Both the position numbers and the translations under genes were made by a program. A DNA stretch of 64,000 nucleotides, taken from positions 20,088,001-20,152,000 of the forward strand of contig OZ038379.1 of assembly GCA_964036045.1 (NCBI GenBank). Direction: 5' to 3'. Positions 1-64,000 of this stretch are shown one piece after another (position 1 is the first letter of the stretch; each line of letters opens with the position of its first letter). The DNA comes from Eutreptiella sp. 'Long Island Sound 2002'. Lineage: Eukaryota > Protista > Euglenida. Under the pieces are notes generated by a model. The model saw nothing but the letters and a program-made list of their open reading frames with translations, ran no database searches and was not told the DNA's origin.

Positions 1-2900
1 CAACACGTCGGTCTCACTCACCACCCTTGTCCAAGCGCATGCACTCGCCACATTTCCATGGGACGGGGGAGGGTAAGCCCAAACCAACGGGTGTGCAGAG
101 AGGTTTGACTGGCCTCACAAATAGTGGAATCCCGGCCACAAGCGGGCAAAGGCAGGGTCAACTTCTGGCGGGGCATACATCCGTCCAACCGTGGGGAAGC
201 CTCGGGGCCAAGACTTTTTGGGGTCCAAAAATGGTGATGAGTCACATGATGATCCGAGCCCCTTTTTCCTGCTGCTTCTGAAGGTACCATGTTCACTTGC
301 TCTGTGATTGGGGACTGGGTGGCCTCCGGGGCAGGCTCAGGGGGCATCCCATGGAGCCCTTTATGGAAGGGCCGAGTCCAATCATGGGCTCCAAGTACCC
401 TCAAGCCAGCCTCTAACCCCCGGCAATGGGAGGTCCGCCCACCCCAACCAACCCCGTATTCGAAGCCCCCGCGTCCCTCCTGAGGCTCAGTATCGGTGCC
501 ACTCCGTCCGCACGACCCAAAACAAACATCGGGAAATCAAGAAGTCGGGGGGTGTGGGAGGGATTTAACCATCGACGCAAGGGGACACACCAGATACCTA
601 TTTGTGTGTGTGTGTGCCAGCACACAGTGCCAGCGCGTGCTGTTGTGTGTTCTGTATTGTGTGTATTGGGAGGGGGGGGGGACCCATGCACCCCTCGTTC
701 ATTGACCTCCATGCACATGGTGCCATCGTGCGTCCCTGATCGGGGAACATGCAGCTCCTTGTCATGCACGTCGATGCGTCGGCTTTGTCGAATCGCACAT
801 GCACGATCGGTAGTGATCGTGCATCACCCTTCGGCAGTGGTACCACGTTTTTGTACGGCACCGATACACCGTCGTGTCCATAAGCGGAGGCTGAACTAAG
901 TGGATCGGTGTATATTGCACTAAATGGAAGGGCTAACCCGGCGCTTGCATTTCCTGCCAAATACTCTGACCCCTGCAGCCCCATCCCGCCGCCCACCCAC
1001 CCCACGGACCCGCGCCCACCACCCGCACTTGCTCCGCCGCTGGCTCTGTCAGCCTTTGACATCCCCCTCCTACCACAACTGACAACCAGCACGCCCACTT
1101 CGTCTCTGCCTGTCTCTTCAACCACCAGCGTCACCTTCTGTGTCACAAGCGTCAGTGATCGTCGTACTGTCGCAATATCCCCAGCCTCACCCGCATCTCG
1201 ACGTACATCCAACGTCTGGGTCCTTGGGACCCTGATTGGTCACACAAAGGGGGGGTTGAATACAATAATTGGTATGGCCGCTGCAGGCAATTCGCTGCAC
1301 AAGGGAACGGCAGTTGCAAGTACATTAAGGACAGATTCGGTGCCCCAAGCGGCGGCAGGCAATGCGTCGGGGGAAGTACAACCACATGCAGGACAGATTC
1401 GACGCCCCGACTGCTACGACCTTCACGAACTTCCAACAGCCCCCATTTACACTCGGCCCTGAACAACTCAAAAACCATCAACGACATCTACAACCGCTGC
1501 TGAGTCCTCCTTCTACCTTCACCTGTCTTCTCTATGCCCCAGCTCCTGCAGACAGTGACCCAGAGGGGTGAATGGGTTTGGGGCGCAAAAGGCACCGCTT
1601 TTGTGCTGACGTACAACACACAGCATCAGGGGATAATGCGACGATTGAGGGAAGACGCGAAAACATGCGACAACCGGCTTCTCCGGCATTTTCTTGGGTT
1701 TCATGGCGTTGATTCCTTTACCCCCCCCCTCCTTTCCGCAGTGCCACCTGGTGGCTGCATCGATGCCATGAGCAGCTCCATGCGGCCCGTGTCGTGTAGG
1801 CGCTTGACTCAACCCCAAAGAGGAGTCACTGAACCACCCCACCAGTGCACCCGGGCATAGTGTGTCATGCACCCATGCGTGCGTACGGGCAGGGCAGACT
1901 TGGTGTGTGGAAAACAAGCTCCAGCCGCACGCCGATGATGTTCCGCATTCCGAAGGAAGCCCTCTGCGTGCTCCTCTGTGCACGTCTTTCAGCTGCGAGC
2001 TGATCGATCGAAGTTGGGCGGGGAGGGGCTTCTTGAGTGCAATGAAGTATCTGTGCATTTGTCTGTGCCACAACCCTCCGGGGTGCAGCGGTTGCCGGGC
2101 ATACAGCCCGCCACCCTTGTGCCTGCCGCAGTCCTTGAGCCAGTCAGACGGCCCGGCAATTGCAACCCCCCCCCCCCCTTCGTGCATCACGCCGTCCCAC
2201 GGCGACAGCAGCAGGCAGGCACCGTTCACCAGGTCTAAGCCCCTCTGGGAGTGATGCAACCATCTCAGGGTGTGCCCATGGGGCCTGCCGTCAGTAGGGC
2301 GATTGGCCTGGTGCCGCAGAATCCTATGACCCCTGGGACCTGTCCTCGTTCCAACTGAAAGGATTCTGTACGCTGTCCGGTGGTTGACAACATAATGGTC
2401 TGCTGTGGTAACACGTTTTGCGCATTGATTTGGTCTGAGGTACTCCATGGATGGTGCATCACCTCTCTTCTAATGCATGAATGCCCCACCAGTCCTCCCA
2501 CCATGTTTCCGATCACCTCTCGCCGAGTGTCTACATTTTTGTCCATGAACAAGATGCGCTCTGTCGGCTTGGGCTCACTTTTTGTCCCACAGTGAACCCT
2601 GCCCTAGCCAGCGTATCCCTGGCCCGCACCACCATGCACCACAGCCTGGATTTGCTTGATACCGCCAACAGAATGTTGTCGATATACACCTGGTGGTTCC
2701 CACTCACCCTTGTCAGTGCCCCTTTGACTATGGCGCTACTATGGGGCGTACTCAAGTTTGGCATATCAATAGGCTATACGACCACCCAAAGGGAAGCTGT
2801 ATGTACTTCATGCCTTGCCCCCTGCACCACAAATATGGAAACCCACACTCAGGGCAGCTGTGCACTCCAGGACTCATTTTGAAGGTTCAGCGTGGCCATG
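1..2900. mobile_element. Zone of heavily decayed retroelement-like sequence
   Basis: Short broken ORFs with fragments reminiscent of non-LTR post-RT regions (e.g. KLTLPLPA.G at ~130-160 on the minus strand). There is no intact domain and boundaries are approximate. Confidence 0.25.
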
Positions 2901-3239
2901 TACACCTTTTCCCTCCTCCAAACAAGTGCGAGGGTGAGGGCACCTGGACTGCCCAGCCTGCGGCGGGACTCCGGATGTGGCATGTATTTTCGGCTGAAAG
3001 GGTTATGTAGCCATTTTGCCACGTGTGGGCTCCCAGGATGACAGGGGAGGGGAGGCGCGCGGGGGGGGGGGGGGGGTTGGTTTTGGGTTTTGGGTTGGAC
3101 CCTTCTGCCAGGACCCCACCATGCCAGGCCACGGCGAGCCATGCTACCACGCATGCTTGGAGGATCCTGGTTGCCTCTTCGGGTCCGCGAAGCCACAGGG
3201 GTGGCCCCACTGCCGCCTTCGCGACAGACGGGTGAAACA

Positions 3240-3900
3240 TCCGGGGGGCTTAATCCTAACCATGTCACTTCATGGTGGCTGCCACTGGACGGGCCGGCAT
3301 GACCGCCGGGGTGGATGCCACGCACATGCAGGGTGATGACAGGGCAGTCCTCATATCGGTCTGGTACCATCGTAGATCCTCACACAGTGAGGTCTGGACC
3401 CCGTCCAAATGCTCCTGAGCCATAGGCTAAGGGTCACAAGCCCCCTCTCAGAAGGTCCCTTGCTACCCTCTCGGAGGACTAAACTAACTGGGTGAGCCAC
3501 AGGCCACATTCTCCTCTGGTGTGCATCCACAGGCTCCAGGCCACTTGGGACAACCAGGAGGGTTAACCCACAGGTCCACAAGACCCCTTGTGACAGTGAG
3601 AACCATGGACAATCCAGACGGACTGTCCCACACGTACATGGTGGCCCGTGGGGGGGCTGAGACGCCGGGCTCCTGGCCACTCGTACTCAGGGGTACCCCG
3701 AACAGGGCCCGTATGTGACCCCCACCCCTCTGTTCTGAAGCCGGGCTCTCCTGGAGACCGTGGCTGGCAACCCCTATTTCTTCCACTTGGTCTCGCAGTG
3801 GTAGGGCTGCCCCATCCACATAGCACCTTCCCCAGGGGGTGGCGGTCCCTGGTAGTGGAGGCCCCCTGTCCAGGCCCATCTGACTCGGGGCGCGGGGGGG
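3240..3900 (-). repeat. Dispersed repeat, inverted homolog of 52800-53460
   Basis: The reverse complement shares long blocks with 52800-53460, e.g. AGTCAGATGGGCCTGGACA.GGGGCC, CCCTGGGGAAGGTGCTAT.TGGATG and CCCGTCCAGTGGCAGCCACC.TGAAG. Confidence 0.8.
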
Positions 3901-4199
3901 GGGGGGGGTCACCAGGGCGTAAGAGAAAGCTGGTGTGTACGGTCGGTAAAACCAGTTACCTCCAGGGTTCAGAATCCCTCCGCCTCCCTTCTGGACCCCC
4001 CAAAGTTTTTGGACCCACTTTTCGACAGTTTCAGATTTTGGCCGGGAACATGGGCGCCGCCTTTGGGGGTTTTTTAGCCAACGGCAGGGGGGGTTCACCC
4101 CGCCCGGCCCCCTGTCCGGACCCCCCTCCAGCCCCCGGGGACCCCCCCATACCTGTAGCAACGCGCCTGGCCACCGGCACCGCCGGCCGACGGGAGCCG

Positions 4200-4330
4200 C
4201 ATCTCCTCCTCGTATTCCCCTCTTGGGGATTCGAACCGGCGTCTTCAGGGCAGCGGCCGGCTGCACAGCCGCTGCAGTACGTGGCCAAAAACCTATCCTA
4301 TGGGCAGCCAGCCCTCAGCAAGCTATAGCC
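4200..4330 (-). mobile_element. tRNA-derived SINE-like head
   Basis: The minus strand has a perfect B-box GGTTCGAATCC (4227-4237) and a degenerate A-box. It shares blocks (ATTCGAACC..CAGGGCAGC..GCCAGCCC.CTCAG..CTAT.GCC) with 52385-52450. No full cloverleaf is present. Confidence 0.5.
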
Positions 4331-4518
4331 AGCATCGCCACTTGCACTGCACAGTGCCAGGCATAAACAGCAACCCCATTTTGAGCTTTCACACTACACA
4401 CACGGCATAGCTTAGGACTCAGCAACTGTATGGCCACTCAGTCTGACTCAGGTCACTGACTGGTCTCACAATCAATATGCATGACGATGCAGCTGCTACG
4501 GGGCGTTGGACAGCCGCT

Positions 4519-4545
4519 CGTCGTCTCCTGCTCTCCACTCCGCAG
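4519..4545 (+). promoter_or_regulatory. Candidate spliced-leader trans-splice acceptor
   Basis: Pyrimidine tract TCGTCTCCTGCTCTCCACTCC followed by GCAG, 32 nt before the ATG at 4578. Euglenozoan mRNAs are SL trans-spliced. Confidence 0.4.
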
Positions 4546-4577
4546 TTGCACCCAGAAGCGCCGCAGGGGCGTGCTCC

Positions 4578-4995
4578 ATGGTTCGTGTCTCTGCTCTGTC
4601 TGCCGATGGCTGCGGGGCCCCGCCGGGGACCCAGGCCTCAAGCTGGCAGCCCTTCGCCTGTGCGGGGCTTGTCGGCTGCTGCATGATGCTGGGCCTCGTC
4701 ACGGCCGGCACCTCCCCCTTCCCCTCCACGGGCCTGTGGGCCTCTGCCCCGGCCGTTTCCAGAGTTGCGGTGCGCCCCGTTCCCTCTGCTGCTGTGCTGA
4801 CGCCTGGACGCCCCGCGACACTCAGGGCCGGCCCTTACGATGCCGTCGTCGCCGCAGTCGCCAAGGGACCGGACCCGACGGTGCCTTCGCTGCTGATGCC
4901 GGAGTCGACGCCGCACGCGTGGCCGATGGTGTCGGGTTTGGCTGCGATCGGGACTGTCGTGGTGGCGTTGTGGAGCAGCTTCTGGGGCCCCAAAG
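4578..4995 (+). CDS. Exon 1 of plastid-targeted candidate selenoprotein (class I euglenid presequence)
   Basis: MVRVS... contains hydrophobic TM1 (FACAGLVGCCMMLGLVTA), an S/T/A/P-rich transit region and TM2 (GLAAIGTVVVALWSSFW). It ends at donor AAAG|GTGTGC (GT 4996, phase 1). Confidence 0.8.
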
Positions 4996-5919
4996 GTGTG
5001 CACCGGCGGGGGCCTTGTGCCGCTTTGTGCTCTTCGTGTTGTGTGTCTTGCCGCCGGGGGAAAAGTGCCGGAGTACCAGCACCAGCGGTGCTTCGTTGGG
5101 CTGGAGAACTGTGGGGAAGGGCTTGGTTTCCAGAGACAATGGGCTGGGCTCTCTGTGCGCCTTCGCACTTGAAGTGGACGGAGTTTTTTTCTGCAGAACA
5201 CTCAGTCCAGCCACCGTCGTCGTCGGTTGGCCCTCAGCCGCAGTCGGTTGGTTCGCGTGTGCAGCGGCGGAACTCCAACAAAATATGCCCCTTGTGTTTC
5301 TCAGCCCGGCTGTCTGGTCTGGCGTGGGGGCACTTTCCGCGTCGTCCGGTTGTTTGATGGCCCTGGGCGCACATCCGCTGATGTGGAGCTGACGGGACAG
5401 CTGTTGGGCCGGGCGTGACCCCGCTTGACAGTCACATGGTTGTCATTTGCCGTCGGTGGTGCATGGCTCACCCCCCGCACAGTGGAACCCCACACCCCTG
5501 TTTACTGTGCGAAAGTCCATCTCCTATACATCATGGGTTGCACTGCGTGCACGCCGAGTAGAACTCCCACATGCCAATCTTGTATGGATTGGCGTGTACA
5601 GCGTATGGGCCAGAAAATGGGCCAGGGGTCGTGGTACGCTTGCGATTATCCTCGGCAATCGGACGGAGACGTAAACCGGACGTGTGGGTAGTGCAGGCCC
5701 AACTTGGCATGCGTCGGATACGCATGAAGCAAGCAGCATGGGAAGGGGGGCGCCTCATGTGGTTATATGATGATGTAGTTGTCCTTGAAGCATCACCTGA
5801 CTGGGTCAGCGCCGCTTCACTGGATTGAGACGCACGACAAGAGGCATTGCAGAAAGATGGTGCGGAACACAAGTGATACACGGACGAAACGGGATGCTCA
5901 TGGGAGACCCGCTTGTGTT

Positions 5920-6150
5920 TGGGGGCGCACCGTGCGCTGTGCGCGCGCTGTGCGAAAAGTCGGCTGTTTTTCACCACCGGTAGCCACGGGTCCCAGGGTC
6001 CTGAAATCTGCACCCCCGATGCTGTTTTGAATGGATCATGCACGCTTCTGGAGGTGGGTGGTTTTCAGGGGTGTTCCCGGGATAAACAACGTAATAATTG
6101 GCGCTGTGCCTGCGCTATGCGCGCGCTGTGCGAAAACGCCCCCTTTCTTC
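5920..6150 (+). repeat. Intronic dispersed repeat (second copy at 16215-16525)
   Basis: Shares GGGGGCG.ACCGTGCGCTGTGCGCGCGCTGTGCGAAAAGT and GGTGGGTGGTTTTCAGGG...CGTAATAATTGGCGCTGTGCC...GCTGTGCGAAAACGCCCC with the 16.2-16.5 kb copy. Confidence 0.85.
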
Positions 6151-6261
6151 GGAACCGGTGTCATGGGTCAACGACCCTGTCAAAAGAGCCTTGTCCCTGC
6201 ATTGCACTCCTCAACCCCAAGCCCCAAGGCGAATTACCCATCGATTGTACGTGTGCTTCAG

Positions 6262-6316
6262 GCAAAGCCCTTGCTATGGCTGCTACTGGAGGTCAGAAGT
6301 CGGATGATACAGAGAG
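6262..6316 (+). CDS. Exon 2 of plastid-targeted candidate selenoprotein
   Basis: Acceptor TGCTTCAG|GC (phase 1, matches exon 1); an alternative in-phase acceptor CCCCAAG|G starts at 6229. Encodes (G)KALAMAATGGQKSDDTE, an AMAATG-type motif typical after TM2 of euglenid presequences. Donor GAGAG|GTATGC (GT 6317, phase 2) matches the exon 3 acceptor. Confidence 0.7.
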
Positions 6317-7214
6317 GTATGCTGGCCGCTCCCATGCACCCTGATGCACCCCGTGTGCGGCGTGATTTGCCAAAGGGTTTTCATCTGCGTCACCTCCGCC
6401 TGTGTGACAGACATCGTGGGGGTGGGTGGGTGGGTGGGGAGCTCTTGAGCCTGCAGCTTATCCCGGGTGTCGTGGCTTGCTGCAAGCGATGGCGGAACAC
6501 CATACCAGCCAGTTCTTAGTCATAGGGCCTCAGATTTCAGAGGTGCCTGTGCTCCTTCCGAACTGCTTCATGTCCACTTCGGTGCCTTCCCGGGCATCAA
6601 TGTGCATGCTGCGCTGCCCTCGGCGCCAGGCTTGCCTCGTCGACCCCGGGAGCCGGAAGGGACTAAGAACGCTGGTGCGGGAGACGGCCCGTGTGTTGTA
6701 CGTCTACCTCCACCCTGACCCCGATTTGCGTAGAGCCCCACTCGATAATGAAATGGACACCTTATTCAAAGGCCTGCCCCCCCTCCCGCTCAGACTTCCA
6801 GAACGGTCACATCTTATCGATGTCCAGCTCGTATACCCCCTTTCAGGCGTTATTGTGAGGCCCTGCGCGCGCGTGCGTGCGCAGCATGACACCTGGACAC
6901 GGTGTACGCATGGCCTTGTCTGAGCACGGGATCCCCATGTGACCGTGGTCGCTGCTGACATGGGCCTCATGCGGCCTCTCCACGTCACGAGCTGATGAGG
7001 ACGCCTACTTTCTGGCCGGCGCGTGCCCCATAGAGGCCTCTCATGCCCTGCTTGGGTGGTGTGCTCATTAGAAAACCCTCTTCCTGGAAGAGCGTGCGTT
7101 GTATAGGCCTCCTATGGCCTCCACCACGCACGTACTTGTCAGCAAACCCACAGTCTGGCCAGTGCTTGCCGTGCCTGCACACACGGAGGGGATGGGGGGG
7201 GGGATTTTTGGCAT

Positions 7215-7600
7215 TGACCGACCGCGTCATGGGGGGGCGGCCGGGCCCAGTCCTTATATGCAACCCCCCAGCCCCCTCCCCCCCCCCCAAGTTTTGAGAG
7301 ATAGTGGTGCTGGGGCCATGGCGCCAACGGCGCCAAATTTTTTTTTTTTGCATGCTTAGTTGAAGGGGGTACTATGCCTCTGGTCCTTGTTCTGCTCCCT
7401 TTGTACAGCCCAGTGACACACCATGGCAACACTTGACCTTGAGAAGTTGCTGAAGCGAGGGAACTGCATGGTGTGCAAGAAGCCCCCCCCCCCCCTTGAG
7501 AACCCCTCTCCCCCCCCACCGTATTGCCAATTGAACCCCTCCCCCAACTGCCCCCCCAAGTTTTGACAGATAGCTGGGGAGTGGGTCGCATCAGGACCGA
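7215..7600 (+). repeat. Dispersed repeat pieces (copies at 32595-32700 and 33225-33285)
   Basis: GGCCGGGCCC.GTCCTT.TATGCAAC...GTTTTGAGAGATAGTGGTG.TGGGG.CATG.CGCCAACGGCG recurs at 32.6 kb. CCCCAAGTTTT.ACAGATAGC...GTCGCATCAGGACCG.TTGTAGTC recurs at 33.2 kb. Confidence 0.8.
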
Positions 7601-8026
7601 TTGTAGTCCCCCCCCACCCCATGGACCGCACCCTCCCCCCCCCTGGTAGCCATAGTGATTGCAGTACAATTGAGCAGTGTCAAACTGAATGAGTCCGGCA
7701 TGAGGTCAGGATGATGCTGGTTATTTCATCCTGACATCATGGCCCTGGTAGCCATCTCTCCCTCACAGTCACAGAGGTCAGCTGTCACGCACCTGACACC
7801 TGAACGAGAGGTACGCGGTTCGAACCCTGGGGGCACTGGATAACGAGCACCCAGACCCCCCTGCCATGGCACAAGTGCAGCAGCTGGGCATCCTCAAACA
7901 CCACGGCCTTCAACATGATAATGAATTGATAATGATCACAATGGCTCTCCGGAACAGGAGAAAGCTCAGGTTTTCGCCTCGCCTCACCTCACCTCACTTT
8001 ACCCCTTACCTCACCTCTCATCGCAG

Positions 8027-8612
8027 TCTGCGTTCCAAGGCCGATGAAGCCGCCGGAGAGGCCTTCGACGACCCCATGGCGTCGCAGTTCAAGACCATGT
8101 ACCGCCCGGGGCAGGGCAAGCAGATCACATGGGGGATCTTCCAGACCGACGTCCCGACCCCCAAGAAGGCCAACGGCGAGAATATGTCCTTTGCCGAGTT
8201 CGCCGCCGCCGACTCCGCAGAGCGCCAGCAGCTGCGTGCCACCGCAGCACAGGAGCTGACCAACATTGGGGCCGAGGAGCGGGGCCGGCGGTACAAGGCC
8301 GGCGTATTCTTTGGGGCCCTGGCGGTGGCGCTGGGCGTGTTCCAGGTGTCCACCGGCGCGCCCCCGCTCCAGCGTGCGGCGATGGCGCTGCCGCTGTTCT
8401 TCACCCTTGGCTTCACGGGCTCTGGCGCGACGGGCCTGTGAAACATCGGTCAGGCCGGTGTTTGGGACGTGGACGGCACCGGCCTGCAGGAGATTGAAGA
8501 CCAGGGCGTGGCGAAGGCGATACGGGACAAGGTGAACGCGTTCAATGCCACGGCGGCGGTGGTGGTGGCGCTGCTGACGGCCGCGTACTGTGCGCTGCCG
8601 CTCAGCAACTGA
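8027..8612 (+). CDS. Exon 3 of candidate membrane selenoprotein, with in-frame TGA (putative Sec) at 8439-8441
   Basis: Pyrimidine-rich acceptor ...CTCTCATCGCAG| (phase 2). GC3-rich codons continue past the TGA for 56 codons (NIGQAGVWDVDGTGLQEIEDQGVAKAIRDKVNAFNATAAVVVALLTAAYCALPLSN) to TGA 8610-8612. There are three hydrophobic segments and a SECIS-like hairpin downstream. Confidence 0.8.
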
Positions 8613-8679
8613 GGCGTGACCCGCGGTGATTTGGGGTGAGGCGCCGACGGCGGCGGACTGATCTGGACGAGGGGATTTG

Positions 8680-8745
8680 CTGCGTTGGTGACGGCGCCTG
8701 CCGTGAGCGCTGCGGTGCCGGTGGGAGGCCTGATTATTCATGCAG
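8680..8745 (+). promoter_or_regulatory. SECIS-like element (form 2) in the 3' UTR
   Basis: Folded by hand: helix I CTGCGT(8680-85)/ATGCAG(8740-45); core GTGAC(8688-92)/TGAT(8731-34); helix II GGCGCCTGCCG/CGGTGGGAGGCC (10 bp including G-U pairs, with a 1x2 loop); unpaired TGA (8704-06); mini-helix GCGC/GTGC with loop TGCG. Confidence 0.7.
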
Positions 8746-9900
8746 AAGAAGACCTTCGAGCTTTTGAGGTCTGATAAGTCGTTGGTTGCAAATGGACTGT
8801 ACGGCGGGTGTACGGTATGCGGTATGCCACTTACCCCCCCCCCCCGTTCATGCGTATGACTTGTGTACGCCGGTTGCAGGCCTCAGAAATACCCATTTCC
8901 GCAACGTTACCGTGCATTTATCCTCCAATGGGCTAATTTGGGGAAATGGGGGGAATTGGGGGAAACTGTGCGAGATCACCCCAAAGAGAGGTTGTTAGAT
9001 CAAGCGTAGGCGCGGATGCCATACATCTCCCCTTATGGGGGTCGTTCACATAGCATACTCCAACGCATGATATTGGATATCTAACCCCTTGTAAAATCAT
9101 TCTTTTGTGAGACACAGTGATCCTCCAATGAATTTTTCGATTTTGAGCCCCTACCCCCTGAAACTGGATACCACATTTTGGAGAGGTGGAGGGGTGGGGG
9201 TGGGTGGGGGGGGTTGGGGGGTCCAAAAGTTTGTGCTTTGAAGGATTTGGACTAGGGTCGGAGCTGATGAGCGAATCGACCCGTGCGGATGGTTGCCGGC
9301 CGCGATTCGAACCGACATCAGGTAAGTCGTTCCATTTAGCTCCATTACAATGGCACAGTGGCATTGTGAAATAATCGAAATCAGCAATGTTGTTGGAAGC
9401 CTGACTCACACATGCCCAAACGCCGGTGACCGGTTCCACCAGCAGGCTAAAAACAAGTGTTTCTGTGGTGTAGAAAAAGCAGTCACATTTTCCCAAATTT
9501 TCCATCCATCCTAACTCCACACTTTTTTTCATTTGCCCCCCAACCCCCGCCCCCTATATCACCCCATTTCCCCCCATTTCTCACCCTTTCCCCCCCATCC
9601 CGACCCCATTCCCCCCCCATTTTTCTTGGTGCTGGGTGCATTTTGGGTACGTTGCTGGGTATAGTACTGTCCACGTGGTCTGGGTATTTCTGAGGCCTGG
9701 GATTGTGTGCCCCGTGTCTGCGTTTTGCATGGCCATTGCACCCCCGCTGTGGCGCAGTCCCTTGGGTGGGTCTGTTGCATGCCGAACGCAGTGCACCCAC
9801 GCGTCCCAATTCCCTGCAAAAACCCCGTTTGCATGCAATTGGGTGTTTGGTGGGAAGCCCGAGTGTCGGTGATTCCCGATCCTGTCAGCAACCTCGCAGG

Positions 9901-10027
9901 GCAGCAGGAGTGCTGTCTTTTGCCGCAGAATTGCTGTCTGTTGCAGAATTGCAGCGTGTTGTGGCAGCAATATTGCGCGTTCTGCAGTAATGCTGCCTGT
10001 TGTGGCAGTAATGCTGCGTGTTGTGGC
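9901..10027 (+). repeat. Degenerate ~21-bp tandem repeat
   Basis: Units resemble GCAGTAATGCTGCGTGTTGTG. Confidence 0.7.
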
Positions 10028-10399
10028 CAACTGTTATAATCTTGCTGCCAGAAAGGTACAAACAGATCCACAGGACTTATTTTATTTTGTGCAAACAATT
10101 TAATGTTTGCACCGGAGGTTGTCTTCTGCCTCTTCTAAGCTCAAGGCACGTCGGCCGCCTCCCCGCACAAGCCAGGAAGACCATGGACAATGGGCAGGCG
10201 GGCAGTGGCCAAAAGAGGTGAGGCGATGGCCGGAGTACTTTACGAAAGTCCATGCTTGGTCCAGAAACCCCAGAATTTGGTCCCTCCTTTCGAAAGCGCA
10301 CCCAACACTACTTTCCCCAATTTCTGGCTGAGATTTCATTGAACCCGAGTCGTCAGTGGCAGCGGTCGCAAGCATGCATCTGCAGAGGTCGTAAGGTGA

Positions 10400-13300
10400 A
10401 CAAGCCCCCCATGAGACCTTCCCTGAGCTTACCTTGAGTGGGTTTATCCCCCCTCCGCCGCACCACTGAGAAGGGGTGCATCACAATCACCGATCCTGAA
10501 TGACGAGCACGGCGATATAGGGCGCGAACCACGGGGCACTATCCTCTGCTTTGTCCCCCTGCGCACGATGGGAGAGCCTCCACTGTAAACCCTGTGGCCC
10601 CTGTGATCAGGATTATGCCCCGCAGAACTGACGACAGGGCGTTGGGGTGGGGCTCCGGGTCTGTCAGAAACCGTCTGATAAGGCAGGTCGTGCCCCCGTG
10701 CGGTCGCCTGCCCGTCCCCCGGTGGCGCATTTCCCGTGTCGTGTGCTCCGTGGGTGGGACAGGGCGTCACACCAATCAACCAACCGCAGTGTCTCGGGAT
10801 GGGGCTCTGGGAATTCATATGGATAGCGTGGGACCACACGACACAGTGGTGTGTAACGCAGGCACACCCCAAGGCAGCACGGCACGACGGAGAGGTGATG
10901 TAGGGGGGTTTGGCAGAGCGGAAAGAACACCTAATAAACAGGGATTGGGTTGGGGCCTGCAGTGAAATGGCGCTCGTGATTTGTCCTTCCACCTCAGCAG
11001 ACCAGGGGAGGAGCTTTGCGGTATGCGGCCTTGGGTCCAGACTCCAGTGCCGGCTCCATTCGATTAAGGGGCGGAGCTCTGTGGGGGTGTTGACAGGAAG
11101 CCCGGCCAGACTGCCTGATCCCATGAGCATCCCAGTGTTTTTGGTTAGGGCCTGATCCTTGACTCCGGCTTCCCGAGTGCCTTGTGGAGCTTTGCTCTGC
11201 TTGGCCACGCCTGTACAATACATATGTATAATTTTTTCCGACAGTTTGACGGGTCAAAACCAGGATGGATGTTTTTGCAGGCAGTGGCCCTCAAACTTGT
11301 GGGAACCTTCAGCCCTGGACCATTGTTTGACTGCCATGTGGAGTGCCCTCCAGGTGACGATTCTTTTTGGAGAGCCAGGCCAATTGCAGTCTGCAAACAC
11401 CCGCATTGGATTCTGCCTGCATTGCAATGCCCCATGTGGCGTAGTGTATGTACAGCTGTGGGTAGTGCTGTAGGGGTCACAAAAATGGTGTACCACAATG
11501 TGGGAGAATTGGCCTTTCACAGGGACGACATGTTTGTTCAAGAAACCGCCACTGTCAATCTTTCTCTGCAACGCAGTAATTTACTTGAATCCGTGGCATT
11601 CTGCAAAGCGGTGTCCATTTCTGACTTACACTTCAAACATACACTCAACACTTACTTCAGCACTCATAGACACACACACTTGCACACACAAAATTCGCTG
11701 ACACACAAGCAGCACTCACTCACGTCACAGAAGCTAGGTTATACGATGGGTGGCACAGCCCTTGTAACATACTGGCAACCTTCCTCATTTCGTCCTCTTT
11801 CTTCCCTTTGTACTTTACACCCCTCTTAATTGGAGACCAATTTTTCTCTTCAACTTCCACAACACAAGTGGGGACGTCAGCCCACGGAAAACTTGATGCG
11901 TTAAGAAGATTAAAAAAAAAAAGTGATCACGTCAAACTGCTACTATCAAATTACAGATGGATACAAAGAAAAGGAAGAGGTCCAGAGCAGGGCACGCATG
12001 CCTTAGACCATGCGGAGTGAGGGCATACGAGGGAGGGGACAGAGAGGCGATAAACACAACACACGCACTACGGTAGAGGAAGAAGGGCATGAACGAGTAA
12101 CAGGTATCTAGAGTTTGAGAAAGAGAGTTGGACGGAGATGTGCATAGACACATCAGAACGAGGTGCATGAGGTGCATGCATGAGGTCTATGTAGGATGCA
12201 GTGTCTGGCAACAGTTTCGTGGTCGAATGGCCTACCCTGATGGTCAATCAAACCACTGGAAATCTGAGGCCTGTTTTAATCAACACAAGAGACAGACCAG
12301 CATATAAAACCATTACGGACCGTGGCATGGCCAAGATTCCACTCCCTGAAAGGGGCTGAACTTAAGGACTGGTGGATGCACAAAAACAAAAGCAGTCCAA
12401 ACTGCTACAAGCAAGACTGCCACAGCTCCTGTCAGGTTTTGTTTGCTTTCTTGCTATCCTTGGGAGTTGTGTCAAAGTGTAACTTCTGGTCAAATGCTCA
12501 TCAAGGACTTTGAATGGGTGAGAGCAGGAACTATGGGGCCCCCCTGGCAATCTGATGCTGCATAAGTTGATAGCTTTTTCCACCCGATCCTTGCAAGAAA
12601 CGGGATTGTGATTTTTGTCGCATCCACTCCATACCTAAGGATTAGGTGGGCACAGACAGACAAACTGGTGCTAATTTGCCCACTAGGTGCAAAACTCTGT
12701 CATGTTCTAAATGGTCCACAGTGCCGAGAACCCAGATGGAACAATCATACAAACACTCAGCTCACATTGTTGGCCAGCTGGCAATGGTCCTGGAACTTTG
12801 CATTCAGGAAGCAAGTGCCAGGCTGGCATGAGCGGGCTCAAGCCCTCCCAACAAAGGGCCCAGACGGCCAGATACTGGAGTTGGTGCACTGCGTGCAATG
12901 CCGACACAATGAAACCTAGCCAGGGAGGAAGGGAGGAAACCCCGATGCATTTATGCAGGCGTCACAAGGGTCCTCATATACTTGGTGATTGGTGGCCGTG
13001 GCCAAGTGCAATCTGCTGTTGTGTGAGTGTGTTGGAAGATGGTGGCAGCCTTCTCGGGACATAGGCATTCTGCCTTGACCCCATTGGGGCCCAACTTGTA
13101 GCAATATGCAGCACTATGTGGGCCATTACTGATAAACCATGCTACTGATTCGCAATGATCTGAGAGCGCGGATGGAGGGTTCAAGTGCTGGTTCATAAAG
13201 AGAATCCACAAAGACATTGTTTCCTAGAGATAGCAAGGCAATGACCATGAGGGTTGGAATCCGCTTTGGAGTGTGTAACAACCCACCTGCCGATTTGTTG
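10400..13300. mobile_element. Decayed retroelement-like zone
   Basis: Broken ORFs with retrotransposon C-terminal-like Cys/His fragments. No intact domain was recognised. Confidence 0.25.
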
Positions 13301-13540
13301 CATTCTGAATGTACACAACATCCGGTGATTCCCCATCATCATAATCCACCATCCACCTAAAACAAAGAACATGCAACAAAACCGGGTAAAAATGGGCTGA
13401 AATGGCTGAAAATGGGTGAACATGGGTGGCAATTCAAATGTGCCACATCCTCGATGCACAAGAGGCGTAAACAATTCTATTATGGAACAACCAACTGGTG
13501 AAAAAAGGCCAAAACTAGGGTTCAAGTAGTTGCCGACATA

Positions 13541-14046
13541 CCCCCCCCCCTTGTTGTTCCCCACCCCTTGTCGTTCCCCGGGGGGGGGGGGGGGGACCGT
13601 CACTTGGTCAACCCAAAATTTTCGTTGCGGCTCATTGTGTTGTTGTGTGGGTGACTGTGTTGTGGGGCACTACCACTTGCATCCCTTGCACTCATGGCAG
13701 GGAATTTTGCTCACTTTCGCTGAAATGGAACTTGATAGCACAACCATGTTTCCCCCTGGGACAAGTGGTGAGCATGTGGAAGAGTTCACGGTGAAGTGGA
13801 GCAGGACCGAGAAATTTTACACCGAGCCGGTCAAGGAGTAGGTCTCCGTACATTGGCAGCCCTTTGAACACATCCTATGTTGAATTCTTTCGTTTTATTT
13901 TGCAATTTTTGTGCCTGCAAATGTGCGTGTACGGTGGGGTGTGGTCCCCCAGGGGGGGGTGGGGGACCGTCACTTGGTGACCATCCCCCAGGGGGTGGTG
14001 GGGGACCGTCTTCCCTGGGTTGGGGAACGACAAGGGGGGGGGAGGG
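13541..14046. mobile_element. TA-flanked MITE-like element with C-run terminal inverted repeats
   Basis: Left end TA|CCCCCCCCCCTTGTTGTTCCCCACCC; right end GGGTTGGGGAACGACAAGGGGGGGGGAGGG|TA. The internal direct repeat GGACCGTCACTTGGT lies near both ends (13594, 13964). Confidence 0.7.
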
Positions 14047-14718
14047 TACAAAAGTTTGCACTGCGTGCGCACTGCGGGCGCACTACGTGCACGGCATTCC
14101 CCTTGGCCTGGTGTCTTGGTCCTTGAGTCCCAGGTTTGTCACATTCCGTGGTGCTGCCTTTGTTCAGTGGTGACTTTCCTCGAAACCCCTCGCCATCCCC
14201 TTGTGCAAGCTAACAGCACTTCTATCTCGGTATTAATGTGCAGCCTGATTTGATTCGGTAATACCTGTGATGCCGCGCACAAGGGTTGGGCTTATGGATT
14301 GTAGGCTTGCACAGCAAGCATCTCACACTACCGCGAAGCGGAGGCCTCTCTCCCGGAAAGCACAACACCACAGAAGCAATGCAAGCGTTTTTGCCGGTTG
14401 CTCTGCACTTTTTGGGTTGATCCCCCCTCACATCTTGAATATCAATGTTCAATGACCATCAGTCGAGAGAACATTCGGCATTCTTAGTCTTTCGGGAGAC
14501 AGCCGATGGCACATTCTGCTTGAGCTTGAGCGGTTCAGTGGACTGATTCCGGCCACGTTTTGGGTGACCATAGCACCAAATGCCTTCGCTGGTACGTACG
14601 CAGCCTTTGCATTGGGAGATTTTGTCAACCATTGTCAGCCATTGTCAACCACGAGCCTTCACTGTGCTCACTCATCGCTGCATCACTCACTTTTGTCAGC
14701 GGTCGATCCCCTACGACC

Positions 14719-15105
14719 ATGTACATCTCCAGCCTCATCGCTCGGCAGTGGCCGCAGACGTTGCGACGATCCCTTCTGCGTTGTTCTGCGCGCATCCACC
14801 AGCCCACAGACTGCAGGCACAAACGAACGGCTGCCGTTGCTGCAACACAGCACAGTGCATGTCCATGGCCTTCCACGTTGCGGTCCACCCATGTCCGGCC
14901 CTTGAGCACAAGATCAGGCGCCCAGGGGCAGTACCACGAGGTGCTCAAGAAGTGTCCGCCCGACGAACCCGCATTCAAGGCAGTCGTGACCCAACTGCTC
15001 GAGCAGCAGACACAGTTTGAGGATTGGCTGGTGCAGCTGCGCAGCAGTGGTGGTGCGAGTGAAGGCAATCCAGCGCTTGTGGATGAAGTCGCGTGCGCTT
15101 TACAG
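14719..15105 (+). CDS. Exon 1 of hypothetical protein with mitochondrial-type presequence
   Basis: The ATG is preceded by pyrimidine tract + CAG (14697-99). The N-terminus MYISSLIARQWPQTLRRSLLRCSARIHQ is Arg-rich and acid-poor, followed by a helical region. Donor TTACAG|GTACAG is phase 0. Confidence 0.6.
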
Positions 15106-15747
15106 GTACAGGGCTCTGCCGGTTCCCTGCATGTTGTACTTACCCCCCGCCCTCCGTGTCAGCGCAACAGTAGGTGTTGTTTCCGGCAACTTTTGGAACT
15201 GAGTTGTTGCTCTCGCAAGGGGAGGGGGCGGGGGTACAACATCATCCCAAGAGACTATGTCGTGATTGTTGTGGCATAGCGCTGTTGCCCTGAAAGCCGG
15301 AAGGGGCAGGCTCCCATCGGGGTTTGACATGCTGCGTTTAGTCTGCTTCGCTGGGTCACACTTTGTGGTTCGTTGTGTCTCAAGTGTGCTCTCCGCGCTC
15401 TCTTCCTCGTGCTCCGTACAACGCCGCAGTGCTATGGTCTCTTGTAGAGTGAGACAGTCGCAAAGGAAACGCAGCGCATTGGCTGCGAGCGGGCAGTGTG
15501 CCACAGGTGTTCAGTGTTTTAGTACTGCCCTACCTCAGTCAGGGGGTTTCGCAGCTTCTCCCGGAGATGGAGAGGACGGGGCTTTTCATCTGCCCCCACC
15601 CGGGCAGTGTTGTTCGGACGTAATTGTGTTCAAGACCCCAAGATCGCCTTCGTTTCCTTCTCATCGCCGTCGATTCCCCTGCAAAAGAGAATCCCGTCGC
15701 TCCAGAGGTCGATCGAGACTACGTGAGGCTTGTACCGATGGATGCAG

Positions 15748-15864
15748 GTTGAACGATTCGAAGGTGCCACTCGACTAGCGGCGCCGGGAGTAAAGCCGCG
15801 GCCTCCAAACACTCCCCAAGACCCCGTGGTCGAGGGTTCGCACACGGGGGTCCGACACCGACGG
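15748..15864 (+). CDS. Possible exon 2 of the 14719-16940 gene
   Basis: Acceptor GATGCAG|GTT is phase 0 and encodes VERFEGATRLAAPGVKPRPPNTPQDPVVEGSHTGVRHRR. Phase-0 donors exist at 15865 (GTGGCA) or 15883 (GTGCGT). The exon could also be absent, since exons 1 and 3 join in phase. Confidence 0.35.
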
Positions 15865-16214
15865 GTGGCATCACGCCCGGTCGTGCGTGAGCGTGCTTGG
15901 CGAGTGGTCCTCAGGAATAGGGCCCATGCCCCGGAATTCCCTTCGACTGCCGGGCCCCAAGCAACGCACGCTGGGGGTTGTTATTTCGACCGTTCAGCAC
16001 CGCCCTGACCACCATCCCCCGCCCTGTGTCCCTTGTGATAGAGCCAGAAGGGGCCCGAGGTTGGGAGAACAGGGATGGGGCTACGTAACCACGCGGCAGT
16101 CTGGAGGCGTGACGCATGGCGACGTGCCGGTTTGTACCATCAGCCATTTGGGATGGGGCTGTCGAAAGCCGATGCACGTTGCCGCTGTCTTGATGGCGAC
16201 CTCTGGACAACATG

Positions 16215-16525
16215 CCCTTGGGGGGCGTACCGTGCGCTGTGCGCGCGCTGTGCGAAAAGTTGGCTGTTCTCCACCACCGGGAGTTCGATAAGTTCAGAAG
16301 ATTGAAAGGACGTCATTGAATGGCTGCTGCAGTGGACGGGGCTATAGGGGGCAGAATTTAGGTCCCTGGGACCCATGGCAAGCATCAGATGTTTGAATTG
16401 TTGAGTTTTGAATTGATTGTGCATGATTCCGCAGGTGGGTGGTTTTCAGGGTTGTTACCTGGATAGTCACCGTAATAATTGGCGCTGTGCCCGCGCTGTG
16501 CCCGCGCTGTGCGAAAACGCCCCCT
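16215..16525 (+). repeat. Intronic dispersed repeat (copy of 5920-6150)
   Basis: Direct sequence identity blocks with 5920-6150. Confidence 0.85.
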
Positions 16526-16640
16526 TGGGAGGTATGGCAAGGGACGCAAGAACGGCGGTGATGCTTCACTATCACCTCCGGCTCCGCCCCGTAACCCCCC
16601 GACTGCACCCTCTCCCATGCCCTGTCCCGTGCGCCCTCAG

Positions 16641-16940
16641 GAACGTGAGCGCCACCCGCTGCTGACGGATGACGCCAGAAGCGCGATTCAAATGGAGTTG
16701 TACAGACGGCGCGGCCTCGCCTACGACGAGGCGATCCGGTTATACTGCGTCCTGCGCGATGCCACAGAGGAGGCCGCCGAGGGGTACGCGCAGCAGGCCA
16801 AGTACACCCGAGAGCCCAAGCTGCTTGGCGTGCTCCAGAGCATGGCTGCCACGCAGGAGCGGTGGTGCGGGGAGATCAAAGACTTGTTGGACTATATGGA
16901 CGAGGAGGCTGACGAGAGGGAGGAAAGTGAACAGGTCTAG
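16641..16940 (+). CDS. Terminal exon encoding a ferritin-like helix pair (DUF2383-like, tentative)
   Basis: Acceptor CCCTCAG|GAA is phase 0 and codons are GC3-rich. LYCVLRDATEEAAEGYAQQAKYTREPKLLGVLQSMAATQERWCGEIKDLL resembles ferritin-like helices 1-2. Stop TAG at 16938-40. Confidence 0.6.
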   Translation, partial: ERERHPLLTDDARSAIQMELYRRRGLAYDEAIRLYCVLRDATEEAAEGYAQQAKYTREPKLLGVLQSMAATQERWCGEIKDLLDYMDEEADEREESEQV

Positions 16941-19464
16941 CAGCCTCGACGGAATGGGCGCGCTGGAGGTTCGCTGGCACCCAAGGGAGCGGACCCAGAG
17001 CGGGCTGTTGGGGGCGGTTGGGAAGGAGCGGTTGCTGTCGGTTACGGTTAAAGTTGGGGGTGCAGTTCAGTGAATGGAAGGATCGGGTGTGTCGTGGGCT
17101 CGGACTGCACAAGGGATCCCCCCCCCAGCCCACCCCTCGCTCCTCCACTTTTCAAGGGCGAGTTGGGGCTGGGGCGGGTTTCTTTCGCCACAGCGCGTAT
17201 GTTACCCATGCGGAATACCCCAGTCCTGCGTCAGGCCCCATCACAAACGGAGTGTAACAGGCGGTAAAACCACTACCACCAGCACCTATAATATATGTGT
17301 GGGGAGCACGTCAGAGTCGCTGCCCTAAACATCAGGAAACACTGTCACATGCCGGCGCATCGGGGTAGGTGCTCACCCGCCACAACGGTGCACATGGTTC
17401 AGCGATCACGTTCGAACTGATGCAGTGCGAATGATGACCTATAACCCCCAACCCCCGCCGCCCCCTGGGGCACTGCAGTGAGCCAGGGAGAGCCCGGGGG
17501 CTCTGGGTCTCCATTGGCACGGCCAACAGAGGAAAAGGAAGGGGGGTGTAGGGATGTAAGGATAGGCAAGACCAGGAGAACAAGGGCACTGGGTGGTGAG
17601 TAGCCAACGGGCACCGCTGCCTGCGGAGGCATAGGACAAGGGTAAGTGGCGAGAGGCCAATGGGCGCCACTGCTTCAGACAGCACTCCACCCAGGCGTCA
17701 TGCCAAGCCCCCCCCCTTCAGAAGTCCAGGGGCCTGTAACCCTCCGGGCTGACCCAGGCCTCGAGGAACAACAACTGTTTGGACAAAGATGTTCAGCACC
17801 AGCACAGCACATCATGTGTGAGCCCCTCCTCTTTGTCAACTTGTTGAGCCTCTTCCGCGGGCACATGGCAATGGCTCTTCCATGGGAATGGGACGAGAGA
17901 GACAAGACAAGACACTGAAGGCGGTGCACTGGGCATGTGGCGCCAAGCGCCGAAGAGACCTTTGGGGCCTGGACCTACCCCCCTACGCTCCACATGCATC
18001 TCGGGTCCTATACACCCCCCCCCCCCAATGGGGGCTGGGGTGCGAAAGTAGTACGTCCACGTGCCGTGCGGCTGTGGCTGCGGGAAGAGCGGTCCCATGG
18101 ATTGGCTCGACTCAAGACCACCCGCACGCGCGAGCCACCGTGGCGTCTACGCTCCTGACTGAAGGCAGCGACACCATCCCTTTGAATGAAGCGAATCGCC
18201 CCGCCTCTGGCGTTGTATCGCCCGGGGGATGTAAGGGTCACGGCATGACTTTTGGTGGAGGGGTGCGGTGTTTGGTCTTTTTTTTTTTCGGGGGGGGAGG
18301 GGGGGGCAGTCCGATGACAAAACAAGGGCGTGGCGCGGTCGTGAGCCGTTTGGCCAAGTGTAGGTCTGGGGGTATGAAGTGGGGTCCCAATGGGAGATTG
18401 CTGCCGGTGTTGCGGCAGACCGGTATCGCACTCGGAATCGTCATCGGGGGTGTCCAGCCGCTCACCCTCCCGCGGGTACCCCGGGGGGGGGGGGGGCTTG
18501 ACAGAGCTCGCCAAGAGGCGAGATTAAGACTGCCCCAAGTCGCCCTGGCGAGGCGACAAGCTGGGACCAGGCACTCCAGTTTCCCCCATAAACAAAAGGG
18601 GAAGGGCTGAGGGCGTGGACCGGCTCGCCACGGGCTGCAAGGCGGCCCAAGCGAAACGTTTGTATCCCCCGATCCCCCCATCAAAACGAGCAGCATCAGT
18701 GTGTCGCGGGGGTCTACCAGTACAGCCAGGGCTCCGTTGTCCGGATGTTTAATGTCTCCCGGGCCGCCGATCCTCCTCCTGTCGCCCTGAGGCATGACGC
18801 ATGGATTGTTGGCGGGCCGATGGAGTCATGTAAGAGAGCCTCCGGGCGGACCCAGTCGCTGGTAACGGCCAATGCCTCTTCCGATTGTGGCTTTGCGTCT
18901 CTCCTCCGCCTCCCTAATCATTGGCAGCGTACCCTCGGGTGCGCGCCACTCGTCTTTTCCTCCTCCACCTTTTCGACCGATAGTTGGTGGGTGGGTCGCA
19001 GCGGAATCGGTCCGCGCCCCCCCCTGCTTTCTTTACCCCAATGCTGCACAGCTTCACCCTCCAGACTGCCCTGGCTTTGTCGAGCTTACAAAGCGGAAGG
19101 AACCCAGTGTCTCAGCATTGACCGGCTTGGGCAAGAGAAGAGCTGCAGACCGGGGCCCCTCGACATCTGCTGTGCAGATTGTGCAATGATGATTCTGCAT
19201 TCCGCACCAGGGCTGTGCCCCAACCACACAAAGCGATTGACTTGGCTGGTGGCCCCCGTGTATGTGCCTGGCCGTTGGCCTCAGATTGCGTGTGTTTTCA
19301 TGCCTCCGCGACCCACATTTGCTCGCATGCAACCACGTGCCGGACAATCCATGCAGCGTCCAGCGCTGGATTCGTGCCGGATTCTGCATGCGATTACAGA
19401 TGTTGACCCCTCAGGGGAGAGCTCGATAAACGATGTCCGCTGCCAACCATCCGGTCTGCCTGCC

Positions 19465-19610
19465 ACCACAACACCACCCTTCCTCACCACGTCCTCACTG
19501 CATCATTGGCGTTCCTCACCGCATCCTCACCACATCCTCAACACAGCATCACCCTCCCCCACCACGTCCTCACTGCATCATCACCCTTCCTCACCGTACT
19601 CTCACCGTAC
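19465..19610 (+). repeat. Low-complexity CCTCACC/CATC tandem array
   Basis: Repeated CCTCACCACGTCCTCACTGCATCA-like units. Confidence 0.6.
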
Positions 19611-20269
19611 CACGGGTGGTGGGGTGGGTGTGCGGTGGGATTAGGTTGCAGGGTCTGGGGCACAATCCCGCCCTCGTCTCCCCCAGCTCTTCAGTACCAA
19701 TCCCCTGACAAACCATATCAGGCTCAAGGGCACACTTCGCAGCGCTGGAAACCCAAAAGCTCCGGGTGCAGTCTACCCCACCTTTTGGAGGAACAGTCTG
19801 GGCTGCGACGCATCAGTGGCACAGGGTGTTGTTTTGCACCATTGGCACGATATCGGGATATCCAAGCGGTTGTTTGCCTGCAAGCCTTGGGGGAGGACCA
19901 AGTGGAGTAGTTGACGATTTTATTCACTGGCGTTACTTTTTGCGGCATTTTTGGCCCACGATGGCTTTATTCTCTTGCACTAACCGCGCATGGCTGGCAA
20001 TTGCGGGCAGTGCTTGACACGACATCTGCCGATGCTGGTACTTGACCGATGGTGGTGGGCATTTAAGAAGTGGGTTGTGACGATTCAGGCGAGGTGCATT
20101 TCGACCGCCCCCCCCCCCCCCCCTCATGCTTGTTTGGACCGCTGCTGCGGTCCTCGGTCAGACATCTTGATGCAAGAGCAGTCCAAGTGCCCGAGTATTT
20201 AGTCTGAATGGATACATCAATTGGGGTGCCAAAAGTGCAATGTCAATTCCGCTGGACTTACAAGGGGTC

Positions 20270-20910
20270 ATTGAGCTCGTAATTGTCCCCAGGCCCAGTG
20301 CGGCCAAAAATGCGGGGATTCAAGGATACCTTCAGAAACCTTAGAACATCGTGCATTCGGACTGTGGGGGAATGCGTCTGGTGCGGAAAATTCAAGCACG
20401 GCAAACCCGGGGCAGCCATTAGTTTCACAGGTTTTGGGCAGAGATTTGCTCATGCACATTACTTATGTACGTTGTGCGATGCTGACGCATGTTGTGACAG
20501 GTCGTTCCAAAATGTGGGTTCACGGTATCACAGTAAATTAGACTGCAGAGCCACCATGGGAGGGGTATGTGCCTACTCGTCCAACAGATGGTGAAGATAT
20601 TTTTAAGGACATTTTGATGGTCCAACATTTCGGACTCTGGATGATTTGGTAGGAACTGTTTTAGATGTACATGACACTGTCTCGACATTCCGCCTGTGGG
20701 GCTCTTTTCATGCCTGGCGAAAATGGGGCCATTTCCTGGTGAATTAGTCCAGCGCACATTGCATATGGGCCCCCTGCAGTAATCGGTGTTTTCTTTTTTG
20801 TAGAAGAGGAGTCCGGCAGTCTTTGTACATTTGATGACGGCACTCCCACCTCCATTGGCCCTTGTAGTTGCACACGCATGCTTGGTTTTGGTGGTAGGTA
20901 GCATGGACAT
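20270..20910 (-). pseudogene. Possible Harbinger-like transposase relic
   Basis: The minus-strand fragment FPHSPNARCSKVSEGILE resembles the FN..HS.AR..VE..FG.LK motif. Very degenerate. Confidence 0.25.
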
Positions 20911-21334
20911 TTGTCAAAGTCACCAAAACAAAAACGGGCATTGTGTGTGTGCTGTGCGCATGCCGTGTGGAACCCCCCCCCCCCATTGTCACACTATCTA
21001 TCCATATCCATATCCATATACATTTTCAGGAAATTTCCTCAAAAGTGTGGTGTCATTCCTTTCAGTCCAGCATATACAAGCGGGAAAAAAAGCAGGCAAT
21101 AGACTTGCTGTTCTCCCCCATCCGAAAACAATCGTCGCTGCCAGCCGCTCAGCAAGCTTCTTTGTCACCTGCCAACCCAAATGCTGCATGGGATGATGGG
21201 TGGAAAACATGTGGAATAGCAGGTTGTGCGTTCAAACACACCCAGAGTTCCGTGCACAACACCCGGTACTGGGGTGACCAGGGGGGTCCTTAAGGGACTA
21301 GATTTTTTTTTGTTAACGACCGCCCAAGTGACCA

Positions 21335-21530
21335 TCAACCGCCAACCACCAACCACCACCAACCACCAACCGCCGCCAACCGCCAGCGGCGACCAACCGC
21401 CAACCGCCAACCGCCAACCTCTGCCAACCACCAGCCCCCAACCACGAACCGCCGCCAACCACCACCAACCGCCACCAACCGCCACCAACTGCCAGTCGCC
21501 AACTGCCAACCGCCCACCGGCCACCGCCAA
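21335..21530 (+). repeat. (CCAACCG/CCAACCA)n-like minisatellite within a dispersed element
   Basis: Many tandem CCAACCGCCA/CCAACCACCA units, flanked by GTTAACGACCGCCC and GTTAAGGACCGCCC. Confidence 0.8.
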
Positions 21531-22429
21531 CACATGGTGTGCCCGTGGGCTTTTTTGGGAAAACTGTGTACAGCAACACCTTTTTTTTCCTGTTAAGGAC
21601 CGCCCTGGGGGTGACTCACCAGAACCACCACACTGTCACTATTTCATGCCGTCACACGTTGCAGACCGTGTCATTCTACACTGTCAGCGCTATCACTCAA
21701 TTGCCAGCGAAGCCACACCCAAGGTCACTGCAAACAAACAGCTGACTCTCATCTGCCATGGCTACATTTTGGGTCACACTAGTTTGGTTCAAGCCCCAGT
21801 GTATGTGGGCCAAGAGGGAGAAATCTATGCGACTGGTGGATGAGCGGAAAATCGGGCAAGGGGGGTTTCGTTGCCCCCTCGTTCCCTCGTTCGACCCCCA
21901 ATTTTTCCTCGTCCCTTGCCACCCCCCGTTTTTCCATGCATGCAATCCTTGTTTAGATTTGACTGTCTAAGTGCACTTTGACGAAGTTGGAGAAACGTTA
22001 TTGCAACCCTCTCTCCTTACATCCAGAAAGCAGCAACAAGCCGGCAGCACCTGGCAACAAGCAACACATCGTGCGCCCACTTTGCTCCATCTAACGCTTT
22101 GGGCTTACGACCCCCTAGGTGGGGGCCACCCCCGGAAAAAAAATACCTCGCGGTATAAAAAAAATCCCCACCCTGGTGTCACACGAGGGTAGAAAAAAGA
22201 TGAAAGAATGTAAAGAAATTGCTTCTTTTTGGTCTCAAGGCAAGCCACTCATGTGACACTCATAAAAAATTGGATTGGAAATGTATTATGTTGATTGAGT
22301 GTTCGCGCAAAGGGTATGTTTTTGTTAGTGTTAGTGCGAGGGTATGATGTAGCCACTATGCCCACATATGAGTCCCCTAGACGGCATCCTTTAGGTAGCC
22401 TTTTTTTATTTCCTCCCCACACTGGGCGT

Positions 22430-23935
22430 TGTGGACCCCAAGACGGGAAGGGTAATGTAGCCATCTTGCCCAAAGTTGGGCCATCTCTGATTTTTTCCCC
22501 CGAGGACCCTGAGAAGGTAGGGGTTATGTAACCATTTTGCCCATCTGGGGACTTCTGATTTTGTCCCCGTGCTGAGCATTGGGGAACCCCGAGAAGGCAG
22601 GGGTTGTGTATCCATCTTGTGTAACTGTTTGGGCGTCTAGCCGTACTAGAGACCCATACTTTGTGATTCTAGGGGCATCATTGGTGTTTTGAGAGTAGGT
22701 TTTGATGCTTCTTCCACATTGAGAATATGTCATTTTTTGGATTTTTTCCTTGTCTGAGCCAGCCTTTTTCACACTTTTTTGCCCATTTCCACCACATCCA
22801 CTGTTTTCTAGGGTGATTACTCCCCACCATGGGGACCCCGAGAAGACGGGGGTGATATAGCCATATTGATGAATCGGCAATGCAAGACGGATACCTGGGG
22901 AAATAAAGTGGATATTTTCTACCCGGGTTAAGGCTAGTGGTCTCCCAATCTAGAACCTGCATACTCTGAAATTTTACTTAAATATTATGGTCTAATTCCA
23001 GTTCAAATCTGATCCATTGCCATTTAGTTGCTTGGCCAAGCCATGGCCATGGAAACCCCTGTGCCTTTAGACAGTTGGTGTCCTATATTCCTCACCAATA
23101 CCCGGGGTGGTGACCATCGCCGCTCATGGCCTTTTCCATTATGCATGATGTCTTATGTGAAGGGAAGGTAGCTTGCTATTGTCTTGAGCTAGGGTTGTTT
23201 GGATCACCTAATTTTAAGGGTGTTTGGAAGGGGGCTCTTTGGGGGGAACTTGATCTAAAAGTAGTGCGCAATGCGCATGCACTGCAAGGACGCCCCCTAA
23301 GTAGCCACTTCTGATTTTCTCTCACTGCTGAGCAGTGCTGAGCAGTGGGGATCCCCAAGAAGGCAGGGTTTATGTAGCCATCTTGCCCATATCCGGGTTA
23401 TTTCTGATTTTCTCCCCGTGCTTAGCACTGGAGACGGTAAGGGTTAGGTGGCCACTTCTGATGTCCTCCCTACACTGCGTGTTGGGGATGGCAAGGTTTA
23501 TGTAGCCGTCTTGCGCAGATTTGGGCGATTTCTAATTTTTCTCCCAGACCTAAGCACTGGGCATCCCGAGAAAGAAGGGGTTATGTAGCCATCTTGCCTA
23601 CTTTTGGGCCATTTCTGATTTTCTGCGCATGCTGAGCAGTGGGGACGCCGTGGGGACGCCATCTTGCCCAGATTTGGGCCCTTGAGAAGGCAGGGAGGGG
23701 TTCAGCCTCTTCTGATTTATTCCCTCTGCTTAGCACTGGGGATCCTCGAGAACACAAGGGGGGTTATGTAGCCATGTTGCCCAGATTTGGGCCAATTGTG
23801 ACTTTCTCCCCGTGTTGAGCACTGGGGGCGCCCAAGAAGGCAGGGGTTAGGTAGCCATTTTACCCAAAGTTGCACCATTTCTGAATTCCTCCCCATGCTG
23901 AGCAATGACCTCCTAGAAGGCAGGGGTCAACTACT
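22430..23935 (+). repeat. ~80-85 bp complex satellite in two blocks (22430-22620, 23290-23935)
   Basis: Unit approximately GAGCACTGGGGATCCCCGAGAAGGCAGGGTTATGTAGCCATCTTGCCCAAATTTGGGCCATTTCTGATTTTCTCCCCGTGCT. Associated flanking segments recur at 43110-43260, 43660-43800 and 54290-54420. Confidence 0.85.
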
Positions 23936-24489
23936 TTAAGAAATCATGCTCAACGCCCAGATAACGAACAAAGATCATGCGGCTTTTGCGCCCATAAGCT
24001 GCGCAATAAGTTCCCCCCAACTCTACGAGGAGAAGGAAGACTCTGCCATGAAGAATCAGTGTTAGAGACTTCCTCCTGGACATGCCCAGCCAACAGGTAA
24101 CGCTTGGTCAAAGGAGCTTTACAAAGGTTGTAATGATCTAGTATGTGTGAACCTGAAGCGTAAATTTTTGGTGGCAACAGATGGATTGTTTCACTATGGT
24201 ATGACCACAAAAAATATTCACTCAAGGGGTTACGCCACGGTGACTGCACTGGCACTGCAAATATATGCCGCACACACCGTATTGTTTGGCTGGTTGCATT
24301 TATGTGTCACACTACGTACAATGACATGAAACACACTTCACAGGACTTGTGCTCGAGTCTATGATCGGTCAATGATTGGTTCACTCTTGAGGGTCACTCA
24401 AAATGAAATCCACCTTGCATGCAACCACTTACATGCAACAGACCTTCGCATATTTTTTAGTGATGACTGCAAGTACAGTTGATATCTTC

Positions 24490-25950
24490 ATGCCGCAAGA
24501 GGACAGGCTCTTCTGTGCACATGCACATGAGAGCCTTGTTGCCCAGTGTACGGTTGATTTGGATGAAGACTTGGAGGCGGAATGGTCGTTGCTCCAACTT
24601 CAAGCTGTGGTTCAGCAATGTCTAAAGACGTCAGCAGCCCCAGCACCACCTTCGGAAACTCTCAAAACTGCACCAGGCACACAGGTAGTCCAGGTTGTCG
24701 AACACCCAAAGTCTGTGATAATGGGACTCCCATTTCACGTATTCGGCGACGTCTTCTCCTTTGTTCCTCTCCGTTCCCTCTCGGAGGCTGCCACCGTGTG
24801 CAGCAGTTGGGCCGCAGTGGCCCGCTTTGCTGTGGAGGAGACGGAGAAGAGGGCTGAGCAATATGTGCACGAAGGGTTGCTCCGTATGGCTACCACCAAT
24901 TCTCCTTGGGAAAGCCTCGACAAATTCCAGACTGCCATCGCCGTCTTTCCGAGGATGATTAAGGCATATTATTGGGCGGCAAAGGCCTTTCTCATCCTCA
25001 ATGACTGCGAAGGTGCCATTCGCACCATGGATCGTGCCTTGCAGCAACAACCATCTCGGTCGGAGAGTCTCAAGTTGCAAGCTTGCATCCTGTACACCTA
25101 CGGTGATGACCGCCATGCCAGCGAGCTCCTTGAGGAAGCCCTTCGCTTGGAGCCAAACGATGCCACGATTCACTTTGAGCTCGGGTTTTGTTATCAAGGG
25201 CTTCGAGAATTTGCCAAGGCCATCGATTGTTATGCAGCTGCCCTCCGACTCAATTACACTCGTGCTTTTGTGGCACTGGCGAACCGGGCTGATTGTTGGT
25301 ACCACAGCAACAAGATGGAAGAAGCCTTGGAGGATCTGACAGCCTCGTTGCTTATCTGCCCTCACTACCCCTTGGCTTTGAGGATCCGTGCCATTGTAAA
25401 TGAGCACCTGGGAGATGCCCACGCCGCGCACAAGGACTACACCACCATCATTGAAACTGCGACAGATCCGAAGGTCCAATCCGACGCCTATTGCGACCGC
25501 GCTGTCTGTTTCGGCGACGTGGACGTGGACGACATCGAGCAAGCCCATCGGATCTATCCCAACTACCTGAAACCTGTGCAGTTCAAAGCATCTGCATTGG
25601 TAAACGATGGTCGCGTTGACGAGGCCATCACTTACGTGTCCGAGTGGATGGCAGGCACAACTGCAAACGCAGATCGTGCCAGCCAGTACGCTTTTCGTGG
25701 GGAGCTGTACTCCATCATCCGTGACTGGAAGGCGAGCATTCGAGATTACGAAAAGGCCATAGAACTCACCGAGCATGGCAAGATTCCAGAATACCCGGAT
25801 TACTGCGATGATTACGACGCTCGTGAGACTGTCTCTGCATACTTTGAGCGCCTTGAAGAACTGAAGGCCGAACAACTGCTGGAAGAACAACCGCCTAGAT
25901 TTTCCCTCGCATCCCCCACAGGAAACGATTTTTGGGGGCATTCCAATTAG
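24490..25950 (+). CDS. F-box domain + TPR-repeat protein, uninterrupted ORF
   Basis: F-box motif LPFHVFGDVFSFVPLRSLSEAATVCSSWAAVA, then about 9 TPR-like repeats (e.g. ATIHFELGFCYQGLREFAKAIDCYAAALRLN). The ORF is open from 24403; ATG 24490 follows a CAG at 24476-78. Confidence 0.88.
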   Translation: MPQEDRLFCAHAHESLVAQCTVDLDEDLEAEWSLLQLQAVVQQCLKTSAAPAPPSETLKTAPGTQVVQVVEHPKSVIMGLPFHVFGDVFSFVPLRSLSEAATVCSSWAAVARFAVEETEKRAEQYVHEGLLRMATTNSPWESLDKFQTAIAVFPRMIKAYYWAAKAFLILNDCEGAIRTMDRALQQQPSRSESLKLQACILYTYGDDRHASELLEEALRLEPNDATIHFELGFCYQGLREFAKAIDCYAAALRLNYTRAFVALANRADCWYHSNKMEEALEDLTASLLICPHYPLALRIRAIVNEHLGDAHAAHKDYTTIIETATDPKVQSDAYCDRAVCFGDVDVDDIEQAHRIYPNYLKPVQFKASALVNDGRVDEAITYVSEWMAGTTANADRASQYAFRGELYSIIRDWKASIRDYEKAIELTEHGKIPEYPDYCDDYDARETVSAYFERLEELKAEQLLEEQPPRFSLASPTGNDFWGHSN

Positions 25951-26639
25951 GGAAGGTTTCACATTGTGCATTTCGTCGGATTCGATGCGGTTTGTACGTA
26001 TTTTTATTTGAAAACCCTGGTCAGGACTTCTTTGGCTGACCAACCAGTGTTTTTGTGGGAAAGCAGGAGGTTTGGCGCGAGAGCCATGGCATTGTTGTTC
26101 TACAATGCTGAACAGAGCAGTCCACCTGCACTCTCGCTGATGCTTTACTGTGAAAACCAATTCGTTCAATAGTTCTTGAATTGCACAATTTGCGGCTGGT
26201 AGCCCGCTGTGCACCGCTGCTGCTGCGACCATCACTCAAGCCGCTTTGGACAAATGGACAGATAAAATGAATGTGTGGTTGCTCGCCAGCCTAACAGCTC
26301 CACATTCGCCAAAGCCCCCTAAAATGCCACAGCCCCACACTCCTGTACTTCCCTGTAGTTCCTTATAACCCTATACCCCTAAAGCCCCACACTCCTGAAA
26401 GCCACAGCTCCAGAGCTGCACATAGCCCAAGTGCTCCACACCCCGAAGCTCCGAGAGCTCCTGACTGGCCAAAGATTCCTGCAGTACCACAGTCAGAAAC
26501 CCCTGGAGCCCCAATTTCACACAAAAGCATTGCCCACAACTCCCCCCCCCCCAATACTTACAGCCCAAAGCACCCACAGTTCCACAGCCCGCAACTGTCG
26601 CTTTTTAGACATGGAAAGAATCATGGAAATCGCAATTCA

Positions 26640-27740
26640 TTTTGGCAGGTAGCACAACACAAGGCAAGTTACTCACTGCATATGCAATGGCACACGCAGC
26701 CTGGCACTGTGGGAGACCTGGCCGTTGACGTGATGGAAACGACGCAACATATGGTGTTTTGCCCGTGCAAGGAAGGAGGGCCACAACAGCTGGTGTTGCA
26801 GAAGAGTAGTGTGGTGAAGTAAAGCGAAAGAGGTTTCCTTGAAAGAACCCCCGTTCAGCCATGATCAGCCTCACGCTAGAGGCATGCATTCAACCTCTTT
26901 GACGAACGGGACAACAAATTTTATGTTGATTTGATCACATATTGTTTGTGACAAGATAGGGACAAAATCGTTGGTTCTGCTCATATGCTGCACGCATTGC
27001 AGCGTGGCCTATCTACTGATAATCTGCAGTTCGTGTGGAGGCCCGTTTCGAGTATTATACAGCAGGTCAGACACCAGTGCCAAAGCCTTCGTGCGGTGCC
27101 CTAGTCTGTGTCCGGCTTTGGCGTTGAACAAAAAGCTGGCGCTCTTGAAACCAGCCTGACCGATTGTCATTCTTTGACAATTGGCAGTTGGCACTAAGCC
27201 AATGGTATGTTACAATTCCCTTAACCGTTCCTGCGTGTCAGCTATCATAGGGCTTTGGCCCAACACAGCAATTCCCAAACACAGCAATTGTTGTGGTTCC
27301 AGGGCTCGACAACTCTAGCCCCTAGGAAACTCACCCCCTTTCCGACGCCAACCATTTATGCTGCGGGTGGGTAGTGGTCTTGTTCACTTGTGCCGGGAAC
27401 TCTGTGGTTTTTGTGCATCGTGGCTGTTGCCTAAGATGATCTGAATCTAAACCCTTCTGAACAACAAGGAACATCCATCTACATGTTCTACATTTGTATT
27501 TCTCAACACTTTTGAACAAACGATGCACTTTTGCATATCATACAGCCGCATTTCAACAAAGTGATCAAGAGCTTTACGGTTTGACAGCCACATTTGGAGG
27601 CACCTTGAGCACAGCGCAATTTCGGTCAGTTCGCTGAACCAAAGCATTGTAGTGCATGCCACTAGTGGTGAAGCATACATCCCCTTCTCTGGTTGAGTTT
27701 GCCAATTCCGCAATTTGGAATTTTCTCGAGGAAATTGCAT
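26640..27740 (-). pseudogene. PIF/Harbinger-ISL2EU-like (DDE_Tnp_4) transposase relic
   Basis: Frameshifted minus-strand fragments in the expected order: VDGCSLL, TKALALVSDLLY, LIMAERGF (cf. MADRGF), CAIAYAVSNL. Confidence 0.55.
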
Positions 27741-27789
27741 TATATCAGAGTTTCTTCCAAAACCGGGTCAGGGGCTGGTCCACCCAGTC

Positions 27790-29640
27790 CCTTTACAATA
27801 TTTTGATGCCCACAAACTTTTTTTTCCGACACTTTGCAGCTATAAAATGCCAAGCACATTGACTGCTTGGATTCTTTATTTTGGACCCACAGAGGGTGCT
27901 GCCGCATGGTGCACACCGTACATCAGGGTGTGCATCCTCAACCCTCCTTGCATGTGGGCACCAAGCCACCGTGTCTTTGCGTTTCAAGTCCTGCGGCTTT
28001 GCTGTGCAGCCTGGCCTAGAACGCAGGATGCTTGAATTCTGCAGGGCGCGCGGTGCGTGGGAAGCACCCACACAGCTCCACATCTTAATGCCCAACATCG
28101 TCGCCACAACCCGCAACATGTATGACCATCAACTGAATTCCTTGATCCCTCTGTCCAATATGCAGCCAGGTCCCAACCGATACGAAACATACATCCCTGT
28201 ATCTTGCACATGCCTTGGCACAGTGGGGTTGACAACCAATGGCGACTGCACAACTAGGGACAGTCACTAACCGTTTGCCAGTGACATGGTTTTTAGGGGA
28301 TGGATTCCGCTTGACAGTGTCCCCGAGAAGCATTGGAAGAGGGTATTATTGGACTCCCAATCAAATGGCACTCTTTTGCCCTTGTAAGCACTGTGCCCCC
28401 CCCCCCCCCACCCTGGGGGGTCAAAGTACCAACCTGACACTTGCTCAGCCTTCACGGCACCCTTCCCCCCACACACAGAACAGCGAACCTTGCTGGCCGT
28501 TGTGCTTTGTGGTTACCAACCATTTGCCACGCAGTCAACATTCCCTGAGGGTACCAACAAAAAAATACCAACATTCCTAGATTCCTAGATCAACCAGAAT
28601 GATGCATGGTTTTTGGTGTTTTTGGTGGTCTGCGTCTCTGCACTCTCGAATAAGAATATGTTACCCCAGTCTCTAATATATTCAGTGTCATGTTTGGATT
28701 CCTCCTTCAACATGCATCAACACACAGAGACCTCATAGCAATGCAAACCCTCAGGGTGTGGAACGTAAGATCAGTAGGTGTAGAACGTAAGTGGCACATC
28801 ACTGTGGCAAAACCCCATGACATTAAACGAGGAAGGCACACCTTCGAGTCCCGGCGGTCTGTCCCTTGAGGGAAGTGGGCTGCGGGCTGAAATAAACAAG
28901 CAATTGAGCCAGATTGAGCCAATGCAAGTGTGCCCACACAGTGCATAGTTATCCCCTTTGTCTAGTCCCCCAAGGTGCTCAATTTTTTTTGGCTGCTGTC
29001 GCGATTGGGGTGCACGGTGCACCGCATGCGTGCTGTACACAAATTAGGAAATTTTGAAACCCCTTTACTTGAAGTAAATATATATAGTATTGTCATCATG
29101 GGCCACCAGAAGTGCATTTTTGTGCATCCTTATTCCCTTTGTGTCAATCTGAATATGTTGGTGTTATAGGATGATGTTTCTTGGGGTGCCAGTACAAAAG
29201 TGGTGCAAGCCCGGTGGTACATGGAACCCGGACTACATTTCCTCCATTTGGCCCCTATTGGATATTTATGTCGAATCATTGCTCCGTATAGCTCGTTTTG
29301 GTGTTGTTTTGCATACAGGCAGTAGTGGTGTGGCTTCCTCTCCAGCAGTAGCAACGTCCCACGTCATGTTGAGTGCAGCCTTCCTTGCGTGGACTTGTGC
29401 AATGTACATGATGTTGGCAGTCACCTACGGTAGCGAGCTTGCATGCTGAGCCTTGCAGAGAAGAGTTTTCTTCGCCAAATCTCAATGCATGAGAGTGCAG
29501 ACTCACATGGTGTGTGGGACAGTCTTTGGTGCCCATTTCCAGCTCAAAAGATCTCTATCAGGGGGTTTAAGCCCAGGGATGTGAGCCAGTGTACTGCTGT
29601 GGCAGTGCACATGCAGTGGATCAACTTTTCCTGCCAAATT
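27790..29640 (-). mobile_element. Non-LTR retrotransposon C-terminal relics
   Basis: CCHC-like fragments (WCPHARRVEDAHPDVRC; DCPTHHVSLHSHAL) and IRHKYPIG. Broken frames. Confidence 0.3.
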
Positions 29641-30189
29641 TGCCGTTTTTTTTTTTGGCTGCCAATCTTGTGTTGGCTGCCCATGCTGTTCTTGATTCTG
29701 CAAGGCTGGTGGTGGTGGTGGTGGTCGTCGTCGTCGTTGTCGTGGTGGTGATGGTGGCAGTTCTAGGCATAGCATAGCAACCCATCCCCAAGATGGTGTT
29801 GCAGTGTCACATACTGTCTGGTGTGCATGATTCTCTGACCTTCTCTACCCAAGATGTACTCACCAGCCGGGGTGGTCACATTGGTTGCAGTGCAAGTTTG
29901 CTGTGATCAGGCCTACCAGAAATCTCAGGCATGCGAATCAATGGTTGCCCCAACCGAAAGATATATGTGGCAATCACTGCTATCAGTAAGCAAAATGGCA
30001 GCATTCCAGCATAACCCCCCACCCCACCCCCTTGTCCAAGCAATGCCCTTTGTGATGGCGCCAGACGGCGCCTTGCTGTACAATCTGGACAATGTGTGTT
30101 GCAGCTCCGCCGCGTGAACTTGAAGTGCTGTCGGAACGCCAGAGTGCCCCTGGAGGGTGACGACCATCATCAGTCCATGGCCAAGCACC

Positions 30190-30925
30190 GCCCTTGTCCA
30201 AGCACCACTACCAGGTGAAACCGTCGCTTTTGCAACCGTCAATTTTATGGTTCCACTTCCGGTTTCAGTTTTGTTTGTCCGGTGTTGTGCAAATTTTTCT
30301 TGCCAGAATGAGTACTCTTTTGCTGAAGAACCATTCCGTTTGTGTGTACTGCAGTCCCAAATGCCTTTTTCTCCCAATTGGCTACCCTCTGAAGTACAGA
30401 AGGTCCACTCGGGAAATGGCAAACGGTGTCCTCATTTGCCATCTGGCGACAACTTCGTAAACATCACATATGAGTGGTGAAGTGGTGCTCCATGACCGTG
30501 CGCCCCTAAAGCTGCCCCTAAACCTGCATCCAAGCGCACCAGGGCACCCGCCCAACCTGCAGCCAAAGAAGGTGCTGCTGAGCATGTGCAGTTATTCCGC
30601 ATGCAATACAAGCGGGGCACTGGGTTTTATTTTGGGTTTAATTATGAACCCATGTAGAAGTAATGCACTCGCACCAAAGGAATCCATGAAATGACAAGTT
30701 GCTTCGTAATTTGACAGATTCCAGAGTTCTGCAATGCTGTGTTGCTGCATGTGTGCTTGCATTTTAGCCCATACACACGTTGGGGTAGGGGGGCGCGTCA
30801 CAAGCTGGCAGCGGTTTCGGAAAGGAGGTGCCGCATGTTGTCACCATCCTTGTTCAAGCACCGCTGCCTGGTGAAACCGTTGTTTTCTGTGCCTTTGGTG
30901 TTGCTTGGACAGGGGGGGGGGGGGG
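30190..30925. mobile_element. Non-autonomous TIR element related to the 31653-32238 MITE
   Basis: Left end CCCTTGTCCAAGCA and right end TGCTTGGACAGGGGG are inverted. The left-end block CCTTGT.CAAGCACC.CT.CC.GGTGAAACCGT is directly repeated at ~30848. Confidence 0.55.
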
Positions 30926-31652
30926 GCACCGGAACGGATGGTCTCACGTTGAGGCCTCGCTTACCATTTTCGGTGTTGTGCCAGTTGCAGGTTTGCAGCT
31001 TTGGGCTTTGGAGGGGGTGGGGGGCCCCTCATGGGGGGGGTTATGTTGTGTGCCGTGTGAAAAATAGGCGATTTTGGGCGGAGCACCTGACACAGTGCTC
31101 CTACAGTGCGGAGATTTAGCCATATGGCCATACCAAGCAGCTGTGCATTAAGTACTAGCTAGGCCGGCAGAGGTACAATTTTTGTCCGCTAGTCGGACAA
31201 GGGAAGGAAAATGGGCAATCCAGCAAGCAGATACGGGGCAGATGACTCACAGGGAACCTGTCATGCGATCATACCCCTATCAAGCACAAGCTCCAGTACC
31301 CACACAGGCACAGATTCAGAGCCCGTGGATAAACCCACTCCCTGGAGGATCGGGGGCGTCACAAGCCCCCCAGGACACTGAAGGGATCTCCCATCAACAT
31401 AGCATATCCATGCACAAAGCGCCCCACAACCCACAAGGATGCAACAAGCCAGACCACCTCAGCCTACATATGAGGAGGTAGTGGGAAAAGCCAACAACCC
31501 ATTCACTGCCGCCTAGAGATTCACCATCGTTCATCAGGTAACGGCACAAGAAGAACGGGAACGACAGCGTAGACGGTGTGAACAAGGGTATCATCACGTC
31601 AGGCGACACCAGCAAGAGATACCTACCGAATTTCACCACTGCCGTGTAGATA

Positions 31653-32238
31653 CCCCCCCCCCCCTTGCGCAAGCACGGCCTTGTCTAAGCACGAAGACCC
31701 CGTGTGACCGTTGTTTTGATGGGTTTTTCTGACCATGGTTTTTATGGTCAGAAATTTATTGTTTCATGATTGTGCGCTGATCGTACATGGAAAGAAGGGC
31801 TGGGTCATGTTTGTGATGGTTCCTCTTGCTCACAACAACATTCTGCTTGGTACTGCAACCCAATGGCAATTGTTTTGCTGTATGGGCTAAAGCAGCCCGT
31901 GGGATTTGGGGCCTCGGCCATGTTTTCGAGGGCAAGCTTTACTTCATCAAAGATATTGTTGATGACAGTTTTGTCCCCAAGAATAGAAAGCCTAAACCAT
32001 TCCGTGCCCGTTGATGGGCAGTAAGCACACCAGGACCATGCTGAATTTTGCCTACACGTTGTGTTCTAGTGCCATGTTTGTGAGTGATGTGCTTGGTGTG
32101 GGGTACGGGCAGGTTTTCTGTGTGCAGTGTCTCTTTGTGTTGCGCGTCGCCCGCAAGCACGGGCTTGTCCAAGCACGGGGACCCCGTGTGACCGTTGTTT
32201 TTCTGACCTTGGCCGTGCTTGCGCAAGGGGGGGGGGGG
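31653..32238. mobile_element. MITE with perfect 28-bp TIRs and TA flanks
   Basis: TA|C12-TTGCGCAAGCACGGCC ... GGCCGTGCTTGCGCAA-G12|TA. Internal direct repeat CTTGTC.AAGCACG..GACCCCGTGTGACCGTTGTTTT at ~31680 and ~32164. Confidence 0.88.
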
Positions 32239-34929
32239 TACCATCTAGAAGAGCTGGTGTGAAGACAACGTACGCAGCATATGCACCCATATGTACCCTG
32301 ACCGCCCTTGAAACCCCCCCCTTGCAATCCCCCGCCCCGGGGGGGGGGGTCGTCACTTGACTGTTTTGCTAGGCAATCTCTATTGCGGTGGTTTGTGTTC
32401 CCCATCTGTCACACGCACGTTCTTGCATTGCTTTCCCATCGCTTCAAATCAGTCATCAAATCAGTTTTGCCACATTCCGTTCAAATCAGCCTGGCATATG
32501 TACCGAATGCGGCAAAACTGCAGCCCATTTGGCAAAGGCCCCACAACAGTGGCCAACACATGTGCACCAAATGTGCGTGAGTGGTACCATCACGGGGGGG
32601 CGTGGCCGGGCCCGGTCCTTGTATGCAACACCCCCCCCCCCCGGGTTTTGAGAGATAGTGGTGTTGGGGTCATGACGCCAACGGCGGCGAAGTTTTTTTG
32701 TGCATGCTTCCCTTTCATCAAACCATCCATGTTTTGAGCGCCAAATTAGAAACACACATAACACAAGTGAAGGGACTTTTGCATGGAGGTGGGGGGGAGT
32801 TGGGGGGGGTCGGCTGGAGGGTCGGGGGTGGGGGGCTGGGGGGGGTTCCCAAGGTGGAGGGGCCTACACGCGACCCACTACTACCACATGCATACCTCCG
32901 GGGCGGATGTGTGTCTGGGGCGGGTTTGGGGAAGCTGCTGGTGGCTGTTGTGAAGCAAGGGCTGCAGATGGGCAGGTGTGTCCACAGTGGTTGTGGTGAT
33001 CTTTCACTTTGCAACAAACGACGTTTGTTGAGCGCCTCGTCTTATACACGGTCACCATCTTGGGTCTGAAAAAGGGACGCGACACCCCAGTGCTTCATCT
33101 TCATCAGCCACACCCCCTGTGCCTGACATGCAAACTGTACATCTGCAACAGTTCAACGTGTGCTCTTCTCGTCCTTTGGACCCCCAAAATCGTCTGTGCT
33201 ACATGAATCATATTGGCAGAGCATCAATCCCCAAGTTTTAACAGATAGCTTGGGGGGGTGTCGCATCAGGACCGGTTGTAGTCGCCCCTCTGTGGGTACC
33301 CGATTTCCTGCGAGTGCTCATGGGTAAGGTATCGCGGTATCGGTGGTGGGACTACCCTGACCCCCCTTGAAATACCCCCCCCTCTAGCGTGCAAGGGTCT
33401 CCCCCCTTTTGGGGGGGGGGGGGGGCAAGTGACGGTCTCCTCCCTGAGGGGTGGGTGGATGCAAAGGGTATTTCAAGGCAAACTTTGGTACCCTCCAATG
33501 ATGTTGCTCTGGGACGTGCCCTTGGATTTGGGGACGGTCGGATGAAAGTGCCACCAAAGGTAGGAGGACAACATTGGGGATAGGCAGTGTGGTACATCCA
33601 AGCGCATGCAAAGCCCCCCAACATAATTACGGTTGGCGTAAGCCAGAACCGGACGAGGGACTGTCCCCGGCATCTGTGGTTTAAAGGGGCAGACTAGCTA
33701 GTCAATGCGGTGGTTAGAGTGATTGTGCCACGGCAAAAGTGCAGGGACAAAGAACAGGACGAAGTTCCGCTTGCAGAGCCCGTGACGCCACCGCCACCAA
33801 TTTATGCGCCAAGAAGGACGACCCACTGCGAGAGGTATGTTGTAATGCTGTGGCTGAACCCAATACCCACATGAAGCGTTGATGACATACATTGTCTCGT
33901 ACCGAGTTCTGAAGGCCGGTGACGAGACACGAATGAGAAGGTGCGCTAGCGCTCGCATCCGTATTGTACGTGATGGCAGCAACCTCGACCAATGGGAACA
34001 TTCGAGCCGTACATCGTCAGTACACGAGGCTAAGAAGCCTTTATGCTCGGTGAGGCTTGGCGCCCGCCTTCGTGTTCGACGGGATGGCGGCGGCCTCCAA
34101 GTTGGTGGTGCCTTCAGCACTAGTGGTGACCTCTAGCCACAAGGGTTGGACGTTACCTCAAATCCCAGCCTGAGGGACAGAGTCTTGACCTCAAGGCATG
34201 AGACTGACAAGGTTGAGGAGGGTACAGGGCAAACACGTACAACAGCTGCAACACTCATACAACAGAGAGTCCCCATTTTGCTAGAAATAAGTGGGATGGG
34301 CACCTATGTCATTGGCAGGCAACACCACAATTGAAAGAATCAAAACACAAGGTTTTCAGAGATGGAACATTCCAGTTGAAATGCTATGGATGCATAATGC
34401 GGCCACAGTGTGAAGGTTTGAAAGATGGAGATACTATGACAACAGACAATTGTGTGTGACCCCACATTCCTAGCTAGAGTGCAGCGAGTAGGAGGAATGG
34501 AGGGGAATGGACAGCACATGGATAGTTGGGAGGGGGATGAGGTGTATTTACAAAGATGAACAAGGTGTTTGGCAACGGAGGGAGGATCCACAAACTGTAT
34601 CACAAAGCACAGCCGATCATTGGGGATGGATGCCGGTGGCACCATACATGACACCAAAAGGGTGATGCCGGGACCGGCACTCAATCCTTCTGTTTGGCCT
34701 TTTTCCTTGTTTCCTTCTTCTGCAGGGGGTTGTTCGTTCGTGCTCTGCTCGTTGTGTGTGTTGTTCCGTTGGTTTGTTGTTGTTGCTTTCTCTCTCGCTT
34801 TTTCTCCCGTGCCATCGCCAGTTTTTCATGCTACTTGTTTTGCAAAAGTGATGCCGATCCTTTGCCCTCGCCCCCCTTTCCTTTTCCTTTTCCTTCTCCT
34901 TCCTCTTCTCCTTTCATCACTTTTCTATT

Positions 34930-35170
34930 CCCAGACTTGTTTGCACTTGTGTGCGACAGGGTTGGCTTTGCATCCCCTATCCTTGAACGAAAATTTGGTT
35001 CGGCATCACGTGTTGCATTCTTTCCAAGCCTAGATATGACCCGTATGTGGGGGGCAGAATGTATTGTTCCGTGTACGGATGTGAGGTAGAACAATCAAAG
35101 TTTAAGGAGGAAGACGAGCAGCCGGAAGAAGAGGAAAGGGAATTGTTGAACACAATCCAGAACAAGCTGA
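34930..35170 (-). pseudogene. Non-LTR reverse transcriptase fragment
   Basis: The minus strand LNFDCSTSHPYTEQYIL...MQHVMPNQIFVQG resembles RT domains 1-2 and is similar to the fragment at 59390-59700. Confidence 0.4.
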
Positions 35171-35299
35171 CCACACAGTGCAGCGCATCTCGCGCCCCAA
35201 GATACCCCGCCCTCCCGCAGAGGGACTATACAACTCCGAGAGCTTAGAGGAGGACCCTGAACTCCGTGCCAGCAGACTGTAGGTTGCCACCCACTGCTT

Positions 35300-36735
35300 G
35301 TCGTATGACAGCCTGGCGCAACCCTACGAACCGACCCCCGAGGAGACACGAGAGGTAACTCAGCTCCTCCCGCACACGCAACACTTACTAGGAGTCGCGA
35401 TACACTACATAGGCCAACCCACAATGAACCGTTGGTACACCGACGGGTCCAAGCGCACGGTAGGGCAAGAGGTAGTTTCTGGGTGGCCTTCCGAGTACAA
35501 GGCCCCCAACAAGTGTACCGGGCAGAAACCATGGCGTGCGCTTTGGCTTCACACCTGGCGCAGCCCGGGTATTAAAATGTTCTACTCAACCAAAGTTAGT
35601 AAAGGCCACAACGGCACCCTGCAAAGGCGTAGTCAAAGACCAATACTACCGTGACCCTGGTTACCAAAATGTAAAGACCGAAAACTTACTGGTGCGCTGG
35701 ACACCAGGACACCGCGAATTACATAGTGCAACCACATACCGAGACTACCTGGACATACAGGGAAACAATGACTCGGACACAATGGCCAACATGGGCGATG
35801 ATTTCCCCATGGAGATGCCACCACCCAAACCTCATGACATCGTTCTCCACGGACACATCATGCCAACACCCGCCAAACATGGACAATGCAACTACGACGA
35901 CAAAAACAAGAAGCAGACATACACTGTGTCAGCTGGATCCGGCCAAAACACTACCGACAGGCCGCATGGGTCCCGTGGTTGTGGGGACAGGTACGTTGGT
36001 GGGGCCAAGGAGCGCCTTGGGAACGCATCCCAACTCTATGCGGTCAATGTGGCCAGCGGCACGGGGGTTCCGTGCAGATGCGGTTGGCCTTGTGCCATAC
36101 TTGGACCATTTTTTGGACTGAGTGGAGGGCTTGGTGGAACGAATGGGCGTCACACGCCCAATCTTGGCTCTAGACAGCAATAGACCACAAAAAGTGGCTG
36201 TGTGGCGACTCCTCATCCCGGTGTCGCTATAAGACACGGTCCCCCAACAAGATCGCCACGGGACCACATGTGTCATTCAGAGGAGAGCTCATGGGATATG
36301 GCTGGGCAGGTGAGCTGCTCTCAGATGCTACAGTTGTTTTGGACAATCAAGCCCTCCAAAAGGTGGCACACCATGCACCGCACAGGGAGGCATCGGATTA
36401 CAAGGGATATTCCCTGCGAAAGGACTTGGCCCAATTTCTATATTACCTGTTCTTGGGAGTGACACAACTACGAGCACAGATGCCCATGCCAATTGCAACG
36501 GAGTATTATAGACCGGACAAGAGACACCATGGTATTGGAAGGTACGGCACATACCATTTCATCCAAACCCGAGAACATGGCGCCTCCGGCAACAAGTACG
36601 ACTACGCAACCGGATACCACAAGACAAGGGAGGGCCAAGATTCAAGAGAAGCTCACGGGGGGGGGGGGGGAGTGGGCACCGATGAATGATGAATGGTGGA
36701 AGTGCATTATTGAGGCTAGAGACGACGGCAACTAG
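35300..36735 (+). mobile_element. Non-LTR retrotransposon 3' part with RNase H domain (frameshifted)
   Basis: RNase H motifs in order: WYTDGSKR (~35430), RVQGPQQVYRAETMACALA, and VRWTPGH...QGNNDSDTMAN. A Cys-rich CGQCGQRHGG..C segment follows. Confidence 0.75.
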
Positions 36736-39700
36736 ATGAGGCCCTAAACACGGTTTCCTGGGTGTGGTAAGGTTCCAACAGGGGTTATTCTCCTCGAATG
36801 GTGCAGACGTGAGGTCCATCATGACATCACAACCCTAGATGAAGGAATGTGAAGAATACAACACAATGCTATGGGAAACATTCCAAACCCAACATCAATG
36901 GATGAGAAGGACGGCACAATTGTTACAACGGACAGTGCACATGGCGGAAAGACATAAGCACTCTGTCATTGAGGTGTGGGGGGGAAATGCACCATGGGCA
37001 AAGGCCTAGCAGCATGCTAGACTAGAAATGCCCTGATTCAATATACGTGGATGAACCAAAATTTCTACCACGATAGGACAAAACATGAGTCATTGTGGGT
37101 CACGACTAGGAAAGAGGGAAGAAAATGGGACAGAAAGTGACAAAGGTAGATGATAAACTAGTCATACATTAGAGAGAGGAACGATGCATCTTGGCCATGC
37201 ATCAGCAGCTGACGTTGATCACAGCAATTGCCACATATCCTCATGGTTGAACATACCAATACCAGAAATCCGAGGGATTGTTTATTAGTGCCTCGGACAG
37301 ACCCGCATGTTAGACAATTGCGGATTGTGGCATAGCCATGACTCCACTGCCAAGATGGGGCCGTACAATGGATTGGCGGAGGAACAAAAAGGGGGGAGGG
37401 GGGCGCTAAACTAGGGTCGTGGTTACTCCCAAGGGGCCATGTTATGTATGTTCACCCTTGGAGGTGGCAGATAGGGCAAGACGGAGGGGTGTTCACATAG
37501 TTTTTATACCAAAGGGTTTATTGTCCTTAGGGGCTTTTGTTGGGGGGATAAAAGGCAACCCATTCCAAGTAAACCCGCCATAAAAGTGGTGTGTGGTGTG
37601 CAAGCAGCGCAGATACTCCGCCTTGGACTTTTTTCCTCGTTTCTACATTATTCCTTCAGCCATTGTTGCTGTTTGGCGAAATGTGCTGATGCTTTTCAAA
37701 ATGCCTATGCAGGACATCGTACTTCCCACTTCCTGTAGAATATGTTTATCAAGATGGAATAAAGGTGGTGAATCGGTGAATCGGCACTCCAAGATTGATT
37801 GTATCTTCTTTGCCATCCCAAGTTCTAAGTCACCACCTCAACGCTCCCCCAACCCTTAATCTGGATCTCTTGGCTGGCTTTCTAGGTGGTCACACGAAAG
37901 GTAACCGAGGTCAAAGTGACGGTTCTCCTCTTGAGGGGGAGAGGGATTGCGCGTCGCGGGGGGGGGGGGGCAGGGCGTTATTACCATCCATGACTCTTGT
38001 GGGGGGGGGGGGGTTGAAGGGGGGGCATGATACATGACCTCAAGATAAAGGGTCCCTGAAGCAACAGTTGCGCCTAGTGCACCCCATTTCTCTGGTGCTT
38101 GAACAGGGGTCCACTTTTTTTCTTTTCACATCGCCTTACGTTACCTCACTGCCCACAACATCACCATAGTGCCTATTCTCCGCCCCCCTTGGTCGCCGTA
38201 TCATGTGCTTTCCCTCCCCCCTAGCCCCACCGCCCTCCCCGTCCTCCCCCCAAGCATTCGCTACTTATTTGGGCTGAGTAATAGTAGCGTGATGCTTTGA
38301 GGTCCGAACTGACAAATGTGGCCTAGCCACCTAGCCCTACTGCAAAGGCTCATGAGGACGAATCTGCACGACTCCCAATATATTTTTTTCTAGCAACGGG
38401 TTGTTGTTTTGTGTTGCGTTGTTTTGTTTTCGTTTTGCATGTGCTGGTGCCCCCTGCCAAACTCAACTCCTCTTCTCATTTAGGTACAAATGTATGCAAC
38501 AAGCGCCCGTGTTTGGTATCATTCTCGCAGCAAGGGTGCTCCACTCTTCGCAACTGTCATCGGTCCCTAACCTCCTCCACCTGAGTTCCTACACATTCAA
38601 CACCAAGATACAAGGGTCATTGTTGCGGACCATACCTCAACGGAGTCATCTCAGTTGAGCGCATTAGGGGTTGCATGTCCCAAATCGCCGGGATCTCGTG
38701 TTGTTGTCCTTCTCCGCAACGAGCACACACAGCTGCACCAAAGGCACCTATACCTAATACTCAGAATTGAACAGTCGTTTAAACACAACACAAAGAGGCC
38801 AAGGCATTCTTCACATGAGGGGAGGCGAGGGTCACGTGCTGGGATGGAGCGACCTCAGCCACTACCTTTCCGCTTTTTGCAATTTATATGATCTTTGCCG
38901 CAGGTCAGCAAATGGATTATCATTTGCAATTATTTTGTTTGTTGCCTTCGAATTTGGTCTGCAATGCCCGAGTCCAAGCGGAGGACGATAGCTTTCGCGA
39001 TAGATTAGCACATGCTGGTGCAAACAGTGAGCAGTACCAGCAGTGATAGGAGTGGCACTACCACACGGCAGCCACTACCATCGTTTTCTTACTCGTTGAT
39101 GGGATGCGCGTTATGGTGGCTCAGTACCATGCACAACTCCTTGCTCGGGGGTTGGACATGCAGGGTGCCGATCTCTTGCTAGAGTGGGCAGCGCCCGAAA
39201 TGAGGACCACGAGGCCTTGCTTTACCTTGCCCTTTTCGAGGCGGTTGCTACCCTCATTTTGGTTGTCTATGACAGAGTGTGGCGTCCTACCGACTAGACA
39301 CCAAATGAGCAACACATTTCGCACGCATGCAAAGCACGGACTACTGAAAAGCACACCAAGTTTCTAAGTGTTGCATGCCATGTCCCGTCCGAAATTCACT
39401 AGCCAATTCGTAGCAATGCTGGGAACATCGCGTCTGAAAAGGCTTCCGATGTTTTTGCCATTTCTGTAATTTCGGAAGCCACGTTGCCGAAATTGGTCGC
39501 AACCAGCTTGCCACATTTCGGGAGCATGCTTCCAAAAGGGTATGGGTAATTGCTTGCATTTCTAAGGAGATGTGCTACCAAAACAACTTCCCCTATCCCA
39601 TGGTGATACCATGGGTTGTCACAAAAAAGTCACAATCCCACCCACGCTACTGTCCCCCACGCATGTCTACCTAATGCTCGCCGTATGCGAAAATCATGTG

Positions 39701-40756
39701 TTGCAATGTTGCGTTGTACTTGCTTCCTCTTGTGCTCTTGTGGCCCACACCCTCCATCCCTTCCTTCCCATTACAGTTTTCGAAATGTGAGGAAAGTGAA
39801 CTCCTTAGGTCCTACCAGGATGTATCAGAATGGGTGGTTGCGGGGAAACCTACTGTGATAGGGGTTCCTCCGTGTCGTTGTCCCAAGGTGACAGAGGGCC
39901 ATTTCCCAAGAGCTGCAGCTCGGGGACGTCCCACAGTGACAAGTATTCGGGAGGGACCGGGTCAGACTGTTGGGCGCCCAGCTACAAAAATTCCCGGGGC
40001 AACGCCTGGAACACAGGAAGAAAGAGTAACGTTTGCGATAGATTAATCAAAATCAAATGTCATCTCCGCTTGCGCAGGATCGTTTCACTATTCTGCCCAA
40101 CTAATGCCTGACATACACACCACGATGACCCCATGCTCCCAAACTCGTCAATGGAGATGACAAAATGTGCAATTCCTTTTGTTTTGTTCCTTTTTTTTTC
40201 TTTTTGGCTAACAACCAACCCAACCAAATGTGTTCTGCCATTGTCCCCTTGAGAGAAGCATGTGCATGGGGCATGTGCTGGGCCCTGCATGCGGCGGCAC
40301 GATGACAAGGACGAACAATTGCAAGGGCCTCCTCTGAGTGGAATATGGTCCACACACAACCGCACCGGTGACCTGCTACTCCGGCGGCTCTGCGGGTCTA
40401 GGGCCCCTATACTCCTATTGCACCTCTTGGGGGTGTGTGGTGCTGTCGGGCCCCGTGTCAAGCATGATGTGGGACAAAGAAATTGTGTGACGGGCACCCG
40501 TGCGCCGGTGGGAGTTGGTCGCGGCTATCCATTGGTCTATTGAAGCCGTCACAGGGACGAGGATGTGGTCACCTTGGGCCAAATTTGGGCTTAGGTGGTG
40601 TAAGTTTGCAGCCTACATTTTCGTGTTTACATGTTGTTCCTAATTGGGGAACTCATAAATCGAAAAAGCCGTTCATAAAATGCCCCGCTGCCGATTTGTG
40701 AATTGTGAGCACGTTTTGTGAACACAAATTATGAACACCCTTTATGAACACAGGTC

Positions 40757-41913
40757 GTGCAGTCCATTATTGACTGCAAAAAGTTTTGCTGGTGGGACAC
40801 CTGGGTGCTGGCAGCAATCCTCCTTGGAGGGAACCAACCGTGGCTGCGGCTGTTGTTTGGCATCAGTGTGGCACCCCAAGTGGGGAGCATTTTCAATCAA
40901 GCTGTCTGGGACAATACGGCCAAGTGGTGGCATGGCGTCGACGTGGGGAGGACAACCGAGTCCGACGCCGCGAATCGTCGTCGGTATCGGGTGACCGGCA
41001 GAAGTTTGGATGCGGCAGGATGCACCGCCGAGCCGTTGTTGGTCATAGCCGGAAACCAGGTATTTTTGTGCAATTTACATTGTTGCATGGCGATGGGTCG
41101 CCTCTTTGTGGCCTTCTTGGAGGCCCAGGAGGCAAATCATCTGCCTAAGGTACCAGGGGAGGTGCAAAAATTTTTGCAAACTGATTTCTAAACCGATAAG
41201 ATTATGAACCGGCCTATGAACGACTTGAACGACTTCTGGCCCGCCTTCATGCGCAGCGTGTGGCAGCTCAAGCTCCAGCTCAAGTGCAAGCTCAAGCTCA
41301 AGCTCCACCTCAAGCTCCTCCTCAATGTCTCCCTCAAGCCCCGACTCAAGCCCAATCCTCGGGGCAACCCCCCGCCGCTCTCCCTGCATCCCCACCCGCC
41401 GACGACTCCTCGAGTAGCGAGTCGTCGGACTCGTTAGCCCAGGAGAAGAAGAGGAGGGGGGAGGAGGAGAGGAAGGAGGAGAAGAAGAGGAAGACGGAGA
41501 AGAAGAAGGAGAAGAAAAAGAAGAAGGAGGAGGCAGCGGGTGGGGTGGGGGTGAAAGAGGAGGTGCTCGACAAGATCAAGGAGGTGAAAGCGCAGGTGGA
41601 GGAGGTGGTGGTGGAGGAGGCAGCGGGTGGGGGGGCTTTGGTTGTGACCCCGTGGTTGAAGGGGGAGGGGGGCCATGCATGGGGTCTGAGCCATGCCAAC
41701 CACCGCAACGCGGTAACCCTCCCCTGGGTGCAGGCAGCCCTAGACAGCGGGTACTCCCCTAATGCCCCCCTTTTTACATCGGTTGACGTTGCGTATGTCA
41801 CCCTGCGCTGGGTATTTCGCCGTCTTTTGCGGCACCGGATCCGGAACAAGGGTGAGGGGGGGGGGGGGGGGGCTTGGCGGAACACAGGGCGGGCATGGAC
41901 ATGGAAGCCCTAG
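40757..41913 (+). other. Two ORF fragments of unknown function, probably TE-derived
   Basis: 40757-41191 contains LHCCMAMGRLFVAFLE. 41260-41913 has a Q/A repeat and a K/E-rich tract. No domain was confidently recognised. Confidence 0.25.
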
Positions 41914-44077
41914 CCGGGAAAACCCCTGTCCCCCATCACCAAACCAAGTAGTGCCAAGGACTTGACGCAAGCTAAAGTTTTTACAGGCCCACGGGGTGCC
42001 TTGATGCGGGGGTCCCATTGGGAACTATGCTTCCTCCACTGTGGGATATGCACGCAAAGTTGAGGTGCGTGTTTTAGATATGGGCTAAGAACATTGTCTA
42101 AGTGGTCCAAGATCCCCGTCAGAAGGCAGACGTCATCGCCTTGGACGGGAGTGAGGCCAAAGAGGACCACTCACCCTCTAGACCCCAACCCACCTACCCA
42201 GCTTGTGGAGTACGCGCCGTCAGAGCAGCCCACAAACAACCTGCCCACCCTGCCCCCATCTAGCTCCCGGAACAAGACAACAAGGTGCCCTTGCCAAATG
42301 CATGTGGCAGTCAAGCCGCGGTGCCGGATTCATGGTGCCGTGCACCCACACTCAAAACTTCTACGGGGTCACATCACTACCGAAGTACCCGAGCTTTTGT
42401 AGCCTAGCGTTCACGCGCCCCTACATGTGCCCACCCGCCCGAAGAAGTGCCTGTCTTGCGGGGTAGATTGGGCTGACATTCTTTCGGCGGCGGCCCATCG
42501 ACATGCCATGCTTTGGCGGGTGTCCTACCCATCCATCACGCCCCTCTATTCTCTCTTGTGGTTTGAGACCACGAATTGGGTGTGCGATGCTTGACACCAA
42601 GTATTTGGCTAATGATTCTGGTTGTGATTCTAATTCTACTCCTAATCTTGGCAGTCCTTCCCCAAGTGTAGCAACATCTGGTGGGTCACCAGATGAGGAT
42701 GGTGCGCCAATTTCAAGGTGCAGTGTCACCTTGGACACCAAGACTACTTCAGATTTGATGTTTCTCACATCAGTTGATAGTGACCTCTTTACACACCCTG
42801 CCTTCCTGGTTTCCCTTCCATGGCTTATTTCCACGTTTGGTGAAGGGTTTTGTGGTCTACACCCTGAAGAATCAGTCCACAATTTTTGGGGAATGGCCCA
42901 TTGCCGATCAGGAATTACCACAAGACTTGTGCGCAGCAAGGGGTAAAAAAACAACAAAAAGAAAACATTTTGATCCTAGAAGCATTTATCAGTTGCCCCA
43001 AGGGTGATCACCGCAGAAACTCTTTGTGTTCACGAATATCATCACCCTTAAGCATCACCAATGGCGAAATTTGTTTGTTCAACGGATGCGTGCATTGCTA
43101 TTTTTCTGAGGGGCAGGGGGCTTAGCGCAGTGTGCGCGCACTGCAACTATTTGGGTGTCTGGTCGTACTAGAAACACATACTTCTTGATTCTAGGGGCAT
43201 CGTTGTTGTTTGACAACAGGTTTTTGATGCTTCCTCCGCACTGGGCATATGGCATATCTGCGCTTTCACCCAGTTTCACCAATTTTCACCCATTTTCACC
43301 CCTTTTCACAATCTTTGCTCATTTCCCCGCATTTTCTCCTTTCTAGGTTGTTTTTTGGTTGTGAAGGGAAAGGTAGAGCCTGACGGCCGGGAGGTTTGGT
43401 CCCTCTTGCAATGTTGGACTGACAGGGTTCCATTGTTAGGTGAGGATGCCCAGGTTTATGCTGCCATTGTAGCCATGCGCATACCGGTTGCCAAAATGTA
43501 CAGCACCATGCACCATGTACCAACCAGAGGCACTACAAAGCACCTGTGGTTGCTAGGGCCTTTCGCCAGCATGTGTGACACCGTAAAAAGTCTCCCTACC
43601 TAAACTGGCTTGAGCACGATGCTCTCGCCACTCTAACCCACATCAAGCACTTTGGGTTGGGTATGTCTTATGGGAAAGGAAGGTAGCTTGCCAGCGTCTC
43701 GAGCTAGGGTTGCCGGGGTGGCCTAATTTTGAAGGTGTTTGGAAAGGGTGTGTCTGGGGCTCTCCAGGGGAGGGGGGACTTGGTCTAAAAGTAGCGTGCA
43801 GTGCAAGGATTCTCCTTGGGCATTGGTACCGTTCCTTTATGGGGCTTGCTAGTAGCTCCCCTGTGCGTACCTTTTGGAAGTCCTACTGCTGGGGTTCATT
43901 TCTGTTTGGTAGTGTGCTGGCCAGTGCCGATTCGATTCGAGATTGTGTGTCTTGTGTGGTGTTAATGTTTGCTGCCAACATTTGCTTCCGGAAGGAATGC
44001 CGTTGTTTGGACCCTCAGGGTTCTGCCAGGTTCAATCCAAACCAACTGCTACAACGCCGCTGCAGAGGAAGTGCAAT

Positions 44078-44887
44078 ATGTTCTCATTTTCTCATGGCTC
44101 ATCTACCTCCGGTAGCTCATTCCTCGGTGGGCACAATGCCCAGCCCAATACTTCAATGTTTCACTGGGGGGTTGGATGCACTGCACCGTCAAAGATTGCG
44201 TTTCATGACGTCATCAACCCCCATCACCCCATCACAAAGTGGTGGGAGCCCGAGCTGCACCCCATGGCCGATGCTCGGAGCACCTTCCGGTACGCCGCCC
44301 AATCAGTGCCCCTGGACTCCGAAGAAGGCCAACATGTTCAGGGGAAGCTGTTCTCCACGGATCCTTCTACGAACCTCCACGCCGTGTGGCGGCTGCAGAA
44401 CCGGAGGGTGCTGAACAAGTGGAACGCGTACTACACGGAGCTGCAGGAGGACCTGAGGGAGGAGGGCACAGACCGCAGCCCAGCGATCGTGACCGTATAC
44501 CACGGGTGCCGGGACCGGTTCAGCCTCAACTGCATCGCTCATTCGGGGTTCGACGTCATGTACTCCAAATCCGACCACAGCAAGAACGCCTACGGCCACG
44601 GCGCGTACTTCGGGGCACGCCTGAAGGTGAGCAAGCGGTACTGCTGCATTCCTCCGCTGGAGCTTGTACAGAGCGGGGCACCGCCCGCATCCAGCGTGGC
44701 CTTCATGGTGCTGTTGACCGGTGCGGACCGGACGCTGGGGAACTGGAGGGACGTGAGGCCCGAGGTCATTCCCGCGTCCAAGATCTTCCGGCGGTACGAC
44801 ACCTTCTGCGACAGACAACCGCCGGACATTTACGTCGCTACGGACAACGGGCAGGCGTATCCGGCGTACATTCTCTGCTTCGATTGA
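44078..44887 (+). CDS. PARP-family ADP-ribosyltransferase catalytic domain (mono-ART type)
   Basis: Motifs VWRLQN, VYHGC, AYGHGAYF and DIYVATDNGQAYPAYI. The third triad position is Ile rather than Glu. An in-frame phase-0 acceptor at CAG 44027-29 means this could be a terminal exon. Confidence 0.88.
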   Translation: MFSFSHGSSTSGSSFLGGHNAQPNTSMFHWGVGCTAPSKIAFHDVINPHHPITKWWEPELHPMADARSTFRYAAQSVPLDSEEGQHVQGKLFSTDPSTNLHAVWRLQNRRVLNKWNAYYTELQEDLREEGTDRSPAIVTVYHGCRDRFSLNCIAHSGFDVMYSKSDHSKNAYGHGAYFGARLKVSKRYCCIPPLELVQSGAPPASSVAFMVLLTGADRTLGNWRDVRPEVIPASKIFRRYDTFCDRQPPDIYVATDNGQAYPAYILCFD

Positions 44888-46152
44888 GCCCTTTGGGGGT
44901 CGGTGCCCGGGACAAAAGGCCCCCGCTCTCCGTCGTGTCTCCCCAGAGCACCTCGTGTGCATGATCCATTTCCATGTGTTGAGTCCGCGTTGCTGCGCTG
45001 TCTGAGGGTCGCGTGGCAGCATCCCCGTCTGAGTGTCGTTTGCCCTGACCTCGGCCGTGCAGGGGCGGTGAGTGGGGGAGGGGGGGAGGCTATTCCCCTG
45101 CTCCTCGACACGGGTCTGAACTTCCGGCCGACGCCGGACCGGCCACAAAGCAATGCAACCGTGGCACGAGCTGCGCGCGTTCCAGCGGAGGGTGTTCTGC
45201 TCTGTTGCCGAGTGTGTGACCTCGTAGCGATGGGCGCCGGGAGGTTGGAGCGGAGCGGTGTTGGGCTGGCGATGGGCGAAAGCTCTGGGGTTTTGGAATG
45301 GGGCGGGCCGCAGACTGACCTTTGGTCGGAGCATGTTGGCGTGCAGGCGGTGTAATTACTGCCCGTCCCCTCCGCCTTGGCCTGCACCATCTGTGGACCG
45401 GAGTGGCCTCTAGAGCGCCCTGAACTGCCCTGCAGGGCCAACAGGACCAGTGGCTCAGCGGGTCGGATGGAGGGATCGCACGGTGTGGGCAGGGGCCACC
45501 CCCCCTCAGGGGACATCAACCCGGGGTGTCCTTCAGGGCGTTTGTTGTGTTGTTCCTCAGGACCGGACTGCAGGACGGGCCTCAGGACGGGTAGTTACCG
45601 GCCAACCGCCGTCGGTCAGACGCCAACTCCGAGTCATCAATGGCCCCAGTTTTTGTTCATTAAGCACCGACTGCTACCAGCTGCTGTCAGTTGAATGCTA
45701 CTTGTCGTCAGGTAGTGGCTCGTGGTGTGTGATGCTCCGGCACTGTCAGTTGGCGACTGCGCCGTGTGACGTTTTTGTTGAGGCATAACGGAACATCCGC
45801 CCCCTCTTTTATTACACCCATGAACAGTGTAGTCGGGGCCTCTTGCAGCATGCGAATGATATGGCAATGCACTGTTTCCTGCATCCACCTCAACATGACC
45901 CGAGGTCACCGACGTGGCTGTCAAAGCAAGCTCCAGCTGGTGGCTGTGATACAGATCTGCAGTCAGTCCGGGCATTCAGCTGATGATTGATGCCAGGAGT
46001 TAATCTGCGCTGAGATAGCCCCAGTTGCAGAGGTAGAGGTAAGGGGCCTGATTTTCCAGCTGAGTCCGCAAGCAACTTGTTGGTATACCTGCTGTCTCAG
46101 AATCACGCGGCAGTCTTGAAAATATCCTGAGTCCATAATCAAGGAAGGGATT

Positions 46153-46216
46153 GAGGGAGGGAGGGAGGGAGGGAGGGAGGGAGGGAGGGAGGGAGGGAGG
46201 GAGGGAGGGAGGGAGG
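46153..46216 (+). repeat. (GGGA)n microsatellite
   Basis: About 16 perfect GAGG units. Confidence 0.95.
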
Positions 46217-47779
46217 ACAGAGGGGTTGGATTGGTGTGGATCAGCCATCAATGTGATCACCTTCTTTCCTGCAACCACCATACCTTCCACGCGGCCGTTG
46301 GCGCCCATACGTGCACCGCCCCTCCCTCCCTGCTCCGCACGTGCAGGCACGGCAGCAGCCAATACAGAGGCAAGTGGTCCGTGTGGGGACGGGTCACACC
46401 GACCCCACACTGCTGAGCCCCCTCCCCAATCCGGTGCCAGGCCAAAGTGAGTCACTCTCTTTTGCACAGCGCCCCGAATCTGAAGCTGGCCTTTATGGCC
46501 TCGCCCCCACCCCCACCCCTTTTCGATGCCAAACCCCCGTTAGGGTACAGCTGTAGCCACCCTGCAACGGTTCTTCAAAGTTGGATGCAGCCTCTGTTGA
46601 CTGGGTACTTGTGATGATCCGCGGTGCTGACTCTTTGCAGGGCCGTCGCATCAGGTCCCGACTGTGCAGTCACCATACATGAGACCGCGACGGGAATCAT
46701 GGTGGACAGTGCCAAGAGACTATGCCTCAGTTTCGGACCGCTCCAGAACTCATTTCTTGTTTTTTGTGTGACTTAGATTTTGCGTTCGGTTTCAGCTTCC
46801 CAATCGGTTGCTATGTGTTCTCACCTTCGCTTATCTTCCAACCGCTGCTGGCTGTCAACGGTTCTGGACCCATTCCTTGATTTTTTGCATGATTTTGCTT
46901 CTCTGTTTCGTTTCTCCAATGGTTTGTATTACCGTCGCTTAAGTTTTCGGCCGCCGTCAGTTTACCCATCAATTGCCGTCGGCGATTGTTTCTCCGTCGC
47001 CGGTTGTCTTTCAACCGCCCTCGATCCATATACGTTCCTCTAGTCTTTGTTTTCTGCTCCTCTGTGGGTGTTTCTTACGATGCTGTGTTTAGGTCGATTT
47101 GAGGTCCATCTGCAGCCTCTTCATTTTGTCAATTTTCTCCGTCCTCCACTTTGTGGAAGAGGATTCAGACAAATCAGGATGGCACTCAAGGGCAGCTCTC
47201 TCCCGACTGTTGGGCTGCTTGGGGCACCAAAAGGTCGTTGTGCACGGCCCATCACAAACGATTTCCATGAGGGAGGCCATAGCGGCAAATACATCCGAAA
47301 ACCTCGCAGTCAACGAAATGTTGCATGTTGTGTTCGTGCCCTGTTGTGTATGCCCTAGCCATCTATGTCAGAGCGGTTGTGCACTGTCGGATTTCGAGGA
47401 TGCAGCGAGCTCCAACACCCGAGCATCGCGGAGAATGCCTGTCAAAGCCCTGCACAATTAAGGGCTGGTTTTTAAGGGTTGGTACACAATTCAAAGAGCC
47501 CATTTTCAGGCTTTACCCGTGTTTGTCCATCAGCCACCATGGCCCTGTTCATTTGCCATGTGTGTGCCCGCCACCTTTATGCAACAGCTTTGTCCTCCCC
47601 TGTTGTGATGCAACGTTTTCGTGTTCCGCGCTCTGGGTCACGCACAATCTAAGCAGAGTTGAAAGCCACTGCAGCTGCGGTTATGGCCAACAGGCAAAAG
47701 CAGCAGCAAAGCATTGGAATGCCCCACACCTGTGTTCATGTGTTTGAGATATGCAGCAATGGATTTGTGGCCATCCGGA

Positions 47780-48030
47780 CTTAACAGCGAGCATTCAACA
47801 ACAAGCATCCAAAGGCCTCCAAGAGTTGACACCAACCATCCGGAAGCCTCCAGGAATAACAGCAATCATCGAGAAGCACCGTGAAAAAAACAGCAAGCAA
47901 CCAAAAGCCACTAGCCATTAACAGCAATCATCCCCACGCCTCCAGGGATTGGCAACAACCATTCAAAAGCAACCAAGCATTAATAGCAAGCATCCAAGAG
48001 CCCCAGGGAATTTCTAACAACTATTCAGGG
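47780..48030 (+). repeat. Degenerate tandem repeat
   Basis: Recurrent CAGCAA(T/G)CATCC...AAGC units. Confidence 0.55.
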
Positions 48031-48610
48031 GGTTCGAGGAAGTGACAGCAAGCATCTAGAAGCTGGAGCCGGTGCCTGCATGAGTGCAAATGGATTTTCA
48101 GAATACAGTGCATTACTAAACGCCTGGTTTTCAAGGATCTTGCACAGAATGAAACGCAGCATACTCTGCCGAATCGAATCCCCCCCCCCCCCGGCACCCC
48201 ACCTGCTGGTAGCGGTCATGCGGTATGGAGAGTGTGTGTTGTGCACACATTTCGTGTCGTACCACAGATCCATGTTCCACGGTAGTGGACACATTGATGT
48301 TTAGCAGCACCAACTCAAATGGCTCACGCGACATTGCATCCTGGTGATTTTTTTTTTTGCAGCTGTTTGCACCATTTAAGGAGTGCATTACTCCATGGAG
48401 GGACAAGAATGTTCACAAAAGCCCCTAGATTGTCCTCGATATTTCTATTTTGAGTAATTTCGCCACAGCCATTTACAGTGCGTGCCATGGGCTGTGACTG
48501 TGGTCAGCTAGGGCTTAGAAAGGGAGGTGGGCGGGGTTGCCATGGTAATAATTGGGCCTTTGGTGCTGAGCATAGACACACTCTCATGCAGTTGGCCAAA
48601 AGAGACTACC

Positions 48611-48910
48611 AACAGCAGCAGCAGCAGCAGCAACGGCAATGGTAATGACGATGGCAACATCAGCAACAACAACAACAACAACAGCACCAGCACCAGCACC
48701 AGCACCAGCACCAGCACCAGCACCAGCACCAGCACCAGCACCAGCACCAGCAACAGCAGCGGCGACGGCGGCGGCGGCGGCAGAAGCAGCAACAACAACG
48801 CCAGCATCATCAACAACAGCTGCTGCAGCAGCAATCACAACAACTGCAACAACAACTGCAATGACGTCTGCAACAACAACGGCTGCTGCTGCTGCTGCAA
48901 CGGCAACAAT
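48611..48910 (+). repeat. Compound microsatellite (CAG, AAC, AGCACC, GGC, CTG)
   Basis: Directly visible runs immediately upstream of the carrier CDS. Confidence 0.95.
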
Positions 48911-48988
48911 GACTTTCGTATTTTCGGACTTATCGCCTCGCCACTGCAGGTTGGCCATTTGTTTCCGCCACTGCGCCTCGACACACCA

Positions 48989-49936
48989 ATGATCAATGCA
49001 GAGAGGCCCATTGACACCGGGGCTTGGGCTCAGCTCCGCCAACGCATCCAGCGACAGGACTGGCAATCTTGGGTGGCGGGCGCTGTGGCGGGGACCAGCA
49101 TGGCCGTGACGGGCCACCCCTTCGACACCCTGAAGACCCGGATGCAGGTCGACGGGGCCCACCGCGGCGTCCTCGCATGCGCCCGGGCCACGGTGCAGCA
49201 CGAGGGCGTCCTCGCGCTCTGGAAGGGGCTGTCGCCCGCGCTCCTGACGTGCGTCACGACATCGTCCATCCGCCTGGGGGTCCAGTCCTGGGCCAATGCG
49301 GCCATCGCGCGGCGGCTGCAGTCGAGGGACTTCGAGAGCCTGGGGCTGGCGACGCGCGTGGGGACGGAGGCGGCCGGGGGGGCCGTGGCGGGGCTGGTGC
49401 TGCCCACCATCTTCACGCCGCTCGAGATGGTCAAGTGCCGGAGGCAGACGAGCACGCGCGCCGGGGCCCGCGGGCCCGGGCTGGTGCGCGTCATGGCCGA
49501 CGTGCTGCGGGCGGAGGGCCTCCGGGGCGTGTACGTCGGCCATTCCATGACCGTCCTGCGGGCCACGTCCGGCAACGCGGCGCTGTTCGGGCCGTACGTC
49601 CTCGCGAAGGACGCGCTCGCCCGCGTGGCGGGGGAGGGCTCGCCCGCCGTCCGCCCGGCCGCGGGCATCATCGCGGGGTGGTGCTCGTGCCTCGTCTGCT
49701 TCCCGGTCGATGCGGTCAAGACGCGGATGCAGGTCGCGGGCGCGCCCGGCGGCTCTGGGCACGCGGGGCTGGTCGACCTGCGGGGCATGTGGCCGCACCA
49801 GGCGCTGAGGCAGCTCTGGCGCGAGGGCGGCATGTACCATGGCGTAGGGCCCGCGATGATGCGGGCCGTGCCCGTGCACATCCTCTACATGCCCGTCTAT
49901 GATTTTGTGGCCGCGAGGCTGCGCATGTGGACGTGA
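48989..49936 (+). CDS. Mitochondrial carrier (SLC25), carnitine/acylcarnitine or basic amino acid carrier-like
   Basis: Three carrier signatures: PFDTLKTRMQ, PLEMVKCRRQ and PVDAVKTRMQ, plus the motif GVLALWKGLSPALL. Uninterrupted, very GC3-rich ORF. Substrate assignment is inference. Confidence 0.92.
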   Translation: MINAERPIDTGAWAQLRQRIQRQDWQSWVAGAVAGTSMAVTGHPFDTLKTRMQVDGAHRGVLACARATVQHEGVLALWKGLSPALLTCVTTSSIRLGVQSWANAAIARRLQSRDFESLGLATRVGTEAAGGAVAGLVLPTIFTPLEMVKCRRQTSTRAGARGPGLVRVMADVLRAEGLRGVYVGHSMTVLRATSGNAALFGPYVLAKDALARVAGEGSPAVRPAAGIIAGWCSCLVCFPVDAVKTRMQVAGAPGGSGHAGLVDLRGMWPHQALRQLWREGGMYHGVGPAMMRAVPVHILYMPVYDFVAARLRMWT

Positions 49937-52384
49937 ACGAGGGCAGGGCAGCCAGTGCGATTTGCAGCGCACATCAATACCCAGAACCACGAAGGGGGGC
50001 CGGGACAACCACCAGCACCAAGCCCCAACCCCCAATCGGGCCCAACGTCCAGCCACACTAACAGCTACACACACAGCACCGTTCCACTCAACCCGATCCA
50101 GTTGCCCTGAGGGCAGGTGGCGTGAGGTAAGGTAAGGCAGGGAACGTATGCCACGTCGGAACATTGAAGGAGGCATCCCTTGGGTGTTGCCCAGGCCGTG
50201 TGCCTGGCACAGCTATCGTGATTGGTGGTGGTGGTGGTGGTGGTGGTGGTGCCATCATGAAGGATTGGAATGCCATCCACTGGGAGGGGCTCTGCGTGTG
50301 CCTCAGCCCCTGTGTGCCCTGCCGAATCAAGAAAGAAGGGCCAGCTCCTCCTGCACCCCTGCACCCCGTCCCCTGTCCAGTGCACAGCAAGTGAACAAGC
50401 TGCCACATGGGCTTGGACCGCGACGGTGATCCGTGTCCTCTCACGGGGGGCGCTGGAGGCTCGGTCCCAACAGCCCCCCCCAGCCCCACCCCAGCCCCAT
50501 TCACCTCTGCAGACAGCTGATGTGACTGTCCAAAGAGGTGGGGCTTAATTGTTAGTATTGCCATACTTGACAGGCGGCGAGGGGGTGGGGGAGCGGCTGC
50601 CAAGACGGACAGGAGGGGCAGGGCTGGGACCCGGTCAACGTGGCGGTGGCGTCGTCAGTGGTGCCGTGGGTGCTGCCGTCGTTTGCCACCTGCGGACCGG
50701 AGACCGGGGGACACTGCTCTGGGCGTTGCGTTGAGGTCACTCCAAAAAAGTGTTGTTCGGCGCCTTCGGGCCAGATTTCATAGCGATTCAGCCTCCAGCC
50801 CCCGCCCCCACTTGTCGGGCTCTGTTAACCCCCGCCCCCCCCCCCGCTCCCGCCGACCTCTGTGAACCCCTTTTTTGGCCCCCATCCCCCCCCCCCCCAG
50901 GACCCAGGAGACAGGACCCTTCGTGAGGGTGCGGAGGGTCCGCACGGTGTCCGGGCACCGCTCCCCCGCTAAGAGCCCCGCTTTTTCTATTCATTTGAGG
51001 TTGCGCCGTGTGTGTTTGTATGTATGTCGAGGTGCGCCTCGTCTGGGGAAGAGATCGTTTGTCTTTGCAGTTCTGAGGTCCAACCGGGTCCGCTTTGGAG
51101 AACCAAGATGCACGCGGTTCCGGCTTTGAAGTGCATGTCCGCATTTGTTTGCAAAGCTGCACATGTTGTTCGCCATCCCTTTCACTCAATGTCTCTCCAT
51201 TTAATGTTACGCCTTGCCCCCACCCCAACCTGTGTGGGCCCAATGGGGTCAGCTGTGGTGCACGCGGACCAGGGGGGCGATTGCTGTACGCCTCAACCTC
51301 GAGAGCCCAGCGAACAGAGTTCGGCAGGTTCCCGGGTACAGGGCAGCAGGGCACAGGGGAACGAGCAGCGGCGTGCGTTGGTGGCACTGGAGGCCGCGGA
51401 CCCTGAGCAGCAACAGACAGGGTGGTCATGCAGACGCTGCACCCTGACCATTGAGCCGCCCCCATCCCCCCGGCAACCCACAGTCCTAGTCCACCTGCGC
51501 CGGATAGCATGGCCATCATCGTGGCCGTGTAGCAGTGTTGTGCAGTGTGATGTTCCGGGGGATCCGGAGGATTCGGGTGATTGCTCAGATTTCAAAGAGT
51601 ATGCCATCGTTTTTCGACAACACATTGCCCGCATCGCCTGAAACAAGGCTGCCCACCGACAAGACTGAGGCCCACTCCGGTCGTGCCAGGGTGAAGGCGC
51701 CAGGGCGCACAGGCCCTAGCACAGGCTGGCGTGAGACACAAGACACCGGGAGGAGACCCGGGCAGGTCGTTTCCAGTGTAGAGTCTTTTTGTCTCAAGAG
51801 CACCCTGGGAAGCCCACGGGCGTGGCACTATCCCGCTGCATTATCCGCCATCAGAGTCAGTCCGTACTCACTGCATTTCAGATCCGCTACCACAGTCATT
51901 TGTGTGATCATCGTAGAACTGTTCTGTAGGACAGTTCTGGCTGTCTCGAGTGCCATACTGTGAGAGGGCTACGCCCGCTCATCTTGGTCTACCCCCCCAA
52001 AAGGAAACCACAAGGAGCAGACCCGGGCAGGCCATGGGCAGATGGTGTCGTGTCGGAGAACATCTGTTGGATGGCTTGGCGAGGGCTGTTGGCTGCGAAT
52101 GGCCGGCGTTTTCAGTTTGCCGACAGCGATTGGCCGTGTTCTGGTGTCCTGTCAGGGAGTGTAAACCGCTCGGCCTCTGTTTATCGAGGGCCTGAAACCC
52201 CCATCAGGGGCGCACCCCCCGAACCGCAGGCTCGGGGTTGTATTGCCTGTTCAAGTGACCAACATCAGGGCGCTTTGTGAGCAGGTGGGGGCGTGTGGCA
52301 CGCCGCTGATGCGCGCGGTGCAGGGGCACAGTTGATGGTGCATAGGACACTGCTGGTGTGCGGGGGTCCTAGAACGATTGCCCC

Positions 52385-52450
52385 GGAAGCACAGCAATTC
52401 GAACCCAGGGCAGCAGCACAGGTAGCCAGCCCGCTCAGTATTCTATGCCT
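52385..52450 (-). mobile_element. tRNA-derived SINE-like head (relative of 4200-4330)
   Basis: The minus strand reads GGCATAGAATACTGAGCGGGCTGGCTACC...GGGTTCGAATT, with A-box-like and B-box-like motifs. Confidence 0.45.
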
Positions 52451-52799
52451 GTTATATTATTTCTTCCCCTGAATCATGCACAACCCTGCACTTTGCCCAA
52501 CAATGCGGACCGCATTGAACTACGGCCTTTGGGGGTTCAGGCAGACCCATGCTGGGGCCGGGCAAGGTGCATTGGTCGTCACCACCAGCACAAAACATCC
52601 TGCTCAACGACTGCCTCAGGCTGACATCAGAACGGCCGACAACCATTGGGAGGAGGGTTCCCCCCTCCCCTTGGACCCTTGGAGCAGCATACGGTAGCTA
52701 TGGATCCGGCGCTTCATCCCCTCCCCTTGGACCCCCCCCCCCCACAGGCCAAACTGACCATAAGGATAAGGACTGACCATAAGGACCAAACTTTTGGGT

Positions 52800-53460
52800 G
52801 CCAGACCACCTCCCCCCCCCGTCCTCTCTCCAGTCAGATGGGCCTGGACAAGGGGCCCCCACTACCAGGCATCAGCGGCCCCTGGGGAAGGTGCTATCTG
52901 GATGCGGCAGCCCTGTCACTGCCATACCAAGTGGAAGAAGTAGGGGTGGCCAGCCACGGTTGCCTGGAAAACCTGCTTCAGGACAGTAGGGTGGGGTTCA
53001 CATGTGGGTTCTGTTCCGGGTAACCTTGAGTAGGAGTGGCCAGGTGCCCAGCGTCTCAGCCCCCTGACCGGCAACCATGCATGTGCTGGACGGTCCATTG
53101 GGATTGTCCATGGTTTACACTGTCACGGTCTTGTGGACCTGTAGGGTTCATCCTCCTGAGTGTCCCGAGTGGCCTGGAGCCCATGGATGCTTGCCAGAGA
53201 AGAATGTCGCCAGTGGCCCACCCTGTCACGTTGGTCCTCCGAGAGGGTAGCAAGGGACCCTTCTCAGGGGGGAGGGGGGCTTGTGACCCTTAGCCTTTGC
53301 TTGGGAGGGCTTGGACCAGCCAGTTTCCAAGCCTCAGCGTGTGAGGATTGCAGACCACCTTGCCATCACTCTGTGTGCAAGGCATCCACCCTGGGGTCAC
53401 TCAACATGGACCCGACCCGTCCAGTGGCAGCCACCGTGAAGCTGCATGGCTTGTAAGTAT
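52800..53460 (+). repeat. Dispersed repeat, homolog of 3240-3900 (opposite orientation)
   Basis: Shared sequence blocks as listed for 3240-3900. Confidence 0.8.
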
Positions 53461-53689
53461 GTGTGTCTCCTGTAGTAACCATTTTACCAAGCCGTCCGTG
53501 TTGGCAGTGGCGGTCCTGATGGCCTCATGAGTCCGGAGAGGCACCTGGCACCCATGGCCCTTGGGAGGGCATCTTTTTGGGCCACTTTTGATACGGAGCC
53601 CCAATCCACGCTTTTTGCATGGCCCCTTTCTGCTTGGGGATATGGACCGGCCCCTTTCCGGTTGGGGATATGGACTGGCCCCTTTCTGG

Positions 53690-54180
53690 TTGCCCGTGTT
53701 CGGGAACATCTTAACAATGTTGTACAGGTTGAATCTTTTCAACCGTTGTTTGTATTTTCCGTTTTTTATGACACATTTCTCAGACTCCATGCCCATCAGT
53801 TCCATTCGGTTCAGTTCCATTCGGTTCCATTCGGTTGGGCAACTTTGTATGGATTTGCCCCTTGAAATCGGGGACAAGTGATTTGGGATGGGTATGGATT
53901 GTCTCGTACCCACGGTGATTTGTTTGATTTTGAGGTTGGAAGCCATGACGGCACTTATAAAGGCCGGATTCATGTCACTGTGCCATGGGAAGAAAGAAAG
54001 GAATTTTGACGGCCTAGCAACAGTCGTACAACGATGTGCATGGGTGGTATAGGGCACGCATTGAGCCTTTGTTTGGACAGTTATGGCATTGGGGTTTGGT
54101 TACGAACATCTGGCGTGGTGGCTCTAATGGGTTACACTTGTCTGTGCATGTTTTGTTGCATTTAACACAACTTTGCATTC
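53690..54180 (+). pseudogene. Internally deleted copy of the 54520-55374 transposase
   Basis: Nucleotide similarity to the main copy, e.g. ACAGGTTGAATC.TTTCAACC, GATTTGGGATGGGTATGGA and GGGTGGTATAGGGCACGCATTGAGC. Confidence 0.75.
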
Positions 54181-54519
54181 ACAGGCAGGGCCGTCACCCT
54201 CCTTAGGGGGAGCGGGCGTGCGCCGGGCATCTTTTTTGACCCATGCCCCACCGGTGGCCTTTTAGGGGATGCACTAAGGGGGCGCACTTAGCGCAGTGCA
54301 GCTATTTGGGTGTGTGGCTATACTAGAGACCCATACTTTGAGATACTAGGGGCATCATTGTGACCCCTAGCGTAGGTTTTGACTTCTGATTTTGTCCCCT
54401 TTGTTGGGGACCCCTGAGAATGCAGGGGTGACGTAGCATTTCCGCCCTCTGCTATCAAGGAAACCAGGACAATCTTTGAATCCACACTTTGTTGCGTGGC
54501 CCCTTGAGTTGGCAGTGCT

Positions 54520-55374
54520 TTCATGTCTCGCACGGAAGGGTGTTCGGAGGTTGCTTGGCGGCAGAGTGTTGCCCGTGTTCGTGAATACCTAAACCATGTT
54601 GTTCAAGAGATTTGATGGACCGACAGGTTGAATCCTTTCAACCATTGTCCCCATTTTCCATTCTTTATGACGCATTTCACAGACTCCATCCCCATCGGTT
54701 CCATTGGCGGGATATGGAGTGCCAACCTGTAGAATCCTAAGTATTCGTCGCATGTTTACAAGGTGACTTTTGTAGTTGATATGTTGGGCAACAGTATATG
54801 GATTTGCCCCTTGGCCCCCGGGGCATCAGCAGATGTTTTGATTTGGGATGGGTATGGACCTTCTCGAATCTGAGGTGATTTCTTTGATTTCGAAGTTGGG
54901 GGCCATGATGGTGCTTATACAGGCCGGATTCATGTCATCGTGCCATTCATTGGAAGAGAGAATGGCACTTTGACAGCCCGCCAACAATGTTACGATCACG
55001 TGCACGGGTGGTATAGGGCACGCATTGAGCAACTGTTCGCTCGGTTGTGGCATTGGGGTTTGGTTAGGAACATCTGGCTTGGCGGCCCCAATGAGTTGCA
55101 CCAGTCAGTCCGTATTTTGTTGCATTTTACACAGTTTTGCATCCGGAGGCAAGTCCCACACACCCCCTTCGGACCATGGGAGCATGTCCCGCCTCAGGTT
55201 TGGACTGACCAAAGCAACTCGGCCGCCACGCAAGATGAGGCAGAGGATGAGGCAGAAGTGTGTGTGTTGTGTTGCCAGAAGCGCTTCACCGTCGCAGTTT
55301 GCTATGAGTGTAAGGAGCACTATTGTACTGAATGTATTGACACCCACACTTGTGGGACCAATGTTGTTTGTTAA
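54520..55374 (+). pseudogene. PIF/Harbinger-ISL2EU-like DDE transposase with C-terminal B-box-like zinc finger
   Basis: Single frame with stops at 54613, 54730 and 54871. Triad motifs TDSIPI, HDGAY and YRARIEQLF; also NPKYSSHVYKVTFVVD and PGASAD. The C-terminus is CVLCCQKRFTVAVCYECKEHYCTECIDTHTC. Confidence 0.75.
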
Positions 55375-55456
55375 GTACAATACAAATGACATTTGGAGTT
55401 GTTGAATTCACAGCTCTTGCTTTATTATGCAACGTGCTTTGTAGGGAAGGTGTGCA

Positions 55457-55732
55457 GTGCAACGTGGTCTACTTGGGGGGCTCGGGATAGTTCTTAGAAA
55501 TGTAGCGCGCCGGGCAAACATTCCCCCTTATGGACCATGGGACCATGTCCCACCTCATGTTTGGACTGATAAAAGCAACTCAGCCACGCAAGATGAGGGA
55601 GAGGATGAGAAAGATGCGTGTGCCTTGTGTTGTCAGAAGTGTTCCACCACCACAGCTTGTGTTGAGTGCCAGGAGAATTATTGTGGTGAATGTATTGATG
55701 CCCAAACTTTTGGAAAACATATTGTTTATTAG
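55457..55732 (+). pseudogene. Third copy of the transposase C-terminus
   Basis: PPYGPWDHVPPHVWTDKSNSATQDEGEDEKDACALCCQKCSTTTACVECQENYCGECID matches the tail of 54520-55374. Confidence 0.8.
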
Positions 55733-56829
55733 CCAATGCATGAGTAATACACAGTGAGGTTGAAATTCTCCATTTTCATGTTATGCAGCGTGCTTTGTAG
55801 GCAAGGTTTGCGCTCCACTCTGGCTGACTTCTCTAGAGGAGGGTAAATCCAGGATTAAAGTCAGGTTAGTTGATACAAAAGTAGCGTGCCGGGCAACCCC
55901 CCCCCCCTTGCGGCGCAGTGGGGTGCAAGGATGCAAGGAGAAGCAGTTTACACACCCATACCCATACCCATACCTCCTGCTCTCTTCTAGTGTTAGCCTG
56001 GACTCCCCCTTGCGCAACGACCACGTCGTGCTGAAACAGCACTTCTTCTGACACTACTTCTAAACCACAGTCTTATCCAAAGACCACTCCGTGGTGAACC
56101 AGCGCCTTTTAACCTGTAAACACTGCCCTGCAACCACCCTGTGGTCAGATAGTGAAGCATTGCGGGCGCAAGGGCTAGGGCGGGGGGGGGGGGGGGGAAG
56201 CCCCAGCCCCTTGTCTTTCGGGCTTGATGACACAGCTTACATACTCAGAGCAAGGCATTCTTCCGGTTGCTACCCACTAGATCAATTAACCCCTGCAGCA
56301 GCAACCCCAAAAGAAAGTTTTGAGTTCCCTTCCATTCCGGAGCCAATGCTCCTATAGGTGCATTCAGCGAACCATGGGTCTGTGCACAATTTAGCACTGT
56401 CAGTGAGGTTGCAGCAGACAGATCTCCGGTGTTCATTTACTGGGATGTTGGATCTGTACATAGCGACCCTTTGTCTTCTGCTGTGCTGTAGCATTTTGTG
56501 GTGCAGTCGGTATTATTTGTTCCCCTCTCAGAGTGGAGGATTCTTGGTACTCTTCTTAGTCCCTCCCTCTTGTTTCTGTGCCCCATTGTCTTTGCCGTTT
56601 CAGTATTTCATAACTATGTCAGTGCAAAACACATGGCAACAGAGCCAGATGCAGACAGGTAATGAGATAGCGGCTCAACAAGTGGAAACCCCGCAGGCTT
56701 CCTTTACCTGTTGAGGAACTGGTCAACTTGATAACCCCCCCCAACAACAAAAGGGGGTAGCACATGTGCATGCAGTGCCCACACAGTGCACACACATTCC
56801 TAGGCTTGCCTGAAATGACCCACAGCAGT

Positions 56830-57025
56830 GCTACACTTTTATGGCCCATGGTGCCAATAGTTCCAAGCAGCAGCCATGGAGGATGTGAGGGAGTATCTGC
56901 TGCCTTGTGGCACACCATTTACACTTGTGCATATCCTTTTTGTGGCTCAGCACAGCTTGATTTTTGCACTGAACGGCGCCTGCTGATGGCTGGCCAGGCC
57001 AGGGGGAAAGGCTCTTGCGCGCCAA
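56830..57025 (-). mobile_element. Non-LTR retrotransposon CCHC knuckle fragment
   Basis: HKCKWCATRQQILPHILHGC matches CxxC-x7-H-x4-C. Confidence 0.5.
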
Positions 57026-58401
57026 TTTTTTTTTTCTGGGGGACGGGCGAGAGCCCGATCATAGTCCAATCGCGGATAGAGCACCACTCCGCAAGGTGCT
57101 GTGACTCTCTTGCCCTATCTCTAAGAGACGTGGCAACCCCGTAATAGACAACCACAGAGCCAGGGCCTCTGCTGCGCACCGGAACGTGGTTGGGTTGCGG
57201 GTGGTCTTGTGTGGTTAGGCGGCGGGTGCAGTGGTGCTCTTGGTGGTGGCTGGTGGGGCGAACCCCGTGGTCTTGTGAAGCAAGTGGGCCCATGAGTGAG
57301 AATCACTGGGTGAGCATAGGGGGGCACGTGCTTGCTGGGTGTGGGTTGGTGGTGTTCTTGGGTGATGTTGGGCACCATCGGGGTGCCCAGTGTGGCACTG
57401 TTTTGGAAAATCTTTGCCCTTTAAAGAGTGGCAATCTCTGCAGTGAGTAGGGGGTGTGTACATTATCGCAGGGTGGGGGTAGGGACATGAATAATGTGAA
57501 AATGTGGAGGCAACGACTTGCTGGACTTTTCTTAGTGAAAACCCAGAAGCCAGTGTCTCATTTGCAAAGATTTGCGAAACTGAAGTGAAAAGAAACGATT
57601 GGCTGAAACAAGAGTGAATCATAACAAGGGTATGACAGAATTTGAATAATGAGATGAGTTCGTAACAGATTGACTGTTTCTGAGGAAACAATGTGAGGTG
57701 TGGATAGTTTTGGCAGAAGAATTGGAAGAAAAAGGTGTTCGGTGGTGTTGTGGTGTGTCTATGGCGTGTGTGAACGTTTAGTGAGTTGGTGGTGCGAATC
57801 GTGTTGTATGTGAACGTCCAAGAAGGCGTGTGTTGGTAGAATGGTGGAACCTGTACGAGTGGTGCCAGGTGAGTGGGGGGTTAATAGATATTGGCCTGTG
57901 CAAAAACCTTTACAGCTTTACACCAACTGCTGTTTCACCCCTAGGGGAAAAGACAACAAACTGGCATAAGCGCTCTGCAGGCAAGGCAATAGCAGTGAGC
58001 GACAGTGGGGAGACTGTGTGTGGAGTGTGTGCTTGCACTGTCAGTGCTGAAGCAAGCAGCTCACCCGCAACATGCTCACAGAGTGTAGTGGAGCACATAC
58101 AATCGCCTTGGCGTGGGCACTCTGAGGGGCTAGTTGTTGTTGCGCACAATGGTGCAGAGCTTTGCAAAAACTGAGGGGCAAGCCTGAGCATAAGCGGTGG
58201 AGAAGCATCGCTGACATAGTGGTGGGAGTGTGAAACTGAGCCAGCGTGATGATCTCAATTTTCGCATGAATTAGAAAATTTGATGAGATCACCTACCTGT
58301 GCAGAGGGCATATATACTTTGCAGCAGTAGCCACTCTGGCACTAAATATGCTGGGCAAAAGTGGTGCGCCACTATAAGCCTAGTTATTGCACAATGCAGG
58401 A

Positions 58402-58608
58402 CTAGGCGTGTGGCGCGGCTTCCGGCGGTCTCCACTTTGGCGAGGAGCAGGCGCGGCATTCAAATCTGTCTTGGAAATTGTCGTATCCGCACTGACAAGC
58501 CCAGTTGCGTCGAACAATACTTCGTGGATCTACGCGGTCAAATTTTCTCACTCCACTGCTGAGCCCGTACACAAGGGGGAACAGAGTCAGGTGATTTGTG
58601 GTGCTCAT
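58402..58608 (-). CDS. Small ORF or exon with RanBP2-type zinc finger
   Basis: WACQCGYDNFQDRFECRACSSPK fits W-x-C-x-C-x3-N-x5-C-x2-C. Gene context is unresolved. Confidence 0.5.
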   Translation of the reverse strand: MSTTNHLTLFPLVYGLSSGVRKFDRVDPRSIVRRNWACQCGYDNFQDRFECRACSSPKWRPPEAAPHA

Positions 58609-59389
58609 AGACGCCGATGAGTGGTAGACCGTAGCGGGGGAGTTGGCAGTTCACAGCGACTAAAAATATCCGGAGGCCGTGGTGTGTCATGGAGGGGTTG
58701 GGAGGCGACAGCCACAGGAGAGCCCAACTGGGATGGGAGGAAATGGCGTAGGGGTAATATGCGGCAAGCTCGTCTAGCTTTAGGACGCCGTGCACGGTGG
58801 CAATGGCGGCCGGTCGTCGGTTTGATCGGCTGTCGGCGGTCTGCCAGCGAGTTGCGAAGGCCTCGGAATATCTTCAGCAAAAGAAGTCCAAAACAAATTA
58901 CGATAATGAAGAGTTGTAGAGCGGTGCTCTCTACGCAATGAGCTAGGAGTGGCCATTGGTGACGGCTCGCACACTGCATTGTTAGGTTGATGAAGGCGCC
59001 GGTGTACGTAGGCATCAAAATGTAGAATGTAGCCCAAAGAAGCCTGTGGGTCAGGAGAAACCGAGAAGGTTGCGTAGTTGCATTGTCGAAGGTCTCTTGA
59101 TGTAGCAACGGCTGTGGAGAGCGCGGAAAAAGATGGAGGTCGTTGAGAAGTAGAACTGTCCTGTGGGGGTCTGCTATTTCTCGACGGAGACATTTGGTAA
59201 ATTTGTCCACCGGCATGACGAGTTATTTCGTCAGCTGCTTCATTTAAGTTAACTTGGCTCCGGCTGTGAATGACGGACCCTTCAAGTGCGTCGTAATTTC
59301 ATGGCACGATTGATTGGTAGTCATTGGAGAGGAAAATTCAGATGATGCCCCCAAATTGCTCGGGGCGTAGTATCCAGAAGCCTAGGGGA

Positions 59390-59700
59390 AACCCACCCGT
59401 ATTTTTCGACATACTTTGAAGAGGCAGAGCGCACGCATCTTTTTCGGCGCAATCAAGTGCTCAATGCAGCTTGATTTTCCTAATGAGAATGATGATGATA
59501 ATGATAAGCAAAATTGCTTGAGCGCCGCAGATAAATGCTCAATGTTCGGATATGGATGTGAAGTGGACAGATTCAGTATGGCTACACAACCTATTGTCAT
59601 GCAGCTGTTTCTTTTGGGGATGGATGAAACATTTGTGCGTAGGTAAAAATGGGTGCGTATTGCGCATTGTGCACAAAGTGTGTAAAGGACCACACACAAG
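59390..59700 (-). pseudogene. Non-LTR reverse transcriptase fragment
   Basis: IPKRNSCMTIGCVAILNLST...LKQF...GKSSCIEHL resembles IPK..RPI..Q.GF..GRSC.DHL. Confidence 0.5.
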
Positions 59701-62329
59701 GGCTAGGTGGTCGCAACCGGGGCCTTTGGTTTTTAAACTATGGCCGGGGCCTTTGGTTGCTTCAAGGGTGGGGGTGGGTGAAACACTAGTTGCAAGTTTT
59801 GTTTGTGTCTACATGCTCAGTGGTTTTCTGTGCTTGTTTCCGTGTGACCACCATGGACAGTCAACCTCCACCCCTTCCCCAACCACCAGCTAGAAACTTG
59901 GGACAGCCCGCCATGCTTTCCCTGAAGAGAAGATGGAGAAACCGGCATGCTTTCTTTGTTGTGCCATTTCACTACACAAGATATGCTGTCCGATATGGAT
60001 GGATCGATGGAGTCTGAGTAGAAATTACAGAGCTCCAGAGCCCGGAAGATGTCCATTGCCGTGTGCATGAGTGCATAGTCAACGTCACACCCACCGGATC
60101 CGTTGCAATGGTGGTAGGACCTGGGAGGGAGGCTTCGGGACCACGGTCTTTTGGCGCATGCTCTCTGTGCGTGGTTTTTTGGTCTTTTGTTACCTCCGCA
60201 ATCCATAGGCGTGCACGTCTTTTGCCGTCACGCATCTGAGCATAGCGATCCACAAAGAAATAAATTTCGCAACTTTTTGTCTAATTTATTTTGAATTTCG
60301 TCGTAAAATACCTGAGATCTTCTCTCTTCTTTGCTAGCACAAAAACAGGCGCGACCCCGATCCCGTAATCTCTGCGCGGCCCCGGTTGGCACCCATTTCA
60401 GTCAGATTTTGCATATTGAACCACAAACATTTAAAAACTTCACGATTTGACCTAAAACATTACCAATTTACAGCTGCCAGCTTTAATTGCGGCTCGTACT
60501 TTTAGTAGCATTGATTTGGTACAGTAATTGGCTACTTTACCTTATGAGCATATTTGGCTTACTATTCAGATTCTCTTGTATCTTCAGGACACAATCAGGA
60601 AAGGAAGAGAAGCACAGGCCCTACATTGTAGGGGACTACCTCAGTAGACACACACTCAGCCAATCGGCAAAGCCATATGCACACGCAAACCTCATCCTGC
60701 TCTTCATCACGGAGAATGACATTTTTCTGCAGTACATCATATGCACCGATATGTTTTACCACATCCCTCTCTACTACTTAAATCTAGCTAATAATAAGCA
60801 ACAAGCAGGGAAGCAACACTTCTCTTGATTTACATACAATTTTGCAATGTCTGTAATGTTCGCAAGCACTATGAACAGCACTCTACAATCAACATGGTGC
60901 GGCGGGGTGAGCGTAGACAGCGCATAAATACAACAGAGGGTTGGAGCACAGGATCTTGGGACGCATACTGAAGCGGTATGGGGTGCTTCACCCATACCCG
61001 CTGCCCAGCCAGTGGCGCTCTTTTCATCAGGATTTTTCCTGGGCTGATTCTCAGCCTATGACATCGTGATTTCTGTGGAAAATACCCCAGAAATCGTCAT
61101 GTTTCGTCATTTTGGGCTGGCGCCGACCTTCGTCGCCTACGCGTCGCAGCCCCAGATCGAAGTTTTATTTCTCGATTTCTGAAGATTATAATCAATTTTA
61201 TTATTGATTTATCAGTTTTAGAAATATAGGAATAAGCCGTGACCATTTTCGCGGCGTTCCGCGAGGGTCAATTTTTGACGAAATTGGTCACGTAAAAGAT
61301 TTTTCCAGAAAATCCTGAGGCGATCCCAGGAATCAGCCAGGCGCCCAAGGCGTGGCCCAACAGTGGCCCTCTTCATATATAATATGAATTGGGGAAGAGA
61401 CGCCTCGTGTTGGCTACACGACGCGTTGGGGGGAAACCCGGGAAATGAGTGTTTTTGACTCAAAAATAACTATATTTCACTGTTTTTCGCCCAAAAACCA
61501 CTGTTTGGCCCAGTTGGGGCAGGATCTCAGTGGAGATCCTGATGGCGACGACTCGTAGCCGTCAGTTTTTCTGATGGCGGCGACGCCGCCACCATCGTTT
61601 CGTCCTTTTTTCTAAGCTATTTTATAGTTTAGAGATGATACATATACTTGTTACGTGTGCATACATTGTTACTTGTTTCATATACCTTCTCTTTGTCCAT
61701 AGACGCCAGATTGTGTCCGCGGATGCTCCCTGTGGGGTGAGCAAGGATTCCAAGACCATTTACGCAACTCAATGGAATCGAAGTTTGGAATAGACTTCAT
61801 GTAGTACTTGGAGAGGTTGGGGTGATGGGTTGAAGGATTTTCAATTTTCTGTGGACGTGCGGACGTCACCCCCGCCGAAAATGCTTCAATGTCTGGCTCT
61901 AAGAGTCATACATTTGTACCCTCCCAGAGTGCTCAGTTTCGGTTCCGTTCACACGCACCCAGCACATGAGCAGCCGTTATCCCCGCCTTTTTCCATGTAC
62001 CTCCCCCCCCCAAGGAAATGATAGTGTAGGAGTGCTAGATTTTCACTCGCTTGTCCCTCAACAAATTGGCAATAGCAAGTTGGTGTTTCCCAGCACATTG
62101 CGTATCATGTTTTATTTTGTGGTTCTTAGATGGAGCTGAGGTACTCCGAGATGGCCTTTACGTCTTGTCAATTTTCTTAGAGATGCTTTGCAGGAGCAGG
62201 GGGGCTGCTTTCTATATAGGCCTCTGTGTTACCAGTGGGTGATCACAGGTACTATAAGTCTTTTGGGAATTGAACATTTTGTTTGCCTTTTGTCTAGGGG
62301 TTGGGAGGTGCGGAGGCGGACGCTCCTTG

Positions 62330-63780
62330 ATGAAATGTTTAATGGTTGTCATGGGGGGCTTGTGCCTGCTCACCAAAGCCTCTTTCAGTTGAGCAGTGCG
62401 AAGACCAGGAGACTTCGGGGGGACATGTTGACAAAGCAATTCACTGGCTGACAATAGAAGTAGCGTTCGAGCAACACTACGGAGCCCTACTACCGTCCGT
62501 ACCCCGTCCAACCACGAGAGAGCATGAGGACCAAACGTGAGACCCCAAGACATTGCTGCGCGCTCACGAAAGGATCGCATGGTATAGCTAAAGGCCAAGC
62601 AAGAAACGGCGTCCATAGGGTGTCCCTAAGGCCATGCAAAGGCGATTACACCCTAAGCATGACCATACAAGGATAGAGAAACGTCGTAGTTCTGACTCCG
62701 CCGAACATGCATCTTCTTGGTTTTCTTCGTCCAGGATCCAGTGCGCCTTTGGGATGAAAAAAATGAATGGCAAATCAGCCTGATGCAACCTACGCAATAA
62801 GAAATGCCATCTTTGCCCGATGAAGCAAAGCGTTCATGAAACACCTTTGCTCGATTCTACGTATGTAGTAGTAGCCATTCGTGTAAAGACGCTGAATCGA
62901 GCTCAGCAACTCCTCGGCGAGATCATAAGCCCGAAGTGACGTCAACGAATCCTTGACAACAACATTATCAAACGTCTTCTTCCAATCGACGTACAAATCG
63001 CGCGCCCCCTCGCTCCCGGGTCTCTAGCTGGACACCACATCATTGATGTGCCCGCACCTATGTCACTAGCGGCGCCTGAATTGGGTATGGTTGATGAGCC
63101 CATGTGTCCAACTATACATGTCCACCGTTTGGAGCAGTAAAGAGGCCGGCAGTTTCACTATGGATGGTATCAAACAAATAGGTCTATAATTTTCGGAAGA
63201 ATGTCTCTCATCTTTTTTTGTATAAGAGGCACACTACCGGAGACGACCAGTGTTCCGGAGCTCGGGCACTCAACACCATGTTATCTGCGTCTAAGACTTG
63301 CCTACGGATACTGTCCAGGCAAACGTTCAGAACGTCAATATTCAAATGTCGTTCCACTGTGCTCCCCACGGGACACGCTGCCATGACTTTGGAGTCAAGC
63401 TGTTCCATGGTGGCCGTCCCAAGTTTGTCTTTGCGCAATTCGGTGGCGCATTTAGGAATACATTGGAAACAGTCTTCTAGCACCTAGTCTTTCTTCTGAA
63501 AACCCGGGTCTCCCCCAAGGATGGATGTTGTTTGTGTAAACATTTGTCGCAACTTTTCCCAATCGTGCTCTAAAGATGGCATTTTCTCCTCCCCATCCGA
63601 TAGGGAGAGTACTTCTTTTGCGGAGGGGTCTTTTGCGGTTTCTACCATGCACTTTGTGCAAGCTCCTCGTACGAGAGCACGGTGGAGTCGTTTCTTTTGA
63701 TGGTTGGCAATGAACAATTTCCATTGCAGGAAGAAGAAGTCACTAACTAGGTCTTTTGTGAGGTACTTGAGCCACGCCAA
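62330..63780 (-). pseudogene. LINE-type reverse transcriptase relic
   Basis: Ordered minus-strand motifs: EHWSSPVVCLLYKK, ENYRPICLI, YVDWKKTFDNV and HGLR-(frameshift)-GHP. Multiple stops and frameshifts. Confidence 0.8.
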
Positions 63781-64000
63781 GTGTCCCCTATTCTTTGTTA
63801 AGTAGTTTCAACTAACGCTTCAAATGTTTTTCATTCTTTTTAGAGCCTTAAGCACACATGTCAAAGTCAGTAGGGTGGCCCATTGATGCTTGTGGGGTGC
63901 CATGCCAGCAAATAGAGCAAGAGCACACATAGGAGACTGAACTCTCTTGTCTAGATCCCCTGCTCTGCTACCTCTTTGCTCTATGTGGATCATGTACAAC

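What the first reader, a model, noticed from the sequence alone, without database searches (positions are those of the whole stretch)
4578..8612. The candidate selenoprotein carries a class I euglenid plastid-targeting presequence
Seen: three phase-consistent GT-AG exons (4578-4995, 6262-6316 or 6229-6316, 8027-8612) give a 352-aa (or 363-aa) protein with the UGA at codon 296 (or 307). Its N-terminus is TM1 - S/T/A/P-rich transit - TM2 - KALAMAATG. Established: this is the class I targeting architecture for the three-membrane euglenid plastid. Inference: a Sec-containing integral membrane protein of a secondary plastid would be unusual, as most characterised selenoproteins are cytosolic, ER or mitochondrial. 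It would imply Sec decoding on ER-bound ribosomes before plastid import and a possible redox role in thylakoid or envelope membranes.
Basis: partly seen in the sequence, partly recalled or inferred. Interest (0 to 1): 0.75.

Follow-up and report, generated by a model that had tools for sequence, protein, structure and literature searches.

The report
Plastid-targeted algal membrane selenoprotein gene
The gene is a new copy of an already described but uncharacterised algal selenium-containing membrane protein, and an upstream exon gives it the kind of signal that sends proteins to the Euglena chloroplast, which suggests where this protein family works.

Summary
The sequence facts hold. Exons 4578-4995, 6262-6316 (or 6229-6316) and 8027-8612 are GT-AG, in phase, and give 352 aa with TGA at codon 296.

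The mature part (exon 3) is an ortholog of "hypothetical protein 3", a selenoprotein reported in Ostreococcus in 2007. In 164 of 173 relatives the gene call stops at this same TGA. Coding continues after it, and a few relatives have Cys there. So Sec is well supported, and the family is not new.

Exon 1 meets the published measures for a euglenid class I presequence. No other ATG-started ORF in the window does. Its codon bias fits the claimed frame.

The junctions cannot be fixed from DNA. Hundreds of in-frame alternatives exist, exon 2 has no support of its own, and no transcript was found.

Relatives carry transit-peptide-like or signal-peptide-plus-Phe N-termini, which points to a plastid family. 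Some are fused to glutaredoxin or thioredoxin, which points to a redox role.

Open points:
- No canonical SECIS lies downstream, only a non-canonical candidate in a long 3' hairpin.
- The organism is unlabelled.

Verdict: a new member of a known kind with an informative targeting signal.

The parts
4525..4545 (+). Pyrimidine-rich tract ending in AG, 33 nt before the ATG. It is a possible spliced-leader acceptor. No other ATG lies between it and 4578.
   Evidence: Read from the sequence. Inference only.
4578..4995 (+). Exon 1, encoding the presequence. Signal-peptide hydrophobic core at about 4644-4715, transit-peptide-like region at about 4710-4925, stop-transfer hydrophobic core at about 4914-4985.
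   Evidence: hydropathy and composition; null over all ATGs; GC3 0.79-0.80 and codon score best in this frame, lost after about 5000.
6262..6316 (+). Candidate exon 2 (alternative acceptor at 6229), encoding GKALAMAATGGQKSDDTE. It restores the reading phase but has no support of its own.
   Evidence: GT-AG, phase. (GC3 0.31). (one of 348 phase-compatible open AG..GT intervals; 24 pass a simple splice-site filter).
8027..8612 (+). Exon 3: the whole mature protein, from about AFDDPMASQFK to the C-terminus PLSN. It holds two hydrophobic helices before the Sec codon and one after it.
   Evidence: homology. (strong codon bias).
8439..8441 (+). In-frame TGA, read as selenocysteine, in the motif G-L-U-N-I-G-Q-A-G-V-W-D-V-D-G-T-G.
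   Evidence: TGA in L001, L003, L006, L007, L008, L010. (U in the Ostreococcus proteins). (164 of 173 relatives end here; 5 have C, 3 have W). (alignment column).
8442..8609 (+). 56 codons after the TGA, conserved with relatives and with full coding bias. Stop codon at 8610-8612.
   Evidence: (codon score 0.585 and GC3 0.86 after the TGA, against -0.195 and 0.61 after the final stop).
8643..8786 (+). Long imperfect hairpin in the 3' UTR. It contains a SECIS-like but non-canonical candidate at 8680-8745: helix I 8680-8685/8740-8745, GUGA 8688-8691, GA (not AA) bulge 8705-8706, a mini-stem, and UGAU 8731-8734.
   Evidence: MFE -80.4 kcal/mol, z -2.96, 1 of 200 shuffles as good. (inner part z -1.62). 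(11 equally good helix pairs per 128 kb). Function not shown.

Best explanation
This is a nuclear gene of a green-plastid secondary alga, most likely a euglenophyte. It encodes an ortholog of the algal 'hypothetical selenoprotein 3'.

Shown:
- The mature protein lies entirely in exon 3. It has a small soluble N-terminal domain and three long hydrophobic helices.
- A single selenocysteine, encoded by the TGA at 8439-8441, sits just after the second helix in the conserved motif GL-U-NIxQAGVWDVDGTG.
- On a quick tree the gene is nested among green-algal copies.

Inferred:
- The gene came from the green-algal ancestor of the plastid.
- A separate upstream exon (4578-4995) adds a tripartite class I presequence: signal peptide, transit-like region and stop-transfer anchor.
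- The precursor would start on ER-bound ribosomes and be held in the membrane by the stop-transfer segment while the rest is made on the cytosolic face, including decoding of UGA at codon 296. It would then travel by vesicles to the three-membrane plastid, as described for other class I proteins.
- In the plastid membrane the Sec would act as a one-residue redox centre recycled by glutaredoxin/glutathione or thioredoxin. After two membrane passes the Sec lies on the same side as the N-terminus, which is where relatives carry a fused glutaredoxin or thioredoxin.
- A peroxidase-like or reductase-like action at the membrane surface is the likeliest chemistry. The substrate is unknown.
For: Family identity and Sec:
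- The word search, profile search and full HMM search give 6, then 44, then 350 relatives.
- The Ostreococcus 'hypothetical protein 3' sequences printed in PMC2375036 supplement 2 carry U at the same place. P0047 has the N-terminus printed for the O. lucimarinus protein, apart from a few residues.
- 164 of 173 relatives that reach the profile end stop exactly there. Five have Cys, and three have Trp, which is TGA read under another code (alignment A4).
- The TGA and the conserved downstream frame were read directly in six loci.
- Coding bias continues across the TGA and ends at 8612.

Presequence:
- Class I measures are met and are unique in the window.
- Frame-specific GC3 and codon score support exon 1.
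- Exon 3 has no start or targeting signal of its own. It is preceded by a pyrimidine tract and CAG.
- E. gracilis plastid-protein genes typically have introns late in, or just after, the presequence region (PMC2920757).

Plastid family:
- Of 131 relatives with an M start and an extension of at least 30 aa, 85 have R/K-rich, acid-poor extensions with a median length of 70 aa. The other 46 have an early hydrophobic signal-peptide-like core.
- 27 of 44 of these have a small-residue-Phe dipeptide in residues 11-50, against 25 of 172 control windows.

Origin:
- On a quick ML tree the window protein is sister to P0002 (SH-aLRT 98). Both lie inside a 45-row clade (support 96) with 33 transit-peptide-type and no signal-peptide-type members.
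- The window protein and P0002 share an insertion.

Redox role:
- Glutaredoxin (PF00462, E 1e-15 to 1e-17) is fused N-terminally in P0060, P0061, P0063 and P0085.
- Thioredoxin (PF00085, 24.6 bits against a cut-off of 23.5) is fused in P0118.
Against: - No transcript evidence joins exon 1 to exon 3. The junctions are not determinable, with 231 + 72 direct joins and 348 middle exons possible. In Euglena agilis 71.8% of introns are nonconventional (PMC12501133), so a GT-AG-only model is weak.
- The introns here (1.27 and 1.71 kb) are far longer than the 41-93 bp presequence introns reported for E. gracilis.
- No canonical SECIS (NTGA_AA/CC_GA with a registered helix II) lies in 8613-12500 or 8612-16000, although the same scripts find the SECIS of L003, L006 and L007. 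No sequence matches the algal SECIS.
- The contig is an unlabelled ENA assembly record, so euglenid identity is an inference.
- TargetP found no chloroplast transit peptide on any O. tauri selenoprotein (PMC8834552). The green-algal extensions could therefore be mitochondrial.
- No euglenid ortholog with a class I presequence was found for comparison.
Confidence: 0.6

Rival explanations
1. Exon 3 is a genuine selenoprotein gene, but the ORF at 4578-4995 is not part of it. It would be either a chance GC-rich ORF or the first exon of another transcript, and the real 5' exon or exons lie elsewhere.
For: There is no transcript evidence. Many in-frame joins are possible by chance. The exon 1 codon score is only about 0 in its best frame. 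GC-rich DNA gives long ORFs in several frames here.
Against: The class I pattern is unique among 2407 ATGs. The GC3 excess is frame-specific and ends near 4995-5000. The ORF is on the same strand, 3 kb upstream of a mature-only exon whose relatives all carry N-terminal targeting extensions. No other coding-like segment with a start codon was seen between 5000 and 8027.
Confidence: 0.2
2. The locus is not decoded as Sec. With no functional SECIS the UGA terminates, giving a truncated 295-aa product or a decaying or silent gene copy.
For: No canonical SECIS lies within about 7 kb downstream, while the controls are found. Only a non-canonical GUGA...GA...UGAU candidate is present.
Against: The 56 codons after the TGA keep full codon bias and high identity to relatives, and the frame stops where the relatives stop. 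A long, unusually stable hairpin lies right after the stop codon. 3'-UTR introns are known in Euglena, so a SECIS could lie further off. Euglenid SECIS rules are not described in the papers searched.
Confidence: 0.1
3. The contig is not from a euglenid but from another alga whose plastid precursors carry a signal peptide, a transit peptide and a stop-transfer segment, such as a dinoflagellate.
For: The organism is unlabelled. By general knowledge, class I-type presequences also occur in peridinin dinoflagellates. Some relatives (P0129, P0059) show two hydrophobic peaks.
Against: The protein nests inside the transit-peptide-type (green-algal) clade, next to P0002, away from all signal-peptide-type sequences. 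Its hydrophobic peak positions and proline-rich transit region match the E. gracilis statistics.
Confidence: 0.1

Closest known systems
'Hypothetical protein 3' selenoprotein of Ostreococcus tauri and O. lucimarinus (Lobanov et al. 2007, Genome Biol 8:R198). Probably counted under 'Hypo' in Jiang et al. 2020 and listed as ostta08g03600 'Unknown' in Cells 2022.
   Same: It is homologous over the whole mature protein, with U in the same GL-U-NIAQAGVWDV motif and the same C-terminal helix ending AAYCA(L/I)PL.
   Different: The window copy has a class I presequence on a separate exon instead of a simple R/A/S/T-rich extension. It shares an insertion (TP.K..G...MSFAEF) with P0002 only. It lacks the ATGA-type SECIS that is conserved in L003, L006 and L007.
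MSP, the 'membrane selenoprotein' of Chlamydomonas, Ostreococcus and Dictyostelium
   Same: It is also an algal membrane selenoprotein of unknown function, found almost only in the Sec form.
   Different: It is a different family. MSP is reported with two Sec residues (in the Dictyostelium section) and is listed separately from hypothetical protein 3 in the same paper.
Euglena gracilis class I plastid precursors (Durnford & Gray 2006; Sulli et al. 1999), for example pLHCPII
   Same: They share the order signal peptide, transit-like region, stop-transfer anchor, then mature protein. They also have introns late in, or just after, the presequence region. By general knowledge pLHCPII is likewise a multi-helix membrane protein.
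   Different: None of the described class I cargoes is reported as a selenoprotein. Here the introns are kilobases long rather than about 50 bp.
ER-membrane selenoproteins of animals (SELENOK, SELENOS; general knowledge)
   Same: They are small membrane-anchored proteins with a single Sec, made on ER-bound ribosomes, with redox partners.
   Different: They are not homologous, since no Pfam, PDB or Foldseek match was found. Their Sec is near the C-terminus of a cytosolic tail, not between membrane helices.

Membership tests
Algal 'hypothetical selenoprotein 3' family | Sequence homology across the mature domain | tested here: met
   E 1e-26 to 1e-47 to P0002-P0007. The profile searches return the window ORF P0001 at 2e-58 and 1e-45. 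The printed Ostreococcus sequences match.
Algal 'hypothetical selenoprotein 3' family | In-frame TGA at the conserved GL-U-N position, with conserved coding sequence after it | tested here: met
   TGA at 8439-8441. Six related loci have TGA at the same place. Codon score after the TGA is 0.585.
Algal 'hypothetical selenoprotein 3' family | Cys in place of Sec in some homologs (Sec/Cys pair) | tested here: met
   P0185, P0144, P0149 and P0114 have C in that alignment column.
Algal 'hypothetical selenoprotein 3' family | SECIS element in the 3' UTR | tested here: inconclusive
   No canonical element lies in 8613-12500 or 8612-16000, while the controls are found. A non-canonical candidate sits at 8680-8745 in a stable hairpin. 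Rfam is uninformative because it also misses the control elements.
Algal 'hypothetical selenoprotein 3' family | Selenium actually incorporated | not testable with these tools
   This needs 75Se labelling or mass spectrometry.
Euglenid class I plastid precursor | N-terminal hydrophobic signal peptide (published range: residues 9-60) | tested here: met
   Kyte-Doolittle peak (window 13) centred on residues 31-39, maximum 2.25.
Euglenid class I plastid precursor | Transit-peptide-like region rich in S/T/A/P/R, poor in D/E/K, with slightly positive charge | tested here: met
   72 aa with P 19%, A 18%, S+T 18%, D+E 4%, K 1.4% and net charge +2. Criteria.
Euglenid class I plastid precursor | Second hydrophobic stop-transfer domain (published range: residues 97-130) | tested here: met
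   Peak centred on residues 122-130, maximum 2.18.
Euglenid class I plastid precursor | Presequence and mature part on one spliced-leader-capped mRNA | not testable with these tools
   No transcript-derived protein is in the collections. The junctions are ambiguous.
Euglenid class I plastid precursor | The organism is a euglenophyte | tested here: inconclusive
   The contig is ENA ERZ25074135 ctg10587_40x_l and carries no organism label. The accession is in no paper searched. There are no rRNA, tRNA or SL genes in the window. The green-algal placement of the protein is consistent with a euglenophyte.
MSP (membrane selenoprotein) | Homology to MSP; two Sec residues | tested here: not met
   There is one TGA only. 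The source paper lists MSP and hypothetical protein 3 as different proteins.
YgaP-like/DUF2892 membrane domain (a lead from memory) | Match to the Pfam model | tested here: not met
   No Pfam family hits the pieces at E<=10 or the full-length Cys forms at E<=0.1.

The most novel reading that the evidence does not exclude
This family would be the first plastid-resident selenoprotein family. It would be a glutaredoxin- or thioredoxin-coupled, single-Sec membrane protein of thylakoid or envelope, kept almost exclusively in the Sec form across green, red-derived and euglenid plastids. The euglenid copy would be decoded through a non-canonical SECIS (GUGA...GA...UGAU inside a long hairpin), or through one placed beyond a 3'-UTR intron.
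Probability: 0.35. Interest if true: 0.7.

Novelty: new member of a known kind. Interest (0 to 1): 0.5.

Why it matters
The family has been listed as a selenoprotein of unknown function since 2007. A 2022 analysis of O. tauri reported no chloroplast-targeted selenoproteins.

A class I presequence on the euglenid-type copy, together with signal-peptide-plus-Phe presequences on many other copies, gives a concrete and testable location: the plastid. The glutaredoxin and thioredoxin fusions give a testable partner.

If confirmed, selenium would have a direct role in plastid membrane redox chemistry in many algal lineages. That bears on why aquatic phototrophs keep large selenoproteomes while land plants lost them.

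Tried and rejected
- Pfam and NCBIfam on the three pieces gave nothing. Pfam on full-length Cys forms also gave nothing, so the remembered likeness to DUF2892/YgaP is not supported.
- A PDB sequence profile search gave nothing. Foldseek of a confident AF2 model (pLDDT 90.8) against PDB gave a best E of 1.7 and TM of at most 0.26, so no solved relative exists.
- Rfam found no SECIS in the window. It also misses the clear SECIS of L006 and L007, so this negative is uninformative.
- A sequence search for the conserved algal SECIS arms in the window found no meaningful match.
- Identity with MSP was rejected.
- A hairpin with CUGAUGAG at about 9255-9330 was considered as a SECIS or hammerhead. It was rejected because helix II would consume the GA of the quartet, stem II does not fit a hammerhead core, and Rfam gives no hit.
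- Organism identity could not be settled. Look-up of the window ORF gives only an unlabelled ENA record, the accession appears in no paper, and there are no tRNA or other Rfam genes. The PARP-like and carrier genes are single ORFs, so no intron type could be read from them.
- The upstream ORF of L001 was checked for a class I exon and none was found. P0002 looks like a primary-plastid green-algal protein.
- Literature phrases for plastid, chloroplast or apicoplast selenoproteins gave no paper. A remembered report of an apicoplast selenoprotein in Plasmodium could not be checked.
- The careful tree did not finish, so the quick tree (SH-aLRT only) is reported. 19 rows with partial domains were left out.
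- No protein read through the stop was handed to any tool. The pieces were searched apart.
Full report
**1. What is in the sequence**

- The ATG is at 4578.
- The donors are AAG|GTGTGC after 4995 and GAG|GTATGC after 6316.
- The acceptors are before 6262 (or 6229) and before 8027. The last one follows a long pyrimidine tract and CAG.
- The joined frame is open for 352 (or 363) codons apart from one TGA at 8439-8441, which is codon 296 (or 307). It ends at 8610-8612.

**2. What the mature protein is**

Pfam and NCBIfam find nothing on the pieces.

A word search with the part before the TGA found six relatives. Five of their six gene calls end at ...GSGA(T/S)GL, the residue before our TGA. The sixth, P0007, leaves the frame at an intron.

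I fetched their contigs. The stop is TGA in each, and the frame reads on as NIAQAGVWDVDGTGLQEI.D...IRDKVN.FN... to a C-terminus like ours.

The same sequences, with U at that place, are printed as 'hypothetical protein 3' of Ostreococcus tauri and O. lucimarinus in supplement 2 of Lobanov et al. 2007 (PMC2375036). P0047 from the database has the N-terminus printed for the O. lucimarinus protein, apart from a few residues. It is not MSP. That paper lists MSP separately and reports two Sec residues for it, in its Dictyostelium section.

A profile search gave 44 relatives. A full HMM search of 1.84 billion representatives gave 350 at E<=1e-3. Of 173 fetched members that reach the end of the profile:
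- 164 stop exactly there;
- 5 have Cys;
- 3 have Trp, which is TGA read under another genetic code;
- 1 has His (alignment A4).

With a codon table trained only on the carrier gene of this window, the 56 codons after the TGA score 0.585 (GC3 0.86). The stretch before the TGA scores 0.389, and the stretch after the final stop scores -0.195.

Taken together, Sec at codon 296 is well supported. It is also already known for the family.

**3. The presequence**

Novak Vanclova et al. (bioRxiv 10.1101/573709) studied 375 E. gracilis plastid proteins. They place the signal-peptide hydrophobic peak at residues 9-60 and the stop-transfer peak at 97-130. Between them lies a region rich in S, T, A, R, H and especially P, and poor in D, E, K, L, I and F.

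The exon-1 product has peaks centred on residues 31-39 and 122-130. Between them are 72 residues with P 19%, A 18%, S+T 18%, D+E 4%, K 1.4% and net charge +2.

As a null I applied the same test to every ATG on both strands. Of 2407 ATGs, 107 are open for at least 137 codons. Three show two peaks, and only 4578 also has the composition.

GC3 is 0.79-0.80 in the claimed frame and 0.66-0.67 in the other two. The six-frame codon-score pattern copies that of exon 3, and the advantage ends near 5000.

A pyrimidine tract ending in AG lies 33 nt before the ATG, with no other ATG in between. It could be the spliced-leader acceptor (inference).

Exon 3 has no start codon or targeting signal of its own.

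**4. What cannot be settled: the junctions**

Phase consistency is not evidence here.
- 231 direct GT-AG joins between the exon-1 ORF and the exon-3 ORF are in frame and open.
- 348 AG..GT intervals could serve as a phase-restoring middle exon, and 24 of them pass a simple splice-site filter.
- In Euglena agilis 71.8% of introns are nonconventional, with the signature N3-C(A/G/T)G...C(A/C/T)G-N5-6|R (PMC12501133). 72 direct joins fit that signature. Examples are donors at 5000 or 5003 with acceptors at 8037-8061.
- Exon 2 has GC3 0.31.

Alternatives whose donor lies beyond the stop-transfer segment (from about 4995), and all middle-exon models, keep the signal peptide, transit region and stop-transfer segment in front of the mature protein. 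The architecture is therefore more robust than the coordinates.

No transcript-derived protein exists in the collections searched. The source record is an unlabelled ENA assembly contig of 1.27 Mb.

Introns late in, or just after, the presequence region are typical of E. gracilis plastid-protein genes. Those reported are 41-93 bp, whereas these would be 1.27 and 1.71 kb (PMC2920757).

**5. Where the family works**

Among 131 relatives with an M start and an N-terminal extension of at least 30 residues:
- 85 have extensions with a median length of 70 aa, 17% R+K and 7% D+E. These are transit-peptide-like.
- 46 start with a hydrophobic signal-peptide-like core.

In 27 of 44 of the latter group a small residue followed by Phe occurs in residues 11-50, usually right after the hydrophobic core. 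Examples are ...GAEA|FRPT...GSSA|FGFH and ...KADA|FYLG. The same dipeptide occurs in 25 of 172 control windows. By established knowledge this is the hallmark of plastid import in diatoms, haptophytes and cryptophytes.

On a quick ML tree the window protein is sister to P0002 (SH-aLRT 98). Both lie within a clade of 45 rows (support 96) that holds 33 transit-peptide-type members and no signal-peptide-type member. All 42 signal-peptide-type rows lie outside it. This tree uses 113 columns, the careful search did not finish, and 19 partial rows were left out.

The window protein and P0002 also share an insertion.

The simplest reading is that the gene came from the green-algal plastid donor and acquired a class I presequence in the host. 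That fits a euglenophyte, but the organism itself was not identified.

One published analysis cuts the other way. TargetP predicted no chloroplast transit peptide on any O. tauri selenoprotein (PMC8834552). That prediction depends on gene models, and the 2007 O. tauri model starts inside the mature domain.

**6. How it may work**

An AlphaFold2 model was made of a full-length Cys form (P0185) using alignment A4. It is confident (pLDDT 90.8, pTM 0.82). It shows:
- a beta-hairpin and two short helices;
- two long helices, 73-99 and 104-126;
- a short helix and strand around the Cys and the WDVDG motif;
- a final long helix, 150-179.

Neither sequence nor fold matches any solved structure.

Several representative relatives carry an N-terminal domain in front of this one. 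P0060, P0061, P0063 and P0085 have glutaredoxin (PF00462, E 1e-15 to 1e-17). P0118 has thioredoxin (24.6 bits against a cut-off of 23.5).

After two membrane passes the Sec lies on the same side as the N-terminus. A fused or free glutaredoxin could therefore reach it.

I infer a single-Sec redox centre at the membrane surface, recycled by glutaredoxin/glutathione or thioredoxin. The substrate is unknown.

**7. The SECIS problem**

L003, L006 and L007 share an ATGA-type SECIS with invariant arms. My scanners find them.

The same scanners, including the published primary pattern NTGA_(10-13)_AA/CC_(15-39)_GA, find no element with a registered helix II in 8613-12500, and none in 8612-16000. No sequence in the window resembles the algal element.

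Rfam finds nothing either, but it also misses the control elements.

What is present is a long hairpin at 8643-8786 directly after the stop codon. Its MFE is -80.4 kcal/mol, with z -2.96 and only 1 of 200 shuffles as stable. Inside it is a SECIS-like arrangement:
- helix I at 8680-8685 / 8740-8745;
- GUGA at 8688-8691;
- a GA bulge 13 nt later, where AA is expected;
- a mini-stem;
- UGAU at 8731-8734.

A G before the quartet and a long mini-stem are the rule in Ostreococcus. The missing AA and an imperfect helix II register make this element non-canonical. Helix pairs of equal energy occur about 11 times per 128 kb.

3'-UTR introns are known in Euglena, so the true element could lie further away. 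I leave this open.

**8. Verdict**

Its core holds: an upstream class I-type presequence exon in front of a Sec-containing membrane protein.
- The junction coordinates and exon 2 are unproven.
- The selenoprotein is a member of a family known since 2007, so the finding is a new member of a known kind.
- Sec decoding on ER-bound ribosomes is not in itself unusual.
- The added value is location and partner. Three different kinds of targeting signal across the family point to the plastid, and natural fusions point to glutaredoxin or thioredoxin.
- I found no paper in the searched library describing a plastid selenoprotein.

Noticed in passing
window 48527-49936 (+): A single 469-aa ORF with three Mito_carr repeats (PF00153, E 3.7e-50) and GC3 of 0.89. 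It is a mitochondrial carrier gene with a 178-aa N-terminal extension. I used it as an independent codon-usage training set.
   Followed up: partly
window 24403-25950 (+): A 515-aa ORF with TPR repeats (E 9e-23) and a weak F-box-like match (E 1.9e-4). Its GC3 is only 0.58, unlike the carrier gene and the selenoprotein exon.
   Followed up: no
window 43943-44887 (+): A 314-aa ORF with a partial PARP catalytic-domain match (PF00644, E 1.1e-7). It overlaps long ORFs in two other frames and on the opposite strand in a GC-rich stretch.
   Followed up: no
window 5933-5981 and 6111-6159: A 49-nt direct repeat (78% identical, 178 nt apart) inside the proposed intron 1, just upstream of candidate exon 2.
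   Followed up: no
window 7267-7304 and 7536-7573; also 3051-3080, 3884-3913, 7470-7497, 8821-8848, 9188-9225: A repeated element made of a C-run followed by AAGTTTTGA(G/C)AGATAG occurs twice in the proposed intron 2. Many long G- or C-runs flank the gene, and some form distant inverted pairs.
   Followed up: no
window 9942-10023: Two tandem 41-nt units (78% identical), rich in TGCAG/GCAGC and able to form hairpins. They produced weak chance Rfam matches.
   Followed up: no
window 9255-9330: A hairpin with a perfect 7-bp stem (CGAATCG/CGATTCG), preceded by CTGATGAG and closed by GGTCGG/CCGAC. I considered it as a SECIS or hammerhead and rejected both.
   Followed up: partly
L003 4875-4922, L006 1028-1089, L007 1090-1133: The 3' UTRs of three green-algal orthologs share an ATGA-type SECIS with invariant arms and a variable apical part. 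Rfam's SECIS models do not detect it even in a 447-nt search.
   Followed up: yes
P0060, P0061, P0063, P0085, P0050 (partial), P0118: Natural fusions place glutaredoxin or thioredoxin N-terminal to this selenoprotein domain. Most of these also start with a signal-peptide-like segment.
   Followed up: partly
L003 about 4490-4620; L008 about 1415-1620: The orthologous genes in two green-algal contigs have short introns at different places near the Sec codon: after GFTG in L003 and after AGVW in L008. This is why the gene calls P0007 and P0006 end oddly.
   Followed up: partly
window 1-64000: There is no tRNA gene (ARAGORN) and no Rfam family at gathering score anywhere in the 64 kb.
   Followed up: yes

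Follow-up and report, generated by a model that had tools for sequence, protein, structure and literature searches.

An in-frame UGA in a probable euglenid gene is very probably the selenocysteine codon of a membrane protein related to Ostreococcus hypothetical protein 3

In the window, by which we mean the whole stretch of 64,000 nucleotides analyzed here, a reading frame on the forward strand is interrupted by a TGA at 8439-8441, directly after the residues ...GFTGSGATGL, and the question raised by this locus is whether that codon ends the protein or is recoded. The sequence as read gives the codon context GGC CTG TGA AAC ATC. Past this TGA, exactly as a previous sequence-only reading had described, the same frame stays open over 56 sense codons (NIGQAGVWDVDGTGLQEIEDQGVAKAIRDKVNAFNATAAVVVALLTAAYCALPLSN) until the next TGA at 8610-8612. 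The GC content at the third codon position (GC3) is 0.86 when these codons are read in frame, and the two alternative frames have 0.71 and 0.44. By our estimate, an open frame of 56 codons would arise by chance at the base composition of the window with p ~0.16. We consider it highly probable that the UGA at 8439-8441 is decoded as selenocysteine (Sec) by way of a SECIS element in the 3' UTR, most likely the hairpin at 8680-8745, and that the product is an orthologue of a protein predicted in Ostreococcus under the name "hypothetical protein 3". The features on which the argument draws are given below, each with its strand and the evidence for it.

4578..4762 (+): tentative first exon; open reading frame, translation, and an exact metatranscriptome contig at 4552-4762.
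7975..8026 (+): acceptor region (pyrimidine-rich tract, then AG) of the intron before the last exon; sequence, with homologue similarity beginning right after it.
8027..8438 (+): last exon, part 5' of Sec; family profile, alignments, and exact RNA contigs at 8039-8257.
8439..8441 (+): in-frame UGA, very probably read as selenocysteine; TGA in the homologous loci, TGC in L007, and U in the published Ostreococcus proteins.
8442..8609 (+): 56 codons 3' of Sec; pN/pS and the model of a Cys homologue.
8610..8612 (+): terminator TGA; homologues have TAA or TAG at this position.
8680..8745 (+): candidate form-2 SECIS; constrained folds, minimum free energy (MFE) fold, and shuffle test.

The last exon opens at 8027, directly preceded by a pyrimidine-rich tract whose final letters are cag. 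Upstream of the UGA (8027..8438), it encodes a conserved DP..QFK.MY.G.GK.I.WG.F motif, an amphipathic LTNIG.EERGRRYKAG helix and two transmembrane helices (TM1 and TM2), with GSGATGL as the last residues, and downstream of it (8442..8609) it encodes a short helix, a WDVDGTG turn, an amphipathic helix and a third transmembrane helix (TM3) that contains a Cys (AAYCALP). Both protein pieces, before and after the TGA, had zero matches in Pfam and NCBIfam. A contig from the genomic DNA run X4 is identical to the window over 7586-9004, and thus the TGA at 8439-8441 is not a consensus error relative to the reads of X4, which may be the assembly's own data. A third in-frame TGA occurs at 8637-8639 (+), eight codons past the terminator at 8610-8612.

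Comparison with homologous loci bears directly on the meaning of the codon. A search with the 137 residues 5' of the TGA returned six relatives along with the window's own call, and all six end in ...GSGATGL. When the contig DNA was read, TGA was found at the Sec column in all seven homologous loci concerned (L001, L002, L003, L004, L005, L006 and L008), one of which (L006) was contributed by a metagenome scan. The peptide that follows the TGA in the homologous loci reads NIAQAGVWDVDGTGLQEIED..IRDKVN.FN...AAYCA(I/L)PL, and its identity to the window peptide is 47-65% in homologues as distant as green algae. In L003, L004 and L005, the frame breaks off shortly past GVW, and the resumption of the same peptide ~200 bases further downstream suggests an intron in L003 and L004. 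Between the window and the three closest loci (L001, L002 and L006), the 56 downstream codons have a pS of 0.55-0.58 and a pN of 0.11-0.19, which corresponds to a pN/pS of 0.20-0.35, and the ratio is 0.49-0.65 for two more distant loci. Purifying selection thus acts on the 56 codons past the UGA. As both the TGA and the downstream peptide have been kept in seven other loci, the open frame after the TGA stands far above chance.

A profile built from the N-terminal pieces and searched against 1.84 billion cluster representatives (at 50% identity) gave 298 matches at E <= 0.001, and the state of the Sec column was sorted for the best 153 of these 298 representatives. As many as 126 of the best 153 end exactly at the Sec column; the truncation that standard annotation had been expected to impose at this TGA is therefore widespread, and it removes the last third of the protein, including the third membrane helix. 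Six representatives (P0050, P0065, P0073, P0132, P0143 and P0147) have Cys at the column and then continue, three (P0086, P0087 and P0118, all public gene calls) have "W" and then continue, and the remaining 18 are fragments or other cases. L007, the only locus checked for this codon, encodes the Cys with TGC. In L008, the only "W" representative with its DNA read, the codon is TGA (L008:414-416), which indicates that the gene caller used a code with TGA as a sense codon; the Trp at this position of the L008 database sequence is therefore misleading. With TGA or Cys at the column and conserved sequence on both sides of it, the homologues agree with the earlier proposal that the protein reads TGL-U-NIG. 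Sec forms account for ~9/10 of the readable representatives, which suggests that the function is selenium-dependent. In addition, the gene terminates at a TGA where its homologues use TAA or TAG, so that UGA is not generally a sense codon here. The conserved UGA, the Cys substitution, the constraint on the downstream codons and the TGA terminator together rule out a frame open by chance as well as an old pseudogene, and the UGA at 8439-8441 is very probably the selenocysteine codon of a small three-helix membrane protein. No tRNA (including tRNA-Sec), other component of the selenocysteine machinery or Rfam match was found in the 64-kb window.

Recoding of a UGA in this way calls attention to the 3' UTR, where a SECIS-like hairpin ~250 nt downstream had been pointed out. 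The hairpin at 8680-8745 lies 249 nt past the UGA at 8439-8441, and its core lies 76 nt past the terminator TGA. Helix I pairs CUGCGU (8680-8685) with AUGCAG (8740-8745), the core is formed by G-UGA (8688-8691) and GA (8732-8733), helix II consists of 10 pairs, and a three-base UGA bulge (8704-8706) is followed by a 4-bp mini-stem (8707-8718). The shape, core, spacing and helices are thus those of a SECIS as proposed, whereas the apical bulge is UGA and has no AA motif, with G-A where the SECIS elements of L002 and L006 have A-A. To our knowledge, every described form-2 SECIS has an unpaired A-A. A scan for canonical AA-type SECIS elements on the + strand over 8613-16000 gave only weak hits within repeats and none with sound helices I and II. 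When the AA requirement was dropped, the hairpin ranked first of 20 candidates in the pattern and folding scan. When the 3' region was dinucleotide-shuffled 300 times, under criteria fixed after the hairpin had been seen, a SECIS-shaped candidate as stable arose in only one shuffle.

Canonical form-2 SECIS elements were identified by the pattern and folding scan in four homologous loci: L002 (AUGA at 1029, GA at 1088), L006 (GUGA at 2414, GA at 2466), L008 (AUGA at 641, GA at 686) and L003 (AUGA at 1963). All four have an unpaired AA 13-17 nt past the core and a solid helix I, and they are located 30-110 nt after the stop codons; three of the four are nearly identical, and MAFFT misaligned the set. 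The near-identical sequence UGACCGGCCCGCCC is common to the prasinophyte-like loci L002, L003 and L006, and a convergent downstream gene on the - strand (L002:1359-1964, L003:2223-2534, L006:about 2800-3120) is also common to these loci, which points to conserved synteny among prasinophyte-like algae. Rfam reported no SECIS at E <= 10 in the 3' region of the window gene, nor at the gathering score across the whole window, nor in the homologous loci. As the clearly canonical elements of L002, L003 and L006 were also missed by Rfam, its negative result for the window is uninformative. Ostreococcus SECIS elements as a rule carry a G ahead of the UGA core (PMC2375036). Taking the structural observations together, we judge the hairpin at 8680-8745 to be the probable SECIS of this gene, with a confidence modestly better than even. 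A minimal spacing between UGA and SECIS applies to UGA decoding. The terminator UGA stands only 76 nt before the hairpin core, and this closeness may help it to act as a stop rather than as a second Sec codon.

The transcription of the locus was followed in three estuary metatranscriptomes, in which exact contigs were found at low depth at 4552-4762, 8039-8257 and 9683-10300, and which yielded no exact contig over the UGA, the 3' UTR, the 3' end or a splice junction. The organism thus occurs in the sampled estuaries. The contigs suggest that the last exon is transcribed, and they fall short of proof because such a library can also carry DNA. The contigs at 9683-10300 lie 1 kb past the gene and past the repeats, and they could belong to a neighboring gene or to a long 3' UTR. 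Upstream, the open reading frame that starts from ATG 4578 (4578-5000, +) has two hydrophobic segments, which flank an S/T/P/A-rich stretch of ~60 residues, and this arrangement would fit a class I bipartite plastid presequence. As many in-phase GT sites occur in this frame, no single splice donor to 8027 can be distinguished. A pattern search of the 64-kb window found no spliced-leader-like sequence.

Several other elements were observed in the window. Very high-copy repeats, with numerous variant copies and junctions that lead elsewhere, occupy 5779-6172, 7158-7748 and 8931-9324, that is, the putative 3.2-kb intron and the region directly past the 3' UTR, and their word depth in a genomic run is 10^4 to 2.5x10^5 vs ~20 for single-copy sequence. 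A long, uninterrupted open reading frame at 48527-49936 (+) contains three mitochondrial-carrier repeats (Pfam E = 4e-50), with the nearest relatives 57% identical, and another at 24403-25950 (+) contains TPR repeats and a weak F-box-like match.

Four other explanations of the locus should be weighed against SECIS-directed decoding from the hairpin. That the TGA at 8439-8441 is an ordinary stop, with a downstream frame open by chance, would be compatible with the chance estimate for 56 codons; this explanation is refuted by conservation, as the downstream peptide retains its identity to the homologues under purifying selection, and its probability is practically negligible. Readthrough of the UGA independent of selenium, through a reassigned code or a near-cognate tRNA for Trp, Cys or Arg, would find some encouragement in the W of three database representatives. 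However, the "W" of L008 proved to be a TGA called under another code, the true sense-codon homologues carry Cys, the usual counterpart of Sec, canonical SECIS elements are present in homologues, the same gene terminates at TGA, and the family had been predicted as a selenoprotein by SECIS-based methods (PMC2375036). We thus regard selenium-free readthrough as highly improbable.

The two other explanations concern the state of the SECIS. The UGA may encode Sec with the true SECIS elsewhere in the mRNA, for example, past the repeat block at 8931-9324 or brought near by an intron in the 3' UTR, in which case the hairpin at 8680-8745 would be a chance GC-rich structure. The absence of the AA motif found in all four homologue elements, the setting of the shuffle criteria after the hairpin was seen, and the exact RNA contigs at 9683-10300, which indicate transcription further downstream, speak in its favor; yet the + strand over 8613-16000 offers no AA-type SECIS with sound helices, the hairpin is the best of the 20 relaxed candidates and outdoes 299 of 300 shuffles, and its 76-nt distance from the stop codon resembles that of the homologues. 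A SECIS at another place is thus unlikely, although it deserves serious consideration. Alternatively, the gene could be a decaying copy that has lost the AA motif of its SECIS, so that the ribosome halts at 8439 and leaves a two-helix fragment or nothing useful. The non-canonical apical motif, the very low RNA coverage, restricted to the region upstream of the UGA, and the surrounding very high-copy repeats speak for such decay, whereas the 56 downstream codons contain no frameshift or stop, differ from the closest loci mostly by synonymous changes (pN/pS 0.20-0.35) and keep an in-frame GC3 of 0.86, and decay would need to be very recent. We therefore consider a decaying copy to be very unlikely.

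To place the Sec residue in a structure, we consider the AlphaFold model of the Cys homologue P0143, which was built with a 50-row alignment and has a pLDDT of 92 and a pTM of 0.81. The model consists of two short N-terminal strands, helices at 46-67, helices of transmembrane length at 73-99 and 104-126, Cys 129 right after helix 2, a short helix and a strand (WDV), and a long helix at 150-179, and the region equivalent to the post-Sec part of the window protein has a pLDDT above 90. According to this model, the family protein is a three-helix membrane fold, and the third hydrophobic helix anticipated from the DNA is recovered both as TM3 in 8442..8609 and among the three long helices of P0143. 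In alignment A4, all six full-length Cys forms keep E-R..R ahead of TM1, one Pro within TM2, G.C(U), and W-D.D..G as invariant residues.

Under SECIS-directed decoding, the exon at 8027-8612 would code for the mature portion of a small membrane selenoprotein with three helices. The UGA at 8439-8441 would be translated as selenocysteine under the direction of a SECIS, a task that we assign to the hairpin at 8680-8745, to give a product that reads ...GSGATGL-U-NIGQAGVWDVDGTG... and ends at the TGA at 8610-8612. The Sec would be positioned at the membrane surface, where TM2 ends, adjoining the invariant E-R..R, the Pro of TM2 and W-D.D..G. The selenol may then serve as the reactive center of a membrane-anchored redox or chalcogen-transfer protein, a biochemical role that we purely infer; we know of no relative with a tested function. 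A fixed selenenylsulfide partner is unlikely, because the Cys of TM3 (AAYCALP) varies within the family. The upstream presequence exon would probably send the protein to a secondary plastid.

A wider reading joins three proposals. The hairpin at 8680-8745 would work with G-A in its bulge instead of A-A, in which case the selenocysteine machinery of this lineage, probably euglenid, reads a different apical signal. The gene would have come from a green-algal plastid ancestor and been fitted with a bipartite presequence, which would make its product a selenoprotein of a secondary plastid. In addition, the family would be the Sec form of a widespread, uncharacterized DUF2892-like membrane fold. 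We hold the three jointly to be tentative, with somewhat less than an even chance of all being right.

Comparison of the P0143 model with known structures and families gave several likenesses of different depth. Foldseek against the PDB, as well as a profile search against PDB sequences, returned nothing meaningful. In the AlphaFold DB clusters, the model was matched by a green-algal homologue (E = 3.5e-12) and by unnamed proteins of 125-142 aa at an rmsd of 1.2-1.9 A. Two AlphaFold DB entries named DUF2892 were matched over P0143 ~64-182, with a TM-score by hit of 0.82 and 0.69, an rmsd of 1.7 and 2.2 A, and E = 7.5e-4 and 1.4e-3, respectively. Similarly, a shape search of the Atlas matched clusters with PF11127 (YgaP-like_TM) to the two-helix core of P0143 (residues 59-146). 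DUF2892 proteins have a lead-in of the form N-x-G..(D/E)R..R, two transmembrane helices and then a Cys, and the sequence-only reading had proposed a likeness to small bacterial membrane proteins with a Cys after the second helix, which correspond to this DUF2892/YgaP-like type. The likeness finds some support in the fold, but it fails the Pfam threshold: the best PF11127 score, reached in one of 50 members, is 11.2 bits (E = 0.44) vs a cut-off of 25.3, and the window's own two protein pieces have no PF11127 match. Assignment to the DUF2892/PF11127 family was rejected, as the sequence score is far under the Pfam gathering threshold. Moreover, an additional beta/helical part at the N-terminus and a third transmembrane helix set the window family apart from DUF2892 and YgaP-like_TM. 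The only studied protein with a PF11127 domain is E. coli YgaP, a membrane-anchored rhodanese sulfurtransferase (PMC4730233); it was absent among the Swiss-Prot fold matches of the P0143 model. A scan of bacterial and archaeal genomes with a WD[VI]D-centered motif gave zero relatives, and the literature searched contained no link between DUF2892 and selenoproteins. Given the model comparisons, the DUF2892 resemblance may be taken as a reasonable structural lead. One of the 50 members of alignment A2 has a weak Glutaredoxin match (E = 0.0014), and bacterial Atlas clusters combine Glutaredoxin with YgaP-like_TM; these matches possibly hint at a thiol-redox context.

The C-terminal domain of fungal Rax1 (RAX1_C, PF27892; S. 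pombe rax1 and S. cerevisiae RAX1) was also matched by the P0143 model, in the AlphaFold DB clusters, Swiss-Prot and the Atlas, as a similarly shaped three-helix membrane domain (Foldseek E = 9.5e-4 with a TM-score by query of 0.59; Atlas TM-score by query of 0.62 over 136 residues). In contrast to the window family, RAX1_C is joined to an RGS domain, and the identity is only 12-17%. Rax1 functions in bud-site selection, which is unrelated, and we know of no Sec or Cys link for it; the likeness may be a convergence of fold. MSP ("membrane selenoprotein"), described in Ostreococcus, Chlamydomonas, Volvox and Dictyostelium (PMC2375036), resembles the window family: both are predicted selenoproteins of the membrane, occur in unicellular eukaryotes and are nearly always in the Sec form (PMC2375036; PMC7539508). 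Membership in MSP was rejected: MSP has two Sec residues and was a separate family in 2007, and the window gene has one UGA before its terminator.

The closest known system is the predicted selenoprotein hypothetical protein 3, found in O. tauri and O. lucimarinus (Lobanov et al., 2007, Genome Biol 8:R198; PMC2375036, supplementary file 2), which is one of four novel Ostreococcus selenoproteins, is separate from the two-Sec MSP, and was predicted by SECIS-based methods (PMC2375036). Both published sequences read ...GFVGSAK(S/T)GL-U-NIAQAGVWD..., with U at the column of the window's UGA (PMC2375036), and the motifs NIAQAGVW and QAGVWDVDG were located by us in both (supplementary file 2; PMC2375036). 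Whether the family was already listed in algal surveys, a point on which the sequence-only reading did not commit itself, is thus answered in the affirmative. A later algal survey has a "Hypo" class and leaves euglenids unmentioned (Jiang et al., 2020; PMC7539508), and hypothetical protein 3 was probably counted under this class; the literature searched contained nothing on euglenid selenoproteins. The family profile matches the O. lucimarinus-like cluster P0014 at E = 1e-27, and the nearest neighbors in the ESM Atlas include a chlorophyte cluster automatically named "Selenoprotein family protein". On these sequence comparisons, the window protein is an orthologue of hypothetical protein 3, and, as the family was described in 2007, the window gene is a further member rather than a new selenoprotein. 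The family, at ~300 clusters at 50% identity, extends far beyond the pair of Ostreococcus entries known from 2007. What is new here is the probable euglenid host with its presequence, the SECIS candidate without AA, and the size and fold of the family. Current understanding is not overturned; an orphan selenoprotein family gains experimental handles, and the window member would add to it a probable plastid address, an AA-less SECIS variant and a confident three-helix model whose shape ties it to DUF2892-like proteins of bacteria.

The window protein and hypothetical protein 3 have the same architecture, as seen in the Ostreococcus motifs ...GFVGSAKSGL-U-NIAQAGVWDVEGAGLQKIED...IRDKVNDFN...AAYCALPL, and both have only one Sec, at a shared column; the SECIS of the Ostreococcus genes is in the 3' UTR. 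They differ in an extra segment of the window protein, PKKANGENMSFAEF, which is common to one subgroup of the family, and in the SECIS candidate of the window, which has no AA motif. In addition, the upstream exon in the window resembles a bipartite presequence rather than a simple transit peptide, and the host of the window gene is a probable euglenid, whereas that of hypothetical protein 3 is a prasinophyte.
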